Below are positions 1 through 64,000 of a stretch of 64,000 nucleotides of DNA, one piece after another. Each line of letters begins with the position of its first letter. The first letter of the stretch is position 1. This stretch comes from Bacillota bacterium (GTDB lineage: Bacteria; Bacillota; Clostridia; Oscillospirales; QAMX01), in NCBI GenBank assembly GCA_033813635.1, contig JAPXRI010000009.1, positions 2,858 to 66,857 of the forward strand. Reading direction: 5' to 3'. Below the pieces are notes generated by a model, which saw nothing but the letters and a program-made list of their open reading frames with translations, ran no database searches and had not been told where the DNA came from. The translations under genes and the position numbers were made by a program.

Positions 1-522
1 GGAGATAAGCTTCGCGTTTTTCCCGAAAAGCCCTCCAAGCGCTTTTTCCTGCGGACGCTTTTATACGTCGGTCCCCGGGATAAAATCGTCGCCGTGCCCT
101 TAGATGCGTCGGGGCGTGATAGTACGCCCGTCGAAGCGGTCGCGGACATGCTCCTTATCCTGAGGCAGTTCGTCATGATGACGGCGGCATCGCTCTCGTC
201 GGCCGGGCTGGACTATTTACTGTATATCCTCCTCGTTGCGCAGACCGGCTTTCGCGCCGGCCTCAGCTATGCGGCCGCCCGGGTTTTCAGCTCGCTTTTC
301 AATTACGCGCTGAACAGCCGCGTGGTTTTCAAATCCGGCGGCGCCCGCCCGTTTGCGAGGTATTATCTGCTGGCGCTCTGCATCATGGCTGCCGGCGCCC
401 TGGCAACCCACCTGTTCGCCGATATTCTAGGCTTCAACAGCATTCTCTGCAAGCTGCTGGTCGACCTGCCCCTTTTTCTCGCAAGTTATTTCTTCCAGAA
501 AAAACTTGTCTTCGCGGGCTAA
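1..522 (+). CDS. 3' part of a membrane protein ending in a GtrA-like domain (5' end outside the window)
   Basis: Frame 1 is open from nt 1 to TAA at 520-522. The translated tail has several hydrophobic helices and GtrA-type segments (SSLFNYALNSRVVFK, LASYFFQKKLVF). GTG at 94 is only an internal candidate start. Confidence 0.6.
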   Translation, partial: GDKLRVFPEKPSKRFFLRTLLYVGPRDKIVAVPLDASGRDSTPVEAVADMLLILRQFVMMTAASLSSAGLDYLLYILLVAQTGFRAGLSYAAARVFSSLFNYALNSRVVFKSGGARPFARYYLLALCIMAAGALATHLFADILGFNSILCKLLVDLPLFLASYFFQKKLVFAG

Positions 523-532
523 AGCTTCTGGC

Positions 533-576
533 AAAAAAAATGTTGTCTCCCCCAAAACGGGAAGACAACGTTTTTT
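533..576. terminator. Bidirectional intrinsic terminator between convergent genes
   Basis: A8 run, then imperfect hairpin TGTTGTCTCCC / GGGAAGACAACG, then T6. Confidence 0.55.
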
Positions 577-593
577 ATATCCGTTACGTCTGC

Positions 594-613
594 GCGGCAT
601 TTGCCGCTTTTTT
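594..613 (+). terminator. Small hairpin with T-run
   Basis: GCGGC-ATTT-GCCGC followed by TTTTTT. Confidence 0.35.
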
Positions 614-689
614 AAGACGATATCTTTCCATTGCGGCGTTTCCCTTGCGTTTTATCTCAAAGCGTCTTTCGCCGCCGTCATATCTCCCG

Positions 690-1859
<1,170 letters not shown>

Positions 1860-1904
1860 ATCTCCTCCGAACCCCGGCTTTCCGGGTGTTTTGTATAAAA
1901 TATT

Positions 1905-1934
1905 CCCCGGAAGTATTATACCATACTTCCGGGG
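1905..1934 (-). terminator. Strong hairpin downstream of the first pilin-like gene
   Basis: 11-bp perfect stem CCCCGGAAGTA / TACTTCCGGGG with an 8-nt loop. On the minus strand it is followed by an AT-rich, partly U-rich tract. Confidence 0.5.
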
Positions 1935-1960
1935 AAATCGGCGTTAAATATTATTAAACT

Positions 1961-3538
1961 TTAACTCACAACAACCTGACACGCGGCATCGACTGTATCT
2001 CTTGAATCCGCGGTGTTTGTGAGCGTAATTGTTATCGTTCCTGAACCCGTTCTATTATAGCTGTCAACTCTAAGTGTTAAGGTATTTCCGCTATACCAGA
2101 CAGCTGGACCTTCATCGGTATAATCCAGTATGACAACTTCAGGATTTGAACTAACCCACGTTATTTTATATTTATTCCCGTTTGGCGCATTATAGAAATA
2201 ACCTCTTCTGGATTGCGGACCAGTTGTCACTCTTGTTATCGTCCCGTTTCCGTTCATAGTAAACGTTGCGGAGATTGTCGTATCGTTGTACCTTGGCATC
2301 GTGATGCTCGTTTTATTCAACGCTATTTGCGGCTGTAGCCTTACTACGGTCACATTGCAAATCGCCGAAACCGAGGTGTTGTCGGTTACTGTTACCTTAA
2401 TCTGCGCACTGCCCGGAGCGAGTGCCGTGACAGTACCGCTGGAATCTACCGTCGCCACACTTGGATTGCTGCTCGACCATGTGAGATCGTTTTGTGTTGT
2501 GTTCGACGGGGTAATAGTCGCTATAAGTTGCTGGGCCGGATCGCCTAAGATCATGTTAAGTGTATTTTTATTGAGCGTTATCCCTGTCGCCGGAATAACC
2601 CGCCGCAACACCGTAACATCACACGAGGCGGAAAACTCCGTTCCGGTCACCGTCACCGTAATCTGTGCTTCGCCCGGTGCGACTGGAGTCACATTGCCGT
2701 TAGCGTCAACAGTCGCGACCGCGGTGTTGCTGCTTGACCACGTCAAGGCCGTCTGCGTCGCATTTGACGGAGTTATCGTCGCTGTCAGCTTCACCGCCAG
2801 ATCTCCCTCGGTCGCTGAAATCTCTGTCCGGTCCAGCGTCACGCCCGTCGCGGGGATGATAACCGTGACATCGCACGCGGCGGAAAGCCCCGTTCCGGTC
2901 ACAGTCACCGTAATCCGCGCGCTGCCCGGCGCGACTGACGTCACATTGCCCTTGTTATCTACCGCCGCGACGCCGTTATTGCTGCTCGCCCATGTCAGCG
3001 CCCTCTGCGTCGCGTTTGCCGGAACGACCGCGGCGTTCAGCTTCACCGCCGTGCCGACGGATATCGTAAGCGTCGTCCGGTCAAGCGTAACTCCCGTAGC
3101 CGGGACGGGCGCTCCGATAATCCATGTCCCCGAATTGTTGACCAGTGGCATATCGGGAGACAAAAGGAGATAAGTGGTGCCGCTGCCGTCTGGGTCCTCG
3201 CCCTCAGCGGTGACCGCGCCGGTTGGGTTGTGGTAATAAAACCCGCAGCCGCGCTGCTTCGCCGTGAGAATGTCGTTTTCCAGCCCCGAGATTTTCAGCG
3301 CGCTTCCCACGTTGTCGACAGGCTGGCTGCTGCCGACTACGTTTAATTCGATTGCGTACTTTATCGCGTCCTCGATGGCCTTTGCGCTCGAGTTGTCCGC
3401 CGACCTGTTCGCCCGCGAAATCGTCCCGGACATCGTCGGCACCGCGATCGCCGACAGCACCGCGATGATGGCGACTGCGACTACCAGTTCGATGAGGGTA
3501 AACGCTTTTTTGCTAAGCATGCATTTTATCCTTCGCAT
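1961..3538 (-). CDS. Type IV pilin-like protein (prepilin N-terminal methylation motif) fused to 3 close plus 1 divergent Big_2-type Ig-like repeats
   Basis: N-terminus MRRIKCMLSKKAFTLIELVVAVAIIAVLSAIAVP, with Glu at +5. Three ~85-aa repeats of the form IPATGVTLDRT...LTWSSSN..VATVD..G.VT.VAPG.A.ITVTVT. An alternative start is M7 at 3520. Confidence 0.8.
   Translation of the reverse strand: MRRIKCMLSKKAFTLIELVVAVAIIAVLSAIAVPTMSGTISRANRSADNSSAKAIEDAIKYAIELNVVGSSQPVDNVGSALKISGLENDILTAKQRGCGFYYHNPTGAVTAEGEDPDGSGTTYLLLSPDMPLVNNSGTWIIGAPVPATGVTLDRTTLTISVGTAVKLNAAVVPANATQRALTWASSNNGVAAVDNKGNVTSVAPGSARITVTVTGTGLSAACDVTVIIPATGVTLDRTEISATEGDLAVKLTATITPSNATQTALTWSSSNTAVATVDANGNVTPVAPGEAQITVTVTGTEFSASCDVTVLRRVIPATGITLNKNTLNMILGDPAQQLIATITPSNTTQNDLTWSSSNPSVATVDSSGTVTALAPGSAQIKVTVTDNTSVSAICNVTVVRLQPQIALNKTSITMPRYNDTTISATFTMNGNGTITRVTTGPQSRRGYFYNAPNGNKYKITWVSSNPEVVILDYTDEGPAVWYSGNTLTLRVDSYNRTGSGTITITLTNTADSRDTVDAACQVVVS
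2342..3103 (-). repeat. Three tandem ~250-260 nt coding repeats (Big_2-like modules) inside the pilin-like gene
   Basis: The repeats are visible at DNA level. Compare for example the segments starting TTCCGGTCACCGTCACCGTAATC at ~2640 and TTCCGGTCACAGTCACCGTAATC at ~2890. They also generate the long antisense shadow ORF 2286-3173. Confidence 0.75.
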
Positions 3539-3581
3539 AATAAACGCGGCTCCTCTCGAAAAACGACATATATTGATTATA

Positions 3582-3610
3582 ATTATAATCTGTTATTATA
3601 CTGCGGTCAA
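3582..3610 (-). promoter_or_regulatory. Sigma-A type promoter for the first pilin-like gene
   Basis: Minus strand TTGACC (3610-3605), 17 nt spacer, TATAAT (3587-3582). Confidence 0.5.
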
Positions 3611-3661
3611 GCGTTTTATATCTACAAAGCAAAAGTATTCGTACAGAAGTTTATTCGTAAT

Positions 3662-5143
3662 TTATTCCGTGATTACAATATTAAAACTGCTAGATGTAAC
3701 CAAATCAGAAAATGTACCATCAAAATACTTATAAATCTCTATTGTTACCTTTGCGTTAGCATTTTTTTCAATACTCTCATTTCCACTTTCTTTTTTCCCA
3801 GTAAGCTTCAATTCAAGTGTTTTGTTGATTATATCAACCGTCATTAACACACTCTTCTTTTGATTCGTTTCAACATAATTAATGCATGAACATTTCAAAT
3901 AATATTCATTACCATCATAGTTAAAATAAAACCAATAGTATAGTTCTTTATAACTACTGTTTGAAGATCCGCTCGAATTTCCTTCTGAAATATTTGGTGC
4001 TATACCAAATCTAACAGTTTTTATTGCTATATTATCAGGTCCGCTATCTTTATCGATTAAAACATCTCCCGCCGGACTAAATGAAATAGATTGTACTGGT
4101 ACAGATACTGTCACTGAACATGTATCTGTATAATCCGTGAGAGAACCGTTTACCATTAATACTACCGTAACTGTAACAGGGCCTGGAGCCTTCCCCATCG
4201 TAAGATTAAAAGTATTACCGGTATCCGTGCCATTCTTTATTGCAGATCCTGTAAAACTCCATTGATATGACAATATGTCCGAAGCATTCGACGATGTTCC
4301 GGATGCGGTAAACGAGACCGCTTCACCTGTCGTCGCGGTTGTCGGACCGGCAATAATACTCACGCTGTACGAAGAGGGAGCATTTTCCACCGCGATGGTA
4401 TGCGTATCTGTTTCCCCGGTTGACACACCGTTTGCATATAGGGTTACCTCCACGACAACGCTTCCCGCTGTGCTCCCCGTTGTAATGGTATAAGAATCGT
4501 TATTGTCGGTATCTTCGCTATTTGCTTCACCCGACAGTATCGTCCATACATATGTAAGGATATCCGAAGCCTGTGATGAGGTACCCGTCGCTGTTAACGT
4601 TATACTCTGATTTATCTGAGAGGATTCCTGACCGGATATGCTAACGCTGTATGCCGGATTAATCTCTCCGCCGGATTCACCTCCGCCCTCGCCGCTACCG
4701 GAACCGCCTCCGCCACCGGATACCTCCTCAATCCGCCAGCCGGCGCCGGGAACATACTTCATCGGCGAGTCACCGGAAAGCAGCACATAGCCCGTACCGG
4801 GATTTGCTCCGGCCACTTCGACCTCGCCGTTTGTATTTTTGTAGTAGAAGCTGTAGCCGTTCCTTCTTGCCGTCAGCACACTCTCGCTCATCCCGGAAAG
4901 CCGAAGCGCAGCCTCCACATTGGTGTCGGCGGTATCGCTTGACGCCTCCTTCGAAGCGATAGCGTATTTGATCGCGCCTTCGATGCTTTTCGCGTTGGCT
5001 ATATCCGCCGATTCGTTTGCCCGCGAGACGACGCCCGAAACCGTCGGAATAGTGATCGCGGAAAGGATAATCAAAACTGCGATAACGATGATAAGTTCCG
5101 TAAGGGTAAACGCTTTTTTGCCTAATGTCTGCAGTTTGCGCAT
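3662..5143 (-). CDS. Second type IV pilin-like protein: Gly/Ser linker, two PKD/Ig-like repeats and an AT-rich-encoded C-terminal domain
   Basis: N-terminus MRKLQTLGKKAFTLTELIIVIAVLIILSAITIP. The first ~130 aa align with the neighbouring pilin-like protein. Linker SGGGGGSGSGEGGGESGG. Two ~90-aa repeats (TATGTSSQASDILTYVW / TASGTSSNASDILSYQW). Confidence 0.8.
   Translation of the reverse strand: MRKLQTLGKKAFTLTELIIVIAVLIILSAITIPTVSGVVSRANESADIANAKSIEGAIKYAIASKEASSDTADTNVEAALRLSGMSESVLTARRNGYSFYYKNTNGEVEVAGANPGTGYVLLSGDSPMKYVPGAGWRIEEVSGGGGGSGSGEGGGESGGEINPAYSVSISGQESSQINQSITLTATGTSSQASDILTYVWTILSGEANSEDTDNNDSYTITTGSTAGSVVVEVTLYANGVSTGETDTHTIAVENAPSSYSVSIIAGPTTATTGEAVSFTASGTSSNASDILSYQWSFTGSAIKNGTDTGNTFNLTMGKAPGPVTVTVVLMVNGSLTDYTDTCSVTVSVPVQSISFSPAGDVLIDKDSGPDNIAIKTVRFGIAPNISEGNSSGSSNSSYKELYYWFYFNYDGNEYYLKCSCINYVETNQKKSVLMTVDIINKTLELKLTGKKESGNESIEKNANAKVTIEIYKYFDGTFSDLVTSSSFNIVITE
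4103..4654 (-). repeat. Two tandem PKD-like coding repeats (~270 nt each)
   Basis: Protein residues ~164-253 and ~257-347 share the pattern S.SI.G......G....TA.GTSS.ASDIL.Y.W. Confidence 0.6.
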
Positions 5144-5183
5144 AATATGTACCCCCGTCCCCGATTTTTATGCTGTTTTTTCG

Positions 5184-5212
5184 ATTATAACGTGATTTCC
5201 AAATTATGTCAA
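5184..5212 (-). promoter_or_regulatory. Consensus sigma-A promoter for the second pilin-like gene
   Basis: Minus strand TTGACA (5212-5207), 17 nt spacer, TATAAT (5189-5184). A G-rich RBS lies before the ATG at 5143. Confidence 0.6.
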
Positions 5213-5368
5213 GATTATTTATAATAACTGATAATAATATTTATTCCGATATTTTTTGACAGAATCCAAATACTCCGCCTCCGTATGATTATGACACCTT
5301 TTTTGCGGTTTTTAGCCGTTCGCGGCAGATTGGATGCACCCAGTGTTCCGGATGGATTCGGGATGCAT

Positions 5369-5395
5369 AAAAAAGAGTTCCGTTTTCACGGAACC
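5369..5395 (-). terminator. Intrinsic terminator after the BNR-repeat gene
   Basis: Minus strand GTTCCG-tgaaaa-CGGAAC followed by TCTTTTTT. Confidence 0.55.
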
Positions 5396-5511
5396 CGAAG
5401 TGATTTTCAGTTTTCGACGGAAAGCGAGTTTATAATCTTATAAACTGATTTCGGCGGCAGTCTTTTATCTTTCGCGCCATTTTAGCGCCGCCGCCGGTCA
5501 GGTTTTTCCGT

Positions 5512-7719
5512 TTAGTCGTTTTCCCCTATGTACCCGAACGCCCGGCCCATCCAGTAGGCGTAGATGAAATCCGTCGGCGCGCACTGGGTGCGGTTGACGC
5601 CGTTGCCGTTCAGGCATAAAAGCCGCTCGGCCTTTCCGCCGCCGACATCCTGGCGGTACAGCCCGGAGGGCGTGTCCACATAAAGGCAGTTGTGCTCCGG
5701 AACATATGTCATTCCCCTGATGAAGCCGATATGGTACCCGCTCCCGAACGGTGCAAAGTCCGCGCCGTTCTTGCTTATAAACAGCCCGTTGTTTGTTCCG
5801 GCGCAGATGGCGCCGCCAATGAACTCAAAGCAGGTAACGCTCCTGTCCTCGAGCCCGCTTCCGCGGCCCCAGCCGTCCGGGGTAACCCCCGCCGTGCCCA
5901 GCGTCGTCAGGAACGGGACGCCCTCCTTTGCGACAAACAGCATCGAGCCCCGCGTAAAGCCAGTAATGCCGTATATCTCATCCGCCGAAGTTTCGCAGAC
6001 ACGCGCGCCGAGCACCGGCAGATGCCAGAACGCGCCGAAATACGCCTTGGAATAGCTCCATGCCGGGTCGCCCTCGGTTTTTTTATACAGCCTGCCGTCG
6101 CAGAATTTGCAGAACATCGCTTTTCCGCCCACAAAGGTTATCCTCAGAGCGTTGTTTTTCAGATAGGCGTTCTCGCCCTTTATATCCGGAATATTCGGCT
6201 CACAGAGCGTCCAGTTCAGCGCCGTTGAGGCCATACTGCCCCCGTTGTCCAGGCTCTTGTAGACGCCCTTATCGGTTATCGCGTAGAAAACGCCGCCGGG
6301 GCTTTGGTAGAGCCTCTGCGCGCCTGCGTTTTCCGCGCCCGGCAGCCCGACCTTTTCCCAGCTCATTCCCCCGCTGACGCTGCGGTAAACTCCGTCGGCC
6401 GCCGCGGCCAGCGAGAGCCGCATCGTCTCCCTGTCGTAAATCACGTCCACCGTCCCGACGGGCAGCGGCATCGCGTGGAAGGTCTCGCCCCCGTCCTCGG
6501 AACGCCAGTATGAACCGTTTTCCTCGAGAACGTTGATAATGCACGGGTCCTCGTCGCAGGCGGCCACCTTTCTTACCGGCCTTGAGAGCCATCCGTCGCA
6601 GCGGTACGGGCTGCCCTTCCACTCGAGTTCGTTATCAATCGGACGCAGGGCCATCGGCACCGGGCGCGGCGCCCGATCGTTCACCCGCAGAAACGGACCG
6701 TTCTGCGGCGTATTGAGCTTCGGTTCGTAAAAGCGGTTCTCGTCGTAGCCCGTTAGCGTATCAATGCCCTCGTCGATCTCTCCGTCGCCGGTGATCTGCT
6801 TTGACAAAAAATTAAACGGTGTCACAAGGTCGTGCCGGTAGACCTCGTTCAGAACAGCCGCGTAGGCGCGGTAGAACGCCCGCTTTACCGGATCTTCCTC
6901 GATCAGGTGCATCAGGTACAGGTCCGGAAAAACATGCTCCGCGTCGTCATGGTCCGGCCTGTAATCCCGCATAGCCTCGCGCATCGCCTCCGTATCCCCG
7001 AGGCGCGCCATGTCGAGCCTGCCGCAGAGGTCCTCGTAGAGCGCCTGGAAGCGCCGGTCGCCGGTGACATAATCGAGCATTTTGCAGTTCGTAAGCGCCA
7101 TTGTCAGGCAGTCGTTCGGGGTTCTGTGGCTCGTGAAGACGATCGCCGTGGACGGGTCGCCGTCGCCGAGGACCGCGTTCATACCGTAGTCAAGATAGAC
7201 CCTCCGGCCCAGCAGCCCCAAATCCTCTCTGATTCGCGCCTTTTGCTCCTCGGTTGCCGCCAGAACATAGTACATAGTCATCCCGCGGATATAGTGGTCG
7301 TGGTTGTGGTGGCTCGGCGAGGAGATATAGCGCATCTCTGCGTATTCGCCCTGCCCCTGCCGGCATATTTTCCCCTGAAGCCCTCCGCTCTTCTCCTCGG
7401 CGGTGAGCCCGTGCTTAGTGAGATACCCCCTGCACAGGACGCCCGGCGTGCCCGAGATGCGGATGCAGTTTCCCATGCAGCGGAGGACCTCGTCCGCATG
7501 CCGGCGCACCGCGTCGTCCCCGGTGGCCGCGTATTTAAAAGCGAGCCCGCTGAGATACACGCCCGTCCACGTTATCGCGTGGGCGAAGATCTTCTCGTTT
7601 GGGTCAATCATGTTTCCCCTCTGGTCCACTTCGACGGCGGAGCCCACAAGCCCGCCGTCAATAAGGTGCTTTTCCGCCATCCTTTTCTCAAGAAAAACAA
7701 TCTTTTCACAGAGCTTCAT
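5512..7719 (-). CDS. Large cytoplasmic protein with a helical N-terminal half and a C-terminal BNR/Asp-box beta-propeller (putative glycoside hydrolase-like)
   Basis: Asp-box-like motifs SEDGGETF, SVSGGMSW, SLDNGGS. No signal peptide. The likely start is M36 of the ORF (ATG at 7719), preceded by GGGGAGAG. Confidence 0.65.
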   Translation of the reverse strand: MKLCEKIVFLEKRMAEKHLIDGGLVGSAVEVDQRGNMIDPNEKIFAHAITWTGVYLSGLAFKYAATGDDAVRRHADEVLRCMGNCIRISGTPGVLCRGYLTKHGLTAEEKSGGLQGKICRQGQGEYAEMRYISSPSHHNHDHYIRGMTMYYVLAATEEQKARIREDLGLLGRRVYLDYGMNAVLGDGDPSTAIVFTSHRTPNDCLTMALTNCKMLDYVTGDRRFQALYEDLCGRLDMARLGDTEAMREAMRDYRPDHDDAEHVFPDLYLMHLIEEDPVKRAFYRAYAAVLNEVYRHDLVTPFNFLSKQITGDGEIDEGIDTLTGYDENRFYEPKLNTPQNGPFLRVNDRAPRPVPMALRPIDNELEWKGSPYRCDGWLSRPVRKVAACDEDPCIINVLEENGSYWRSEDGGETFHAMPLPVGTVDVIYDRETMRLSLAAAADGVYRSVSGGMSWEKVGLPGAENAGAQRLYQSPGGVFYAITDKGVYKSLDNGGSMASTALNWTLCEPNIPDIKGENAYLKNNALRITFVGGKAMFCKFCDGRLYKKTEGDPAWSYSKAYFGAFWHLPVLGARVCETSADEIYGITGFTRGSMLFVAKEGVPFLTTLGTAGVTPDGWGRGSGLEDRSVTCFEFIGGAICAGTNNGLFISKNGADFAPFGSGYHIGFIRGMTYVPEHNCLYVDTPSGLYRQDVGGGKAERLLCLNGNGVNRTQCAPTDFIYAYWMGRAFGYIGEND

Positions 7720-7912
7720 TTCTACTCTCCCCGCTTTCAAAATTAATCGTTCCTGTCCCATTATATACCAATTTATACGCTGTTTCAAACGTATAACGGC
7801 ATGCAGGCTCTGAAATAACGGCATTTTTCATTGATAAATGCGGCGTCTCCCGGAGCGGTTTATGCTGCCGGTTCCGTTTCACCCTAAAAATTAATTACAT
7901 TTACCAAATAAT

Positions 7913-7948
7913 TATTGATAATACCGCCCGTTTATGTTATTATCAATA
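7913..7948. promoter_or_regulatory. Palindromic element readable as two overlapping divergent promoters
   Basis: 11-bp perfect inverted repeat TATTGATAATA (7913-7923) / TATTATCAATA (7938-7948) with a 14-nt spacer. Each strand reads TTGATA-17 nt-TATTAT. Confidence 0.45.
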
Positions 7949-8051
7949 TGTAAATTGTCGGTCGTGGAACAGCATGCTTCTTTGAGCAGTGCGTCTCATT
8001 GCGTGAACGGATCTGAATATTAAAGCTAGGGTCTTGCCGTATGGGGGAAAA

Positions 8052-9662
8052 ATGATTGACATTTCGCAGAGTAGGAAAAGTTTAAAGCGCGTCCGTTGTT
8101 TCCTGATTATCCTTCTGTGCGCCGCGGTGCTCAGTTCCTGTGCCATAATTATGACTTGGACCTGCTCCATTGCGCTCATGATCGAGAATGCCAGGGTGTT
8201 AGCGGCGGCCTTCGCCGCAGGCATATCCGATACCGACATAGAAAAGCTCATCATACACAAGGATGCAGCCGCGCTTCCGGAGTATTCCGCCCTGGTTAGG
8301 ACGCTAACAGAGATGGCGGATTCCCGGGAAGAGGTGACCCGCATCCTTTTGCTTGTCGGAGACCGCGGGGAATTCCGCGTCGCTGCCGATTCCTCCGACG
8401 GGACGCCGCCCGGCGCTGCGTATGACGGCGACGGGCCCGCCAAGGCGCTCCAAACGAATAAACCCTATGTCTACAGCGCGGTCGGAAAAGACAGGCGCAT
8501 TCACGTTTATGTACCGAAAGCCGCTCAAGACCCCGGACAGACAGCCGTCCTTTTCGTCGATTTTACAGCAAAGCACTGGTACGCGCTGGCGTTCAGAGAA
8601 ACCGTCAAAACGGCCGCCCTGTGCGTCCTGATCGCCTCGGTCTTCATTCTTGCGCGTATGATGCTGTTAAAAAACACTGCGCTTTACATAAGAGTTAAAG
8701 CACCGAAATATAAATCAGGGGGCGGCGTAATCACGCTGAAAAGCGGTCTAAACAGGGCGCCGGTCGGAACGACGGCCGCGAAGAGGCGCCGGTTAACGGG
8801 CGACATCGGCCCGATTTTAAGAGAGTTTCCCGGCGATCTAATAAACATTCACCCCCGCCGGGCAGCAAATCCCCCGTACGCCGGGCAGCCGGAAGATTAT
8901 ATGCTGATAAAGCGCTTCGTCAGGCCGGACGGGTCGGACGTCTGGCTCAGTATGCTAATCCCCCCTCCCGCCGTATATAGCGCCGACAGCGGCTCCCAAA
9001 GCCGACTCAGCCTTATTGAAAATACCTGCGAACAAACCGCGCAGCCGGCGGACAAGCCCCACAAAACGGTGCCCGGGAGGCTTTTTAGCCGCAAAAGGCG
9101 CAGAAGCGGGCTGGCGTTCTCATTGATGCGCGAGCGCTACGAAAAAAGCATCGAAACGGAACAGCACCTGAATCGGCTCGCCGCGCTCTCGAGAAGGACC
9201 GGCGAGGCGATGAATGTCTCGGGCGACCTCCTCGCGCAGCTCGACCTTCTCGCGGCTCTCCACGATATCGGAAAAGTGGCTCTGGACGACGCTATTCTCG
9301 AAAAACCCGGAGCGCTCACTCCGTCGGAGCGGCGCGCGGTGGAAACGCACCCGGAAATCGGCTACCGCATCGTAAAGTCCTCGCCGGAGCTCGCGCCGGT
9401 CGCCGAGTACATCCTCTGCCACCATGAACGCTGGGACGGGAAGGGTTACCCCCGAGGCCTCTCCGGCGATCAGATTCCCCTGTTGTCGCGGATACTCGCC
9501 GTAGCGGACGCGTACGACGCGATGACAAGCGACCGTGTCTACAGAAAAGCTCTCACCGCCGAACACGCGCTCGACGAGATACAGAGAAACAACGGAACAC
9601 AGTTCGACCCGAGCGTCGTGGAAGCGTTTGTCGAAACTGTCCTGAAGCGATACCCATCATAA
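8052..9662 (+). CDS. Membrane sensor protein with periplasmic-type sensor domain, degenerate PAS and C-terminal HD-GYP domain (putative c-di-GMP phosphodiesterase)
   Basis: HDIGKVAL...HHERWDGKGYPRGL...AVADAYDAMTSDRVYR. Two predicted TM segments flank a ~170-aa loop. ATG at 8052 is preceded by GGGGGA. Confidence 0.8.
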   Translation: MIDISQSRKSLKRVRCFLIILLCAAVLSSCAIIMTWTCSIALMIENARVLAAAFAAGISDTDIEKLIIHKDAAALPEYSALVRTLTEMADSREEVTRILLLVGDRGEFRVAADSSDGTPPGAAYDGDGPAKALQTNKPYVYSAVGKDRRIHVYVPKAAQDPGQTAVLFVDFTAKHWYALAFRETVKTAALCVLIASVFILARMMLLKNTALYIRVKAPKYKSGGGVITLKSGLNRAPVGTTAAKRRRLTGDIGPILREFPGDLINIHPRRAANPPYAGQPEDYMLIKRFVRPDGSDVWLSMLIPPPAVYSADSGSQSRLSLIENTCEQTAQPADKPHKTVPGRLFSRKRRRSGLAFSLMRERYEKSIETEQHLNRLAALSRRTGEAMNVSGDLLAQLDLLAALHDIGKVALDDAILEKPGALTPSERRAVETHPEIGYRIVKSSPELAPVAEYILCHHERWDGKGYPRGLSGDQIPLLSRILAVADAYDAMTSDRVYRKALTAEHALDEIQRNNGTQFDPSVVEAFVETVLKRYPS

Positions 9663-9707
9663 AACTAGCTATGAAATTCCAACGGAGCGCAAAGCGCCCG
9701 TTAAAGG

Positions 9708-12035
9708 ATGGTAATCTTAATGGAAAATCCCGTCTTGTGGATCGCTTTCGTCATCGCGGCCGCAGTTCTTTTAGTAATCGTTATCTATCTTCTTTTCAAG
9801 CTTAAAAACAAGAACAACTCGCTGAAGAGCCTGAAAACACTTTTAAATTCATATGCTGAAAACGACAGGAAAGGGATATCCTTTAAAGACGCCTCTCTGA
9901 AATATATCTTCGTAAACGCCGAATATGCCCGACTTTTCGGTAAAAAAGAATCCGACTTCGTCGGGCTGACCGATTTTGACATTTTCGAACGGCACATCGT
10001 CGATTTTATTCAGGAAACTGATGAGCGCGTTCTTAAAAGCGGCTCGAACGTAACCTATGAGAGAACGATAAACTCCTGTGTGTTCAGGGTAATCAAATTC
10101 CAGGTCAAGCTGGCCGACGGCACAACGGGTGTAGGCTGTTTCATTCAGGATACCACCGAGGAAAAGCGTTTTCTTAAAAATCAGGAAAGGATTTTTAACC
10201 GCAACAAAACGCTGCTGGATTTCTTTTCGCAGAGCTTCCCGAGCCGCGAAAGCCAGCTGGATTATATCGTCGACGCGGCGAAACGCGTTTCGGAAAGCCG
10301 GGAGGGCTTCGTCTTTTTCTCAAACAAGGACGCCCAGCCCGACCATATCGCCTGCATATTCTGCCTCAAGGCGTTGGAAACGAAAAAACCGGTGATCATA
10401 AACGATTTCAACACTAAGGCTTATGAGACCGTACTGCCGGCGGAGCACCGCAGCATCTCCTGCGTGATGATCGTCCCGGTGGTCATAAGGGACAAAGCCG
10501 AAGCGGTCATCGGCCTCGCCAACAAGCCCGGAGGCTACAGCGACGAAGACGCCTCCGAGATCGACCTGCTAATAAGCGGCATGCGGAACGCCGTGGTCCG
10601 GCGGGAAGCGGAGGAAAAACTGGCTTTCGAGCGCGACCGTTTTCTCAAGACTCTTGTATCCATCGGCAGCGGCGTTATTGCCACCGACAAAAACGGTATA
10701 ATCGAGATACAAAACACCGCCGCCGAGAAGCTTACCGGCCGCTCTCACGCGGAGGCGGTGGGCCGTCCCTACTCCGAGGTATACACCGTCGAACGGGCCC
10801 CCGGTCAGCCCGACCCGATCGGCGCCGCGCTCTCAAGCGGAAGACCGTTCTCCTCCAAGACCAGCGTTGTTTTAATCTCCAAAAACGGGACGCGCTACCA
10901 TATTGAGGAAAACGCCGCGCCGATACGCGACAGCACGGGGACAGCCGGAGCGGTGCTTATCTTCAGCGACGTTACCGAGATGGAGGTGCAGCGCGGGAAA
11001 ATCGAATTCCTGAGCTTTCACGACCCGCTCACCGGGCTTTACAACAGGCGCTTCTTCGAGGAGGAGATGCGGCGGCTCGACGTGAAGCGAAATCTCCCCT
11101 TGTCGATTATTATGGGCGACGCCAACGGGCTTAAGCTGACAAACGACATCTTCGGCCACGCCTTCGGCGACACGCTGATAAAAAAAGCGGCGCAGACCTT
11201 TAAAAAGGTGTGCCGTTCCGACGATATCATCGCGCGCCTTGACGGCGACGAATTCGTAATTCTGCTCCCCCGCACCGACGCGAAGGGGGCCGAATCTGTT
11301 ATCGAGCGCATCAAGGAGGAGTTTTCAAAGGAACAGGTCAAGATGATCAGGTGCAATATTTCGATGGGTACGGACACCAAAACCGAAATGTCTGAAAACC
11401 TGCTGGACGTCTATAAAAACGCCGAGGAAAAGATGTACCACGCGAAGGTGCTTGAGTCGGACAGCTTCAACGCGTCTGCGATTGAGCTGTTCATGGCCAC
11501 TCTCCAGGGTTCAACTTCCGGAGAGAAAAAGCACTCCGATTTTGTGTCCGAGCTCTGCGCCCGCATAGGGGCGGAGCTCGGCCTCTCCGATACCGTGCGG
11601 AAGAAGCTGTACGACGCCGGCTATTACCACGATATCGGCAAGATCACCCTCGACCGGAAACTCCTGAAAAAGCATTTCAATCTGACCGATCAGGAGTGGA
11701 ACGAGATCAGAAAGCACCCGCTGACCGGGTATAGGATTTTGTCGCACTGCAGCAGCACGATGGACCTCGCCGACGCCGTGCTCGCGCACCACGAGCGCTG
11801 GGACGGCTACGGCTACCCCAAGGGTCTGAAGGGCGACGAGATCCCGCTGATGTCACGGATTATCGCGATCGCCGAGGGCTTTGAGCGAAAGCTCTCAGGG
11901 GACGATTTCAATCCCCCGTTAAGCCTCGCGGACGCCCAGAAATATATTACCCAAAACGCCGGCACGCTCTACGATCCGTCGCTGATAGGCGCATTTCTAA
12001 AGGTCTCAAGCCAGTACTTTTCCTCAAAAAACTAA
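9708..12035 (+). CDS. TM-PAS-GAF-PAS-GGDEF-HD-GYP multidomain signalling protein
   Basis: GGDEF domain (LTGLYNRRFF...GHAFGD...RLDGDEFVILL) followed by HD-GYP (HDIGKITL...HHERWDGYGYPKGL). Confidence 0.85.
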   Translation: MVILMENPVLWIAFVIAAAVLLVIVIYLLFKLKNKNNSLKSLKTLLNSYAENDRKGISFKDASLKYIFVNAEYARLFGKKESDFVGLTDFDIFERHIVDFIQETDERVLKSGSNVTYERTINSCVFRVIKFQVKLADGTTGVGCFIQDTTEEKRFLKNQERIFNRNKTLLDFFSQSFPSRESQLDYIVDAAKRVSESREGFVFFSNKDAQPDHIACIFCLKALETKKPVIINDFNTKAYETVLPAEHRSISCVMIVPVVIRDKAEAVIGLANKPGGYSDEDASEIDLLISGMRNAVVRREAEEKLAFERDRFLKTLVSIGSGVIATDKNGIIEIQNTAAEKLTGRSHAEAVGRPYSEVYTVERAPGQPDPIGAALSSGRPFSSKTSVVLISKNGTRYHIEENAAPIRDSTGTAGAVLIFSDVTEMEVQRGKIEFLSFHDPLTGLYNRRFFEEEMRRLDVKRNLPLSIIMGDANGLKLTNDIFGHAFGDTLIKKAAQTFKKVCRSDDIIARLDGDEFVILLPRTDAKGAESVIERIKEEFSKEQVKMIRCNISMGTDTKTEMSENLLDVYKNAEEKMYHAKVLESDSFNASAIELFMATLQGSTSGEKKHSDFVSELCARIGAELGLSDTVRKKLYDAGYYHDIGKITLDRKLLKKHFNLTDQEWNEIRKHPLTGYRILSHCSSTMDLADAVLAHHERWDGYGYPKGLKGDEIPLMSRIIAIAEGFERKLSGDDFNPPLSLADAQKYITQNAGTLYDPSLIGAFLKVSSQYFSSKN

Positions 12036-12100
12036 TCGCCCTTGTCTCCGCCGCGCCCAGATGCGCAAGTGAAACATAAAACATATACAAATAGCAGATA

Positions 12101-12146
12101 AAAACGGCCGAACGCATCATTTTGCGTTCGGCCGCGTCTTTTTTTA
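12101..12146. terminator. Bidirectional intrinsic terminator
   Basis: 12-bp stem CGGCCGAACGCA / TGCGTTCGGCCG, flanked by an A-run and a T-run. Confidence 0.7.
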
Positions 12147-12147
12147 A

Positions 12148-12939
12148 TCAGAGAATTTTTCTCATCCTGGCAAGCCTTTGGAGCAGGCGCTCAATTTTTT
12201 CAAGCTCGCCTGTCTCCGTTATTTTTCTGCCCGAAAAATAGTATTCCACGCCGCTTCCGGCGCCGCGACCCGCGCCGTCCTTCGCGGTCTTCCCGAGCTT
12301 TCTGATAAGCTGGCAGACCGTCCCGTCTATGCCGTCGACAAATCTGACGTTCTCCGGCAGCAGCGCCCTGAACGTATCCTTAAAATAGTTGAAGTGCGTG
12401 CAGCCGAGAACGATTGACGAGTACTCACCTAAATTCCGGTTCTTAAGCGCGGCTCCGATGTATTCCGCCACGGCCGCCGAGACAAACTCCCCTCTTTCCG
12501 CGAAGCGCACAAGCGCCGGCATCGGCACAAGGTCTACCAGATGGTGCTTGTCCACCCGCTCAATCAGGTTTTTCATCTTGCTCCCCGAAACAGTAATCGG
12601 CGTCGCCGCAACGAGCACCCGTCTGTCTCCGTACAGGTCGACCGCCTTTTTCACCGCCGGCTCCATGCCGATGATCGTAACCGGGTACTTCTCCCGCATC
12701 GCCGCGACGGCGACGCTGGTCGCGGTGTTGCAGGCGATTACCACCGCCTCGGCCCCCAGTTTGATTAGAAAATCCACCGCCGCGTCGGTGTACGCCATGA
12801 TCTCGTCTTGCGTCTTCTCCCCGTAGGGCACGTGCGCCACATCCGCGTAGTATATAAATTTTTCGTCCGGCAGCGCCTCGAGCGCCCTTTCAAGAACGGA
12901 CAGCCCGCCGATACCCGAATCGAAAAAACCGATCCTCAT
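12148..12939 (-). CDS. murI: Glutamate racemase
   Basis: MRIGFFDSGIGGLSVL..., ACNTATS and GCTHF catalytic Cys motifs. 263 aa. Confidence 0.92.
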   Translation of the reverse strand: MRIGFFDSGIGGLSVLERALEALPDEKFIYYADVAHVPYGEKTQDEIMAYTDAAVDFLIKLGAEAVVIACNTATSVAVAAMREKYPVTIIGMEPAVKKAVDLYGDRRVLVAATPITVSGSKMKNLIERVDKHHLVDLVPMPALVRFAERGEFVSAAVAEYIGAALKNRNLGEYSSIVLGCTHFNYFKDTFRALLPENVRFVDGIDGTVCQLIRKLGKTAKDGAGRGAGSGVEYYFSGRKITETGELEKIERLLQRLARMRKIL

Positions 12940-13089
12940 CCCGCAAATCCCCCAGAAACCTAATTGCCTATATTATACCACGCCCTGCCGGATTAAACCA
13001 GCGCAAAGCCCTTAGCCCTGCCGGCGCGGTCCTGTTTTTCAGAGAGGGCCGGCCGCTATCTTGCCGCATATACCAGCTGAAAACCCGGG

Positions 13090-14082
13090 CTACCAGAGCT
13101 TATACACATCCGTTTTGTCGTTTTTCAGCACCGAAAGCCCGATGCGCTCCGTGCCCCCGCGCCAGCCGTCGCGGGCGTTGTAGTAGAGCCGCAGCTCGCC
13201 GTCGTATTTAGCCAGGTCGAGCTGGTAAACCAGCGCTTTCTTCCACCCTTCCGCCGGCGCGATGATCGGGTTGTAGGGCGCCTCGCGCCACGAGATCCCG
13301 TCCTCGCTTATAAGTACGCAGATGGCCGAGCGAGAGCGGTTTTCGGCGTCGGTATAAATCCCGTTGTAGAGCGCCAGGTACCCGCCCCGGTAGCCGAACA
13401 CCTTGATCGCCCCCGCCCCTAGGTTTCTGTGAGGAATCGCCGCGTCCGGCGCGAGTATCGGCGTCTTGTGCTTTTTAAACGGGCCGAGGGGGCTGTCGGC
13501 CTCGGCGAAGCTTATGTATTTCGGCTCCTCGTAGCCGCAGTCCTCCAGCTTGACCGTCCCGGCGCTGTAGTAGAGCCTGTATTTACCCTCCCTGGTCTTA
13601 ATTACGCAGGGGTTTCTCGCCTCTACGCTGACATAGCCCGGCGTGTGCTCCCGCTCCCAGGGGAGCTCGGGGCGGATCAGTTCCAGGCTGTCGCTCCAGT
13701 TTTCAAAATCCGCCGTGACCCTGACGCGCACGGCGTTGTTGATCCCGGTTTTCCTCATCTCCTCGCCGTCGAGAATCGCGGTGTAGTAGAGGTAGAAAAG
13801 TCCGCCGTCCCTGAACAGGTAACAAGGGTTGACACGCCAGGGCAGCATGTCCCGAAGCGTCCAGGAAAACCCGTCATCCGAGACACGGTGGTGAAAGTGG
13901 GGCGCGAAATCTTTCCCGAAAAATCCGTGGTAAAACGCGTGCCACTTTGAATCGTAATCCCCCGGCGTCAAAATCTGCGGGTCGCCGATCGCCGCCCGCG
14001 CCTCGTCGTTTTCATCGAGTCCGATAACCGGGTTGCCCGGATAATCCTCCCATTTTTCGCTCTGCCACTCCGGAAATTCCAT
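13090..14082 (-). CDS. Beta-propeller glycoside hydrolase-like protein (GH43/GH130-superfamily-like; family uncertain)
   Basis: 330 aa with no signal peptide. Repeated W/Y-rich blade-like segments (DGFSWT, DGISWRE, LYYNARDGW). Confidence 0.45.
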   Translation of the reverse strand: MEFPEWQSEKWEDYPGNPVIGLDENDEARAAIGDPQILTPGDYDSKWHAFYHGFFGKDFAPHFHHRVSDDGFSWTLRDMLPWRVNPCYLFRDGGLFYLYYTAILDGEEMRKTGINNAVRVRVTADFENWSDSLELIRPELPWEREHTPGYVSVEARNPCVIKTREGKYRLYYSAGTVKLEDCGYEEPKYISFAEADSPLGPFKKHKTPILAPDAAIPHRNLGAGAIKVFGYRGGYLALYNGIYTDAENRSRSAICVLISEDGISWREAPYNPIIAPAEGWKKALVYQLDLAKYDGELRLYYNARDGWRGGTERIGLSVLKNDKTDVYKLW

Positions 14083-14197
14083 ATATACACCCCTTCGTCC
14101 ATTTTATCAATATTATTATATCGCTATTCCCTGTTCATATATTCGTTTTCGTATCACGATATAAATCATTAAATTTATATTATGTTGCAACAAGTTA

Positions 14198-14226
14198 TTG
14201 ACAATACTTCGGCGCTTTTGTATAAT
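14198..14226 (+). promoter_or_regulatory. Perfect consensus sigma-A promoter upstream of the LRR gene
   Basis: TTGACA (14198-14203), 17 nt spacer, TATAAT (14221-14226). Confidence 0.6.
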
Positions 14227-14311
14227 ATATTTAAATTATATCAATTATTTCGGCGCGGGCGCAGCGGTAAACCGCTCTCGTTTAAAATCTTTTTTTAAGG
14301 AGCTGTCTGAA

Positions 14312-14954
14312 ATGAAAAAACTGATCCCGGTTTTCCTCGCGCTCTTTTCTCGCGCCGCCTATTTCACCCTACGATAAAGCCGGCAGCAGCGAGCCGGCCG
14401 AAACCACCGTTTATCAGACGGAAGCCAGCCCGTTCACCCTCGGCAGCGAGGTGTTTGACAACACGGTGACGACGCTCAATCTCACCGGCCTGACCCAGAG
14501 CGACGATCTCTCCGTCCTGAAAAACTGCCGGAACCTTGTAACCCTTAAAATACTCCATTCCGACATCCAAGCAAAAAACCTCGATTTTCTCAGTAACCGC
14601 GCCGAGCTGAGAGAGCTCCAGATGCCCGGCTGCAGCATCGAGGACATCAGCGTGCTGAAAAACTGCGCCAAGCTCAAAACACTCGACCTCTCGGGCAACA
14701 ACATCGCCGACCTTGCGCCGCTCTCGTCCCTCAACCTGCTGTATATTTTTATCGGCTACAATAAGATTACCGATATTACCCCGCTTTTATCGATGAGTAA
14801 TGTAAAACACGTCGGTTCAATAATATCTGAGGAAACCGAACAGCCGTGGTTCCCGGCGACGCCGAACCACAACAACATCACCATAGACCAGCTTAATGCG
14901 CTCTCGCAGAAAATGAGGTATAGCGCGGAATATACGGCGGGGCTGAGTAAATAA
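14312..14954 (+). pseudogene. Leucine-rich-repeat (internalin-like) secreted protein whose signal peptide and LRR body lie in different frames
   Basis: AGGAG then ATG at 14312 gives MKKLIPVFLALFSRAAYFTLR-stop (TAA at 14375). The LRR body (NLTGL..DLSVLKNC.NL..L.., ~22-aa repeats) is open in the +1-shifted frame from about 14340 to 14954. Confidence 0.55.
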
Positions 14955-15020
14955 AGCTTATTCACACGCTTAACGGCTCTTTCCGGTCTCTGGAAAAGCT
15001 CCTTTTAAACCGCAAACGCC

Positions 15021-15049
15021 TTGACAAATTCCCGCTGTTCCCGTAAACT
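15021..15049 (+). promoter_or_regulatory. Candidate sigma-A promoter for the flavodoxin gene
   Basis: TTGACA (15021-15026), 17 nt spacer, TAAACT (15044-15049). Confidence 0.4.
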
Positions 15050-15151
15050 AAAGCCGGATCGGTTTCGACCCCGATAATCATAAGCCGCTTCGGGCCTTCC
15101 CGGGCGGCGTTTGCTTAGTTCGGTTAAAAATCTATAAGGGGTGTTTTTTAA

Positions 15152-15631
15152 ATGAAAGCCGCAGTCGTCTATTACTCTCTCGAGGGAAACACGCAGCTAA
15201 TCGCCAAAGCTGTCGCGGAAGCGCTGCATGCCGACCTGTTCGCGCTCAAGCCCAGGCGGGATTTTCCGTCCGGGGGCTTTAAGAAGTTCTTCGTCGGCGG
15301 CATGTCCGCGGTATTCGGCTTAAAGCCCAAGCTCGCCAACGGCGACATCGACCTCTCGGGGTACGACCTCGTGGTGCTCGGCTCCCCGGTATGGGTCGGA
15401 AAAATCGCATCCCCGTTCAACACCTTCCTGAAGCACCCGTTCCGCGGCAAAAACACGGCGCTCTTTGTCTGCTGCGGCGGGGGCGAGGTTGAAAAAGCAC
15501 TGTCGGCCTTTAAGGCCCGGCTGCCCGGCAACCGCTTTATCGGCGAGACCAGCTTTATCGAGCCGCTAAAAAACAATCCGGAGCAATGCGCAAAAAGAGC
15601 ACGTGAGTGGATACTGTCGCTGGAGCTCTAA
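15152..15631 (+). CDS. Flavodoxin family protein
   Basis: MKAAVVYYSLEGNTQLIAKAV... is a typical flavodoxin FMN-binding N-terminus. 159 aa. Confidence 0.8.
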   Translation: MKAAVVYYSLEGNTQLIAKAVAEALHADLFALKPRRDFPSGGFKKFFVGGMSAVFGLKPKLANGDIDLSGYDLVVLGSPVWVGKIASPFNTFLKHPFRGKNTALFVCCGGGEVEKALSAFKARLPGNRFIGETSFIEPLKNNPEQCAKRAREWILSLEL

Positions 15632-15681
15632 AGCGCCGCAAAACCCGGCATTATAAACCCGTTTTATAAATAAATAGTACG

Positions 15682-16851
15682 TCAGTCGTCGCGCTGGCTC
15701 CTTGTGAACGAGCGCTTAATGTAGTGCCGCTTAACCGAGGCCACAATGCCGAGCGCCACGTACATCGTGACCACCGAGGTGCCGCCGTAGCTGATGAACG
15801 GCAGCGTCAGCCCCACCACCGGGGCCAGCTTCAGATTCATCCCCACGTTTATAAACGTCTGGAACGAAAACATCGAGGCGACGCCCACGCACACCAGCAT
15901 GCTGAATTTATCGTCCTTCATCCGGATCGCAAACGACGTGCAAATTCCGACTATGGCGGCCAGCAGAGCTATGATTGACGCCCCGCCGAAAAAGCCCAGC
16001 TCCTCGCAGGCCACCGAGAAGATGAAGTCGGTCTCCTTGGCCGGCAGGTAGTCCCCGTGGGTTATCGAGCCCTGCCCGAGCCCGTCCCCCCAGAAGCCCC
16101 CGCTCTTTATCGCCATCAGGCTCTGATGCTGGTGATAACCCGTCGAATCCAGCTTATAGGTGTCGTCGAACAAAACGATGAACCTGTCCCTCTGGTAATC
16201 GCCGAAGACGAACGCCCATAGAAACGGGATGGACGCGGCGACCGTGAGCAGCCCCGCGGCGCAGTACCTGAGATAGATGCCGCCGGCAAACGCCATGATG
16301 ATGAAGATAAAAAGATAGGAGGCGGCCATGCCGTCGTCCTTGGAAAACAGATATACAAACGCGGTGGGAATCAAGCCGTGGGCGAGCAGGGACACCAGTC
16401 CTCGAAAGGTGTTTACGTCGTCGCCGAGCACCTGAAAGTGCTTAGCGAGGGTGAAAATAAACAAAATCTTGCCGATTTCACCGGGCTGAAAGCCCACGTT
16501 CGTGCCTCCTATGTCAAACCTTATCCAGCTGTTGTTTCCCGTCTCTGCGTAGCCGGTGCCGAAAAACAGCGTGGACGACAGAAGTATCAGGTTGATGAAG
16601 AACACATATTTCCACAGCGACGAGAGGTGCGCGATGTCGAAAAGCGATAAAAGAAAATAGGCGCAGATGCCGAGGATGACCGCCACAAGCTGCACTATCA
16701 GCTCTTTTCTGGTGCCGACTGAGGTCAGAAGGACAAGGCTGTAGGCCGAAGCGGCCACAGCCAGCAAAAGCAGGAATATTTCGGTCTTGAAGAAATAGTT
16801 TTTCAGAGCCTTGAGGATTTTTTCTCCCCTGCTAATCTGTTTCAGCTCCAT
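15682..16851 (-). CDS. FtsW/RodA/SpoVE (SEDS) family peptidoglycan glycosyltransferase
   Basis: Polytopic membrane protein with a SEDS-type C-terminal region (TDFIFSVACEELGFFG, LPFISYGGTS). The likely start is ATG at 16851 (MELKQ...). The longer ORF overlaps the upstream gene. Confidence 0.85.
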   Translation of the reverse strand: MELKQISRGEKILKALKNYFFKTEIFLLLLAVAASAYSLVLLTSVGTRKELIVQLVAVILGICAYFLLSLFDIAHLSSLWKYVFFINLILLSSTLFFGTGYAETGNNSWIRFDIGGTNVGFQPGEIGKILFIFTLAKHFQVLGDDVNTFRGLVSLLAHGLIPTAFVYLFSKDDGMAASYLFIFIIMAFAGGIYLRYCAAGLLTVAASIPFLWAFVFGDYQRDRFIVLFDDTYKLDSTGYHQHQSLMAIKSGGFWGDGLGQGSITHGDYLPAKETDFIFSVACEELGFFGGASIIALLAAIVGICTSFAIRMKDDKFSMLVCVGVASMFSFQTFINVGMNLKLAPVVGLTLPFISYGGTSVVTMYVALGIVASVKRHYIKRSFTRSQRDD

Positions 16852-16853
16852 TT

Positions 16854-17780
16854 TTAGCCTATGACTCCTCCGTCCTCTCCGTAACGCCTGTTGTCTTCCA
16901 TATAAAAATAGGAGGAAAAGCTTCCGTCCGGGTTGAGGATGATCACACGCGCCCCGCAAGGGCTGACCTTTCCCCTGCCACCCTTTGCGTCCTGGTTGAA
17001 GCCCGTGGTTTTCCCGTAGCACAGCGCGATTCGGTCAAGCCTGCCCGAGTAGTCGTTTCCGTGGTCGTGCCCGCAGAACACCGCCTTCACGGTCCTGTCC
17101 TCGCAGAGGGCGCAGAAAAGCCCGCAGTTAACGAGCGCCGAGCCCTCAGGCGCCAGCCGTGTCCCGATGAAATCCCCGCTTTCCCCCACAATCCGGTACT
17201 CCGGCAGCGGGATATGGCAGAACACATAGGAATGATAGCTGTCGTACAGGCTCTCGAATTCCCTCGCGGTGCGTCTGAACCAGTCCACCTGCGAAAAATC
17301 GCCGCACGCGAGGCCCTTCAGCCCCCCGTACTTCCGCGCCGGGCTGTTGTCGAAGAAATAAAACACATATTTCGGCTCGCCGTTTTTGTCGGCGACGGTA
17401 ACGGTGTAATTCCCGTTCCCGCTCACCGCCGGATCCCCAGGCAGATACAGGCACCGCTCGCTGTTCATCAGGATTTTCTCAAGCACGGCGGGCTTTTTTA
17501 CGTAGTCTCTGTCGTGATTGCCGAAGCAAAACGCCCAGGGAAGCCCTACAGAGTCCATATACGCGCAGAAATCCGCATAGATCTGCTCGCTTTTCGGGCT
17601 CCACACCAGATCCCCGGTGACGACGGCCATGTCCGGCTTTTCGTCCCTTATCGCGTCCGATACCAGCTTTTCCGTTAGACGGCGGAATTTCTGCCCGTAG
17701 CGGAGCGACAGGTGCAGATCGGTGAACTGGATGAGCTTCAAAGGCCGCGAGATGTCAAATTCAATCGTTTTGTTTGTCAT
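16854..17780 (-). CDS. Metallophosphoesterase (calcineurin-like)
   Basis: Motifs TDLHL, VTGDLV, FGNHDR, FCHIPLPEY, GHDHGNDY. The TAA stop lies 2 nt before the SEDS start. Confidence 0.8.
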   Translation of the reverse strand: MTNKTIEFDISRPLKLIQFTDLHLSLRYGQKFRRLTEKLVSDAIRDEKPDMAVVTGDLVWSPKSEQIYADFCAYMDSVGLPWAFCFGNHDRDYVKKPAVLEKILMNSERCLYLPGDPAVSGNGNYTVTVADKNGEPKYVFYFFDNSPARKYGGLKGLACGDFSQVDWFRRTAREFESLYDSYHSYVFCHIPLPEYRIVGESGDFIGTRLAPEGSALVNCGLFCALCEDRTVKAVFCGHDHGNDYSGRLDRIALCYGKTTGFNQDAKGGRGKVSPCGARVIILNPDGSFSSYFYMEDNRRYGEDGGVIG

Positions 17781-17795
17781 ATCCGTATCCCTTTA

Positions 17796-18740
17796 TTAGG
17801 CTTTTTGTTCCGGCCTGTGCCCGGGCTGTTCGGTGACCCTTTCCCCGCCCTCGAGGTAGAGATAGGTCTCGAAATTCTGCCGCCATTTGGCGGGCAAAAC
17901 GATTATGCGCGCTCCGCGCCTGAAGTCGTCCGGCCCGTAAGCTCCCCTGCCCGCCTGGTCTGTATAGCCCGTCACGCGCCCGTACGCCAGCCGGACGCCG
18001 AAAAGCTCTCCGATATAGTCGTTTGTGTGGTCGTGTCCGGCGAATACCCCTTTGACATACCCGTCCTCCACAAGGGTGCAGAAGAGACCGGAGTTGTAGA
18101 CCGGCGAACACACGCCCTCGTTTTTCTGCCCGAAGCAGAGCTTTTCGTTCCACACCTCGTTGTACTCCGGCAGCGGGATATGGAAAAAGAACAGCGCGTA
18201 GGGAATGCCGCCGCTTTTCGTGTTGCTCCTTATCCGCGACTCCCTGACCCATTTGATCTGCGAATGGTCTATGTACGCGTAGGTCTCTTTGCCTTTTCTC
18301 CTCAAATAATCCCCCGAATCCAGCATATACAGAACCCAGGTCAGCCGGTTTTTGCCGGCGTAGAGATTTATCGTGTAATTTCCGTCCCCGGCGACGCTCT
18401 CGTCGCCCCTTTCGTAGATGCAATACTCCGCCTCCGAGAGCACCTTTTCAAGCACAGGCGCCGCCTCGCCGAATTCCCTGTCGTGGTTTCCGAAGGTAAA
18501 CGCCCATAAAAGCTTTCTCTTGTCCATGAAATCGCAGAAATCCTTGAGTGTCTGGGCGGCCGAGGCGGACATCACCAGATCCCCGGTGACGGCGAACAGA
18601 TCCGGCTTCTCGTTTTCCGCTATCTCCTCGATCAGCGAGAGCGTCTTTTGCTCCGGCCCGTCGTCGCGGAGATGGGTTAGGTGCAGGTCGGTGAGCTGGG
18701 CAATCTTGAAAAACTCCCTGTCGCTAAAGCTTAAATCCAT
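17796..18740 (-). CDS. Metallophosphoesterase, paralog of the downstream gene
   Basis: Motifs TDLHL, VTGDLV, FGNHDREF, FFHIPLPEY, GHDHTNDY. ATG at 18740 has an AAGGA RBS, whereas ATG at 18770 has none. Confidence 0.8.
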   Translation of the reverse strand: MDLSFSDREFFKIAQLTDLHLTHLRDDGPEQKTLSLIEEIAENEKPDLFAVTGDLVMSASAAQTLKDFCDFMDKRKLLWAFTFGNHDREFGEAAPVLEKVLSEAEYCIYERGDESVAGDGNYTINLYAGKNRLTWVLYMLDSGDYLRRKGKETYAYIDHSQIKWVRESRIRSNTKSGGIPYALFFFHIPLPEYNEVWNEKLCFGQKNEGVCSPVYNSGLFCTLVEDGYVKGVFAGHDHTNDYIGELFGVRLAYGRVTGYTDQAGRGAYGPDDFRRGARIIVLPAKWRQNFETYLYLEGGERVTEQPGHRPEQKA

Positions 18741-18909
18741 ATCCGTTTCCTTTACTGCAATATGCTGCATTATACATTAGGCGCAACGCGCGCAGCGGTA
18801 TAATTTTCCATCAATAGGCGGTTGCCGCGTTAAGCGGCGAGCCGTTGGATATCAAGACGTATAATAGCCGATTTGCGGCTATTATACCATAATAAGAGCT
18901 CCAAAGCAA

Positions 18910-18942
18910 ACGTTCCGGCCCACGAAACGAAGGCCGGAACGT
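18910..18942 (-). terminator. Hairpin terminator after the ABC operon (could act in both directions)
   Basis: 11-bp stem ACGTTCCGGCC / GGCCGGAACGT. T-rich tracts follow on both strands. Confidence 0.5.
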
Positions 18943-18956
18943 ATTTTTGCTTTTTT

Positions 18957-19820
18957 TCAGCCCTTGATGCTGCCCGCCAGAATCCCCCTGACGAAGTACT
19001 TCTGCGCGAACACGAAAACGACGTAGATCGGAAGGCTAACCAGAATCGTCGCCGCCATCAGAAGATTCCACTCGGTCCCGCTCTCGTTGTTGAAAAGCGC
19101 CAGCGCAAGCTGAACCGTCTTCATCGAGTCGGAGTTGGTCATCACCAGCGGCCAGGTGTACTCGTTCCACGTGCCGGTAAACTTCAAAACGGCGAGCGAC
19201 GCCAGCACAGGCGTCCCCAGCGGCAGATAGATTCTGAAAAACGCCCGGAACCGCCCGCAGCCGTCCATCTCCGCCGCGTCGTCGAGCTCCTTGGGGAAGC
19301 CGACGAAAAACTGCCTGCAGAGGAAAACGCCGAAGGAACCGGCTATAAACGGGATAATCAGCCCGGCGTAGGAGTTGATCAGCCCCCTGCCGCCCTCGCC
19401 CAGGATGTTGTTTCCTCCAGCCAGCGGGAAGCCCCTGAGCATCGAGAACACCGGAATCATCGTCACCTGCGGCGGGATCATCATGCCGATCAGGATCAGG
19501 ATGAACAGCGCGTCCCGGAATTTGAAATTGATCCTCGCGAACACGTAGCCCGCCATCGAGTTGATGACCAGGCTCACCGCCACCGTAACGGAGGTGACGA
19601 GGAGCGAGTTGAGAAAATACCTGCCCCAGGCTCCGGTTTTCATCGCGGCGGCGTAGTTTGAAAACATCAGCTTCGCCGGGATGAGGGACGGCCTTGTGGC
19701 ATAGACCTCGCTCATCGTCTGAAGGGAGATCGAGAGCATTACTATAAACGGGAATAGAATCACCGCGCAGAGCAGTACTGTGACGGCGATAGAAACAGCC
19801 TTAAACACCCTGTCGCCCAT
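18957..19820 (-). CDS. Carbohydrate ABC transporter permease (MalG-like)
   Basis: Six-TM permease with an EAA-type loop (ELDDAAEMDGCGRFRAFFRIYLP). Confidence 0.85.
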   Translation of the reverse strand: MGDRVFKAVSIAVTVLLCAVILFPFIVMLSISLQTMSEVYATRPSLIPAKLMFSNYAAAMKTGAWGRYFLNSLLVTSVTVAVSLVINSMAGYVFARINFKFRDALFILILIGMMIPPQVTMIPVFSMLRGFPLAGGNNILGEGGRGLINSYAGLIIPFIAGSFGVFLCRQFFVGFPKELDDAAEMDGCGRFRAFFRIYLPLGTPVLASLAVLKFTGTWNEYTWPLVMTNSDSMKTVQLALALFNNESGTEWNLLMAATILVSLPIYVVFVFAQKYFVRGILAGSIKG

Positions 19821-19822
19821 GC

Positions 19823-20737
19823 TTACGCCGCCCCTTCCTCGGAGCGCTTTTTAAACATGAAGAAGTTCACAAGCGTCACCGAAAAAATGATCAGGAACAA
19901 TATTACGGACATCGCCGCGGCGTAGCCCATGCGGAAATCGTTGAACGCCCGCATGTAGATCTGGTATACCACCGTCGAGGTGGAGGTCATCGGCCCGCCC
20001 TGGGTCATGATGTTGATCTGCTCAAAGGTCTTGAACGCCTCGATGCAGTTTGTCACAAACACGAAAAAGGTGACCGGCGCGATCTGCGGAAGCGTGATCT
20101 TCAGGTGCTTCTGGAGCGTGCTCGCCCCGTCGACGGTCGCTGCCTCATAGAGCTCGTTCGGGATCGCCGACAGCCCCGCCAGATAGATGATCAGCACGTA
20201 GCCGAGATTCTTCCATACGTTGATGAATATCAGCGACGGCAGCGCGTATTTCGGGTTGTCCAGCCAGTACGGCGGCGAGGACACCCCGAGGGCCGCGAGG
20301 ATTTTGTTGATATACCCAGTGGAGGGGTCCAGCAGGAACAGCCACAACAGCGACACGGCCACCATGCTGGTGGCGTAGGGAAAAATCAGCGCCGTCCGGG
20401 AGGCCTTGACAAGCCGGGAGCGGCGGTTCAGCATCACCGACACCGCAAGGCCCAGAAAAGTGAGAAAGATCACGCTGAAAAGCGCGTATACCGCCGTGTT
20501 TTTCAGCGAGACGAGAAACCATCTGTCCCGAAAAAGCTCCCTGTAGTTTTTCATGCCCGCAAAGGAGTATTCCGAGCCGAAATGGAAATCGGTAAAGCTG
20601 TAGTAGAGGTTTTTCGCGACCGGATAGAGCACGAAGAGTAAAAAGAACAGTAAAAACGGCGACAGCATCAGATACGCGGACAGATTTTCCCGCCTGGCTC
20701 TTTCGGACAGTTTTCCGTTTTTACGTAAGCTCCGCAA
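19823..20737 (-). CDS. Carbohydrate ABC transporter permease (MalF-like)
   Basis: Permease with an EAA loop (ELYEAATVDGASTLQKHLKITLP). Lies 2 nt from the next gene. Confidence 0.85.
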   Translation of the reverse strand: MRSLRKNGKLSERARRENLSAYLMLSPFLLFFLLFVLYPVAKNLYYSFTDFHFGSEYSFAGMKNYRELFRDRWFLVSLKNTAVYALFSVIFLTFLGLAVSVMLNRRSRLVKASRTALIFPYATSMVAVSLLWLFLLDPSTGYINKILAALGVSSPPYWLDNPKYALPSLIFINVWKNLGYVLIIYLAGLSAIPNELYEAATVDGASTLQKHLKITLPQIAPVTFFVFVTNCIEAFKTFEQINIMTQGGPMTSTSTVVYQIYMRAFNDFRMGYAAAMSVILFLIIFSVTLVNFFMFKKRSEEGAA

Positions 20738-20760
20738 CGCTGCCGCCGCCCCTTTCGATG

Positions 20761-22008
20761 TTATTTGCCCGCGTTCACGATCTCCTGCTCAAGCTTGGCC
20801 TGAGCTTCCGCAAGCGCCGCCGCGGGGTCTGCGCCGTTCTCCACGGCCTGCACAAGCTCGTTTCTGACCGTCTGGAAGCTCGTAGACCAGGTTACTATCG
20901 GCATGCCTATACCGTTCTCCACGCACGCGGCCCTGACGGCGTTGAACTCGTCAAGCCCGGAATACTGATCGACCAGCGAATCCAGCACCACGGGCACCTT
21001 CAGGTCCTGCGCGCGCTTTAAAACCACGCTCTGGGAGAGTGTGTATGAGATAAAGTCAAACGCAGCGTCCGGATTCTTACAGTCCTTGCCGATGAAGAGC
21101 AGCCTGCAGCCGGAGAACGTCATCTGCGCTTTGCCCGTATTGGACGGGGGCAGAGCGATCGCCACCTTGCCCGCGTAGTCCGGGTTTGAGAGCATCGACA
21201 AAAGCTTTACGTTGTCAATCAGCGTCATCGCGGCGTTGCCGGTCATGAACGGGTTTGTTTCGTTGCTGTTGTAGGGGATGCTGACGTCGTTCACGATCCC
21301 CGCGAGAAACTCCAGCGCCTCAAGGTTTTCGGGGGTGTTCAGCGTGGGCGCGCCGTCGTCCCCCACAAAGCCGCCGCCGTTGCCGTAGGCGAACACGTCG
21401 TACTCCACGAGGTTTCCGCCCGAGGTCGGGAACGCGAAGCCCGCGCGGGTAATCGTCCCGTTTTCCTTGACGGTCAGCAGCCTTGCGTACTCCTCCAGCT
21501 CCTCCCAGGTGGTCGGGGGGGCGCTGATGCCGGCCTGCTCGAACAGGTCGGTGCGGTACGCGAACACATAGGGCGCGGGCATGTAGGCCAGCCCGTAGAC
21601 CTCATCTTTGTAGGTCCCGAGGCTGACGAGCTGATCCATCAGATCGTCCTTACCGGACCAGCTGTTGTAGTAATCGGTGAGCGGGATGTACTGCCCCGCC
21701 TCCGCCCTGCTCGCGATTGAGAGAATGCCGTGTCCGATGATGTCCGGGCCGGAATTCGCGGAGAACAGGTTCGTGAGCTTGGTGTCCATGTCGGAGCCGA
21801 TCGCCGCGTCGTCGTAGCTGATCACCACGTCCGGGTGGTCGGCCTCGTAGGCGTCGATCACCGAGAGCCAGAAGGTCTTTTCCGCCTCGTCGTTGCCGAG
21901 CCTTAAAAACGAGAGCTTAATTTTGTCGTTTCCGCCGCCGGACGAACAGCCAAACAGCGCCGCGAGCACCGCGCAGAGAAGACAGAGCGCGAGAATTTTC
22001 TTTTTCAT
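20761..22008 (-). CDS. Extracellular solute-binding lipoprotein (CUT1-type sugar ABC)
   Basis: Lipobox LFGCSSGGG. 415 aa family-1 SBP-like sequence. Confidence 0.85.
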   Translation of the reverse strand: MKKKILALCLLCAVLAALFGCSSGGGNDKIKLSFLRLGNDEAEKTFWLSVIDAYEADHPDVVISYDDAAIGSDMDTKLTNLFSANSGPDIIGHGILSIASRAEAGQYIPLTDYYNSWSGKDDLMDQLVSLGTYKDEVYGLAYMPAPYVFAYRTDLFEQAGISAPPTTWEELEEYARLLTVKENGTITRAGFAFPTSGGNLVEYDVFAYGNGGGFVGDDGAPTLNTPENLEALEFLAGIVNDVSIPYNSNETNPFMTGNAAMTLIDNVKLLSMLSNPDYAGKVAIALPPSNTGKAQMTFSGCRLLFIGKDCKNPDAAFDFISYTLSQSVVLKRAQDLKVPVVLDSLVDQYSGLDEFNAVRAACVENGIGMPIVTWSTSFQTVRNELVQAVENGADPAAALAEAQAKLEQEIVNAGK

Positions 22009-22025
22009 GTTAATGCTCCTAATTA

Positions 22026-23450
22026 TCAGAGTTTTTTATTGTCGGCGAGCTGGCGGTCTAGCCAGCCGCTTTTAACAAACAGATCCCCCTGTTCCTTGAG
22101 TACCGCCAGCAGCTTTTTGCGCATCGCGGCTATCCGCTCCGCGTGCTCCGGCGAGGAAATCAGGTTTTTCTTTTCTCCCGGATCGTTCTCAAGGTCGTAG
22201 AACTCGTCGATGTCGGTGAAATTCCAGATGTATTTAAACCGGCGGTCCCTGAGCATCCGCTGGTTGTAGAAGCCGAATTGCTGCCCGTTCGACGAGGCGT
22301 TGATCTCCTGCCGCCAGTTTTCCGGGCGCTCACCCCGCAACAGCGGAGCGAGAGAGACGCCCTGGGCCTTCGCGGACTCCGCCCCGAAAAGCTCGTCGAT
22401 TGTCGGCGCAAGGTCCAGCCCGGAGGAGACAAGCTCCTTCACCACCGCGCCCTTTCCGATCCCCGGCCCGGACATGATGAACGGCACCTTGACCACGTCG
22501 TCGTAGAGCACATAGTGCTTGTCAATCATCCCGTGGCTCCCGCACATGTCCCCGTGGTCCGAGGTGTAGAGGATTATCGTATTGGAGAGCTGGCCGCAGT
22601 CCTTTAGCGCTTTCAGGATAATGCCGACGCTGTCGTCTATCTGGCTGACCATGCCGTAATAGCGCGCGATCGGTTCGGCCCAGTCGCCAAAGCCCATTTT
22701 TTCCAGCCCCCAGCTGTAGAGCTGCTGCTTTTGAATATAGGGCTTGCCCTCAAACGTGTCGCCGACCCCGTCCCAGGGCTCGATATCCCCCGCGCTGTAC
22801 ATCGAGGCGAAGGGCTCCGACGGCTCGCAGGGCAGATGTGGCTCGCAGTAGTCGACCCGGATATGCCAGGGTCCGCCCTTTTCAGAATACTCCGCGATGG
22901 TCTCCGCGGCCTTCCGCGCGAGGTAATGGGTTCTTGAGTCGGCGAGGGCGATATCGCTTTTCCCGCCGAACCAGTCAAAACGCCTGCGCTTTGGGTATTT
23001 TTCTCTTATCATCTCGTCGTGCTCGCGGAAATCCACGTACTTGTCGTAGCCGAAATCCTTAGGCCCGTAATCCTTCGCGCCCTCCCACTTTCCGAGAAAC
23101 GCGGTCCGATACCCCGCTGCCTTGAGCTTTTCCGGCCAGTAGCCTCCCGGGGCGAGGGGCGCCGCGTGAAAGAATCCCGGGTTCCAGAACGCTCCGTAGC
23201 TGTCCGGGTTCTTTCCGCAGATCAGCGACTGCCGCGCCGGCGTGCAGACCGGCAGCGGCGTGAACGCGTTTTCAAACCGGGCGCCGCTTTCCGCCAGCGC
23301 GTCGAGGTTCGGCGTTTTTATCCTGAATTTCCCCGCGCAGCCCAGCGCGTCCGCCCTATGCTGGTCGGCTACTATCATAAGGAAATTATAATTTCCTCGA
23401 AAATCAACATTTTCTCGAAAGTTATAATTTTTCTGATTGTTTTTATCCAT
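22026..23450 (-). CDS. Cys-type sulfatase (formylglycine-dependent), no signal peptide
   Basis: Signature PVCTPARQSLICG (C-x-P-x-R...G). N-terminal LMIVADQHRAD. SDHGDMCG metal-site motif. Confidence 0.85.
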   Translation of the reverse strand: MDKNNQKNYNFRENVDFRGNYNFLMIVADQHRADALGCAGKFRIKTPNLDALAESGARFENAFTPLPVCTPARQSLICGKNPDSYGAFWNPGFFHAAPLAPGGYWPEKLKAAGYRTAFLGKWEGAKDYGPKDFGYDKYVDFREHDEMIREKYPKRRRFDWFGGKSDIALADSRTHYLARKAAETIAEYSEKGGPWHIRVDYCEPHLPCEPSEPFASMYSAGDIEPWDGVGDTFEGKPYIQKQQLYSWGLEKMGFGDWAEPIARYYGMVSQIDDSVGIILKALKDCGQLSNTIILYTSDHGDMCGSHGMIDKHYVLYDDVVKVPFIMSGPGIGKGAVVKELVSSGLDLAPTIDELFGAESAKAQGVSLAPLLRGERPENWRQEINASSNGQQFGFYNQRMLRDRRFKYIWNFTDIDEFYDLENDPGEKKNLISSPEHAERIAAMRKKLLAVLKEQGDLFVKSGWLDRQLADNKKL

Positions 23451-23470
23451 CGCGGTATACCCCCGGCGCT

Positions 23471-24349
23471 CTACAGCTTCGAGCAGCTGTTTTTATATTC
23501 GCTCGGCGTGACGCCGGTGAACGACTTGAACTCGCGTGAAAAATGGCTTAAATGCTTGTACCCGACGGCGGCCGAAATATCGCTTAAATTCTCCGCCGAG
23601 TCGCAGCGGATGATGTTCATTGCCCGGGCGAGCCGGTAGCTCCGCAGAAACACGGCCGGGCTCAGGCCCATTATCTTTTTGAACTGCCGGGACAGGTAAT
23701 CCGGCGAGATGTCGAGGTGGGCCGCCATTTTATTTAAATCGATATCCTCGGCGTAATTCTGCTCTATGTACTTAAGTATTTTCACCACGTAATTGATATA
23801 CGCCTTCTCCGACGGGTTCGTAGCGTAATGGCCGGCGTAATACCTTGAAAAAAGCGTGATAAACTGGTATAAAAGCGCGTTTTGAACCAGCTCCCAGCCG
23901 AGCTGCTTTTGCCTTTGCTCCTCGACCATCCTGTCGAGCACCGAGGTAATCCGCATCCTCTCGGCGGTGTCAAGCCTTATCCTTATCCATTCCTGATTCT
24001 TATGGCCGTTGTTCCCGCCGAAAATGCTGTCGAGTCCGGGCATCGCGGATAATTCCGGCAGCTTATCCGCCACCGCTTCCCGGGTGAAAATACAGTTGTA
24101 CACCTTCGTATAATGCAGGCCTGTGTACGCATGCGGGACCCCGGGACAGATCGCGAACATATCCCCCTCGGTCAGAATCGTCGTGCTCTCTCCGTAGTAG
24201 TGGACCGTGAAGCCCTCCTCCACGTAGACGAACTCGTAGAAATCATGTGCGTGCATATTGATCTGAGTGCTGTGGCAGCACTCGATCACCGTGATTGCCG
24301 AGTCCGGCGAATTTTTAATCTCGTTGTAATTCAGCATGTCGTAATTCAT
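23471..24349 (-). CDS. AraC family transcriptional regulator (cupin sensor plus HTH)
   Basis: C-terminal AraC HTH (LSPDYLSRQFKK..., GYKHLSHFSREFKSFTGVTPSEY). Confidence 0.85.
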   Translation of the reverse strand: MNYDMLNYNEIKNSPDSAITVIECCHSTQINMHAHDFYEFVYVEEGFTVHYYGESTTILTEGDMFAICPGVPHAYTGLHYTKVYNCIFTREAVADKLPELSAMPGLDSIFGGNNGHKNQEWIRIRLDTAERMRITSVLDRMVEEQRQKQLGWELVQNALLYQFITLFSRYYAGHYATNPSEKAYINYVVKILKYIEQNYAEDIDLNKMAAHLDISPDYLSRQFKKIMGLSPAVFLRSYRLARAMNIIRCDSAENLSDISAAVGYKHLSHFSREFKSFTGVTPSEYKNSCSKL

Positions 24350-24517
24350 GCGAAAGGCCCCCCGCTCCGCGTCGCTGCCGGATATGATGCCTTAAAGCAT
24401 AACTATTATATCTGCCCCCGGCGCATTGCGCAATAGTTAATTTATATATTTCCGTCCACGGGGTTCTCGTTTAGAAGCGCATTCCGGGTTTAGTCAAATG
24501 CGGTTGAAAATATATAA

Positions 24518-24558
24518 ACAAAAACACCGCGGCCGGGATTTATACATTTCCCGCCGCA
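24518..24558 (-). terminator. Intrinsic terminator after the TIM-barrel gene
   Basis: Minus strand GCGGCGGGA...TCCCGGCCGC hairpin followed by GGTGTTTTTGTTTAT. Confidence 0.5.
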
Positions 24559-24575
24559 GCGCTCGAAAGAGCCGT

Positions 24576-25412
24576 TTATTTTGCCTGCTCCGCTTGTTTG
24601 TCGAATTCCAGCGCAATATCCCGCACTTTCGCGCAGTTTTCGCTGTTTACGTATTCCAGAATGAACGGAACTCCCTCGGTGTTCTCATGGTAAAGGGAGA
24701 AGAATTTTACCCAATCGATGTCCCCCTCGCCAAGATTCCTGCCGTAGGTGTCGTTCACCCTCCTGTCTTTTCCGTGAAAATAGGCCACGTGCGGGGAGAG
24801 ATATTTGAACATATCCTCCTCGTCGGAATTTGCGATCAGGTTCGCTGGATCGAGGAGGATTTTAAGCCTTGGCGAGCCCAGCTGCGAGATAAAATCCCGC
24901 GTGCGCTTCGCGCTCGGCGTCAGGTCGAGAAGGCAGGGCTCGAAGGCGATATAGACGCCGTGCTTTTCCGCGATCTCGCAGAGCCTCGCCATATTCTTTT
25001 GAAAATAGGCGTAATCCTTTTCGTAGGTGTCCGTGTTTATACCCCGCCTGCCCGGAACAAAGCCGTTTTCCGTCGACACGTATTTGATGCCGTTGTCCGC
25101 GGCGATCTCAATATGCCGCTCGAAAAACCTAAAATTCCCGTTGAGAGCGTCCTCATCCGGCTCAATCAGGTTTGAAAAGGCCCCGACGGAGACGACCTTG
25201 ATCCCCCGGCTTTCGAACTCTTTGACTATTTTAGACGCCTTCGCGGCGGTCAGCGCGCTCATGTCCTTTCTGCCGTTATAGGCCCAGTAGTCCGCGTCCG
25301 AAAAAGTAAAGCACAGTTCAGTCGAAAAAAATCCGAGCCCGGCCATCCGGCTCGCGCATTCCTCGGCGCTCATCCCCGAAAAGCTCCTTGTTACAACGCC
25401 CACCTCGAGCAT
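24576..25412 (-). CDS. Sugar phosphate isomerase/epimerase (xylose isomerase-like TIM barrel)
   Basis: 278 aa AP_endonuc_2-like pattern (FEPCLLD..., ILLDPANL, HGKD). Confidence 0.75.
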   Translation of the reverse strand: MLEVGVVTRSFSGMSAEECASRMAGLGFFSTELCFTFSDADYWAYNGRKDMSALTAAKASKIVKEFESRGIKVVSVGAFSNLIEPDEDALNGNFRFFERHIEIAADNGIKYVSTENGFVPGRRGINTDTYEKDYAYFQKNMARLCEIAEKHGVYIAFEPCLLDLTPSAKRTRDFISQLGSPRLKILLDPANLIANSDEEDMFKYLSPHVAYFHGKDRRVNDTYGRNLGEGDIDWVKFFSLYHENTEGVPFILEYVNSENCAKVRDIALEFDKQAEQAK

Positions 25413-25567
25413 AGCATCAACTCCTTTTTCAATATTATAGACTCGGGCCGGAAATATTTCAACAGCAACAATTCACCCGCGCCGGAAAAATCTAAAACCC
25501 CGTCGGAAATAGTTAAGCGAAAGCGTGCGTTTTCTCCTTCCTGCTTCGCGCCGTCGCACTTGACAAA

Positions 25568-25598
25568 GAAAAAGCGCGGCGAGACCGCCGCGAAAAAC
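25568..25598. terminator. Small GC hairpin flanked by A- and T-runs
   Basis: CGCGGC-gagacc-GCCGCG with AAAAAG upstream and AAAAAC downstream (T-runs on the minus strand). Confidence 0.45.
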
Positions 25599-25619
25599 AT
25601 ATAGCCCGGCTCCGGCAAA

Positions 25620-26117
25620 TCAGTATATTTTAAGCAAAATCCCGCTCTGGGCGCACCGGATCAGCGAACAGCCGATAAAGCCGGGCAGGTTTCTTGAAAA
25701 TATCCTGATATTGCTCTCGTCGATCCTGATCCAGTTGTGTTTTGCCAGCGCGAACGACAGCCCGCTCTTTCCCGTGATGCCCAGCAGTGCCCCGCCGAGC
25801 CCGCCGTTCTGCCGCGTTTCGGTATATGTCGCGTAGGCGTCCGCCGTCCCGTTGGAGATCTCGAGCTTTTTCAGGCTGAACACGTAGTTCAGCCCCATCC
25901 CCCCCGTTGTCGCCGCGCTGAGCAGGATTTTGCCCTCCCTGTCGAAAGCGACGGACTTTATTATCAAATCTCCCTCGGTGAGGGTTCTCAGCGCCAGCTC
26001 TATCATCTTCGCGCTGACAAGCAGCTGTCCCCTCGAGAGGAGCGCTCCGTCGATCATGCCGAGCAGGGTGTAAACTTCGTTTTTATGGGCGACCGCCTTA
26101 AGCAGGATATCCTTCAT
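25620..26117 (-). CDS. Hypothetical protein (no family recognised)
   Basis: 165-aa ORF with normal composition, sitting between a terminator and a neighbouring gene. I recognise no motif. Confidence 0.55.
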   Translation of the reverse strand: MKDILLKAVAHKNEVYTLLGMIDGALLSRGQLLVSAKMIELALRTLTEGDLIIKSVAFDREGKILLSAATTGGMGLNYVFSLKKLEISNGTADAYATYTETRQNGGLGGALLGITGKSGLSFALAKHNWIRIDESNIRIFSRNLPGFIGCSLIRCAQSGILLKIY

Positions 26118-26257
26118 TTTAATAACCTCTCCGTTCCTCGGTCATCTATCCTCATCTATCCATATGCCGATTTCTGAAATAAAATACCCTTAAACCGCGT
26201 CTTCTCTCCGCGCCCCGTTTTTAGCGCAATGCCCGGGACCGGCGGCTTTCTGACCGG

Positions 26258-26295
26258 ATAAAAATCCGGCAGGCAAATTTCACTGCCTGCCGGAT
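26258..26295 (-). terminator. Intrinsic terminator after the DUF1680-like gene
   Basis: 12-bp stem ATCCGGCAGGCA / TGCCTGCCGGAT. The minus strand is followed by TTTTTATCC. Confidence 0.65.
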
Positions 26296-26374
26296 GCTTA
26301 TGTTTTGCCCCAGTCATCGACATCGAGCTGAATTTATGTATCGCCCCGGAGTACTGTCATGTTGTACGTCCGGT

Positions 26375-28072
26375 TTATTCTTCGCTTATATCGAAAACCG
26401 TCGGTATATCCATTAGAGTCAGATTGCTTGTCGCCGAGCAGAGCGGTTGGAAATACATATCCCGCGTGCTTCCATCTGCAAAACGCACCGGTATATGTAC
26501 CGCAGCTACTTCGCCGCCGGAAATACCCGCGAGTTCTCCTTCTTCAAACACAGACCAGCACGGAAGAGGATCGTGATTGAATTCAAGAAACCCGTTTTTA
26601 TCCGGCTTTCCGAGCACCAGCGAATATTTGTAATTTGGCACCGAATCGTGTGTGTATCCGTCGGGAACTGTATTTTCAACGGGAATCTCCGTTACCATAT
26701 TCCACGAATATATCATAGGAGCGAGCATTAACGGTCCATATTTGATAGTATATCCGTCGCCGCGTTTTTCAACATAATGCCCCATAATGCCGTTTATATC
26801 CAAGCGATAACCGAAGTCTGTTTCTGTTCTCACACAGGAAAAGTCTTTTATAAATTTTGGTATACGGATTGAGATATCTTCCTTTGTACCTTCAACAGCG
26901 ATATGGGTTTTTGCTTTAACAGGATATCCGGTCGTTACCGTTACTGTAATATTCCCGTGTTCACTCGGCACCGTGTAACGTCCCGGAAATATAAAATTCA
27001 GTTTCAGCTGCCCGTTTTTTACTGTAACCGTATGGCGCGCGACCTCTGTAATGCAAAGCCCGCCGGTTTGAGTGCAACACCACCAGGCTTCCTCAATATA
27101 TGTGCGATATCCTCGGCAAGCGAAATAGCGGTGTCCGAATCCTCCTGTGACAAACTGATTAAAATACAGCGCGTTCCAAAGCGAATGCTCGGCTTCTTCA
27201 TAGGCGGAAGCATCGTCATAAATGTATCCATGGTACAGGTTAAGCATAATCCAGTCAGCGCAGGCGCAGCCTTCATTGCGGCCCGATGAAGGGAAGCATT
27301 CCGGGATATCGCCGTTCGGATGCACATAACCGTTATCTAAGATTTCCTGACGGCGCGTTTTTACAATCTCCGCAAGCTCGCTGTCTCCCGAATAAACTGC
27401 AGCGCGCTGTAATCCGCGCAGAGTTGTTAAATAACCGTGCGCATGCGCGCCGATGACAGAGCCTAAACACTCGCGTGCGATACGGCGCACAACATTAAGA
27501 TAACGAACATCTCGTGTCTCACGGTACAATTCCGCAAAGCCTTCACAGATCCATGCGCCCATGTGGTGCGCGCCTGTATCGGGATATTGCAGGAAAAACT
27601 TGTCCCCGGCAGACAACGCGTGCTCAGCCGCAGCTTCTGCGGCTGTCAGCGCCCTCATATCTCCGGTAAGCGTATAATAATTTACAAGTCCGCATAAGAA
27701 CTGATTGTCAACGCAAATTTGCTTATCCGGATCATAGTCCTCACAGGCATTGCCAAACATTCCGGAAGGCCGCCTCAGCTGCATAATCCGCTGGTACAGC
27801 TCCGTCAACCTTTCAATTTGCATGCCGGTTATATCGGATACGCAGGCGTATAGGTTAAGCGTGCGTCCGGTAAGATCATATGAGCAGAAATGAGCGTGCC
27901 TTGTGCGGAGCGGAGGACGCTCCAAATCCATCATAACGAAATTCATTGTGTCAAGCGGATAGCTTTCCAGGCGTTTTAATACTAATCCGAGCCGGTACTT
28001 CAGCTGCGAGTCGAACAGGAGCGCCTTTGATAAAGAATCGTATCTTTCCATAATCATGATACCCTTATTCAA
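26375..28072 (-). CDS. DUF1680/GH127-GH146-like (beta-L-arabinofuranosidase family) protein
   Basis: 565 aa. Cys-rich motifs NEGCACADW (E-x-C) and WWCCTQTGG (CC) resemble the Zn/Cys site of GH127. The gene is visibly lower in GC than its neighbours. Confidence 0.55.
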   Translation of the reverse strand: MNKGIMIMERYDSLSKALLFDSQLKYRLGLVLKRLESYPLDTMNFVMMDLERPPLRTRHAHFCSYDLTGRTLNLYACVSDITGMQIERLTELYQRIMQLRRPSGMFGNACEDYDPDKQICVDNQFLCGLVNYYTLTGDMRALTAAEAAAEHALSAGDKFFLQYPDTGAHHMGAWICEGFAELYRETRDVRYLNVVRRIARECLGSVIGAHAHGYLTTLRGLQRAAVYSGDSELAEIVKTRRQEILDNGYVHPNGDIPECFPSSGRNEGCACADWIMLNLYHGYIYDDASAYEEAEHSLWNALYFNQFVTGGFGHRYFACRGYRTYIEEAWWCCTQTGGLCITEVARHTVTVKNGQLKLNFIFPGRYTVPSEHGNITVTVTTGYPVKAKTHIAVEGTKEDISIRIPKFIKDFSCVRTETDFGYRLDINGIMGHYVEKRGDGYTIKYGPLMLAPMIYSWNMVTEIPVENTVPDGYTHDSVPNYKYSLVLGKPDKNGFLEFNHDPLPCWSVFEEGELAGISGGEVAAVHIPVRFADGSTRDMYFQPLCSATSNLTLMDIPTVFDISEE

Positions 28073-28219
28073 TATTGTTTATTGCATTGATATCCGGTTG
28101 AGTATTGCTTGAACGGAGGCCGATTATTCCGATATTGCAGACAGTATTGCCAAAATATTATGTCAGGCATTTCTTTTTTGCCGATATAAAATACCCTGCT
28201 GTTTTAATTTATCAAGCCG

Positions 28220-28256
28220 AAAAAAATGCACGGCAGTTTTGCGCCGCCGTGCATTT
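28220..28256 (-). terminator. Intrinsic terminator after fba
   Basis: Stem ATGCACGGC / GCCGTGCAT. The minus strand is followed by TTTTTTTCGG. Confidence 0.65.
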
Positions 28257-28276
28257 GGTTTGAAAATTCGGTAGGG

Positions 28277-29212
28277 TTATATCATGTTCGACGAGCCGAG
28301 GACGTCTCTGATCTTGCGCGCGACGAGGCCCTTGATCGCGGTTCTGGCCGGTCCGAGATACTTTCTCGGGTCGAAATCTTCGGGGTGCTCGTTGAAGTAT
28401 TTGCGAATCGACGCGGTCATCGCGAGGCGGAGGTCCGAGTCGATGTTGATCTTGCAGACGGCCATCTTCGCTGCCTGGCGTAGCATATCCTCCGGGATGC
28501 CAATGGCGTCGGGCATTTTTCCGCCGTTCTCGTTGATGTCCTTAACGAATTCGGGGATAACGGAGCTGGCGCCGTGCAGGACGATCGGGAAGCCCGGGAG
28601 CTTTTCCTGGACCTTTTCAAGGATGTCGAAGCGGAGTCTCGGCTTCTGTCCGGGTTTAAACTTATAAGCGCCGTGGCTGGTGCCGATGGCGATTGCCAGC
28701 GAGTCGACGCCGGTCCTCTCGACAAACTCCTGAACCTCGCCCGGATCCGTGAACTGCGCGTCCTCGTCGCTGACGTTGACGGCGTCCTCAATGCCGGCAA
28801 GCTTGCCCAGCTCGCCCTCGACGACGACGCCTCTGGCGTGGGCGTAATCGACGACCTTCTTCGTGAGCGCGATGTTGTCTTCGAACGAATGCTTGGAACC
28901 GTCTATCATAACAGAGGTGAATCCGCCGTCTATGCAGGATTTGCAGATTTCAAAATCCTCGCCGTGGTCGAGGTGGACGCAGATCGGAAGGTCGGTGTCG
29001 ATGACCGCGGCCTCGATCAGCTTCATCAGGTACACATGCTTGGCGTATTTTCTCGCGCCGGCGGACACCTGGAGAATCAGGGGGGATCTCTCTTCCTTAG
29101 CGGCCTCGGTGATTCCCTGGATGATCTCCATATTGTTTACGTTGAAAGCACCGATGGCGTAGCCGCCGGCATACGCTTTCTTGAACATTTCGGTTGAAGT
29201 TACTAACGGCAT
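28277..29212 (-). CDS. fba: Class II fructose-1,6-bisphosphate aldolase
   Basis: MPLVTSTEMFKKAYAGGYAIGAFNVNNMEIIQG..., LDHG and VLHGASS motifs. 311 aa. Confidence 0.92.
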   Translation of the reverse strand: MPLVTSTEMFKKAYAGGYAIGAFNVNNMEIIQGITEAAKEERSPLILQVSAGARKYAKHVYLMKLIEAAVIDTDLPICVHLDHGEDFEICKSCIDGGFTSVMIDGSKHSFEDNIALTKKVVDYAHARGVVVEGELGKLAGIEDAVNVSDEDAQFTDPGEVQEFVERTGVDSLAIAIGTSHGAYKFKPGQKPRLRFDILEKVQEKLPGFPIVLHGASSVIPEFVKDINENGGKMPDAIGIPEDMLRQAAKMAVCKINIDSDLRLAMTASIRKYFNEHPEDFDPRKYLGPARTAIKGLVARKIRDVLGSSNMI

Positions 29213-29265
29213 TTATTCGCATCTCCTTGGTTTTTTGGATATTATAGTCTTTTTGCCTCAATATG

Positions 29266-30672
29266 TCAAATCTTTTTTATCGTGTAGAAAGCCTTGGCCG
29301 CCTTATGCATCATATAAACGTCCAGCTTTGCCGAGATTTCGAACGGGGCGTGCATTGAGAGCAGCGGAACGCCTATATCGACGGTGTCGATGTTGCGCTT
29401 TGCCATGTACTTCGCCACCGTGCCGCCGCCGCCCTGATCCACCTTTCCGAGCTCGCCCATCTGCCAGAGGACGCCGTTCTGGTTGAAAACCTTTCTTACC
29501 GCTGACACCAGCTCGGCGCTGGCGTCGCTGGCCGAGGACTTGCCGGCCGCGCCGGTGTATTTTACAAGGTGCGCGCCGCCGTTGACATAGGCGGTGTTTC
29601 TTTTCTCGTAGACATCCGGGAAATTCGGGTCATAGGCCGCGCCCACGTCAGCCGACAGGCAGGCCGAGTTCTCATAGCACTCCCGCAGCGAAACTCCCTG
29701 CGCGGTGCAGAGATCGGAAAAGAACGTGTCGAACCAGTCGGACTGCATGCCGCTGACGCCCTCCGAGCCGATCTCCTCCTTGTCCGCGAGGATGCAGACC
29801 GACGTGCGCTCCGGAACCTCTTCGCTGTTGAGCAGCGCGGTCAGCGTGGTGTACGCGCAGACCCTGTCGTCCTGCCCGTAAGCGCCGATGAAGCTCTTGT
29901 CGATGCCCACGTCCCGGCTTTTGCTCGCCGGCACCAGCGAAAGCTCCGCCGAGAGGAAGTCGGCCTCCGTGATGCCGTACTTCTCGTTTAAAAGGCTCAT
30001 AACAGCGAGCTTTACCCGGTCGGAGCCCTCGTCGTTATATGGCGCGCCGCCCACAAGCACGTTCAGATTTTCGCCGGTGAACGCCGCCGAAAGGGTCTTT
30101 TGGGACTGGTCCTTCGCCAGGTGGGGCAAAAGGTCTGTAATCACCAGCACCGGCTCGTCATCCCTTGCGCCGATCGACACGTCCACCTTTTCGCCGTTTT
30201 CCTTAAAGACCACGCCGTGCAGCTCGAGGGGGATCGTCACCCACTGGTATTTGCGGATGCCGCCGTAGTAATGGGTCTTGAAAAACGCCATGTCCGAGTC
30301 CTCGTAGAGCGGATAGGGCTTTAAATCGAGGCGGGGCGCATCAATGTGGGAGGCCGCTATTACCGCGCCCTCCGAGAGCGGTTTTTCGCCGATATGGGCG
30401 GCGATAAACGCCTTTCCCCGGTTGGACGCGTAGACCTTGTCCCCGGCCTTCAGCGCCATACCGCGCCTGTAGGGCGTATAGCCCGCCGCCTTAGCCATCA
30501 CCTCTGCGGCGAGCACCGCCTCGCGCTCGGTCTTCGCCTTATCCAGAAACGCCTTATACCCCGCCGAGTAATCCTCGCAGGCCACCGAGTCCTCCGGCGT
30601 CACCTTGTCGTAACCGTTTTTCCGGCATTGCAGAAGCTTCTCCCGCAGTTCCTTGTTTTCCGATTCAGCCAT
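29266..30672 (-). CDS. M18 family aminopeptidase
   Basis: 468 aa. HIDAPRLDLKP, ADKEEIGSEG and SMHAPFE motifs. Confidence 0.8.
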   Translation of the reverse strand: MAESENKELREKLLQCRKNGYDKVTPEDSVACEDYSAGYKAFLDKAKTEREAVLAAEVMAKAAGYTPYRRGMALKAGDKVYASNRGKAFIAAHIGEKPLSEGAVIAASHIDAPRLDLKPYPLYEDSDMAFFKTHYYGGIRKYQWVTIPLELHGVVFKENGEKVDVSIGARDDEPVLVITDLLPHLAKDQSQKTLSAAFTGENLNVLVGGAPYNDEGSDRVKLAVMSLLNEKYGITEADFLSAELSLVPASKSRDVGIDKSFIGAYGQDDRVCAYTTLTALLNSEEVPERTSVCILADKEEIGSEGVSGMQSDWFDTFFSDLCTAQGVSLRECYENSACLSADVGAAYDPNFPDVYEKRNTAYVNGGAHLVKYTGAAGKSSASDASAELVSAVRKVFNQNGVLWQMGELGKVDQGGGGTVAKYMAKRNIDTVDIGVPLLSMHAPFEISAKLDVYMMHKAAKAFYTIKKI

Positions 30673-30702
30673 TTTCTATGACCATTCCTTTCATAGGCTA
30701 TT

Positions 30703-31323
30703 TCAAGCATTTCGCTTTTTCGCTTCTTCCGCGGCCGCCAGCTTTGAAAGCGTCTCCTCAAGGCTTGCCGACAGCTCGTCGAGCGTTCCGTTGTTGACGA
30801 TGATGTAATCGCAGTGCTTTCTGTAGAAATCGTTGTCTTTCTGCGCCGAAATCCGCTTCATCGCCTCGGCCTTCGACAGCGCGTCCCTGATCATTATGCG
30901 GTACGCCCTCGTCTCGTCGTCGGCGACCACGCCGATTACAGCCGTGCAGAGCTTCGTCATCCCGCTCTCGATCAGCGCCACGGCCTCAATCGCGATTTTG
31001 CCGCTGTCGGACGTGTCTATGATTTCCATAACCCTTTCCGTTATGCGCCTGTGGGTGATGCTGTTCAGGTCGGAAAGCGCTTCCTTGTCGTTAAAGACAA
31101 TCTGAGCCAAAAGCCTTCTGTCGATCCGCTCCTCAGGCGTCAGAATCTGTGTCCCGAACCGGTTGATCAGCTTCTGCCTCAGCGGCTTGTCGCTGGACAG
31201 CAGCGCGTGGTAGACCTTGTCGCAGTCGATGAACAAAAATCCCCTGCTCTCGAGCATGTGCCCTACCGTCGAAGTACCGCTTCCCGAACCGCCCGTAATA
31301 CCAAGAATAATCAGGAAAATCAC
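30703..31323 (-). CDS. coaE: Dephospho-CoA kinase
   Basis: P-loop GITGGSGSGTSTV. 206 aa. Confidence 0.85.
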   Translation of the reverse strand: MIFLIILGITGGSGSGTSTVGHMLESRGFLFIDCDKVYHALLSSDKPLRQKLINRFGTQILTPEERIDRRLLAQIVFNDKEALSDLNSITHRRITERVMEIIDTSDSGKIAIEAVALIESGMTKLCTAVIGVVADDETRAYRIMIRDALSKAEAMKRISAQKDNDFYRKHCDYIIVNNGTLDELSASLEETLSKLAAAEEAKKRNA

Positions 31324-31324
31324 C

Positions 31325-32341
31325 TCATTTCAGGTAGATGATGTCAAAGCCCGCCGCTTTTTTAATCCGGTTTGCCACCGCCAGGCCGATCCCGGCGTCG
31401 CTCGGGCACTGGATGAAAATCCGCTTCGTGTTCGCGGTGTCCGCGGCCCTGAGCGCTGCAAAAAGCCCGTGGGCGAGGGTTTTCATGTCCCCCTCGTCGC
31501 CGTAGGGGAAGGTGGGCAGTTTTCCGAACACCCCTGAAAAGCCCCGGTAGCAGATGACCGCGTCGTCCTGCCGGGCGTTTTCCCTGATATACTCCGCGCT
31601 CTTCGCTCCGTCGCCGCATACGGCCTTGACCGGGCAGCGGGGCGCGTAATGCCTGTACTTCATACCCGGCGCGGAGACCTTTTCGGTATCGCTGATTTTC
31701 TGCGTGACCGCCCGGTCGATATCCACCTGTCCCAAGATCGCCGTCAGCTGCTCGTGGGTGATGCCCCCAGGCCGGAGCAACCTCGGCCTCTCGCCTATAA
31801 GGGAGACGACCGTGGACTCGACGCCCACGCCGCACTCTCCGCCGTCGACGACCGCGTCGATTTTCCCGTCAAGGTCCGAAAGCACATGCGCCGCGCAGGT
31901 CGGGCTCGGCGAGCCGGATTTGTTGGCAGACGGCGCCGCGAGAGGCACGCCCGCGGCCTTTATTATCTCGTGCGCCACCGGGTGCGAGGGAAATCTCACC
32001 GCGACGTTGGGAAGTCCCGCGGTCACCTCGTCCGGAACGCAGTCCTTCTTTTTTAAAACGATCGTCAGCGGCCCCGGCCAGAAGGCGGAGGCCAGCTTGT
32101 ACGCCTCTGGCGGGATGTCCCGGCAGAGGGTTTCGAGCTGGCCGATCTCCCAGATATGGACGATCAGCGGGTTGTCCTGGGGCCTCCCCTTCGCCTCGAA
32201 GATCTTTTTTATCGCCGCGGGGTCGAAGGCGTTCGCCGCGAGTCCGTAGACAGTCTCCGTGGGTATCGCGACGATTCCGCCGTTTTTCAGAATTTTTCCC
32301 GCAAGCTCCGTGTCGCCGCGGGAAAGCCTTTGCGTGTTCAC
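31325..32341 (-). CDS. tsaC: L-threonylcarbamoyladenylate synthase (Sua5/YwlC type, with Sua5 C-terminal domain)
   Basis: IVAIPTETVYGLAANA, KGRPQDNPLIVH, SANKSGSPSPT. 338 aa. Confidence 0.88.
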   Translation of the reverse strand: MNTQRLSRGDTELAGKILKNGGIVAIPTETVYGLAANAFDPAAIKKIFEAKGRPQDNPLIVHIWEIGQLETLCRDIPPEAYKLASAFWPGPLTIVLKKKDCVPDEVTAGLPNVAVRFPSHPVAHEIIKAAGVPLAAPSANKSGSPSPTCAAHVLSDLDGKIDAVVDGGECGVGVESTVVSLIGERPRLLRPGGITHEQLTAILGQVDIDRAVTQKISDTEKVSAPGMKYRHYAPRCPVKAVCGDGAKSAEYIRENARQDDAVICYRGFSGVFGKLPTFPYGDEGDMKTLAHGLFAALRAADTANTKRIFIQCPSDAGIGLAVANRIKKAAGFDIIYLK

Positions 32342-32426
32342 TTAAATTAATCTCCATTTCCGGGTTTCCCGGCAGTAAATGTCGGCAAAAAAGGCACAAT
32401 TCGCCGCCTAAAAGCGCCTGCCGGGT

Positions 32427-33494
32427 TTATTTTTCCGCCATGGCGAGCCTTTCCGCCTGTTCGGCGGTGATCAGCGCGTCGATAATCTCGTCCATCTCGC
32501 CGTTCAAAAAGCTCTCCAGCTTGTACAGCGTCAACCCTATGCGGTGGTCGGTCACTCTGCCCTGGGGGTAATTGTAAGTCCTGATGCGCTCGCTCCTGTC
32601 CCCCGTCCCCACCTGGCTGCGCCTCTCCGCCGCGATCTCGGCGTTCTTCTCGGACTGGTATTTATCGTACAGCTTCGTGCGGAGAAGCTTCATCGCCCTG
32701 TCCTTGTTCTTGTACTGGCTCCGCTCGTCCTGGCACTCCACGACTATGCCGGTGGGTATGTGCGTGATTCTGATCGCGGACTCGGTCTTATTGACGTGCT
32801 GTCCGCCCGCGCCGCCGGAACGGTAGGTGTCGATCTGCAGATCGCTCGGATTGATCTCCACCTCGACCTCCTCGGCCTCCGGCAGAACGGCCACCGTAAC
32901 GGTAGACGTGTGTATGCGCCCGGACGCCTCCGTCTCCGGCACCCGCTGGACACGGTGGACGCCGCTCTCGAATTTCAGCCTCGAGTACGCGCCCTCGCCG
33001 TCGATTGAGAACGACACCTCCTTGAAGCCGCCGAGCTCCGTCTCGTTTGCGTAGAGCTGCTCGAAATGCCAGTGCTTCAGGTCGGAGTACATGCCGTACA
33101 TGCGGTATAGAACCGCGGCAAAAAGGGCCGCCTCCTCGCCGCCCGCGCCGCCGCGGATTTCAACGATGACGTTTTTGCTGTCGTTGGGATCCTTCGGCAG
33201 CAAAAGGAGCTTTAAGCGGTCATTGAGCTCCTGCATTTTGTTCTTTGAAGTCTCCATCTCCTCCTGGGCAAGTTCCTTTAAATCATGGTCCTCGCCGGAC
33301 AATATCTCAAGGGCTTCGTTCGCCTCCCGCTCGGCCCTTTTATACTCCCGGTAGGTCTCCACCACCTCGGACATCTCCTTGCGCTCCTTTGAGAGCTCGG
33401 TAAACCTCGCGAGGTCGCTGTACACCGCCGGGTCCGCCAGCAGGGCTTCTATTTCGTCGTATCTCTGCTCAAGCAGAGCAAGTTTTTCAAACAT
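32427..33494 (-). CDS. prfA: Peptide chain release factor 1
   Basis: GGQ motif ([15 protein letters not shown]) and PET-type RF1 tripeptide region (RVPETE). Confidence 0.95.
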
Positions 33495-33532
33495 ATACTT
33501 CTAAATCGGTTTCCTTTCAGATGAGAGATAGA

Positions 33533-34651
33533 TCAGGACGCCGAGATATTCGCCGTCCCGTTGACGTAGGAGACAAAGGTCTGTCCCCTGTTTATTTTCA
33601 GCACCTCTCCGTTTTCCGTAAACAGCTTCAGCGGCGCGGTCTCGCTCGCCTTCGACCATTTGATCGGTACGGAGACGCCGTTTGTCGCGTAAATCCCCGT
33701 GCCGGAGCCCACGTCCTCAAAATTCCTGTGGCCCGAGCTGTCGCCGGAATTGGCGGACGGCACGGACAGCACGATCACATTCTTAAAGGTCAGCGCCGTG
33801 TTCGTTTCCGAATCCTTCTGCACCGAGCTGTACTCGTAGCGCGTGTACAGCTTTTTCGCCTCGTCATACTCGAAATACGGCTGGTAAGACCCGTATTTTG
33901 TGATAACCTTTTTCGCCGGGGCAGATCCGGGAACCGTGTCCTCGTCATAGAACGCAAACGGCGTCTCGTAGCCGTTCTTCAGCGTCAGCCTTGCCCCGGA
34001 GCTCTTCATCGCGGCCCCTTTTTTCTCAAGCTTCTGCCCGGTGGTAAACAGGCTGTGCTCGTACCCCGCTGCTTTCGAAACCGCGCTGTCCCGGTAGAAT
34101 ACCTCGCCCGCCGACAGGGCGTCGATATGGGTGTAGGAGTAATCGGACAGCATCGCAATCGCCTCCGTCGAGCCGCCCGCGTGCACGAACACCGCGTCGA
34201 ACCCCATCGCGATGTTCACCGAGACGGGACGGGCCGAGCGGATCGGCCCGAGCTTGGCGGCGTCCGACGGGTTTAAAAACAGCGCCAGCAGCCTTGTGAT
34301 GCCGCCCTCCACCTCATATTCGAAGATCACGTCAGCTTTCGATGTGCCGGCCTGGTACGGCTCGGCCACCTTTATGTTGTTGATTACCACTGCGTACACC
34401 CTCGCACCGCTCTCCTCACCGTCGGAAAGGGCGATCCCGGTCAGGTAGTTCACCTCTCCGGGCACCGGGGGCGCCGTGGTTTCAGCGGCCGTCTGGCTTG
34501 CGCTCGTCGTCCCGGCCTTTCCGGTATCGGAAATCTCCGTTAAAACGCTTGTCGAAGCCGGATCTTCGCCGCCGCAGCCGGCTAAAATCAGACCGAAAAA
34601 CGACACGCAGAGCAGAATCAGCGATAAGATCCCAAGCTTTCCACTTTTCAT
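33533..34651 (-). CDS. DUF3048 domain lipoprotein (YerB-like)
   Basis: Lipobox LAGCGG. Conserved ADVIFEYEVEGGITRLLALF. Confidence 0.75.
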   Translation of the reverse strand: MKSGKLGILSLILLCVSFFGLILAGCGGEDPASTSVLTEISDTGKAGTTSASQTAAETTAPPVPGEVNYLTGIALSDGEESGARVYAVVINNIKVAEPYQAGTSKADVIFEYEVEGGITRLLALFLNPSDAAKLGPIRSARPVSVNIAMGFDAVFVHAGGSTEAIAMLSDYSYTHIDALSAGEVFYRDSAVSKAAGYEHSLFTTGQKLEKKGAAMKSSGARLTLKNGYETPFAFYDEDTVPGSAPAKKVITKYGSYQPYFEYDEAKKLYTRYEYSSVQKDSETNTALTFKNVIVLSVPSANSGDSSGHRNFEDVGSGTGIYATNGVSVPIKWSKASETAPLKLFTENGEVLKINRGQTFVSYVNGTANISAS

Positions 34652-34689
34652 CTGGCTAACCCTCTTTAAATTTAAAAAAATCAGCGGTT

Positions 34690-35229
34690 TTACTGTGCCT
34701 CGTCCGAGTAGTCCTTCATCAGCGCGGTGAGGACTTCGTTGTATATCGCCTCGGCGTTTGCCCTGAAATTGTTTTCAAGCATCGCCGCCTGCTGTCTGTT
34801 GACAACCATCATGTCGATTTTTATTATTTCGCCCTGGTCGTCGTTCATTTTAAGGGTGGTAACAAAATAATTCGGGGAGACCTCCTTAGTCTCGCAGGAG
34901 ATCAGGCTGTTCCTTTTCCGCCTGGCCGCTGCGCGGAGAACCGCTCTCTGCGCGTCCCTCCTGACGCTGGCCGGCAGCCGGTTTTCAAAGCCCTCGAGCA
35001 CGTCCCTCCCCTTCTGCGATATCCTGTACAGCTCCCCGTTTTTCTCAACGTGCCCGCTCTCCACCATTTCGAAAAAAGCGTCGGAAATGTCAAAATAAGT
35101 GATCGCGCCGTCAACAAGCGCCGATTCGAGCACGTCGTCAAAGCTGACCTCCGCGTCAAGCGAAGCGAGAACAAATAAAAGCAGATATTTTACGTCCAGC
35201 TTATCCCTGAGATATCCCGTGTCACCCAT
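34690..35229 (-). CDS. DUF4364 family protein
   Basis: 179 aa. N-terminal LRDKLDVKYLLLFVL... is typical of DUF4364. Confidence 0.6.
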   Translation of the reverse strand: MGDTGYLRDKLDVKYLLLFVLASLDAEVSFDDVLESALVDGAITYFDISDAFFEMVESGHVEKNGELYRISQKGRDVLEGFENRLPASVRRDAQRAVLRAAARRKRNSLISCETKEVSPNYFVTTLKMNDDQGEIIKIDMMVVNRQQAAMLENNFRANAEAIYNEVLTALMKDYSDEAQ

Positions 35230-35263
35230 TTCGCCGCCTCCGCAACCGTTAAATCATATATCG

Positions 35264-36436
35264 TCAGTATTCAAGCCTTGAAGCTCCCTGACCCGCGCCG
35301 GAAACGTAGAAGTCTGGCTTAAGCCCCGTTTTCTCGGCGTAGCCCGCCGAGACCTCGGCGATAAAGCCCTCCACTGCCTCCGTCTTAACGACGCTCACCG
35401 TGCACCCGCCGAAGCCCGCGCCGGTCATTCTGCTGCCGGCGCAGCCGGGGTATTTCCTCGCCAGCTCGGACATCGCGTCCAGCTCCGGCCCGGTTACCTC
35501 GTACAGATCCTTTAAAGACATATGGGACTCGTTCAAAAGCCTGCCAAATCCCGCGATGTCGCCTTTTTTCAAAAGCGAAACGGAGGAGTGCACCCGCTCG
35601 TTTTCTGTCACCACGTGGATCACGCGCTTTTGCACGTTTTTATCGGAGATAAGGGGCAGCAGGGCCTCAAGCTCGCCGGAGCTGAGCTCGCACAGGTTTT
35701 TTAGGCCAGGCTTTTTCTCTCTGAACAGTTCGAGAGCCAGCTCGCACTCCCCTCTGCGCTCGTTGTACTTTGAGTCGGCGAGGCCGCGCTTTTTATTCGT
35801 GTTGCCGATCACAATACGGTAGCCCGCCATATTCAGCGGGACATGCTCGCAGCAGAGCGTCGCGCAGTCCAGCAGCATCCCGTGGCCGGCTCTGCCGTTG
35901 GCGCAGGCGTACTGGTCCATTATCCCGCAGTTCACCCCTACGAAGCGGTTTTCCGCCCGCTGGCACAGAAGCGCCACCTCCGGCATGCTCATCTCCGCGC
36001 CGCAGAGTCCGAGCGCCGCGACCGCCGTCGCCACCTCGATCGACGCAGAGGACGAGAGCCCGGCCCCGAACGGGAGCGTCGAGAAAAACAGCATGTCGCA
36101 GCCCGCGACGGGAATGCCCAGCTTTTTAAGCTCGTCGAACACCCCGAGCTGGTACGAGCCCCAGTTCTTGCCCTTTTTGGTCTCCAGAGCGTCGAGCCCG
36201 CAGGACACGATCAGCCCGCTTAAATCGTTTGCCGCCAGCCTTACCGTGTTGGTCCCGTTTAAGCGCGCCAGCACATAGTTTCCGAGCTCAAGGGTGGCCG
36301 GAAAAACGTACCCGCCGTTGTAATCGATATGCTCCCCGATCAGGTTTACCCTGCCCGGCGCAAAAAAAAGCTCCGGTTTCTCGCCGGTCCCGAATAGTTT
36401 AAAAAACAACTCCGTGCAAGCCGATATGTCAGTCAC
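35264..36436 (-). CDS. galK: Galactokinase
   Basis: GRVNLIGEHIDYNGG signature and GHMP kinase motif PFGAGLSSSAS. Confidence 0.93.
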   Translation of the reverse strand: MTDISACTELFFKLFGTGEKPELFFAPGRVNLIGEHIDYNGGYVFPATLELGNYVLARLNGTNTVRLAANDLSGLIVSCGLDALETKKGKNWGSYQLGVFDELKKLGIPVAGCDMLFFSTLPFGAGLSSSASIEVATAVAALGLCGAEMSMPEVALLCQRAENRFVGVNCGIMDQYACANGRAGHGMLLDCATLCCEHVPLNMAGYRIVIGNTNKKRGLADSKYNERRGECELALELFREKKPGLKNLCELSSGELEALLPLISDKNVQKRVIHVVTENERVHSSVSLLKKGDIAGFGRLLNESHMSLKDLYEVTGPELDAMSELARKYPGCAGSRMTGAGFGGCTVSVVKTEAVEGFIAEVSAGYAEKTGLKPDFYVSGAGQGASRLEY

Positions 36437-36676
36437 CCGAAACGCTCCTCCGATATCCGATTGAATGTCTTAATAGTGTTTAAACCGTTGGAAATCCTTT
36501 CCGCCTTTTTGTATTATAACATATAACGCAGATTTTGTGAATAGCGATTTTGTCCGCGAACGAAACCGGCCTTTCTCCGCCGGCGGAGTTCCCGGGTCCT
36601 CCTAAAACACCGGCGCTTAGGGTTTGAAAAAAGCTCCGCGATATTGTAAAATATAAAGAAAAAAGGAGTGGATAGC

Positions 36677-37015
36677 ATGCTCTCGGAAGTCAACCTTGAA
36701 GCCGGGATGCCGGCCGCAGATATCGCCGTACGCCGCCTCAAGGCCGCGATTTGCACCGAAAAGGCCCGCCGCACCGCCGCTTTCAAGGTCATCCACGGCT
36801 ACGGCTCCAGCGGCGTCGGCGGCAAAATACGCACCGAGGCAAGAAAATATCTCGATTCCTGTGTTCACAAGGGCTTAATCAAGTGCTATATTCCAGGTGA
36901 GAGCTTCTCGGTGTTCGACGAAAAAACGCGGAGCCTGCTTTCGCGCCTGCCCGACGCCGGGAAGGACCGGGATATCGACCGGTACAACAACGGGATTACG
37001 ATCGTCGTCCTGTAA
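36677..37015 (+). CDS. Smr domain protein
   Basis: VIHGYGSSGVGGKIR... is an Smr-like core. AAGGAG lies 8 nt before ATG at 36677. Confidence 0.55.
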   Translation: MLSEVNLEAGMPAADIAVRRLKAAICTEKARRTAAFKVIHGYGSSGVGGKIRTEARKYLDSCVHKGLIKCYIPGESFSVFDEKTRSLLSRLPDAGKDRDIDRYNNGITIVVL

Positions 37016-37152
37016 CCGGGCACCGCCCTTCCAATCGTTTTATCTTAATCCGGACGCGGGCGGAGATTTTGCCGATTTTTGAAATATCCGCGGATTATTT
37101 TGAAAAAGCCTATTTACAAATCCGTTTTGCCGTGGTATAATCCCACTCAAAG

Positions 37153-37266
37153 AATCTTTAAGACAGTACTGAGATGCTGGCAAGATTAATATCGTAAAAC
37201 CTCTACGGTTTATTATGCCGGGAGGGAGTGTAATCTTGCGGAGATTTCTTGCAAGGTTATTTTTTT
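37153..37266 (+). promoter_or_regulatory. PyrR-dependent transcription attenuator (binding loop, antiterminator, terminator)
   Basis: Binding hairpin AAUCUU-UAAGA-CAG-UACUGAGAUG-CUG-GC-AAGAUU (37153-37187) resembles the Bacillus PyrR loop (..UUUAA..CAGUCCAGAGAGGCUG..). GCAAGATTA (37180-88) can pair with TAATCTTGC (37231-39). Terminator AATCTTGC / GCAAGGTT (37232-58) is followed by a T-run. Confidence 0.7.
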
Positions 37267-37336
37267 ATGTTTAACTTTTACTTGGCCGTCCGTTTTCGGG
37301 ACAAAACGGCAAATTTGAAATCGGTGGTGACTGAGG

Positions 37337-37876
37337 ATGACCTATAAATCAAGAATCATGGACGCCGAGGCGCTTAACCGCGCGGTGGTCCGAATCTCTC
37401 ACGAGATCATCGAGAAAAATCACGGCACGCAGGATCTCTGCCTTATCGGCATCAGAAGGCGCGGCGTGCCGCTCGCGGGCCGCATGGCCGCGGTAATCGG
37501 GCAGACCGAGAACGTCTCCGTCCCGGTGGGCGTTCTCGATATAACCCTTTACAGGGACGATCTGACCTCCGTATCCGACTCCCCCACGGTCAACGCCACG
37601 GAAATTCCGTTCTCTGTATCCGGGAAGCGCGTGGTTTTGGTGGACGACGTGATATACACCGGCAGAACCGCCCGCGCGGCGATCGAGGCGCTTTTCTCGC
37701 TGGGAAGGCCCGCGTGTATCCAGCTCGCCGTGCTGATCGACCGTGGCCACAGGGAACTGCCCATCCGCCCGGATTTCGTCGGCAAGAACATACCCACCTC
37801 CCGCAGCGAAATGATCTGCGTCAACCTGCCAGAATTCGACGGCGAAACCGGCGTAACCCTTTACGACCTTATGTGA
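37337..37876 (+). CDS. pyrR: Bifunctional pyr mRNA-binding attenuation protein / uracil phosphoribosyltransferase
   Basis: 179 aa. PRPP motif VVLVDDVIYTGRT. The N-terminus aligns with B. subtilis PyrR. Confidence 0.92.
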   Translation: MTYKSRIMDAEALNRAVVRISHEIIEKNHGTQDLCLIGIRRRGVPLAGRMAAVIGQTENVSVPVGVLDITLYRDDLTSVSDSPTVNATEIPFSVSGKRVVLVDDVIYTGRTARAAIEALFSLGRPACIQLAVLIDRGHRELPIRPDFVGKNIPTSRSEMICVNLPEFDGETGVTLYDLM

Positions 37877-37958
37877 TTAAAAGTCATTGTCTTGCGCAAT
37901 AACTCTAAGCTGTTGCCCAAGACAATAACTTTATCAAAAATAAATTTCAGGAGGCGTC

Positions 37959-39386
37959 TTGATGGAAAAAAATCTACAGGCAATCGGATATCTGCCGGAC
38001 GAAAAACCGACTTTTTGGAAGCTGATACTCTACGCGCTGCAGCAGGTGGTGGTCATGTTCCCGGCCACCGTCACGGTCGCGCTGATCACCGGCTTCCACG
38101 TCTCGACGACGATTTTCGCCAGCGGACTGGCCACGTTCTGCTTCATCCTTGTCACCGGAAGAAAAATCCCCCTTTACTACGGTTCCAGCTTTTCGTACCT
38201 GTCCGCAATATCCGGACTGCTGGCGAGCCAGGCTTTCTACGATAAGCTGAGCCCGGCGGCCCAGGCAGCGCTGGACTCGAATGCGGCCATCCTCCCCAAC
38301 GAAGTTCTGTCCTATGTCCAGTTCGGCATCGTGATGTCCGGTCTGGTCTCGATCGCCGCCGGGTTCCTCGTCAAGCTCTGCGGGACAAAATCGGTCGAAA
38401 AGATCCTTCCCGCTTCGATCACCGGCCCGATCGCGATGATTATCGGTCTCACTCTCGCCGGCAACGCCCTCAGCGACGCCGCCCCGCAGGCGGCCGCCGA
38501 CGTCCCCGTCTTAACCAGCGGCTGGGTATGGCTTGTCTCCCTCGCGACGCTTCTGTCCACCGTAGTGTTCTCCAAATACCTTAAGGGCTTTCTGGGCCAG
38601 CTTCCGCTCCTCCTCGGCGCCTGCGTCGGCTGCGTGTTTGCCGGTCTTCTCTACGCCTTCGGCGGCGCGGACATGAATATGTTCCGTACGCTGGCCGAGG
38701 AGACCACCTCCATCTTCGCCGTCCCGACTTTCACATTCCCGAAGGTGTCGTGGATCGCGGTCGCCGCCATCATGCCGATCGCCATTGCGACTATTCCTGA
38801 ATCCACAGCGCATATATACCAGCTTGACATTTACGTAAACGACCTTGCGAAGAAAAAGAAATCAACGAAAAAATACGACATCGCCGGCCTGCTCGGCAGG
38901 AACCTGGTGGGCGACGGCCTCGGCGATATGATAACAGGATTCATCGGCGGCCCCGCCGGCACAAACTACGGGGAAAACATCAGCACGATGGCTATCACAA
39001 AGGTCTTCTCCGTGCCGGTTCTGCTGGTCGCCGCCGTCATCGCGATGGCGATATCCTTCTTCACCCCGCTGGTCAACGCGATCTACGCGATCCCGACCGC
39101 CGTCATCGGCGGACTCGAGGTCTACCTGTTCGGCGCGATCGCCGCCCAGGGCGCGGCTATCATGATCGAAAAGAAGGTCGACATGTTCGATTCCAAGAAC
39201 ATCGCCGTCATCGCCTCGATCATGATTATAGGCCTCGGCGGACAGTATGCGTTCAGCGGCAACATCCCGTTCTTCGGCGTAGATGTCCCCTGCATCGCCG
39301 GCGCCGCGGTCTTCGGCATACTGCTGAACCTCCTCTTAAGCATCGGCGACAAAAAGGAAAAAGAGATAGTCAAGACCGAGGAGTAA
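37959..39386 (+). CDS. pyrP: Uracil/xanthine permease (NCS2 family)
   Basis: 475 aa polytopic protein. NCS2 motifs (ESTAHIY, GENISTMAITKV). Sits directly after pyrR. Confidence 0.85.
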   Translation: MMEKNLQAIGYLPDEKPTFWKLILYALQQVVVMFPATVTVALITGFHVSTTIFASGLATFCFILVTGRKIPLYYGSSFSYLSAISGLLASQAFYDKLSPAAQAALDSNAAILPNEVLSYVQFGIVMSGLVSIAAGFLVKLCGTKSVEKILPASITGPIAMIIGLTLAGNALSDAAPQAAADVPVLTSGWVWLVSLATLLSTVVFSKYLKGFLGQLPLLLGACVGCVFAGLLYAFGGADMNMFRTLAEETTSIFAVPTFTFPKVSWIAVAAIMPIAIATIPESTAHIYQLDIYVNDLAKKKKSTKKYDIAGLLGRNLVGDGLGDMITGFIGGPAGTNYGENISTMAITKVFSVPVLLVAAVIAMAISFFTPLVNAIYAIPTAVIGGLEVYLFGAIAAQGAAIMIEKKVDMFDSKNIAVIASIMIIGLGGQYAFSGNIPFFGVDVPCIAGAAVFGILLNLLLSIGDKKEKEIVKTEE

Positions 39387-39400
39387 TCCCCTCCATTATC

Positions 39401-39436
39401 AAATCCGTCCGGCTTAGCGAAAAGCCGGACGGATTT
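39401..39436. terminator. Bidirectional terminator
   Basis: 15-bp perfect stem AAATCCGTCCGGCTT / AAGCCGGACGGATTT. Confidence 0.7.
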
Positions 39437-39451
39437 ATTATGTCTGCTGTT

Positions 39452-40255
39452 TTATATATCCAATGCGAAAATATTCTGGTACCGCCTGCCCTGGGCGTAT
39501 ATCGCGCTGGTCTGCGGGATGTGGGCCACGCGCACCAGCCTCGCGCCGAGCTTTTCGCAGACGCGGACCGATGCGAGATTCGTCGGGTGGTTTGCAATCA
39601 GCACGCGCTTCATGCCGTGCCGGGCTGCGAGGGGCAGAATAAGCGCGGTCGCCGCGCCGGCGTAACCGTTGCCCCGCATCGAGTCGTCCACCGAAAAGCC
39701 GATATTCCCCTCCAGCGCGATATCCGGGCTGATCCCCGGCCTGAAATCCACCATGCCGATCTCCCCGCCGCCCACGCAAATAGCGAAGCGGTATCTCGGG
39801 ACCCCGCCGGGTTCCTTTTCGGTGTCTCTGAACTCCTTTGCCTCCACCGATACAACGCCGTCCGACGCACCGTTAAACGGCAAATACCCAGTAAACGGGT
39901 CGCAGGGAAAATAGTCGGAAAGCTCCGCTGTGCAGAACCGGTCTCCCCCGCCCCTCTTTTTAAAGCCCAGGCGCTCAAACACCCTGCCGTAAGCCCCGCC
40001 GGAGACAAGGTTTACCGCGCGGCACCCGAAGTCAAAAAACAGGCAGTGCAGTATCGCCTCCGCCGCCTCGAAAACCACGGCCTCGTCAAGGCCGGAGGGC
40101 AAACCGTCGAAACGGAGCACGGAAATCTCCCCTTCCCGGGAAAGCACGGCTCCGAAAAGCCTTTCGCCGCCCGCCTTGCGCTTTACAGCCCACAAAAGCG
40201 GGCGCTCCGGCTCGAGCGTAAGATTTTTCGTCTCTACGGGGTTGCCTTCGGTCAC
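39452..40255 (-). CDS. GNAT family N-acetyltransferase
   Basis: 267 aa. C-terminal GNAT core (RGNGYAGAATALILPLA...). Confidence 0.65.
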   Translation of the reverse strand: MTEGNPVETKNLTLEPERPLLWAVKRKAGGERLFGAVLSREGEISVLRFDGLPSGLDEAVVFEAAEAILHCLFFDFGCRAVNLVSGGAYGRVFERLGFKKRGGGDRFCTAELSDYFPCDPFTGYLPFNGASDGVVSVEAKEFRDTEKEPGGVPRYRFAICVGGGEIGMVDFRPGISPDIALEGNIGFSVDDSMRGNGYAGAATALILPLAARHGMKRVLIANHPTNLASVRVCEKLGARLVRVAHIPQTSAIYAQGRRYQNIFALDI

Positions 40256-40275
40256 GGCCTTCTCCTTTTAGGTTT

Positions 40276-42900
40276 TTATTTTTTCAGAACGGAAATAGCG
40301 TTTTCCAGCGCGGCCGCGTTGTCCTTCAGGTTCGAGGCCCTCTGCTTTTCGGACTCCACAATCGCCGCGGGCGCCTTCGACAAAAAGCCCTCATTGGAAA
40401 GCTTCGCCTCGAGCTTTGAAAGCTCGATCCTGGCCTTTGTAAGCTCCTTTTCCAGCCTCGCTATTTCCTTTTCGATGTCGACAAGCTCGCCGGTAGGGAT
40501 ATACAGATGGTCCGAGCCCGAGATCATGCCCGTCATCGCGCTCTCGTCAATCGCGGAGATATCGTCTATAAACTCAATGTCCGAAACGGACGCCAGCTTT
40601 TTAAACATCGGCTCGCTGCCGGTGTAGATCTCCCTGTCAGACGTGAGAATCGTGATCGAGGTCTTTTTCGACGGCGGGACATTCATTTCCGCGCGCCGGT
40701 TCCTGACCGTTCTGATCGCGCTCATCAGCTTCTCCGTCACGGCCCGCTCCTTCTCAAAGCTCATGTTCTCGTCGTACACCGGCCAGGAGGAGGTAATCAG
40801 CGCTTCGTCGTTTCCGGGCAGCGCGCCGTAGATTTCCTCCGTAACAAACGGAATGAACGGGTGCAGAAGCTTTAAAATGCCCTTGAGCACGTATAACAGC
40901 ACGCCCTTCGCACTGGCGGAGCCGGCCTCGTCGGCCAGCCTCGGCTTTGAGAACTCGATATACCAGTCGCAGAAGCTGTCCCAGACAAAATCGTAGAGCT
41001 TCTGCGCGGCTACGCCCAGCTCGTATTTTTCGATGTTGTCCGTAACCTCGGAGACAAGGCTGTTGAACGAGGTGAGTATCCACTTGTCCTCCCGGGAAAG
41101 CTCGTCCGGCAGCGGATAGGCCTTGCCGTCAAGGTGCATTATCACGAAGCGCGAGGCGTTCCAAAGCTTGTTGACGAAGTTGCGGTTGGACTCCACCCGC
41201 TCCGTGGTGAAGCGCGTGTCGTTTCCGGGCGAAACGCCGGTGACCAGGGTGAATCTCAGCGCGTCCGCCCCGTATTTCTCGATTACCTCGAGGGGGTCGA
41301 TCCCGTTCCCGAGGGATTTGGACATCTTGCGCCCCTGGGCGTCCCGGACGATACCGTGGATGAAGACCTTTTTAAAGGGCTCCTTTCCCATGTGCTCCAT
41401 GCCGGAGAAAATCATCCGCGCGACCCAGAAAAAGATGATGTCGTAGGCGGTGACCAGCACGCTCGTCGGGTAGAAATATGACAGCTCCGGCGTCTTCTCC
41501 GGCCAGCCGAGGGTTGAAAACGGCCACAGCGCGGAGGAGAACCAGGTGTCGAGCACATCGGGGTCCTGCTCCAGATTGCTGCTGCCGCATTTCGGGCAGA
41601 CCGCCGGGTCCTCCCGCGGAACGATTGTCTCGCCGCAGTCCTTGCAGTACCACGCCGGGATCTGATGCCCCCACCAGAGCTGGCGGGAGATGCACCAGTC
41701 GTGCACGTTTTCCATCCAGTTCAGATATATCTTCCCGAACCGCTCGGGCACGAACGCGATCCTCCCGTCCTTCACGACCTCGATCGCGGCCTTCGCCAGT
41801 GGCTCCATTTTTACAAACCACTGCTTCGACGCCATCGGCTCGACGGTGGTCCCGCAGCGGTAGCAGCAGCCCACATTGTGCTTAACCGGCTCTATTTTAA
41901 CCAGCAGTCCCTGCTCCTCAAGGTCCCTAACTACGGCCTTTCTCGCCTCGTACCTGTCGAGGCCGTTGTACTTTCCGCCGTTAATGATTTTGCCGTCCCC
42001 GTCCAGAATCAGGATTTCCGGCAGGGCGTGCCGCTTTCCCACCTCGAAATCGTTCGGGTCGTGGCACGGGGTGATCTTGACGCAGCCCGTCCCGAAGTCG
42101 GACTCGACGTACTCGTCCGTAATCACCGGAATCTCGCGGTTCATCAGCGGGAGGATTAGCGTCTTGCCGACGATTGCCTTGTACCTCTCGTCCGCCGGGT
42201 TGACGGCCACCGCCGTGTCGCCCAGCATCGTCTCGGGGCGCGTTGTCGCCACCGTGACATAGCCGCTCCCGTCGGCAAACGGGTATTTGATATGCCAGAA
42301 ATTGCCCTCTTTCTCCTCGTACTCGACTTCGGCGTCGGAGAGCGCGGTGGTGCATTTCGGGCAGTAGTTGATGATCCGGTTGCCCCGGTATATCAGGCCC
42401 TTTTCCCAGAGGGAGACGAACACCTCGCGGACGGCCTTGCTGCAGCCCTCGTCCATCGTAAAGCGCTCCCGCCGCCAGTCGCAGGAGGCGCCGAGCTTTT
42501 TCAGCTGGTTTATAATCCTGTCGCCGTACTGCTTTTTCCAGTCCCAGACAAGCCCGACGAACTTCTCGCGGCCGTAATCGTAGCGCGTCTTCCCCTCGGT
42601 CTTCCGGATATTCTCCTCAACCTTAATCTGTGTGGCGATTCCCGCGTGGTCCGTGCCCGGCACCCAGAGCGACGAATACCCCTGCATCCGCTTCACCCTG
42701 ATCAGGATGTCCTGCAGCGTCTCGTCCATCGCGTGCCCCATATGCAGCTGGCCGGTGACGTTCGGGGGCGGAATAACTATGCAAAACGGCTTTTTATTTT
42801 CATCGGCGTCAGCGTTGAAGCTGCCGCTCTCGATCCATTTTTTATAAATGCTGTCCTCGACCTCAGCCGGGTTATAGACCTTGTCAAGCTCCCTGCCCAT
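40276..42900 (-). CDS. valS: Valine--tRNA ligase
   Basis: HIGH-type motif ([13 protein letters not shown]), KMSKS, and a C-terminal coiled coil. The start is ATG at 42900 ([11 protein letters not shown]) with an AAGGGGA RBS. Confidence 0.95.
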
Positions 42901-42934
42901 CTTCTCATTCCCCTTGAGTGAAATATTAACGTTT

Positions 42935-42963
42935 ATTATATCATATCGCAACATAACTTACAA
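42935..42963 (-). promoter_or_regulatory. Candidate valS promoter (leader only ~30 nt)
   Basis: Minus strand TTGTAA (42963-42958), 17 nt spacer, TATAAT (42940-42935). Confidence 0.4.
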
Positions 42964-42967
42964 TAAT

Positions 42968-43015
42968 ATCTCTGTAAAAAGTCTTTTGTGAATCTCTGTA
43001 AAAAGTCTTTTGTGA
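42968..43015. repeat. Perfect 24-bp direct tandem duplication in the valS-rnfC divergent control region
   Basis: ATCTCTGTAAAAAGTCTTTTGTGA occurs at 42968-42991 and again at 42992-43015, identical base for base. Confidence 0.95.
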
Positions 43016-43045
43016 AAAATTGTTTTGCATTCATAATAACTAATA

Positions 43046-43074
43046 TTGCTTTTTTATATGATTTCATATATAAT
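43046..43074 (+). promoter_or_regulatory. Candidate rnf operon promoter
   Basis: TTGCTT (43046-51), 17 nt spacer, TATAAT (43069-74). Confidence 0.5.
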
Positions 43075-43250
43075 TTAATATATGTGGGCAGGGCGTGGCG
43101 CAAGCGGCCGGCGCTTTTTTAGGTAACCCGTCCCACCGCGTTTTGTCTTTTTTAACATGGCTCCGCGATTTCAACGTGATTAAGCGCTTTTCCGCCAAAA
43201 GCGTCATACATAAGCATAAGCATCAATTAGGCGGAGAAATGGGGAGAAAA

Positions 43251-44564
43251 ATGCAAATATCATTTCGCAAGATGCGCGGCGTAAACCTCGACCATATGAA
43301 GCGGACGAGATTGTCCGAAACAGTCGAAATGCCCGCGCCCGAATATGTCGTCGTGCCGATGAAACAGCATATCGGCGCGCCCTGCGAGCCCGTCGTCGCC
43401 GCCGGGGATTTTGTCTACGTCGGGCAAAAGGTCGGCGACTCGCAGGCCTTCGTCTCGTCTCCCGTGCATTCGCCGGTGTCCGGAACGGTCGTCGGAATCA
43501 CGGAGATCCTGTCCTCGGGCAACGAGAAAATCAAATGCGTAAAAATCAGGTCGGACGGCAAGCAGACGCTCGACCCCTCGATCGCTCCTCCTGTCATCAA
43601 TACGCGGGAGGATTTTATTAAGGCCGTCAGGGAGGCTGGCATCGTCGGCCTCGGCGGCGCGGGCTTTCCGACACATGTGAAGCTCGCCTATAAGGACATA
43701 GACAAGGTCAAAAAGCTCTATATCAACCTGGCTGAGTGCGAGCCATATATAACCGCGGACAACCGCGAGGTCTTCGAGAACGTCAACGGGATTATAAACG
43801 GGATCAAGCTCGTCCTTAAGTACACCGGCATTCCGGAGGCCGTCGTGGTAGTCGAGAACAACAAGCCGATAGGCACGCAGATTCTGGCGCTGCACCTCTC
43901 CGAGATACCGAACATCAGCCTCAAGGTTATCGGCTCGAAATACCCGAAGGGCGCGGAAAAAATACTGGTCTACGAGGCCGGCGGCCCCGTGATAGGGCGC
44001 GGCAAGCTCCCCGCTGACTGCGGTGTGATTGTGATGAACGTCTCCACCGTCGCCGCGATCGCTGGCTATGTCAAAACCGGCATGCCTCTGACCACCAGGC
44101 GCGTAACCCTCGACGGCGACATGATCACCTCGCCGAAAAACATCCGGGTCCCGATCGGCACCCCGGTCAGGGAGCTTTTGTCCTACTTCGGCATTGACGC
44201 GTCGAAGATCAAGATGCTGCTGGCCGGCGGCGCGATGATGGGCACCTGCGTAATCAACCTCGATTACCCCGTGACCAAGACGACGAACGCGCTTTTATGC
44301 TTCAACGAGTACTACGACAGGGATAAAACCCCTTGCATCCGCTGCGGCAGATGCATCCGGGTGTGCCCCCTAAAGCTCTCCCCGGCGATGATTGAAAAGG
44401 CCTACGACCGGCGCGACGTCAAGGCGCTTGAGGATCTGGACATCGAGCTGTGCATGAACTGCGGCTGCTGCTCCTACGTCTGCCCGGCAAAGCGCGACCT
44501 CTCGCATAAAAATCAGCTCGCGAAGACCTTTATCAAAAATCAAAGGGAAAAGGTCGAGAGATAA
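43251..44564 (+). CDS. rnfC: Rnf complex subunit C
   Basis: GIVGLGGAGFPTHVK NADH/FMN-type motif and two 4Fe-4S motifs (CIRCGRCIRVCP, CMNCGCCSYVCP). The start is ATG at 43251 or 43239; GGGGAG precedes 43251. Confidence 0.9.
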   Translation: MQISFRKMRGVNLDHMKRTRLSETVEMPAPEYVVVPMKQHIGAPCEPVVAAGDFVYVGQKVGDSQAFVSSPVHSPVSGTVVGITEILSSGNEKIKCVKIRSDGKQTLDPSIAPPVINTREDFIKAVREAGIVGLGGAGFPTHVKLAYKDIDKVKKLYINLAECEPYITADNREVFENVNGIINGIKLVLKYTGIPEAVVVVENNKPIGTQILALHLSEIPNISLKVIGSKYPKGAEKILVYEAGGPVIGRGKLPADCGVIVMNVSTVAAIAGYVKTGMPLTTRRVTLDGDMITSPKNIRVPIGTPVRELLSYFGIDASKIKMLLAGGAMMGTCVINLDYPVTKTTNALLCFNEYYDRDKTPCIRCGRCIRVCPLKLSPAMIEKAYDRRDVKALEDLDIELCMNCGCCSYVCPAKRDLSHKNQLAKTFIKNQREKVER

Positions 44565-44671
44565 ACATCTTTTAGAATATATTCCTTGAAGCTTACGGTT
44601 TTGCGCTTTCGGCCCTTCAATCCGAAATTCGGCGAAGCCGCGCAATTCCCGGAAAGAGGAAGTGTAAAAAT

Positions 44672-45601
44672 ATGTTAAAAGAAAATATGCTCGTCGTCAC
44701 CTCCTCCCCGCATATCAAGTCGAAGGTAACGACGCAGAAAATAATGCGGGATGTCATAATAGCCCTTTCTCCGGCCGTCGCGGCTTCGGTCTGGCTTTTC
44801 GGACCGGTTACGCTGCTCGCGACAGCTGTCAGCGTCGCCTCCTGCGTATTCTTCGAGTGGGGCTCGCAGAAGGTCTTCAAAAGACAGTCCGCGATATACG
44901 ACCTGAGCGCGGTGGTCACCGGCATACTGCTGGCGATGAACCTGCCGTCCACCGCCCCGCTCTGGGTATACCCGATAGGCGCGCTCTTCGCGATTGTCTT
45001 CGTTAAGCAGCTTTTCGGCGGCATCGGGCAGAACTTCGCAAACCCAGCGATAGTCGGCAGAATCATCCTCGTACTCTCGTTCACCGGACTCCTTTCAAAC
45101 TACGCGACGCCTTTCGCCTGGTATGACAAGTCCCTCGACGCGGTCACCTCCGCCACACCCCTCGTTAAGGGTGCGGTTCTTCCGTCCCTTACCGATATGC
45201 TGCTTGGCATCCGCGCCGGCGCGATGGGCGAGACCTGCGCGCTCGCGCTGATTCTCGGCGGGCTCTACCTGGTGGTAAGGGGCGTTATCTCCCCCGTGAT
45301 CCCGCTGTCGTTCATCGGCTCCGAGATGCTGCTGGCCTGGGCCTTCGGCGCGGACCCGCTCTATTCGCTTCTTTCCGGCGGTCTGCTGCTGGGCGCCATC
45401 TTCATGGCGACCGACTACTCGACGACGCCCTCGACCTTCGTCGGAAAGCTGATTTTCGGCGTTGGCTGCGGCCTGATCACGGCGGTGATCCGGAGCTTCG
45501 GATCGGCACCGGAGGGTGTCTCCTACTCGATACTGCTGATGAACATCGTCACCCCGCTGCTCGACAGGCACATAAGGCAAAAGCCGTTCGGCAGAGATTA
45601 A
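44672..45601 (+). CDS. rnfD: Rnf complex subunit D
   Basis: 309 aa polytopic NqrB/RnfD-like protein (SSPHIKS..., GFGGIGQNFANPA, SATPL). Confidence 0.9.
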   Translation: MLKENMLVVTSSPHIKSKVTTQKIMRDVIIALSPAVAASVWLFGPVTLLATAVSVASCVFFEWGSQKVFKRQSAIYDLSAVVTGILLAMNLPSTAPLWVYPIGALFAIVFVKQLFGGIGQNFANPAIVGRIILVLSFTGLLSNYATPFAWYDKSLDAVTSATPLVKGAVLPSLTDMLLGIRAGAMGETCALALILGGLYLVVRGVISPVIPLSFIGSEMLLAWAFGADPLYSLLSGGLLLGAIFMATDYSTTPSTFVGKLIFGVGCGLITAVIRSFGSAPEGVSYSILLMNIVTPLLDRHIRQKPFGRD

Positions 45602-45623
45602 GCTTAAGGGAGATGATTTTGTT

Positions 45624-46187
45624 TTGAAAAATATCAAACCGACACTGGTTTTACTGGTAATCTGCGTGATTGTGTCCGCCGCCCTTGCGGTGACCTACCA
45701 TTTCACTAAAACCGCGTCCGATATCGACCCCGATAAAATTATCGCCGAGATGACGGACGATTACAAGGAGGTCCTCCCGGGCGCGACGGCCTTTACATAT
45801 ATTGAGCGGACCGCGGATTACGCCAACGACACGCGGGGCGTGGCCGTCGAGTGGATTAAGAGCGACGCCGGCTACGCTATCACCGTTCACAGCTCCGGGC
45901 AATACGACTCCTCCCCGATAAGAATCCTTGTTGGCATCTCTTACGACGGCGTCGTAACGGGCGTGAAAATCCTGCGCATATCCGAAACGCCGGGCATGGG
46001 CTCGCGGGTCAACTCCTCCGGTTTTCTCTCGCGCTTCATCGGCGGCACTTATTTTTCCGTCGACGGAAGCGTCGGGACAAAGGTGGACACGATGACCAAC
46101 GCGACCTACTCGTCAAAGGCCGTGATATCCGCGGTCAACATCGCCCTTGACAAATTCGCAGAGCTAAACGGCGCGAAAGGAGACTGA
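45624..46187 (+). CDS. rnfG: Rnf complex subunit G (FMN-binding)
   Basis: N-terminal TM segment and an FMN_bind-type motif (SETPGMG, TNATYSSKAV). The ORF track gives a TTG start. Confidence 0.85.
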   Translation: MKNIKPTLVLLVICVIVSAALAVTYHFTKTASDIDPDKIIAEMTDDYKEVLPGATAFTYIERTADYANDTRGVAVEWIKSDAGYAITVHSSGQYDSSPIRILVGISYDGVVTGVKILRISETPGMGSRVNSSGFLSRFIGGTYFSVDGSVGTKVDTMTNATYSSKAVISAVNIALDKFAELNGAKGD

Positions 46188-46195
46188 AATAACCG

Positions 46196-46876
46196 ATGAA
46201 TTCCAACCTGCAAATCCTTAAAAACGGCATTATTGACGAGAACCCGACCCTCCGGCTGCTCCTCGGCATGTGCCCGCCGCTGGCGATTACCACCTCCGCC
46301 TCCAACGCGTTCGGCATGGGCCTCTCCACCACGGCCGTACTGGTCTGCTCAAACGCCGTTATTTCGGCGCTCAGGCGCGTAATAAAAAAGGAAGTCCGGC
46401 TCCCGGCGTACATAGTAATCGTCGCCGGCTTTGTCACAATCGTCAGCCTTGTGCTGCAGGCCTATCTCCCCTCGCTATACTCCGCGCTGGGGATATTCCT
46501 GCCGCTGATCGTGGTCAACTGCATCATCCTCGGCCGCGCCGAGATGTTCGCCAGCAAGAACCCCGTCATCCCGTCGATTTTCGACGGCATCGGCATGGGC
46601 CTCGGCTTTACCGGCGCGCTGCTGATCATAAGCACAATCCGGGAGGTTCTCGGGTCGATGAGCTGGTTCGGGCACGGCTTCTGGGGCGAGAACTCCTCCG
46701 GAATGCTGTTCTTCATCCTGCCCGCCGGCGGCTTCTTTGTAATAGGAATCCTGACCGCGCTGATAAACTACCTCTCCGATTACAAGCTTTCAAAGGTCAA
46801 GGGCTGCGCCGGCTGCCCGTCGGCCGCGCTCTGCTCCGAAGCCTGCGAGAATAAACAGAAGGAGGCCGTTTCATAA
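46196..46876 (+). CDS. rnfE: Rnf complex subunit E
   Basis: NPTLRLLLGMCPPLA... is typical of RnfE/NqrD. Confidence 0.9.
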   Translation: MNSNLQILKNGIIDENPTLRLLLGMCPPLAITTSASNAFGMGLSTTAVLVCSNAVISALRRVIKKEVRLPAYIVIVAGFVTIVSLVLQAYLPSLYSALGIFLPLIVVNCIILGRAEMFASKNPVIPSIFDGIGMGLGFTGALLIISTIREVLGSMSWFGHGFWGENSSGMLFFILPAGGFFVIGILTALINYLSDYKLSKVKGCAGCPSAALCSEACENKQKEAVS

Positions 46877-47475
46877 TGGAAGGCTGGAAGTCGATCGCCT
46901 CGATTCTGCTCGCCTCGATATTCATCGACAATTTCGTTCTGTCAAAGTTCCTCGGCATATGCTCGTTCCTCGGCGTGTCCAACAGGACCTCCAGCGCCCT
47001 CGGCATGAGCGGCTCCGTCGTCTTCGTAATGACGCTGTCGGCTGCGGTGGTCTGGCCGATATACCGCTACGTGCTCTACCCAAACGATCTCGGCTACCTG
47101 AAAATCGTGACCTTTATCCTGGTAATCGCTGTGCTGGTGCAGTGCGTTGAGATCGTGCTCAAGCGCTTTCTGCCGTTCCTGTACTCCGCCCTCGGCGTCT
47201 ACCTGCCGCTGATAACGACAAACTGCGCCGTCCTCGGCGTCGTGCTTTTGAACGTCAATGAGGATTACAACTTCGTGCAGTCTGTCGCCAACGCGTTCGG
47301 CGCGGGGGTGGGCTACAGCCTCGCGATCCTGATGTTCTCCGGCATCCGCGAAAAAATGGATACCTGCGACATCCCGAAGGCGTTCAAGGGCATGCCCTCG
47401 GCGCTGATTGCCGCGTCGATCGTCTCCCTGTCATTCGCGGGCTTTGCGGGCATCATCGAAGGCATTTTCGGTTAA
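46876..47475 (+). CDS. rnfA: Rnf complex subunit A
   Basis: RnfA/NqrE-like (NFVLSKFLGICSFLG). The ATG overlaps the rnfE TAA. Confidence 0.9.
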   Translation: MEGWKSIASILLASIFIDNFVLSKFLGICSFLGVSNRTSSALGMSGSVVFVMTLSAAVVWPIYRYVLYPNDLGYLKIVTFILVIAVLVQCVEIVLKRFLPFLYSALGVYLPLITTNCAVLGVVLLNVNEDYNFVQSVANAFGAGVGYSLAILMFSGIREKMDTCDIPKAFKGMPSALIAASIVSLSFAGFAGIIEGIFG

Positions 47476-47490
47476 ATCGGAGGTCAACCT

Positions 47491-48306
47491 ATGAGTTTTT
47501 ATCTTCCAATTATTCTGTTTGTCGCCCTCGCGGTGCTCTCCGGGGGGATACTGACGTTTTTGTCGATAAAATTCCCCGGCGAGGCCTCGGATATAGAGAT
47601 CAGCGTAAGAAACGCCCTCCCGGGCCTGAACTGCGGCATGTGCGGCTTCGCCGGCTGCGACGAGTACGCCACTAAAGCGGCAAAGGATAAAATCGCGCCG
47701 AACCTGTGCGTCCCCGGCGGCGCCAAGACCGCCGCGGCCATCAGCGAGCTCACCGGCGTCCCCTTCGAATCGGTGAAGGAGGTCGTCGCCTACGTCCACT
47801 GCAACGGAAACTACTCCGCGACGACGGATAAATACAACTACCGCGGCGTTCTCTCCTGCGCGGCCTCGAGCCTTTTCTACGGCGGGAGAAGCTCCTGCCG
47901 AGACGGCTGCCTGGGCTTCGGCGACTGCGCGGAGGTCTGCCCCTCCGGCGCGCTCAGCGTCACCAACGGCTGCGCGCATGTGGACGAGGCGCTATGCTCC
48001 GGCTGCATGCTCTGCACAAAGATATGTCCGAAGCACATCATCGTGCCAAAGCCGAAATACGCGCCCGTCGCCGTCACCTGCAGCTCAAAGCTTTTAGGCA
48101 AGGATATCCGCCTCGTATGCAAAAACGGCTGCATCGCCTGCAAGCGCTGCGAAAAGAGCTGCGAATCCGGCGCGGTAAAGGTTATGGACAATTTCGCGAA
48201 AATCGACTACTCCCTGTGCACCAACTGCGGCAAATGCGCCGAGGTATGCCCCGTCGGCTGCATTAAAGACGCGCGCAAAACATTGACGGTTGAAAAAGCG
48301 GTATAA
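47491..48306 (+). CDS. rnfB: Rnf complex subunit B (polyferredoxin)
   Basis: N-terminal TM segment, LPGLNCGMCGFAGCDEYA, and several CxxCxxCxxxCP clusters. Confidence 0.9.
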   Translation: MSFYLPIILFVALAVLSGGILTFLSIKFPGEASDIEISVRNALPGLNCGMCGFAGCDEYATKAAKDKIAPNLCVPGGAKTAAAISELTGVPFESVKEVVAYVHCNGNYSATTDKYNYRGVLSCAASSLFYGGRSSCRDGCLGFGDCAEVCPSGALSVTNGCAHVDEALCSGCMLCTKICPKHIIVPKPKYAPVAVTCSSKLLGKDIRLVCKNGCIACKRCEKSCESGAVKVMDNFAKIDYSLCTNCGKCAEVCPVGCIKDARKTLTVEKAV

Positions 48307-48321
48307 CGAAGGATACAAAGG

Positions 48322-48693
48322 ATGAAGCGTATTAAAAAAGGCGACATATGTCTGGCCGCCGCCGTGGTCCTGCTCGCGGCGGCGCTTTTTGCCGCGTCTT
48401 TTTTCGTGAACCAAAGCTCGGACGGCCGCTTCGCTGAGGTTCGCGTCAACGGCGCCGTTGTCGCCGCGCTTCCCCTCGGTATGGACACCGACTTCGACAC
48501 AAACGAGGGGGTTTTGGTCCGCGTCGAGAGAGGTAAGGTTTTCGTCGCCGAAGCCGACTGCCCGGACAGGCTCTGCGTCAGGCAGGGGGCGATCGGGAGG
48601 CCCGGACAGATGATCGTCTGCCTTCCGAACAAGGTGGCCGTCAAAATCATCTCCGACAGAGACGAAAGCAAGGGGGTGGATGCGGTTGCGTAG
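48322..48693 (+). CDS. NusG domain II-containing membrane-anchored protein
   Basis: 123 aa. TM anchor plus C-terminal CPDRLCVRQGAIGRPGQMIVCLPNKVAVKI, typical of this family. Confidence 0.7.
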   Translation: MKRIKKGDICLAAAVVLLAAALFAASFFVNQSSDGRFAEVRVNGAVVAALPLGMDTDFDTNEGVLVRVERGKVFVAEADCPDRLCVRQGAIGRPGQMIVCLPNKVAVKIISDRDESKGVDAVA

Positions 48694-49192
48694 CTTTTTC
48701 TGCGCCCGTAAAATCGCGACGCTCTCGGTGCTCACGGCCCTCGCCCTCGTGGTATCCTGGCTCGAAAAGCCGCTTATCGCGGCGCTCCCGCTGCCGCTCC
48801 CCGGCTTTAAGCTCGGGCTCTCGAATATCGTGACCCTTTTCGCGCTGTACCGGCTCGGGCCTAAGGAATCCGGGCTTGTGCTATTTCTCCGCATCGCGCT
48901 CGGCGCGCTGCTGTTCGGGACCCCCGTATCCTTCGTGCTGAGCCTTTCCGGCGGACTGGTCTCCTTTGCCGCGGCGGTTCTGCTCTACCGCCGGGAGAGC
49001 GTCTCCGCCCTCGGCGTCGGGACCGCGGCTTCGGCCTGCCATATGCTCGGCCAGATTACCGCCGCCGCCTTCATCCTCGCGACTCCCGCCCTCTTTTTGT
49101 CCTATCTCCCCTGGCTATTGCTTCTATCCGTGCCGACAGGCCTGCTGACCGGCTCCGTTGCCGGCAGCCTTGTCAAACGGGTAAGACTTTAG
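48680..49192 (+). CDS. Gx transporter family protein (Hpre_diP_synt_I-like membrane protein)
   Basis: 170 aa. LPLPGFKLGLSNIVTLFALY motif. Overlaps the preceding gene by 14 nt. Confidence 0.7.
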   Translation: MRLRSFFCARKIATLSVLTALALVVSWLEKPLIAALPLPLPGFKLGLSNIVTLFALYRLGPKESGLVLFLRIALGALLFGTPVSFVLSLSGGLVSFAAAVLLYRRESVSALGVGTAASACHMLGQITAAAFILATPALFLSYLPWLLLLSVPTGLLTGSVAGSLVKRVRL

Positions 49193-49237
49193 ATTATTAA
49201 ATTATAAGGGGGTGATCCGCCCGGGGTTAAATGGAAT

Positions 49238-49270
49238 AAAAAACGGTCCCTGCGGGGAAAGCCGTTTTTT
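49238..49270 (+). terminator. Intrinsic terminator closing the rnf-linked operon
   Basis: AAAAAACGG-TCCC..GGGA-..CCGTTTTTT hairpin with a T6 run. Confidence 0.65.
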
Positions 49271-49297
49271 GACATGGTATTTCGGATATGCTATGAT
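49269..49297 (+). promoter_or_regulatory. Near-consensus sigma-A promoter for queT
   Basis: TTGACA (49269-74), 17 nt spacer, TATGAT (49292-97). Confidence 0.55.
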
Positions 49298-49419
49298 TGC
49301 GCCCGCAAAGCGTTTCTTATGCGCAATGGGACAGACAGGCCTTCGCGGCTTAAGCGTTTCGCTTTATATCCGGACCGGTCAGACCGCCGCCGCACGCGGC
49401 GTGAATTATTTTCCAATAC

Positions 49420-49465
49420 GGTGAGCTTTCTGCTTTTCCTCACCGACAACAAAACTAAAAGGAGT
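49420..49465 (+). ncRNA. Candidate preQ1-class riboswitch aptamer overlapping the queT Shine-Dalgarno
   Basis: P1 GGTGAG / CTCACC (49420-25 / 49439-44), then an A-rich tail GACAACAAAACTAAAAGGAG resembling the preQ1-I ..AAAAAACUA.. tail. Loop CUUUU can pair with AAAAG of the SD. Sits directly upstream of a QueT-family gene. Confidence 0.5.
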
Positions 49466-49470
49466 AAAAA

Positions 49471-49953
49471 ATGAAAAAAGTCCGTCTCTTATTTATCACC
49501 CGCGGGGCAATCATCGCCGCGCTCTACGTCGCGCTCACCTTCATCTCGAACGCTCTGGGCCTTGCGAGCGGGGTCATTCAGCTCCGCCTCTCCGAAGCGC
49601 TCGCCGTTCTGCCGTTTTTCACGCCGGCGGCAATCCCCGGGCTGTTTGTCGGCTGCGCCCTCTCCAATCTGCTGACCGGCTGCGCGCCCTGGGACGTGCT
49701 CTTCGGGAGCATCGCGACGCTTCTCGGCGCGGTCGGCGCGTACCTGCTCCGCGGAAATAAATGGCTTGTCCCCGTCCCGACAATCGTATCGAACACTCTG
49801 ATCATCCCGTTCATCCTCTCCTATGTCTACGGCGCGGAGGGCACAATCCCGTTTTTTATGCTGACCGTCGGCTTGGGTGAGCTGATATCCTGCGGCGTGT
49901 TCGGAATGCTTCTGCTGACCGTCCTTAAACGCTATCAGAGATTTCTCTTTTAA
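49471..49953 (+). CDS. queT: QueT family queuosine-precursor transporter (ECF S-component-like)
   Basis: 160 aa with 5 TM segments. ITRGAIIAALYVALTFI....IQLRLSEAL..LPFFT motif. Confidence 0.8.
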   Translation: MKKVRLLFITRGAIIAALYVALTFISNALGLASGVIQLRLSEALAVLPFFTPAAIPGLFVGCALSNLLTGCAPWDVLFGSIATLLGAVGAYLLRGNKWLVPVPTIVSNTLIIPFILSYVYGAEGTIPFFMLTVGLGELISCGVFGMLLLTVLKRYQRFLF

Positions 49954-49988
49954 GCCTTAAGGCAACATAATGCTTTGCGAAAACATCG

Positions 49989-50030
49989 GGGCTGTCGCGC
50001 AGTGCCTTAACGCATTACGCGACAGCCCCA
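49989..50030. terminator. Long hairpin between convergent genes
   Basis: 12-bp stem GGGGCTGTCGCG / CGCGACAGCCCC with an 18-nt loop and weak U tracts. Confidence 0.4.
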
Positions 50031-50057
50031 TTATGCGCCGTCAAAGCGGTTTTCGCT

Positions 50058-51803
50058 TTAGTCGTTTGGTATCCTGACCACGGCATGGGCCGCGACATAG
50101 ACGTCCGCGAAAGCCGATACGTCAAACGCTTTCCCGACGGGAGCGTTCATTTTTCCGGGCGCGCTCTGGTACTTCACAGCACCTTTTTTGTCTATCTTGT
50201 ACGGGAGGGGCTTATCCCCGATCCACAGATGGGTCTCGATAATTTCTATCCCGACGAACGGTTTATAGGTCACGGTGACATGCGCTCCCGCGTACTCCAC
50301 ATGCACGTGGCCTACAAGCATTCCCTTATTCGGATCGTTTTGCCCCGCGCCGGCATAGAGCGGGTAATCATAGATCCCTGGCTTTATCGGCCCGTTGCTC
50401 CACCCCCAGTTGCTGGAATTCGTATAATCGTTGTTTTCATGGTTCCCGTAAGCCCAGGCGGTTTCTTCGTGAAAACCGCAGCTGTTCCGCGTGTTCATGA
50501 AATCGTAGTCCGGCGCGCAATCGTCCTTGCCGGACGCGCCCTCGGGCAGGGTGACAATGTGCTTACCGTCCCCCGCCGGGTAAAGCTGCGTCCAGCCGGT
50601 TCTCTTTTCCTCCGATACCCGGTAGACGCCGTCGCTGAGCCCGCCAAAGCAGTATCCGCCATTTGCGTCGGTAATTGTCCTCGCGACCTCGGTCCAGGTA
50701 TCCGTTCCGCTCTGCTTTTCAAGTATGATCGTAAACCCGGCCAGCGGCTTCCGTTCGGCGTCGTACTTCGTACCGCGAATCGAATAGGCTGTTATCTTCA
50801 CATTCCTGAAGTCATAGCGCCCGGGCGACTCCTCGGGCAGCGTCACATAGTGCATCCCGTCGCCGCCCGGATAAACCTGGCTCCACGGGGCCTCGGCGTA
50901 CTCCTTGATACGATAATCCCCCGCGGGCAGATCGCTGAAAACGTACAGCCCGTCTGTGCCGGTCAGCGTGGATTTAAACGATATCCATTCGCTCCCCTTA
51001 AGGTACTCAAGGTAGATCGGCCAGCCGTTTATCGGTTCGCCGGTGGCGCCGTTGTATTTATACCCGCGGAGCTGATAGCTTTCGCGCGGCTCCAGAGGGA
51101 TATTCGTCGTAGCCGTAAAACCGGACTCCGACGTGCGGCGTTTGGCGAAGAACAGGTCAAGGCCGTATCTGCCGCCCTCCGTAAGCCCGAGGCGGTCGAG
51201 GTCGACGGAAACAGCCCGCTCCGCGTCACCGCCCAAATCTATTACCAGCCGGTTGTCTATATATACCCAGACGTCGTCGCCCCCCGCGCAGCTGAAGGTC
51301 TGGCCAGCTTTGTAGGTGAATGCCGCATGCATCTCCATTGTGAAGTTGTAGTTGTGGGAAAGCCCGTCGTTTCCCAGCAGCTGATTGTCGAGAGGGAAAA
51401 AGCCCGGGCCGTCGAAGGTGTAGCTGCCCGCGGCGCTATCGTACAGGAAGGCAATGCTGCCGGGCGCGGAGACGTTGTATGAATAGGCGTCGTTGAACCA
51501 CATGCTGAAATAGACGTCGCCGTGCGTGGTCGGATTGCCGGTCTGCCCGGCGTATACCGGCTTCAAGTCCGCGCCCAGATATGAAAGGACTATTCCCGTG
51601 TCGGCAGTATCGGAATCCACGCCGAAATCGGGGTGCGCCTGATAACCGTCCGCCCCGTCCTAGTCCGCGCCGTGAAAATCCCGATAGGTCACCGGCAGTT
51701 CGACTGCCCCGGGCGATTCTGCGTAAGTCTTCGCCGCGGGATAAAGCGCAAACATCAGAATTAATGCCATGAACGCGCAGATGCTTCTTTTTAGTGCCAT
51801 CAT
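50058..51803 (-). pseudogene. Secreted fibro-slime/PA14-like protein with two Cna-B/SdrD-B-like repeats, interrupted by one in-frame TAG
   Basis: Signal peptide MMALKRSICAFMALILMFALYPAAKTYA, then ...VTYRDFHGAD-TAG(51662-51660)-DGADGYQAHPDFGVDS... in the same frame. Repeats have the form Y.(L/I)RG.KY....P..G..I.LE... GGAGG RBS before ATG at 51803/51800. Confidence 0.7.
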
Positions 51804-52078
51804 TAAACCTCCATTCAAACCTCTGCTATAACTGAAATCACCGTTCTCATCCGTTTCCGCTTGCAAAAAAAATCCGCTTCGCAGGCCGGCCGCGGTCCAA
51901 AACGCCGATTATTATTTTACCGCCGGAATAAAACCAAAGCTGTCATATGCTGTCGTACAAAAATACCTCTCATAAAAATAAAAAATGCATAAAACGCCCG
52001 TTTAGCGAATATATGGATTTCGCCCCTAGTATCCGGATAAAACCGGCACGGATTTTTCCGGAGCATTCCGCGAACTAA

Positions 52079-52107
52079 TTGACTTTTTCATACGGCAGTC
52101 GTATGAT
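52079..52107 (+). promoter_or_regulatory. Near-consensus sigma-A promoter for the glycyl-radical enzyme gene
   Basis: TTGACT (52079-84), 17 nt spacer, TATGAT (52102-07). Confidence 0.55.
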
Positions 52108-52149
52108 ATGCGTGAATTGAAATCTACTACAATAATAAGCGGTGATTCC

Positions 52150-54279
52150 ATGTCGTTTTCGTTTCCTTCCGCTTCCTGTCCGCGCCCGGTCAGGCTGTCC
52201 GAGCGCACCCGCGAGTTTGCGCGCGAATCCCTTTCCGGAAAATACGGCCGCGCCCTGAAGGCTACACCCTTCGTCCCGCTGGACGATATTCCTGGCTTCG
52301 AGGCCCTTTCGCCCTATGACAAATACGACGCGGCGATCACGAGAATAGCGGAGACCGCGCCCGTCCGGATTGCTCCGGGGGAGCTTATCAGCGGCAGCGC
52401 GACGCTTATCGAAGCTGTGCACCATGTCGTCCCAGGGTTTTTCGGCGGCAAAGCCCTGTTTTCAAGCGTCAGCCATCTGACCTGCGACTTCGCGCGGGTT
52501 CTCCGCGAGGGCGCCGACGGCTTTTTAGACGAGATCAACGCCCGCCTCGCCCTCCCCGCAGACGCCGAACAACAGCGGTTTCTCAAATCGCTGCTTAACG
52601 TCTACGAAGCGCTGAAAATCTGGCATGGCCGCTATATCTCCGCCCTCGAAGCTCTCGCTGGGGACCGGAGCGGGACAGCTTACGAGACAAACCTTGAAAA
52701 TCTGAGAAGCGTGCCCTTTTCCCCTCCCCGGAGCTTTGCGGAAGCGCTCCAGAGCCTTTGGTTCACCTTCGCGTTCATCCGCCTCTGCGGCAACTGGCCT
52801 GGCATAGGCCGGCTTGACGAAATGCTCGGGCCGTTCCTCGAAAAGGATCTAGCGTCCGGGAAAATTACTGAGGACATGGCCAGAGAATACCTCGCCCACT
52901 TTTTCATCAAGGGCTGCGAGTGGGTGACCCTCGACAACGTAGGCAGCGGCGACGCCCAGCATTACCAGAATATCGTCCTCGCCGGGGTCGACGGGGACGG
53001 AGAGCCGGTGACCGGAACGGTGACGCGGCTGATTTTGGAGGTTCTCGAGGAGCTGCCCATCTCCGACTTTCCTGTAGCCGTGAGGCTCTCTCCGGACTCG
53101 CCCGAATGGCTTACCGAGGCGATGGCCCGGGTTATCCGCCACGGTGGCGGCGTAGTCGCGGCCTACAACGAGCCGTTGATCATCGACAGCCTCACCGGTT
53201 TCGGCTACCCGCTGCGCGAGGCCAGGGAGTTCGCGAACGACGGCTGCTGGGAGGTGCAGATCCCGGGCATGACCTGTTTTACATACCGGCCCTTTGACGC
53301 CCACCGCCTGCTTTTGAACGACGTGCTAGGCCTTAACGAAAAAGGCCCCGAAAACCGGCGCTACGAGAGCTACGACGAGATATACAACGAATACCTGAAA
53401 TGCCTCGACCGGAGCATCGACGAGTTCCACTCCTCCGCGGACGGTTTCGGCAAAGATAAAACGCCCTGCTCGGTGGTCTCGTTTTTCGAGACCGGCTGCG
53501 CGCAGAGCGCCCGATCGTACCTCGACGGCGGCCCCGTCTATACCTGCCTTTCCCCGCATCCCGGCGGGCTACCCGACGCGGTGAACAGTCTATACGCGAT
53601 AAAAAAGCTGGTTTTTAACGAAAAGCGGATAACTTTGGACGAATTTCTATCCGTTTTAAAGCGCAACTGGGAGGGCAGCGAGCCCCTCCGCAGGTATGTC
53701 AGAACCGCTTACAGCTACTACGGCAATGACAACCCGGAAGTCGACGAAATCATGAACGGGATTTTGTCCCACTATATCGCCTATGCCCGGCGCGTAAAGG
53801 AGCGCGCCGGCGTCAAGCGCCCGCCCGGGATATCCACCTTCGGCAGGCAGATTGAGTGGCGAAACGACCGCACGGCCTCTCCCCACGGCTTTTTTTCCGG
53901 CGACATCCTTTCCGGGAACCTCTCGCCCACGCCGTCTACCGATAAAAACGGCCCGACCGCGGTTATCCGCTCGCACTGCTCGGCCGATTTTTCCGGCCTG
54001 ACCTGCGGCACCGCGCTCGACATGAAGCTTGACCCCTCCGCGGTCCAAGGCCCGGCGGGCATAGAGGCAATCCGCTCGCTTCTGACCGGCTTTGTTACGC
54101 TGGGCGGCTTCTTCATACAGATCGACGTCGTGGACGCCGCCGTACTGGAGGACGCACAGAAACACCCCGAGAATTACCAGAATCTCGCCGTGCGTGTCTC
54201 CGGCTGGTCCGCCCGCTTTATCACCCTTGATAAAAACTGGCAGCGGATGATCATCGAGAGGGCTAAGAGCAGCCGCTAA
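52150..54279 (+). CDS. Glycyl radical enzyme, PFL2/eliminase-like, substrate unknown
   Basis: C-terminal glycyl radical motif NLAVRVSGWSARFITL. Cys loop NDGCWEVQ (G-C-x-E). GRE-type segments DSLYAIKKLVF-like (NSLYAIKKLVFNEKRITLDEF) and YYGNDNPEVDEI. About 709 aa from ATG at 52150. Confidence 0.8.
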   Translation: MSFSFPSASCPRPVRLSERTREFARESLSGKYGRALKATPFVPLDDIPGFEALSPYDKYDAAITRIAETAPVRIAPGELISGSATLIEAVHHVVPGFFGGKALFSSVSHLTCDFARVLREGADGFLDEINARLALPADAEQQRFLKSLLNVYEALKIWHGRYISALEALAGDRSGTAYETNLENLRSVPFSPPRSFAEALQSLWFTFAFIRLCGNWPGIGRLDEMLGPFLEKDLASGKITEDMAREYLAHFFIKGCEWVTLDNVGSGDAQHYQNIVLAGVDGDGEPVTGTVTRLILEVLEELPISDFPVAVRLSPDSPEWLTEAMARVIRHGGGVVAAYNEPLIIDSLTGFGYPLREAREFANDGCWEVQIPGMTCFTYRPFDAHRLLLNDVLGLNEKGPENRRYESYDEIYNEYLKCLDRSIDEFHSSADGFGKDKTPCSVVSFFETGCAQSARSYLDGGPVYTCLSPHPGGLPDAVNSLYAIKKLVFNEKRITLDEFLSVLKRNWEGSEPLRRYVRTAYSYYGNDNPEVDEIMNGILSHYIAYARRVKERAGVKRPPGISTFGRQIEWRNDRTASPHGFFSGDILSGNLSPTPSTDKNGPTAVIRSHCSADFSGLTCGTALDMKLDPSAVQGPAGIEAIRSLLTGFVTLGGFFIQIDVVDAAVLEDAQKHPENYQNLAVRVSGWSARFITLDKNWQRMIIERAKSSR

Positions 54280-54303
54280 AGCTATTAAAAAAATCCAAAC
54301 AAA

Positions 54304-54338
54304 AGCTGCCGCAAAACGAAACGCGTTTTGCGGCAGCT
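54304..54338. terminator. Bidirectional terminator
   Basis: 15-bp stem AGCTGCCGCAAAACG / CGTTTTGCGGCAGCT, with an A-run before and CTTTTT after. Confidence 0.75.
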
Positions 54339-54342
54339 CTTT

Positions 54343-55773
54343 TTAGTATTGCTTGAAAACCCTGTCAAGCTCGGCCTGGATCAGCGGAGCAAATGTCTCC
54401 GCCGCCTGAGCCGGCGACATCGATCCCTCGTAGACGCTCTTGTAGAAGTTTCTCCGGGTGATCTCGTACATTTCGTCGCTGCATTTGGCGATATTCAGCA
54501 TGCCGTAGGGCAGCAGGTATTTCGTCAGCACCTGATAGGAATCCACGCAGTTCAGCGTTTCCTGCAGGTATTTGGCGTACTCCTCGTCGTCGTGCACCCT
54601 CCTGCCCAGCTCGTTTAATGTGCGCGCGGCTGTGTCCCACCGTTTGACCGATTTGGGCATGCAGTAGACGTCGACGTCGACAAAGTTCATTGTGTAATGC
54701 TGCGTATCCGGCCCCCTCGGGATCGGCAGCAGCCCGACCTCATCGTCCATAATCGCCGTGCCGGCGTCGACCCCGTCATAGCCGTAATTCGGCCCGTACA
54801 GACCGGCAAACGCGGCCTTCCCGCTGTAGAACAGCGCGCGGCGGGCCACCCTGCCCAGCGTAGCCTCGCCGGTCAGCGGTGGCGAGAGCTTGCCGTTCGC
54901 GTTCAGCGCCGCCATATAGGTAAGCGCGGTGATGATTTTCTGGTCGTTGCAGTTGGCCTTCCACTTCTTAACGTCGCTGTCATAGGTTATCGGTCCGGTG
55001 TCGTTAGACCATATCTCGTTTCCGTCGCAGTCCAGCGCGATGCCCCAGATGTCCGTAACGCCGTCGTTGTTTGTATCCTGCGTGGCCACCGTCGCAATCT
55101 CGATCATCTTATCGTATGTCCAGTTGTAGTTGTAGACGAGACTGAACATCGATTCCGGGCTGTAGCCCACCGACGCGAGAATTTCCTTGTTAAACGCGTA
55201 GGTATGCCCGAAAGCCATCTGTTCGTATTTGCCGGACATGTCGACGCCCCAGCAATGCGACTCACCGCCCTGGCGAAGATAAGTAAGCCTGGTATAGGGC
55301 TGGTAAAAGCAGTCCGAATCGCCGACATCAAGCCCGGCCTGCTTCATCCCGTCCGTCTCCAGCGGGTAAAGCATATTGTTGACGGCGAGCGGGATCCATG
55401 TTGACTGGCGCACCCTGACAATATCCGCGATTTTCACCCCGGAAATCACGGAGGCCGAAAGCGCGGCGTAATCTGCGTTTGCCGGGCTGAAGGATATTTT
55501 GACGCTGCACAGCTCCTCAACCTCCGACAATATTTCAGCGAGCTCTTCCGCCTCCGATGTCCCCTCGCGGTTTGCCGGGTTAAGTCTGGTCGAGCCCGCG
55601 ATCACAAACTGATACCGCTCGCCTGGAAACGACGTTATCAGCATAGAGACGGTTGATGTCTCCCCCGCCGTCGTTTGGCCCGCCGGCGTTTTCTTGTTTT
55701 CCAGGCAGCCGCCGAGCATCGACGCGGTTGTTAAAACCGCGAGGAAAAGCAATAGAAGCCTTATTTTTTTCAT
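54343..55773 (-). CDS. Orphan ABC-type solute-binding lipoprotein (paralog 1)
   Basis: Lipobox MLGGCLENK. 476 aa. Shares motifs with the next gene (CFYQPYT.L, NWTYDKMIEIA, GIALDC, KWKAN, DSYQVLTKYLLP). Confidence 0.75.
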   Translation of the reverse strand: MKKIRLLLLFLAVLTTASMLGGCLENKKTPAGQTTAGETSTVSMLITSFPGERYQFVIAGSTRLNPANREGTSEAEELAEILSEVEELCSVKISFSPANADYAALSASVISGVKIADIVRVRQSTWIPLAVNNMLYPLETDGMKQAGLDVGDSDCFYQPYTRLTYLRQGGESHCWGVDMSGKYEQMAFGHTYAFNKEILASVGYSPESMFSLVYNYNWTYDKMIEIATVATQDTNNDGVTDIWGIALDCDGNEIWSNDTGPITYDSDVKKWKANCNDQKIITALTYMAALNANGKLSPPLTGEATLGRVARRALFYSGKAAFAGLYGPNYGYDGVDAGTAIMDDEVGLLPIPRGPDTQHYTMNFVDVDVYCMPKSVKRWDTAARTLNELGRRVHDDEEYAKYLQETLNCVDSYQVLTKYLLPYGMLNIAKCSDEMYEITRRNFYKSVYEGSMSPAQAAETFAPLIQAELDRVFKQY

Positions 55774-55856
55774 TTCACTTCTCCCCGCCGCAGCTTCTTT
55801 TAAATAAATCTACCCCGAAGGCCGCGGTCATCCGGAATCACACCGTAACTCAGATA

Positions 55857-55885
55857 ATAATACATTTTCTTTTCGCATTTTGCAA
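55857..55885 (-). promoter_or_regulatory. Candidate promoter for SBP paralog 1
   Basis: Minus strand TTGCAA (55885-80), 17 nt spacer, TATTAT (55862-57). Confidence 0.35.
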
Positions 55886-55955
55886 TATGTTTATCCGTTG
55901 CCGCGAAAAAACTGTTGAATTTTCAATGCGGGATTCCCCGGCCCCGGGGCGGTGT

Positions 55956-57323
55956 CTATTTCGCAAACAGCTCTTCAAGCGCGCTCTGCAGTTTGGCCCC
56001 GAAGGCCTCCGCGGCGTTTTCCGGCGCGACCGTCCCGCCGAGCACTGCGCCGTATAGCTCCGAAACACATTCATTCGCCTCGCCGCCAAAGCCCGCGGTA
56101 TTCAGCGCGGCGTTCGGGAGCAGGTATTCCGTCACAACCCGGTAGGAGTCTTCGCAGTCCAGCAGCACATAGGTCTTCAGGTATTTCAGATATTCATCCC
56201 CGCTCTGGAGCTTTCGGGAGATTTTATCAATCAGATAAGCCGCCTTATCCGGCTCCGCGCAGGACGCGGGCATGCAGAAGAGCCTCGCGTCCGCTCTCGT
56301 CAGCGTATATCCCTCGGCGTCCGGCCCCTTCGGGACCGGCAGGAATCCGAACGGATTTCCGCTGGAAAGTATCTGCGCCCTTTCGCGTATGCCGCCCGTT
56401 TCCGAAACGCCGAGGAAACCGGCCCTTCCTTCTAAAAACAGTTCTACCCTGTCAGCCTCCGACAGTCCGGAAAGGTCCCCGGCTTCCGAGACATTTTTTA
56501 TAAAGTCAAGCGAGGTCGTAAATTTTCTGTCAGCGAGGTTTGCCTTCCATTTTCCGTCAGATGCATTATAAACCACCGGCCCGGCCCCGTTGCTCAGCGC
56601 CTCGCCCTCCGGGCAGCCCAGCGCGATTCCGAAATTGCCCCGCGCCCCGCCGCTGTCCTTTGATATTTTTACCGCGATCTCGAGCATTTTTTCATACGTC
56701 CACTGTCCGTCGTACACCAGCTTGAATACGCTCTCCGCCGGATAACCCGCCGCGGCGGTCAGAACCTTGTTGAATGCGTAGAGATAGCCCGGGTCCGGAG
56801 CGATGTACGCGCCCGACAGGTCTACGCCGTAGGTGTGCTCCTCCCCGTCGAGGGCAAAATCCGATAGGTGGGTATAGGGCTGATAAAAGCAGGCCGCGTC
56901 GTTGACGTCGAGCCCGGCTCTCCGCATTTCGTTCGTATCCAGCGGCAAAAGCGCACCCTGCGCAAGAAGCGGAATCCACTCGTTCTGCGAAAGCTGCGCA
57001 AAGCCGTTTATCGGCGTCCCCGACGAAACCGTGGCAATCACCGCTTCGGCGCCGCCCGAAAGCTCGGTGAACTTAATCTTGCAGCCGTATTCGCTCTCGA
57101 TTTCCCCGTAGATTTCCGCAAGCCGGTCCGCGAACGATGTGAACCGCCATTGCTCGCCCGACGGGTTGAGCGCGTCCGCCCCGGCAAATATGAATTCGTA
57201 CCCGCCCAGGTCCCTGGGAGCCGCTGTTTCCGCGGATGTCTCCGCGGCACCCGCAGGTTTGGAACAGCCCGCAAACGCCGCCAGCGCGGCCGCGAGGATA
57301 AGGCACCAGACCTTGATTTTCAT
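55956..57323 (-). CDS. Orphan ABC-type solute-binding lipoprotein (paralog 2)
   Basis: Lipobox AAFAGCSKP. 455 aa. Motifs CFYQPYTHL, QWTYEKMLEIA, GIALGC, KWKAN, DSYRVVTEYLLP. Confidence 0.75.
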   Translation of the reverse strand: MKIKVWCLILAAALAAFAGCSKPAGAAETSAETAAPRDLGGYEFIFAGADALNPSGEQWRFTSFADRLAEIYGEIESEYGCKIKFTELSGGAEAVIATVSSGTPINGFAQLSQNEWIPLLAQGALLPLDTNEMRRAGLDVNDAACFYQPYTHLSDFALDGEEHTYGVDLSGAYIAPDPGYLYAFNKVLTAAAGYPAESVFKLVYDGQWTYEKMLEIAVKISKDSGGARGNFGIALGCPEGEALSNGAGPVVYNASDGKWKANLADRKFTTSLDFIKNVSEAGDLSGLSEADRVELFLEGRAGFLGVSETGGIRERAQILSSGNPFGFLPVPKGPDAEGYTLTRADARLFCMPASCAEPDKAAYLIDKISRKLQSGDEYLKYLKTYVLLDCEDSYRVVTEYLLPNAALNTAGFGGEANECVSELYGAVLGGTVAPENAAEAFGAKLQSALEELFAK

Positions 57324-57559
57324 ACTGTTCTCCTTTCGCGTTTTTACCTTTCCGTATCACGATAATATTTTATTATTATTCTCCGATATTATCTATCGTC
57401 AATACAGCTAAATCCGCGCCACCGGATTTGTGAGATTATACAAATCCCGGCGCGCATTAATCTGCGGAATATACGATTGCTCATATTCTTGCTTTGTATC
57501 TTTTGTCCCGGTTTTGTGCTATAATCATCCGTGGGACAATCTTCCGAAAGGAGACGCAT

Positions 57560-58558
57560 ATGGGTTTTTTCAACCGCGCATTGTCCGGCCTTTGCCTCGC
57601 GGGCGAGCCAGTCAGGCTCTGCCCGGCGGAAATGAAACCGCTCAAAGGCAATCTTTATTCGAAGCCTTTGCCCGGCGCTGCGGAGCGGAGAGCTTTCTTC
57701 CGCTCGAGTTCACCCTCGCTCCCGGGGACGAAACCCATGCCGAGCCCCTTAGGCGGCTGCTCTTCGAACACCACGGGCTTCCCGTTTTTCGATCTCTCGC
57801 CGGAGGACAGGCCGTATGTCTTCGGCATCGGCTGGTCGGGCCAGCGGCAGCAGGGATGTCTCCGTGTCCGACTGTGCGGTGACGGTAAAAGCAAGCCTCT
57901 GCGACGCGGATTTCTATCTTAGGCCGGGCGAGGAGGTCGCTCTTCCGTCCGTAATCTGCCCCGAGGGCGGCGAGGTCTCCGACGCGCGCAGGCAATTCCG
58001 CGCGCTGCTGCGGGAGAGCTTCAGCCCGCGCACGCGCCTCGGCGATAAACTGGATATCCCCCTCGCCATCCAGCCCTTCGACCGGTATTTCAGGCATGTC
58101 CCGGAGTGGGCGACCGAGGCCGGGCAGCTTAAACATGTAAACGGGCTCTACCGCCTGTGGGCCACGCTGCTTGACGCTTTCCCCGGCCTTTTAATCCACA
58201 ACTGCTCGAGCGGAGGCAGCGGATTCTCGCCGAGGAGCAGCGGCTTGAAAAATACTGGGACGGGGATTTCTACCCTCTGACCGAGCCGACGATCGACGAG
58301 AGCGGTTGGTGCGCCTGGCAGCTCTCGCTCGGCGATTCCGGCGCCGTTATCGCCTTCCGCCGGGAGGACTGCGTGAAAAACAGCTTCAAGGCGGCACTCT
58401 CCGCGATATCCGGCGAGAAGACGTACCGCGTCACCCTCACGGATGAGGGTCGTTCGCAGACAGTTCGGGATATATCCGGCGCGGAGCTCTCGGAGGGCAT
58501 CCTCCTTGAGACCCGCGGCCCGCGCGAGAGCGCTGTTCTGGAATACCGGGCGCTGTAA
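57560..58558 (+). pseudogene. Degraded GH36-like (alpha-galactosidase family) glycoside hydrolase remnant
   Basis: AAAGGAG RBS plus ATG at 57560. Recognisable pieces lie in all three frames: FLPLEFTLAPGDE (frame 1); YVFGIGWSGQ (frame 2); FYLRPGEEVALPSVI and LIHNCSSGG (frame 0); GDFYPLTEP...AFRRED...YRVTLTDEG (frame 2). At ~1 kb it is far too short for the family. Confidence 0.5.
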
Positions 58559-58585
58559 TCATAAAAAACTCATAGGAGAAAAATC

Positions 58586-59323
58586 ATGGGGATAATAAAA
58601 TACGGTTTTCTTGACGTGGACGGGACGAAAATCGAGTATGAGGTGAGCGGGAAACCGGACGGCGAGCCGCTGTTGCTGCTGGCTGGCAACGGCGGGGACA
58701 TGCACTGCTTTGAGGACAGCCTTTTGCCCGAGCTCTCCGAGCGCTTCAAGATTCTCCGCCTTTCCACCCGGGGCACCGGCAAATCGGACCGTGGACCCGG
58801 CAGGCTCACCTTCGAGACGGAGGCAGACGACATCCGCGCGCTTCTCGACAGTCTTGGCATCGATAAAACCAATATTTTCGGCTTCAGCGACGGCGGAAAC
58901 CTCGGCCTTGTCTTTACGGTCGCGTACCAGGAAAGGGTCAAAGCGCTCGCGGTAATGGGGTCAAACCTGAACACCTTAGGGACGAAGACTCGGGAACAGC
59001 TCAAGATACACAAGAAGTTCGTAGCACTCTCGCGCAAGGCCAAAAAGACAAACGACCCCGCCGTCGCGCTGGCACGCGACATCGAGGGCATGATGGTAGG
59101 CCAGCCCCGCCTGAACTTCAAAAAAATCAGCGTGATTAAGGTGCCGTTTCTGAATATCTACGGCGAACACGATATGATCAAGCGCCGCCACTCCCGCAGT
59201 ATAACCAGAGCCGTCGAAAACGGCGATGAAATGATGATCCTGAACCGCGGCCACGGCTCGTCGTTTGACAAAAGCCGCCTCTTCATTATCCCCGTTCTCC
59301 TCCGTTTCTTCGGCGCGATATAG
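58586..59323 (+). CDS. Alpha/beta hydrolase
   Basis: Nucleophile elbow GFSDGGN. 245 aa. Typical LLLLAGNGGD start of the fold. Confidence 0.75.
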   Translation: MGIIKYGFLDVDGTKIEYEVSGKPDGEPLLLLAGNGGDMHCFEDSLLPELSERFKILRLSTRGTGKSDRGPGRLTFETEADDIRALLDSLGIDKTNIFGFSDGGNLGLVFTVAYQERVKALAVMGSNLNTLGTKTREQLKIHKKFVALSRKAKKTNDPAVALARDIEGMMVGQPRLNFKKISVIKVPFLNIYGEHDMIKRRHSRSITRAVENGDEMMILNRGHGSSFDKSRLFIIPVLLRFFGAI

Positions 59324-59328
59324 ACGCT

Positions 59329-59362
59329 AAAGGGAAAATCCGCGACGGATTTTCCCTTTTAT
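59329..59362 (+). terminator. Intrinsic terminator
   Basis: 14-bp stem AAAGGGAAAATCCG / CGGATTTTCCCTTT. Confidence 0.65.
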
Positions 59363-59447
59363 ATTAATATTTATTTGCAGCGTAAAGAAATCCCGGCTTT
59401 TTGTGACCTATATATGGAACCTGCGAACTCGGAGAGGGAATCGCGAT

Positions 59448-59636
59448 ATGACCGAGTATTACAGATGGCTGTACGCCTATGTTTTCAACAGGCTGCACTC
59501 CTTTTCCGACACGGAGGACGTGCTGCAGGAAACCTATCTCTGCGCGCTTTTAAACCGCCTTTTTGCCCATGTTGGTACCGTTGTCCGGAAGCTCCGTCTC
59601 TGTGCCGTTTTTTTAAGAACGCGGCAATATGTTTGA
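59448..59636 (+). pseudogene. Possible remnant of an ECF-type sigma factor (region 2 N-terminus only)
   Basis: GGAGAGGG RBS. MTEYYRWLYAYVFNRLHSFSDTEDVLQETYLCALLN resembles the sigma-70 region 2 start (..DAEDv.QETfl.a..). The remainder is unrelated and stops after 62 aa. Confidence 0.3.
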
Positions 59637-59661
59637 TATTTCCGGGGGCGCATGGTATAAT
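59633..59661 (+). promoter_or_regulatory. Sigma-A promoter with extended -10 for nfeD-floA
   Basis: TTGATA (59633-38), 17 nt spacer ending in TGG, TATAAT (59656-61). Confidence 0.55.
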
Positions 59662-59723
59662 GGAACCGATGAAATTAAAACAAAAAGAGCTTTCATCAAA
59701 AATAACGATAACGGAGGTATCGC

Positions 59724-60245
59724 ATGGCACCCGCGTTTTTTGCTCTCGGTTTCGGAAATTTCATCGGAAATATCGACACCGTTTCGGCAATACTGTATAT
59801 CGCCGGAATCATCCTGCTCTTTGTCGAGATGTTCATACCGGGGTTCGGCATCGCCGGCGGGATAGGCACGGCGCTTATTATCGTCGGCATTATAATGACC
59901 GCCACCAGCGTTCTAGAAGCGGTGCTGATGTTCCTCATTCTGCTCGCCCTTGTGGCGCTGGTCCTCGTACTTATTCTGCGCTCTGCTAAAAAAGGAAAGC
60001 TCTCTAAAAAGCTGATTCTCCGCAGTGCCGCGACCCGCGGCGAGGGCTTCTCCGCGTCGGAGGACACCTCGTCCCTTGTGGGGTTCGAGGGCGTAGCGGC
60101 GACAAAGCTCCGCCCCGCCGGGACAGGAGAGTTCGACGGGAAGCGCCTCGACGTGGTCTCCGACGGCGAGTTCATCGAGCCGGGCTCAAAAATCAAAATT
60201 ACCTCCGCGCAGGGTAGAAAAATCGTAGTGAAATCAATTAAGTAA
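59724..60245 (+). CDS. NfeD family membrane protein
   Basis: TM N-terminal half and a C-terminal OB-like segment (GVAATKLRPAGTGEFDGKRLDVVSDGEFIEPGSKIKI). Confidence 0.8.
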   Translation: MAPAFFALGFGNFIGNIDTVSAILYIAGIILLFVEMFIPGFGIAGGIGTALIIVGIIMTATSVLEAVLMFLILLALVALVLVLILRSAKKGKLSKKLILRSAATRGEGFSASEDTSSLVGFEGVAATKLRPAGTGEFDGKRLDVVSDGEFIEPGSKIKITSAQGRKIVVKSIK

Positions 60246-60264
60246 AATATAAAGCGAAAGGACG

Positions 60265-61263
60265 ATGGCCATGGACCCCGTGTTGCTCTATCTGCTCGTT
60301 ATAGCAGGAGTTATCTTTATCCTCTCTCTGTTTTTCAGCTTCATTCCCGTCAGGCTCTGGATATCGGCCGCCGCCGCGGGCGTAAAGGTCGGCATTTTCA
60401 ACCTGATCGGCATGCGCCTGCGCCGCGTCGCGCCGTCCCGGGTCGTGAACCCGATGATCAAGGCGACGAAAGCCGGGCTTGACGTCAACATCAACAAGCT
60501 CGAGGCCCACTACCTCGCCGGCGGCAATGTCGACAGAGTCGTCAACGCCCTTGTGGCCGCGCAGAGGGCGGACATCCCGCTGCAGTTTGAGCGCGCGGCC
60601 GCGATCGACCTCGCCGGCCGGGACGTCCTCGAGGCCGTCCAGATGAGCGTCAACCCGAAGGTCATCGAGACGCCGCTTATCGCCGCGATCGCGAAGGACG
60701 GCATTGAGCTCAAGGCAAAGGCGAGAGTCACCGTCAGGGCCAATATCGACAGGCTCGTCGGCGGCGCCGGGGAGCAGACGATCATCGCCCGGGTCGGCGA
60801 GGGCATAGTAACCACCATCGGCTCGGCGCTCTCCCACAAAGACGTTTTGGAAAACCCCGACAGGATCTCGAACACGGTCCTAACCAAGGGTCTCGACGCA
60901 GGCACCGCGTTTGAGATTCTCTCAATCGATATCGCGGATGTGGACGTGGGCCGCAACATCGGCGCCCAGCTGCAGACCGACCAGGCCGAGGCCGACAAGC
61001 GCATCGCCCAGGCAAAGGCCGAGGAGCGCCGCGCGATGGCCGTGGCGACAGAGCAGGAGATGAAGGCCGCCGTCGTCGAAATGCGCGCGAAGGTCATAGA
61101 GGCCGAGGCCGAGGTCCCAAAGGCGATGGCCGAGGCGCTCCGCGAGGGCAAGCTCGGCGTTATGGATTACTACAATATGCAAAACATCATCTCCGATACC
61201 CAGATGAGAAACACCATCGCCAACACCGGCAAGCCCGACGCCGCTCCCCCGACGGTTAAATGA
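60265..61263 (+). CDS. floA: Flotillin-like protein FloA (SPFH domain, UPF0365)
   Basis: [30 protein letters not shown]...[19 protein letters not shown]... is highly characteristic of FloA/YqfA. Confidence 0.9.
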
Positions 61264-61297
61264 TTGCGGATAAACGGCGAAAGGAGGCTTTCAGGCC

Positions 61298-61630
61298 GTG
61301 AACGGATTGAGCGGATTAAGCGGGCTTTTGGACCTGCTCGGTGAATTGGCGAACACGCAAGTCCGGCGTTTTGAGCCGGCAAACAGGATGCAGCCGCAAA
61401 ATTTCCAGCCACCCCGCGTCTCTGAGGTCCCGGCAAAGACGGAAGCCGCTCCCGCGGACAGCGCGGTGGATCTGCCTCCCGAGGAAAAGCAGCAGCCGGT
61501 GCAGCGGGAGATTCTGGCAGAGACCCCTGTATTCACCAGGGAACAGCTTGTCTCCGGCCTTGTGATGGCAGAAATTCTCGGAAAACCCGTCGCTTACAGG
61601 CGGAGCCGCGGCCGTTACGGTCTCGGCTGA
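61298..61630 (+). CDS. Hypothetical small protein downstream of floA
   Basis: AAAGGAGG RBS then GTG start. 110 aa with a Pro/Gln-rich middle and C-terminal LVSGLVMAEILGKP. A terminator follows. Confidence 0.5.
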   Translation: MNGLSGLSGLLDLLGELANTQVRRFEPANRMQPQNFQPPRVSEVPAKTEAAPADSAVDLPPEEKQQPVQREILAETPVFTREQLVSGLVMAEILGKPVAYRRSRGRYGLG

Positions 61631-61660
61631 CCTAACACCCATTATAATTTATAGTTCCGA

Positions 61661-61697
61661 AGGCCGCCGCGAAAAGCATTTCGCGGCGGCCTTTTTC
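61661..61697 (+). terminator. Intrinsic terminator
   Basis: 13-bp stem GGCCGCCGCGAAA / TTTCGCGGCGGCC followed by TTTTT. Confidence 0.75.
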
Positions 61698-61758
61698 ACA
61701 AAACGCGGTATGCCTCATAGGATGTAGTGCGGAACTGGTATAACGAGGTGATTATATC

Positions 61759-62169
61759 TTGGACATGGTCGTACTGCAAACGCAGCGGGCTTACATAGAG
61801 GCGGAGACGAAGGATGCCGAGCTCTACAGAGAGCTTTCGAAAATCGCGCAAAACGCGGAATTCCGTCAGCTGCTGCTTCAGTTCTCGGACGACGAGCAGC
61901 TGCACGCCGATTTATTTGGCAGCATATATAAAAAAATGACCGGAAAAACCTATTCGCCGGAGATCATGAAGCCTGTCTTCACCGGGTCCTTCTTCGACAT
62001 CCTGAGGGAACGGGTGATTGACGAGAGCGGGGACTACCGAAAATATGCGGAAAAATACATCGACACGCAGAAAAACGAAGCGCTGAAGGACGCTTATTAC
62101 CGGGCGAGGACCGACGAAAACGTTCACGCACTGAGGCTTTTATACATGCTGAGCACCGAGGGAAAATAG
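61759..62169 (+). CDS. Ferritin-like/rubrerythrin-like four-helix protein
   Basis: E..E....H patterns (EAETKDAELYREL, DDEQLHADLF, DESGDYRKYAE, DENVHALRL). The start is TTG at 61759 or ATG at 61765. Confidence 0.6.
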   Translation: MDMVVLQTQRAYIEAETKDAELYRELSKIAQNAEFRQLLLQFSDDEQLHADLFGSIYKKMTGKTYSPEIMKPVFTGSFFDILRERVIDESGDYRKYAEKYIDTQKNEALKDAYYRARTDENVHALRLLYMLSTEGK

Positions 62170-62227
62170 CGGCTAAAATAAGCCGGTGCCAAACGCATTT
62201 GCGCGCTTGGCATCGGCAATTTCTTTT

Positions 62228-64000
62228 TTATTTTATCGCGGTGCCGTTCGGGATGCTGCCGTCCACGAAAACCACCTTGCAGCCGCAGGCGTTGTTCGTT
62301 CCTGCGAGGAGCATGCCCTGCGAGGTCACTCCGGTGATGCGCGCGGGCTTTAAGTTCGCAACGACGATGATTTTCTTGCCCACAAGCTCTTCCGGCTTGT
62401 AGTCGTGCTTTATCGACGAGACGATCACGCGCTCGCCGAGGCCGTCGTCAAGGGTGAGCTTATAGCAGTTCTGCGATTTTCTTATCTCCTGGCACTTGAG
62501 GATCTCACAGACGCGCAGGTCAAGCTTATCGAAATAATCTATGTCGACCTCCGGCTTGACCGGCTTCACCGGGTCCGGCTCGCGCTGCTCCGGCGCGGGT
62601 TCCTCCTCCGGGGCCTCTTCATCAGGCGCCGTTTCGGCCCTCTCCTCCTCCGCGGTCTTCGGGTAGGAAAAATCCAGAAGCGGAAGGTAGCGCTCTTTTT
62701 CTATCGCGAACAGGAACAGATAGAGCCTCGGGCCCTTTTCCTTGCCGATTAAAAGCCTGTAGACATTTTTGAAAAATATGCTCTGGAGCTCCTTGCGCGC
62801 GTTCTGGTCGTCGTTCTCGAGCCCGTAGACCTTCTGCGGGATCGCGTAGATTGCGGCGTTCAGTTCATCCAGCGTATAGCTGCCGTTGGAGAGGTAGCTG
62901 TGAAGCTCGGCAATCTCCTGTTTTTCCTCCGCGGACAGGGTCTCGTAGACCTCCCAGTTCCGGTGTTCGCGCAGGCGGTTGACATTTTCCGGACTGCACT
63001 TCTCAAGCCAGAATTTCGCGCGGCCGAGCCTGTCCGCAAACTCCGCCTCCTTGTACGGCGTCCCGATCTTCTCAAAGACCGTTTCCAGCATCGCCGGGTT
63101 AAAATCCACCACCGAGCCGAGCTGCACAAGCAGGCTCATCGGTACGGGCTTTATCTCTCTGCCCTCGATCAGGCAGTTTTCCATAATTTCGCGGACGGTC
63201 TCGTCGGCCTTCCCGCTCAGGTAATCGCCGTACATCCTGTCAAACTCGAAATACTGCTTTAGTATCCCGTCGTCAAAGCAGAAATCGAAGGCCTTGGTCG
63301 GGTCGGTCTTCGCGTAGAGCCAGAGAATGACCTCGGGCTGGTAAAGATTAAGGAGCACCTCGGGGGTCAGGTTCAGACCCGACGAGCTGGACATCTTGCC
63401 GGTCGACCCCTTGATGCCGATAAACTCGTAGCCCTGGAAAATCGGCGGCTCGTAGCCGAAGATTTTCTTCGAGATAACCTTTGAGGTCTGATAGCTTCCC
63501 ATCGGCGCTGCGTGGTCCTTGCCGCCCGGCTCGAAGTCGACGCCCTCGTATGCCCAGCGCATCGCCCAGTCCACTTTCCAGGAGAGCTTGCAGTTGTGGT
63601 CGTTTTTGAAATCAAATCTGCCGGCGTGTCCGCAGGCGCATTCATATTCGGCGGCCGCGGTCTTATCGTCGAACGCAGTGATCTTCGTCGTGTCCCTGCC
63701 GCAGACGGGACAGTAGATCGAAACCGGGAAATAGCTCTCCCGCTCCCCCGGCTGTGAATCCTGCGTGCGGAACGAATCCAGTATATCGAATATCTCGCCG
63801 CGTTTTTCAAGCGCCAGCAGAATATAGTCCGTGTATTTCCCCGAGCGGTACATCTCGGCCTGATGGCGGTAATCCATTTCGATGCCGAAGCGCCTGACCG
63901 ACCTCTCAAACTCCTGCTCGAAATGCTCCGCGTAGCTCTTCGCCTGCTTATCCTCCTCAAAGGGGTTCGGCACGTCGGCGTAGGGGCAGCCGATGTATTT
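62228..64000 (-). CDS. lysK: Class I lysine--tRNA ligase fused to a C-terminal Trbp111/CsaA-like tRNA-binding domain (N-terminus outside the window)
   Basis: KMSSS motif (GSTGKMSSSSG). Zn-type CPVCG...CACGH. Acidic/Pro-rich linker. C-terminal FDKLDLRVCEILKCQEI...IVVANLKPARITGVTSQGMLLA. The ORF is still open at nt 64000. Confidence 0.8.
   Translation of the reverse strand, partial: KYIGCPYADVPNPFEEDKQAKSYAEHFEQEFERSVRRFGIEMDYRHQAEMYRSGKYTDYILLALEKRGEIFDILDSFRTQDSQPGERESYFPVSIYCPVCGRDTTKITAFDDKTAAAEYECACGHAGRFDFKNDHNCKLSWKVDWAMRWAYEGVDFEPGGKDHAAPMGSYQTSKVISKKIFGYEPPIFQGYEFIGIKGSTGKMSSSSGLNLTPEVLLNLYQPEVILWLYAKTDPTKAFDFCFDDGILKQYFEFDRMYGDYLSGKADETVREIMENCLIEGREIKPVPMSLLVQLGSVVDFNPAMLETVFEKIGTPYKEAEFADRLGRAKFWLEKCSPENVNRLREHRNWEVYETLSAEEKQEIAELHSYLSNGSYTLDELNAAIYAIPQKVYGLENDDQNARKELQSIFFKNVYRLLIGKEKGPRLYLFLFAIEKERYLPLLDFSYPKTAEEERAETAPDEEAPEEEPAPEQREPDPVKPVKPEVDIDYFDKLDLRVCEILKCQEIRKSQNCYKLTLDDGLGERVIVSSIKHDYKPEELVGKKIIVVANLKPARITGVTSQGMLLAGTNNACGCKVVFVDGSIPNGTAIK

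Follow-up and report, generated by a model that had tools for sequence, protein, structure and literature searches.

A tandem pair of putative modular type IV pilins with a common scaffold and different Ig-like modules, encoded away from pilus assembly genes

Two adjacent genes in the window (the whole stretch of DNA analyzed here, 64,000 nucleotides) encode proteins that begin alike and end differently. Are these proteins type IV pilins or are their N-terminal helices ordinary signal anchors and, if they are pilins, which genes could provide the assembly machinery? The initial annotation described both as pilin scaffolds carrying different immunoglobulin (Ig)-like modules, with no pilus machinery nearby. 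Our analysis supports this core reading, that is, two modular pilins with a common scaffold and different Ig-like modules, located away from assembly genes.

The locus and the common pilin module

Both pilin genes were called on the minus strand, with gene U upstream and gene D downstream (Table 1). Each gene is preceded by a ribosome-binding site and, as had been noticed before, by a near-consensus promoter-like site of its own. The terminator scan detected no terminator between the two genes, and a strong terminator-like hairpin closes the unit. The −10 element of gene U ends 41 nt from the ATG, which leaves too little room for a riboswitch, and scans of the window with Rfam and for tRNAs gave no match, with no c-di-GMP riboswitch found upstream of the genes. 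Enzymes of c-di-GMP metabolism are encoded next to the pair. The bacterium is uncultured, its source habitat is an anaerobic digester, and homologue names together with this habitat place it only broadly, as an Oscillospiraceae-like Clostridium.

Table 1. Coordinates of genes, protein domains, and regulatory signals of the pilin pair in the window
Feature	Residues	Coordinates	Strand	Remarks
Promoter-like site, gene U		5184..5212	-	TTGACA-17-TATAAT, 12/12
Gene U, modular pilin	493 aa	3662..5143	-	Leader, pilin module, G/S linker, 2 PKD repeats, end domain
Gene U leader peptide	1-11	5111..5143	-	MRKLQTLGKKA; predicted cleavage after Ala11
Gene U pilin module	12-136	4736..5110	-	51% identical to operon-encoded PilA P0256
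Gene U flexible Gly/Ser-rich linker	141-163	4655..4723	-	
Gene U two PKD-like Ig repeats	164-257, 258-350	4094..4654	-	Mutual identity 41%
Gene U C-terminal domain, family unassigned	143 aa	3665..4093	-	No family match
Promoter-like site, gene D		3582..3610	-	TTGACC-17-TATAAT, 11/12
Gene D, modular pilin	525 aa	1961..3538	-	Leader, pilin module, 3 Big_2, 1 divergent Big_2-like domain
Gene D leader peptide	1-12	3503..3538	-	MRRIKCMLSKKA; predicted cleavage after Ala12
Gene D pilin module	13-141	3116..3502	-	AF2: helix 15-68, five beta strands
Gene D three Big_2 repeats	145-227, 228-314, 315-401	2336..3106	-	
Gene D divergent fourth Big_2-like domain with insertions	402-525	1964..2335	-	
Intrinsic-terminator-like hairpin closing the unit		1903..1936	-	14-bp stem, then T-run; strong

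With 29.1 and 17.3 bits, the two genes both exceeded the cutoff of the prepilin signal model TIGR02532 (16.3 bits), and Pfam N_methyl (cutoff 21.2) was passed by gene D at 27.9 bits, with gene U under it at 16.7. Both proteins contain KKA-FTLxE, the hyphen marking the predicted cleavage site, followed by about 21 hydrophobic residues, and both retain Glu5 and Pro22 in the numbering of the mature protein; in an alignment of 39 pilin family members, F, T, L, and E5 do not vary. By these motifs, U and D carry the class III signal peptide of type IV pilins, as had been proposed from their N-terminal sequences with Glu at +5. The presence of Ala at position −1 in both had been regarded as unusual; the residue is indeed there, but the last residue of a prepilin leader can be either Gly or Ala (PMC10191384).

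The relationship of the two genes extends well past the signal. Their N-termini are identical at 64 of 132 positions (48%, E = 4e-30), and no significant similarity between U and D was found beyond these ~132 residues, in agreement with the earlier description of about 130 common amino acids followed by divergence. A homologue search with the 140-aa fragment alone matched nothing, and alignments were used as queries instead. An exhaustive search with a profile of the two modules (142 positions) yielded 389 matches below 1e-10, most of which are stand-alone pilins of 120-170 aa covering positions ~8-125, and the module aligns end to end with the 120-150-aa lone pilins that head type IVa pilus operons of Clostridia. 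The family profile also matches solved T4a major pilins, namely, Geobacter PilA (1e-18), Streptococcus sanguinis PilE1 (2e-14), and, across positions 11-117, Thermus PilA4 and PilA5; in gene U, residues 12-116 match Thermus PilA4 (6xxd). Judging from these comparisons, the common part is a whole pilin, more than a signal.

AF2 modeling of gene D residues 1-147 with 106 sequences (pLDDT 89.5, pTM 0.74) yielded a canonical 54-residue alpha1 helix (15-68) and a beta sheet of five strands; for full-length gene D modeled from a single sequence, pLDDT was only 35. A Foldseek search of the module model against the PDB returned nothing significant (best relevant match, Thermus PilA4, E = 1.6, TM 0.44). 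Because Foldseek gave no significant match, the claim that the common module adopts the alpha1-helix and beta-sheet lollipop shape is based on the model and the sequence profiles. The head homologous to operon-encoded major pilins and the predicted lollipop both speak for a pilin scaffold rather than an ordinary signal anchor.

Different C-terminal modules on the same scaffold

In gene D, the Big_2 family (PF02368) matches three stretches with E = 4.9e-47 and 158.2 bits against a cutoff of 22.8, and the repeats are 55-67% identical pairwise; Pfam matches to aBig_2 cover four stretches. Of the methods used, hhalign alone detects the fourth domain against Big_2, aligning the C-terminal 124 aa to a profile of the Big_2 repeats with 80% probability (E = 1.4e-5), so that the original count of three close and one divergent repeat stands. 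In gene U, PKD_4 (PF18911) is borderline, at 27.3 bits against the Pfam cutoff of 27, K319L-like_PKD matches two stretches, both below cutoff, and the repeat region matches NF038112 of NCBIfam (3.9e-10). For the last 143 aa of gene U, searches of Pfam, NCBIfam, and PDB sequences gave no match, and this end domain is not Big_2-like. The Gly/Ser linker and two PKD-like repeats that had been described in gene U were thus recovered, but the supposed Tyr/Asn richness of its terminal domain is only modest (Y10 and N13 of 143).

Modular pilins, defined as proteins with an N-terminal pilin module and at least one extra domain that is not T4P-specific, are a published, widespread class; more than 1,200 are cataloged in InterPro, including pilin-Big_2 (with one or two Big_2 domains) and pilin-PKD architectures (PMC8179133). 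By their domain matches, Big_2 in one case and borderline PKD_4 in the other, U and D fit this definition. The suggestion that a pilin displaying Ig-like modules is an unusual design therefore does not hold: the pair is a further case of modular pilins, a design already described, and no new kind of machine. An LPxT[GAS] motif is present in neither protein, and accordingly, the identity of either one as an LPXTG adhesin or a component of a sortase-assembled pilus was rejected.

Pilus operons of relatives and the machinery in the same assembly

Pfam annotation of the called genes revealed no pilus machinery between about −8 kb and +64 kb (~72 kb), and tblastn with PilB/T/C/D/MN/O seeds found no match over the same range, as the initial annotation had anticipated for its narrower span. 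Prepilin motifs occur twice in the whole window, in genes U and D only. Among the small homologues, P0157, P0010, and P0256 each head a pilus operon with the order pilin-(PilMN-like)-(PilO/GspM-like)-Peptidase_A24-PilB-PilT-PilC, and PilB lies no more than 10 kb away in 46 of the 80 genome loci that hold family members.

One of these operons, the P0256 operon, is on contig NODE_188 (coverage 13.5) of assembly ERZ3460576, to which NODE_148, the contig of the window (coverage 11.7), also belongs. The operon reads pilA-pilMN-like-pilO-like-pilD-pilB-pilT-pilC, with three minor pilins on the same contig. Run SRR10608982 holds both this operon and the pilin pair of the window, and the tetranucleotide correlation between the operon contig and the window is 0.974, within the range for pieces of the window contig itself (0.95-0.99), with the best unrelated locus at or below 0.75. 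Considering composition, coverage, and co-occurrence, rather than a closed genome, the NODE_188 operon and the window likely belong to one genome. Candidates for the prepilin peptidase and assembly machinery that a pilin reading calls for, Peptidase_A24 and PilB/PilT/PilC, are thus encoded in the window's own assembly, on a contig that matches in tetranucleotide composition and coverage. The candidate PilD (Peptidase_A24) is located at 12699-13385 of L098, the locus that holds this complete operon, with the Pfam domains T2SSE, T2SSF, and Peptidase_A24; PilT of L098 scores 422 bits with TIGR01420 (cutoff 319), and its best PilB-type match, TIGR02538, scores 548.7, under the equivalog cutoff of 675.65.

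P0256, a putative major pilin PilA of 145 aa, is identical to the modules of U and D at 51% and 45% of positions, respectively, over the full pilin length, whereas the minor pilins of the operon match the modules over alpha1 only (24-37 bits vs 105-126). P0256 has the motifs FTLxEL...P22...AIKYAI...FYY in common with U and D and differs from them in having Gly at −1, lacking C-terminal modules, and heading a machinery operon. Elsewhere in the same pilin family, other modules are attached, namely, Big_2 (P0003), a GDSL lipase (P0094), and a beta-helix (P0105 and P0110). P0003, the closest orthologue, appears frameshifted in two assemblies.

Possible roles of the modular pilins

The reading that we consider probable is that U and D are modular type IV pilins, paralogues of the major pilin that gained C-terminal Ig-like modules and probably lend stickiness to a pilus made by genes elsewhere in the genome. 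In the mechanism that is part of this reading, the prepilin would enter the membrane through its hydrophobic alpha1N helix, PilD of the unlinked type IVa pilus operon would cut the 11-12-residue leader after Ala(−1), and the PilB/PilC motor of the same operon would extract the mature subunit, which would then co-polymerize with the 145-aa major pilin via alpha1 (Phe1, Glu5, Pro22) and the major-pilin-like head. The Big_2 stalk of D, or the linker, PKD repeats, and end domain of U, would jut from the filament and, in anaerobic sludge, could attach to flocs, to polymers, or to other cells. For U and D, we infer leader cleavage, filament incorporation, placement within the filament, and adhesion, the adhesin role of the modules being suggested by their domain families. 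Against this reading, Big_2 and PKD domains often serve only as spacers, a subunit with an appendage of ~40 kDa might not easily be accommodated in the shaft, modular pilins are likely exposed at the tip (PMC8179133), and gene U is nearly absent from metatranscriptomes.

Alternatively, U and D could be pilin-anchored surface proteins that are never polymerized, with the prepilin helix, processed or not, tethering them in the membrane while the Ig domains cross the wall and display the end domain. The lack of machinery or a further pilin gene within 72 kb is compatible with such tethering, as is the N-terminal helix being the sole anchor in proteins with no LPXTG or other wall-anchor motif, and four tandem Ig-like domains could conceivably span a Gram-positive wall. 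Furthermore, Ala(−1) is more common among the long family members (5/23 vs 1/121, Fisher p = 4e-4), which could mean different processing, but the members compared are not phylogenetically independent. A plain anchor, however, would need neither a full head 45-51% identical to a major pilin nor Phe1, Glu5, and Pro22, and the characterized modular pilins are filament subunits that act as adhesins on T4P (PMC8179133). We regard permanent tethering as unlikely.

If U and D are instead filament subunits, as we favor, their position becomes the issue. Subunits placed along the pilus shaft as well as at the tip would decorate it with Ig stalks, the two promoters would let the cell switch the displayed module, and Ala(−1) would throttle processing, resulting in low stoichiometry. 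We consider this version rather improbable.

Assignment of U and D to another type IV filament, a Com (DNA-uptake) or T2SS-like pseudopilus rather than a T4aP, is very improbable. The NCBIfam models of ComGC and GspG match weakly (E ~1e-5) within the first 50-65 residues, which would fit such a filament, and Ala likewise occupies position −1 in streptococcal ComGC; these matches, however, reach ~26 bits against cutoffs of 75 and 89 and cover alpha1 alone, and the full-length homologues head operons with PilT (TIGR01420, 422 vs 319), a mark of T4aP. The ComGC identity itself was rejected on NF040999 scores of 25.5 and 26.2 bits against the cutoff of 75 and on the occurrence of homologues in PilT-containing operons.

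The modular pilin genes are conserved among samples, and at least one is transcribed. Sequence words of gene D are present in at least nine metatranscriptome runs, and a metatranscriptome contig of 1281 nt (2268..3548) starts at 3548 and includes gene D only; gene U is nearly absent from metatranscriptomes, with a single run. The locus is intact in four DNA runs, and six or more independent samples contain the two ORFs uninterrupted and nearly identical. The four DNA runs revealed only a few SNPs and no module exchange at the strain level. That U and D are decaying or silent paralogues, currently functionless, a notion to which the orphan location, the near absence of gene U RNA, and the apparent frameshift in P0003 lend some weight, is the least probable reading, given the intact ORFs, the promoter-like and ribosome-binding sites of both genes together with the terminator, the recurrence of gene D in metatranscriptomes, and the retention of all pilin hallmark residues.

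As modular pilins, U and D are closest in design to PilB (vWA) and PilC (lectin) of S. sanguinis, in which a class III signal and a small pilin module are likewise followed by a linker and domains not specific to pilus biology, in the similar setting of a monoderm T4aP with PilT (Raynaud et al. 2021, PMC8179133; PMC9934059). In contrast to the vWA and lectin modules of S. sanguinis, those of U and D are Ig-like (Big_2 x4; PKD x2 plus the unassigned domain), and their pilin modules, closely paralogous to the major pilin (45-51%), keep Glu5. The S. sanguinis modular pilins are among the minor pilins that take the place of the tip-located PilHIJK complex (PMC10191384), and their genes, like those of the tip complex, sit with the machinery inside the pil locus, whereas U and D form an orphan tandem pair with promoter-like sites of its own in ~72 kb of pil-free DNA. 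Under the modular-pilin reading, a duplicated major pilin, rather than a specialized minor pilin, would have acquired the differing Ig-like modules, and the concept of modular pilins would gain a well-documented environmental example whose genes are transcribed in situ despite their distance from the pilus operon. The pair could also serve as a testable system for the entry of bulky subunits into a monoderm T4P, for tuning by Ala or Gly at −1, and for the targets of Big_2- or PKD-tipped pili in digester flocs.

The large minor pilins of the CofB/TcpB type (type IVb) similarly combine a pilin domain, a linker, and beta-rich domains (PMC8179133) but are trimeric tip initiators of proteobacterial T4b pili with no sequence relation to U and D, and their extra domains escape the Pfam Ig families. 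Closer in taxonomy are the small pilins of ruminococci (CbpC/GP25 of Ruminococcus albus and Pil3 of R. flavefaciens), which come from the same broad group of Oscillospiraceae-type Clostridia, are associated with the same kind of T4P operon as the window family (pilD, pilB, pilT, pilM), and occur in cellulose-bound and extracellular fractions (PMC3672088). CbpC/GP25 and Pil3 are single-domain proteins of 14-25 kDa, and binding has been proposed to reside in their pilin itself, whereas U and D add ~350 and ~390 residues of modules. The similarity found between the window pilins and the R. flavefaciens locus is at the level of alpha1 only; among the matches listed, a member of the family was found in R. 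flavefaciens MA2007 (L042).

Shared pilin module

Both proteins of the pair start with a short, basic leader (MRKLQTLGKKA in the upstream gene, gene U; MRRIKCMLSKKA in the downstream gene, gene D) and then FTLxEL and a stretch of about 21 hydrophobic residues. The prepilin starts proposed in the initial annotation were recovered with the NCBIfam prepilin model TIGR02532, which exceeds its cutoff of 16.3 bits in both gene U and gene D (29.1 and 17.3 bits, respectively); Pfam N_methyl scored above threshold for gene D and slightly below it for gene U. These are the only two prepilin motifs in the window. A near-perfect promoter-like site likewise precedes each gene; in the gap separating the genes, no terminator was detected.

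Features of the pilin pair and of the candidate pilus locus
Feature	Location	Strand	Detail
Gene U	window 3662..5143	minus	ORF, 493 aa
Gene D	window 1961..3538	minus	ORF, 525 aa
Sigma-70-type promoter site, gene U	window 5212..5184	minus	12/12 match
Sigma-70-type promoter site, gene D	window 3610..3582	minus	11/12 match
Strong hairpin terminator after gene D	window 1936..1903	minus	
Three pilin-like genes, divergent from the candidate pil operon	L098 7185-9797	minus	

The gene adjoining the pair upstream (window 5512-7824, minus strand) encodes a 735-770-aa product with no Pfam match whatever and has its own terminator at 5396..5375.

The two N-termini had been described as related over about 130 aa and divergent thereafter, in agreement with BLASTP, which found 48% identity over the first 132 residues (E = 4e-30) and nothing significant past residue ~132. 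A profile of the two modules, searched exhaustively with HMMER against 1.84 billion representatives, retrieved 389 proteins below 1e-10; the best 150 of these are mostly stand-alone proteins of 120-170 aa that cover profile positions about 8-125. Because these stand-alone homologues align across it, the shared N-terminus is an entire small pilin, not merely a signal. Mature Phe1, Glu5, and Pro22 are conserved in the family alignment. A 39-sequence family profile matches solved type IVa major pilins, including S. sanguinis PilE1 and Thermus PilA4/PilA5, with the match to the Thermus proteins extending through the globular head. AlphaFold2 modeling of the module from a 106-sequence alignment gave a high-confidence model (pLDDT 89.5, pTM 0.74) that combines a 54-residue N-terminal helix with two short helices and a five-stranded sheet, the lollipop fold of pilins. 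Foldseek comparison of the model with the PDB gave no significant match (best relevant, Thermus PilA4, E 1.6, TM 0.44). The profile searches and structure prediction suggested in the initial annotation both indicate a complete pilin. Matches to ComGC and GspG were far under cutoff, and these identities were rejected.

C-terminal modules and known modular pilins

Gene D carries three Big_2 repeats (Pfam, E = 4.9e-47) with pairwise identity of 55-67%, and its final 124 residues match a Big_2-repeat profile (hhalign 80%, E = 1.4e-5), consistent with the three close and one divergent repeats reported originally. The Gly/Ser linker of gene U spans residues 141-163 and is followed by two repeats with 41% mutual identity; their PKD-like assignment holds narrowly, at 27.3 against a PKD_4 threshold of 27. 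For the 143-residue C-terminal domain of gene U, no relatives were detected in Pfam, NCBIfam, or PDB sequences or by comparison with the Big_2 repeats. Neither protein contains an LPXTG motif. Among the other long proteins of the family, the attached modules are three Big_2 domains in P0003, a GDSL lipase in P0094, and right-handed beta-helices in P0105 and P0110; still others have unassigned modules.

Fusions of a pilin module to a functional module are known as modular pilins, a catalogue of >1,200 proteins in 264 architectures that include pilin-Big_2, pilin-Big_2-Big_2, and pilin-PKD; one such protein, S. sanguinis PilB, has been shown to be an adhesin (Raynaud et al., PMC8179133). The reading of the pair as modular pilins with Ig-like modules is therefore essentially right, and the description is correct wherever checked on architecture, except that the design, considered unusual, is another member of this known class. 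Ala(-1), taken as a departure from the usual Gly, is ordinary too, because the last residue of a prepilin leader is either Gly or Ala (Pelicic review, PMC10191384). Within the best 150 representatives, Ala(-1) is found in 5 of the 23 long (modular) proteins and in 1 of the 121 small ones (Fisher p = 4e-4, for sequences that are not phylogenetically independent); common descent or a difference in processing may account for this excess. By lineage, the nearest studied relatives are the ruminococcal small pilins CbpC, GP25, and Pil3, which are associated with cellulose binding (PMC3672088).

Pilus machinery of the family and probable machinery of the organism

As noted initially, no pilus machinery lies near the pair: Pfam annotation identified no pilus gene among any of the genes called between about -8 kb and +64 kb, and tblastn with PilB, PilT, PilC, PilD, and the two accessory proteins gave no match. 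Each of three small homologues examined in contig context is the first gene of a pilus operon, in the order pilin, ~520-546-aa protein (PilM/N-like, by position), ~185-200-aa protein (weakly GspM/PilO-like), Peptidase_A24, PilB (MshEN and T2SSE domains), PilT, and PilC. Among 80 genome loci that the family profile retrieved, 46 encode PilB within 10 kb. Judging from this gene content, the family is the putative major pilin of a type IVa pilus in Clostridia.

A prepilin peptidase and assembly genes, which the initial annotation suggested seeking elsewhere, are encoded in a full pil operon headed by the close small homologue P0256 (145 aa). This operon is on NODE_188, a 168-kb contig with coverage 13.5; the window contig, NODE_148 (194.5 kb, coverage 11.7), belongs to the same assembly, ERZ3460576. 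Run SRR10608982 holds both P0256 and the pair. The tetranucleotide correlation between the 20-kb P0256 locus (L098) and the window is 0.974. Fragments of the window's own contig give 0.95-0.99, and the best unrelated locus, which has the same GC content, gives 0.75. P0256 is 51% and 45% identical over the whole pilin to the gene U and gene D modules, respectively; the minor pilins of its operon match the modules at alpha1 only. Based on assembly, coverage, tetranucleotides, shared run, and P0256 identity, it is likely, if not proven, that the organism owns this operon and that gene U and gene D are major-pilin paralogues that gained C-terminal modules.

The divergent genes at this locus encode minor-pilin-like proteins of 549, 145 (G|VTLVE), and 179 aa (G|FTLAE) that would form a minimal minor-pilin set; the 549-aa protein has a hydrophobic N-terminus without Glu5 and is a possible tip cap. 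PilB of the operon (L098 13415-15085) contains the MshEN c-di-GMP-binding motif (NF053729, 62.7 bits, cutoff 38). Two c-di-GMP turnover genes, whose products are a 540-aa HD-GYP protein and a 771-aa PAS-GAF-PAS-GGDEF-HD-GYP protein, are located a few kilobases upstream of the pair on the opposite strand (window 8034-12035, plus); together with this motif, they may represent a regulatory link.

Proposed role, expression, and conservation

Most likely, PilD from the unlinked operon would process both prepilins, PilB/PilC would co-polymerize the processed subunits with the major pilin, and the filament would display the Ig-like modules, which would mediate adhesion. The main alternative, that the pair are membrane-tethered surface proteins that never polymerize, appears unlikely. 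What the analysis itself shows is the architecture, homology, likely presence of machinery, and transcription.

Gene D words are present in nine RNA-seq runs, and gene U was found in one RNA run only. A 1281-nt metatranscriptome contig spans 2268..3548, beginning 10 nt upstream of the gene D ATG and stopping short of gene U. These assembled low-depth contigs, for which DNA carry-over is possible, fit expression and independent transcription of gene D. The window sequence occurs in anaerobic-digester, wastewater, and sludge metagenomes; in four DNA runs, the locus is intact, with few SNPs and no structural variants. The contig of P0003, the closest modular orthologue, is syntenic with the window (RF-1, Sua5, CoaE, M18 peptidase, FBP aldolase, FtsW, then pilin) and contains no pilus machinery. 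The P0003 gene (L012 7543-9310) has a stop at 8847, and a further Big_2-like ORF resumes in a different frame from 8936; it is probably frameshifted, as seen in two independent assemblies.

Around the pilin locus, genes with a polysaccharide-use flavor (window 13090-14082 and 22026-28072) encode GH43-like (weak match) and GH127-like proteins, a sulfatase, an AraC regulator, and a sugar ABC binding protein with two permeases. An inserted IS-type transposase gene with rve integrase core and HTH domains (39440-40627, plus) separates the valine-tRNA ligase gene from the Rnf cluster, and a 520-aa putative surface adhesin (50058-51620, minus) combines PA14 with SpaA/SdrD_B/CarboxypepD_reg-like domains. 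About -3 to -8 kb left of the window (L001 14810-21578) are at least four tandem paralogous genes for lipoproteins of about 485-500 aa with a ...FAGCS lipobox and no Pfam match. The C-terminal ~350 residues of the three complete ones are nearly identical and the N-termini divergent (the fourth crosses the locus end), a pattern that suggests recent duplication or gene conversion.

Follow-up and report, generated by a model that had tools for sequence, protein, structure and literature searches.

The gene at 52150..54279 on the forward strand of the 64-kb stretch of DNA analyzed here (hereafter, the window) encodes a 709-aa glycyl radical enzyme (GRE) that belongs to a large uncharacterized family of compact (~700 aa), oxygen-sensitive PFL2-like GREs of gut Clostridia, which we denote C-W-E after its invariant FANDGCWE Cys loop. 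The explanation that we favor, and consider probable, is that this is a functional, monocistronic C-W-E enzyme that catalyzes radical cleavage of a C-O bond in a substrate other than glycerol or propanediol and is activated in trans.

The gene, its product and the C-W-E family

The open reading frame 52108-54279 on the forward strand, which contains all the protein motifs described below, is a genuine gene. Given the promoter position, the ATG at 52108 is located upstream of the likely transcription start, and the -10 hexamer, which ends at 52107, together with a GGTGA ribosome-binding site read in the sequence at 52141..52145, 4 nt 5' of ATG 52150, points to the latter codon as the likely start. 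The resulting 709-aa product, followed by a stop codon, is identical to a database protein (P0002). As the sequence-only reading of this DNA had proposed, the gene is monocistronic, with its own promoter and a terminator with a 15-bp stem, and both signals were recovered by scanning. The promoter is sigma-70-like (TTGACT-17-TATGAT; 52079..52107, forward strand; 10 of 12 consensus matches), the scan yielding 4 sites in the region vs. 1.0 expected in shuffles. The intrinsic terminator (54304..54338) is bidirectional, with T tracts on both strands and 15 and 18 stem pairs on the forward and reverse strand, respectively, and is common to the GRE gene and a convergent gene for a binding protein.

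The encoded protein is a genuine GRE in which the Gly, Cys and Glu residues are correctly aligned. The E-values of its PFL-like (PF02901, 7.5e-82) and Gly_radical (PF01228, 7.1e-22) Pfam matches, both far above the gathering scores, place this assignment far beyond chance. The AF2 model (pLDDT 88.3, pTM 0.90, with low confidence, pLDDT <50, at the Gly loop, residues 679-693) matches 5i2g and 1r8w in Foldseek with TM 0.82-0.84, and the best 50 PDB matches are all GREs (TM 0.76-0.84). The glycyl radical loop RVSGWSA (54193..54213, aa 682-688, with Gly685) lies within the Gly_radical domain and aligns with RVAGYSA of 1r8w, and the Cys loop NDGCWEV (53236..53256, aa 363-369) contains Cys366, Trp367 and, by alignment, the catalytic base Glu368. 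Cys366 aligns with C433 of glycerol dehydratase (GDH), C438 of propanediol dehydratase (PD) and C434 of HypD (trans-4-hydroxy-L-proline dehydratase), and Glu368 aligns with GDH E435. The two motifs on which the GRE assignment was originally based are thus both present and match those of known GREs. Within the C-W-E family, all residues from F361 to E368 are invariant, as are V681, R682, G685, W686, A688, R689 and F690.

Family membership was defined by the motifs FANDGCWE, GD[ASG]QHYQN, LCGNWPGIGR and SGW[SN]ARF along with a length of ~700 aa, and the window protein carries every one of these motifs. Relatives (n = 587) were retrieved with two motif patterns, one of which was GDAQHYQN, so that a C-W-E enzyme is present in at least 587 species-level genomes, at 50-59% identity, nearly all of them from uncultured gut Clostridia. 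In the GRE tree, the window protein is located inside the C-W-E clade, with a support of 100 against the paralogs from its own genome. No curated family or solved structure covers the C-W-E enzyme, and a literature search found no paper characterizing the family. Comparison of the other 80 members shows 153 positions with a conservation of 97% or higher, and the window protein has the conserved residue at every one of them (153/153), which indicates that the enzyme is not decaying.

Two features that had been noted as peculiarities of this gene turned out to be properties of the family. The protein is indeed shorter than GDH (709 vs. 787 aa), mostly because of a deletion of ~61 residues in the N-terminal region (GDH ~91-151; in the profile alignment, query 49-99 pairs with GDH 40-90 and then query 98 with GDH 152), along with small deletions elsewhere, but this compactness is shared by the whole family. 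Likewise, the segment equivalent to ATPDGR does read ASPHGFFSGD (53875..53904, aa 576-585), but across the family it follows the pattern A-[ST]-[PA]-[HFYQ]-G-[RKFH], with the Asp generally lost and the Arg variable. Both the compactness and the altered segment are traits of the C-W-E family and of the wider radiation of Clostridia GREs. A correlation between the replacement of this Arg by Phe and the loss of the activase was considered and rejected, the segment being variable and the pattern apparently phylogenetic.

The GREs of the gut microbiota are responsible for consequential anaerobic chemistry, including the formation of trimethylamine, H2S, p-cresol and skatole. According to a 2026 review, entire GRE clades still lack a function, and activase specificity has barely been studied. 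The C-W-E family, with its hundreds of gut species, compact size and distinctive pocket, is one such clade, and discovery of its substrate would extend the known repertoire of anaerobic reactions. The C-W-E enzyme is an uncharacterized variant of a known enzyme kind, and the single window locus adds little to what the family already shows.

Predicted chemistry and substrate

The Cys-x-Glu arrangement was originally taken as the mark of an eliminase. The motif itself is correctly aligned, but the same arrangement is common to GRE eliminases and to the GRE isomerases HplG, YbiW and PflD (PMC13450708). Two further residues are relevant. His109, in the SVSHLT loop (52465..52482), is equivalent in the profile alignment to 1r8w, 5i2a and 6vxc to the general acid His164 of GDH, the His of the PD GVGHVT loop and the corresponding His of HypD, and neither S108 nor H109 varies within the family; Tyr272, in the GDAQHYQN strand (52948..52971), is the equivalent of GDH Tyr339 in the profile alignment. 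Conservation of Cys-x-Glu, His109 and Tyr272 suggests radical C-O cleavage, which would most likely be a dehydration and, less likely, a ring-opening isomerization.

In CXE-type GREs, the Glu hydrogen-bonds to and deprotonates the substrate hydroxyl, and in GDH, His164 protonates the leaving hydroxyl (PMC13450708). By homology, we propose that an activase would place the radical on Gly685, from which it would move to Cys366. The Cys366 thiyl radical could then take a hydrogen from the carbinol carbon of the substrate, with Glu368 deprotonating the hydroxyl on the same carbon and His109 protonating the leaving group on the adjacent carbon, such that the C-O bond is cleaved; finally, the product radical would regain a hydrogen from Cys366.

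The pocket differs from those of the diol dehydratases. In place of the GDH segment with His281 and Ser282, the window protein has, in the alignment, the family signature LCGNWPGIGR (52783..52812), in which P217 and G218 align with H281 and S282, respectively, and W216 is invariant in the family. Furthermore, in the profile alignment, Tyr379 of the FTYRPFD segment 3' of the Cys loop (53278..53298; F377, Y379 and D383 are invariant) replaces GDH Asp447, and Ser562 of the PGISTFGRQ strand (53824..53850; Arg566 and Gln567 are invariant) aligns with GDH Tyr640, whereas Trp367 of the Cys loop takes the place of V434. We take S282, D447 and Y640 of GDH to be substrate-contacting, diol-binding residues. 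Because the substrate-contact positions differ from those of GDH and PD, the substrate is unlikely to be glycerol or propanediol.

Trp, Tyr, Asn, Asp, Gln, His and Arg abound in the predicted pocket, and this composition, together with the AraC type of the usual regulator of the family, makes a polar small molecule, possibly derived from a carbohydrate, the best, if weakly constrained, guess for the substrate. No transporter, kinase or downstream enzyme is conserved at the family loci; an FGGY kinase gene follows the GRE gene in three loci and a class II aldolase gene in one, and these, like a GH38-like gene and genes for a nucleoside phosphorylase, MnmE and a MATE pump found near family loci, are lineage-specific. 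The NCBIfam search with the AraC regulator, the oxidoreductases and the binding proteins yielded no equivalog. The neighbors from which a sugar-derived substrate had previously been surmised are present in the window, namely, two paralogous lipoprotein genes downstream that resemble solute-binding proteins (39% identity) and are not accompanied by a permease, and a frame-broken melibiase-like remnant at 57412-58558, a dead glycosidase with weak Pfam support (E 0.005). Neither the binding proteins nor the glycosidase are conserved beside other family members, so conservation lends no support to the argument from neighbors.

Loss of the adjacent activase and proposed activation in trans

The partner of a GRE is a radical-SAM activating enzyme that is usually encoded beside it. 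The absence of such a gene near the window GRE, previously noticed within at least 10 kb on either side, extends to the entire window and to the 75-kb contig, as judged by tblastn, by scanning for CxxxCxxC and by searching the whole genome with TIGR02494 and TIGR02493. On this contig, TIGR02494 gave only a weak match, in the ferredoxin domain of RnfB, and the CxxxCxxC motif occurs only twice in the window, in RnfB and in a metallophosphoesterase, both of which were rejected as a hidden activase. The tblastn search, for which 46 cognate activases and the sequences of 42 AraC regulators served as queries, detected no remnant beside the gene; a gapped antisense match inside an alpha/beta-hydrolase gene (58505-58930), which contains a stop, was rejected as a remnant, and an AraC gene at 23.5 kb was rejected as the lost regulator given that it belongs to a sulfatase operon.

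The usual module of the family consists of a divergent gene for an AraC regulator, the GRE gene and the activase gene directly downstream. The activase is found in this position in 54 of the 75 scorable loci and the AraC gene in 41 of 80, and apart from these two there is no recurrent neighbor. Among cultured strains, Hydrogeniiclostridium mannosilyticum ASD2818 carries the module. On the GRE tree, the adjacent activase was lost independently at least 13 times, the window locus being one such loss. Accordingly, the gene is an orphan, as described before, but its state is a derived and recurrent one in a family that is normally linked to an activase. Across the family, the Gly loop is the same in activase-linked and activase-less members.

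The absence of both the AraC gene and the activase from the locus implies that the glycyl radical is installed in trans. The genome (93.5% complete, 50 contigs) encodes 8 GREs vs. 5 activases of the PFLE/PFLC type, which were found by the genome search suggested at the outset; a complete lack of activases, which would have spoken against an active GRE, is therefore not what is observed. Three of the five adjoin other GREs, and the remaining two are stand-alone (C25:1-903 and C3:22231-23112), each beside a gene for a GFO/IDH/MocA oxidoreductase. Further orphan GRE paralogs of this genome are encoded on C12, C2, C13 and C31. In the activase tree, clade A consists of the cognate activases of the family, such as that of H. 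mannosilyticum (L032:12117-12998), and clade B is its sister, mostly stand-alone, whereas all five activases of this genome belong to a third clade (split support 99) and none to clade A or B. The attempt to name the trans-acting activase by phylogeny therefore failed, and any of the five would be a non-cognate activator. Activation by a non-cognate enzyme is treated as unusual in the literature; GREs whose Gly loops are nearly identical are known to be cross-activated.

GREs commonly outnumber activases in this taxonomic family: among members of the same taxonomic family whose genomes have a completeness of 90% or more, the ratios include 21:~10, 11:~6, 8:4, and 4:1. All 22 searched genomes with a family GRE carry at least one activase. 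We infer that the window GRE is activated in trans; the activase could be non-cognate or shared, or it could be encoded in the ~6.5% of the genome that is unassembled. Among the five identified, the two stand-alone activases are the most plausible candidates. More speculatively, a few stand-alone activases of these Clostridia, repeatedly encoded next to genes for GFO/IDH/MocA sugar-type oxidoreductases, might be generalists that arm several compact GRE paralogs in trans, including the window enzyme, with the C-W-E family cleaving a C-O bond in a neutral, carbohydrate-derived substrate new to the superfamily, a scenario that we regard as possible but would not bet on. The window gene provides a natural example of a GRE that is conserved and lacks an activase of its own, in a genome with fewer activases than GREs. 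If one activase does arm several GREs, the assumed one-to-one pairing of activases and GREs would need revision, and the main practical bottleneck of GRE biochemistry, obtaining a soluble, working activase, would be eased.

A cognate-type activase, of clade A or B, could be encoded in the unassembled part of this draft genome, acting from a distance as in several relatives. Among the 19 other activase-less genomes searched, 18 have a clade A or B activase elsewhere, and stand-alone activases of the cognate clade are exemplified by L119 (genome G008) and L124 (genome G001); the exception, G017, lacks both clades, as the window genome does. Such a lack is about as rare as the missing fraction is small, which makes this a serious alternative, even though any given gene has only a ~6.5% chance to be in that fraction and the two activases that adjoin no GRE could serve instead; on balance, we consider it somewhat unlikely. 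Much less credible, to the point of being highly improbable, is the view of the gene as a stranded relic without function, never radical-activated and becoming a pseudogene after the loss of its regulator and activase. The missing AraC gene and activase, the assembly devoid of cognate-clade activases, and the decayed glycosidase 3 kb away would fit such a fate. However, the 709-aa frame is intact, there are 0 mismatches at the 153 near-invariant positions, equal to the best activase-linked members, the terminal branch length (0.72) is similar to that of the tree neighbors, a strong promoter, ribosome-binding site and terminator are kept, and activase-less members persist across many lineages. 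Activation of a functional enzyme in trans thus remains our preferred reading.

Relationship to characterized glycyl radical enzymes

The nearest structures are those of the glycerol dehydratase of C. butyricum (1R8W/1R9D) and the propanediol dehydratase of R. inulinivorans (5I2A/5I2G), along with 9RCO, at 23-25% identity. The window protein shares with GDH and PD the ten-stranded barrel, the Gly loop, the Cys-x-Glu loop and the counterparts of His164 and Tyr339, and differs from them in having no activase adjacent to its gene. With the best sequence and fold matches being 1r8w, 5i2a, 5i2g and 9rco, and the Cys, Glu, His and Tyr339 equivalents conserved, one might regard the enzyme as a short ortholog of the B12-independent glycerol or 1,2-propanediol dehydratase. 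This appears very unlikely given the identity of only 23-27% to the best PDB matches, the score of 277.5 bits against TIGR01774 (PFL2-3; cut-off 678.2), the nearly equal scores of HypD, CutC and PflD, and the replacement of the GDH substrate contacts H281, S282, D447, Y640 and V434. Moreover, there is no microcompartment shell gene (PF00936 has no match in the whole genome), and no aldehyde-handling genes are conserved nearby.

Placement among characterized GREs, as recommended in the sequence-only reading, revealed no clustering with any of them. The equivalogs of HypD, HpsG, HpfG, CutC, the indoleacetate and HPA decarboxylases and PFL score 65-250 bits against cut-offs of 994-1150. Hence the three grounds on which that reading had said its proposal could fail, namely, clustering with a known GRE, a genome without any activase, and misaligned Gly and Cys, all run contrary to what was found.

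The C-W-E enzyme also resembles, at comparable distances, several other GREs. The CXE loop is shared with HypD (6VXC) and with the N-methyl-hydroxyproline dehydratases HpyG and HpzG (8ID1, 8IOF), with profile scores of 338 and 332 bits vs. 359 for GDH. The general-acid His of HypD is kept as well, but the NF043068 score (250 bits) falls short of the cut-off (1100), and the amine-binding Asp278 of HypD aligns with Gly218. The isomerases YbiW and PflD (8ID7, 8ID0, 8YJO) and HplG (7VUA) have the same loop and fold (279-328 bits), and the 1,5-anhydrohexitol-6-phosphate ring opening by YbiW/PflD demonstrates that sugar derivatives can be substrates of CXE enzymes, with the ring opened at a C-O bond. 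Nevertheless, these isomerases are no nearer than the dehydratases, and the loci of the C-W-E family lack a conserved context of a PTS or of a kinase with an aldolase. The choline TMA-lyase CutC and the C-S lyase HpsG are set apart by their equivalog scores (195 vs. a cut-off of 1050 and 247 vs. 1000, respectively) and by the lack of microcompartment genes in the window genome; yet, the C-W-E family has in common with CutC and with the C-S lyases IslA, IseG and HpsG the CXE loop, the fold and an activase of the PFLE/PFLC type.

The gene, its product and its family

Translation of the open reading frame at 52108-54279 (+) yields a PFL-like protein (Pfam PFL-like, 7.5e-82; Gly_radical, 7.1e-22). 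A promoter-like site on the same strand, TTGACT-17-TATGAT, ends at 52107, so that the first ATG (52108) is upstream of any transcript started there. The second ATG (52150) follows a GGTGA, and translation from it produces 709 aa that exactly match a database protein. Between this gene and a convergent one lies a hairpin of 15 pairs (54304-54338), with T tracts on either strand. The motifs quoted in the sequence-only reading, NDGCWEV (aa 363-369), ASPHGFFSGD (aa 576-585) and RVSGWSA (aa 682-688), are all found in the translation.

The encoded glycyl radical enzyme (GRE) belongs to a group of compact (~700-aa) GREs of gut Clostridia, here denoted the C-W-E family after the invariant FANDGCWE Cys loop. 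More than 120 database clusters of 693-741 aa are 52-59% identical to it, and a scan in which each species was represented by a single genome recovered 587 confirmed relatives with FANDGCWE or GD[ASG]QHYQN, nearly all from uncultured gut or digester Clostridia; one is from a cultured strain, Hydrogeniiclostridium mannosilyticum ASD2818. In the tree, the family is a single clade (support 100), remote from the genome's other seven GREs; its about 150 invariant positions include the Cys loop (F361-E368), H109, Y272, the LCGNWPGIGR and STFGRQ strands and the Gly loop. The GRE of the window shares 57-59% identity with family members of other lineages (L030 and L032, the latter from Hydrogeniiclostridium) and just 50-54% with copies in its own taxonomic family (G025-G055); given this closer match to other lineages, the bare gene could have been acquired horizontally.

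In a leave-one-out test on positions at least 97% conserved across the other 80 family members, this GRE agrees at 153/153 positions. Mismatches range from 0 to 9 across the family, with no obvious difference between members linked to a radical-SAM activating enzyme (activase, PFLE/PFLC-type) and those that are not. From this full match, the ordinary length of the terminal branch and the intact expression signals (promoter-like site, GGTGA and hairpin), we conclude that the gene is probably under purifying selection and in use.

Loss of the adjacent activase

The observation of the sequence-only reading, a GRE with no activase nearby, is confirmed. On this contig, the match of a genome-wide TIGR02494 search is confined to the ferredoxin domain of RnfB; just two CxxxCxxC strings occur in the window, in RnfB and a metallophosphoesterase, neither of which is an activase; and 46 cognate activases and 42 AraC regulators, used as tblastn queries, gave no credible match near the GRE gene.

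Among the 80 best loci of the family, a divergent AraC-type regulator is encoded 5' of the GRE in 41, and an activase directly 3' in 54 of the 75 with sufficient downstream sequence for scoring; no other neighbor recurs in more than five of the 80. On the GRE tree, the activase-less state arose at least 13 times independently, and the GRE of the window falls in a 17-member clade with both activase-linked and activase-less members. "Orphan" therefore denotes a derived state into which a three-gene module has repeatedly passed; it does not describe the enzyme type. In two genomes of the same taxonomic family (G034:C9:24130-27101 and G035:C14:22524-25504), a C-W-E GRE and an activase share one frame with a single TGA between them (859 and 872 aa, respectively).

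The neighbors of the gene in the window are a PA14/SpaA-type surface protein, two paralogous binding lipoproteins (54343-57323, −; 39% identity, lipobox FAGC in the second) with a faint match to SBP_bac_1 or none and no adjacent permease or ATPase gene, and a frame-broken remnant (57412-58558) whose match to melibiase (GH36) is weak (E 0.005) and spread over at least two frames. The remnant is probably the "dead glycosidase" which, with the lipoproteins, had been taken as a hint of a sugar-derived substrate; this hint finds no support in conservation, since these neighbors are not conserved next to other family members in the 80 best loci. Farther away, a six-gene cluster (43095-48306, +) has the rnfCDGEAB operon layout, with Pfam matches in the first gene (RnfC_N and Nuo51 FMN-binding domain) and the last (RnfB-like Fe-S protein), the four middle genes being assumed to be rnf genes from their size and order; a heptaprenyl-diphosphate-synthase-I/ECF-S-like gene and a QueT transporter follow. 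The gene at 62228-64000 (−), which overruns the window end, encodes a fusion protein with a class I lysyl-tRNA-synthetase-type catalytic domain (PF01921) and, at its C-terminus, a tRNA_bind domain.

Probable activation in trans

In the 2.7-Mb draft genome, which is 93.5% complete, there are eight GREs of 24-33% mutual identity, and the genome-wide search proposed in the sequence-only reading found five activases, all away from the window. Three adjoin GREs (contigs C5, C14 and C24) and two stand alone (C3:22231-23112 and C25:1-903, the latter interrupted by the contig end). A GFO/IDH/MocA (inositol/sugar dehydrogenase-like) oxidoreductase adjoins each stand-alone activase (C3:21025-23112; C25:1-2093), a pairing found in three further genomes (L116, L118, L139), in two of which the paired activase is the sole one detected. 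Contig C31 encodes another compact GRE (665 aa), beginning 105 nt inside the contig, with a GH127-like beta-L-arabinofuranosidase homologue after it (C31:106-3913); the truncated C25 activase, itself at a contig end, could be the upstream neighbor of this GRE.

The activase tree comprises three groups. Clade A contains the cognate activases and stand-alone copies from two activase-less genomes; its sister, clade B, consists mostly of stand-alone activases from the remaining activase-less genomes; and clade C holds all five activases of our genome. Of the other 19 activase-less genomes, 18 carry a clade A or B activase elsewhere; none was found in G017 or in the 93.5%-complete draft studied here. 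Thus, either a non-cognate activase serves the GRE of the window or the right one is encoded in the missing ~6.5% of the genome, and because both readings place the activator away from the gene, we infer activation in trans.

All 22 searched genomes bearing a family GRE encode at least one activase. In the taxonomic family, GREs commonly outnumber activases, with ratios, in genomes at least 90% complete, of 8:5 in our genome, 4:1 in G029, 21:~10 in G038, 11:~6 in G039 and 8:4 in G040; one 2.8-Mb genome of this family has 21 PFL-like genes. Cross-activation has been recorded in the literature between GREs with nearly identical Gly loops; the loop of the C24 GRE is RVSGFSA, compared with RVSGWSA here, and no difference in the Gly loop was found between activase-linked and unlinked family members. 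Activase sharing is consistent with all these observations. This work contributes a leave-one-out test of conservation, an activase tree that resolves three clades and shows no cognate-type activase in this genome, GRE:activase counts across the taxonomic family and the observation that stand-alone activases are repeatedly paired with a GFO/IDH/MocA oxidoreductase.

Predicted reaction and comparison with characterized enzymes

Alignment to glycerol dehydratase (GDH, 1R8W), propanediol dehydratase (PD, 5I2A/5I2G) and trans-4-hydroxy-L-proline dehydratase (HypD) equates the thiyl C366 with GDH C433, E368, two residues later, with E435, Y272 with Y339, and H109, on the loop after beta-1, with H164 and with the corresponding His in PD and HypD. 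By homology, the enzyme is predicted to work like a GRE eliminase with a Cys-x-Glu (CXE) loop. In the accepted CXE mechanism, C-H abstraction is followed by Glu deprotonation, leaving-group loss and hydrogen return (PMC13450708). Here, hydrogen would be taken from the carbinol carbon of the substrate, Glu would deprotonate the hydroxyl, forming a ketyl radical, the leaving group next to it would depart with acid assistance, and the hydrogen would be given back at the end. Retention of the His favors a hydroxyl or alkoxy leaving group and so dehydration, a ring-opening isomerization of the YbiW/PflD type being less likely.

The remaining pocket positions differ from those of the diol dehydratases, with Pro217, Gly218, Tyr379, Ser562 and Trp367 in place of GDH H281, S282, D447, Y640 and V434, respectively, and W216, D268, Q270, H271, N363, D364, R566 and Q567 are further invariant residues of the family. 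These features, along with the lack of detectable microcompartment shell genes in the genome, weigh against a volatile-aldehyde diol or choline pathway. Our best guess is a polar, perhaps carbohydrate-derived substrate; the neighborhoods of family members contain nothing conserved that points to a specific one.

The best-matching solved structures are those of GDH and PD, with HypD, HpyG, CutC and PflD nearly equal in score. A confident AlphaFold model built from 25 family sequences (pLDDT 88.3, pTM 0.90) superimposes on the GDH and PD structures with TM 0.82-0.84 at 23-25% identity, and by alignment the short length is mainly due to a ~61-residue deletion matching GDH 91-151. The pLDDT is below 50 exactly at the glycyl radical loop (54184-54228, aa 679-693) and at aa 264-267, just ahead of the GDAQHYQN strand.

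No curated NCBIfam family claims the protein: TIGR01774 scores 277 bits against a cut-off of 678, and the HypD, HpsG/HpfG, CutC, decarboxylase and PFL equivalogs score 65-250 bits against cut-offs of about 1000. There is no tight clustering with a characterized GRE, and our literature search found no paper on the C-W-E family. The protein is a member of the GRE superfamily outside every characterized subfamily, and its value lies mainly in representing a large uncharacterized clade and in offering a natural setting for tests of activase promiscuity. A 2026 review counts six C-O, one C-N and three C-S eliminases and three isomerases among GREs (PMC13450708). None of them is closer to the GRE of the window than about 25% identity.
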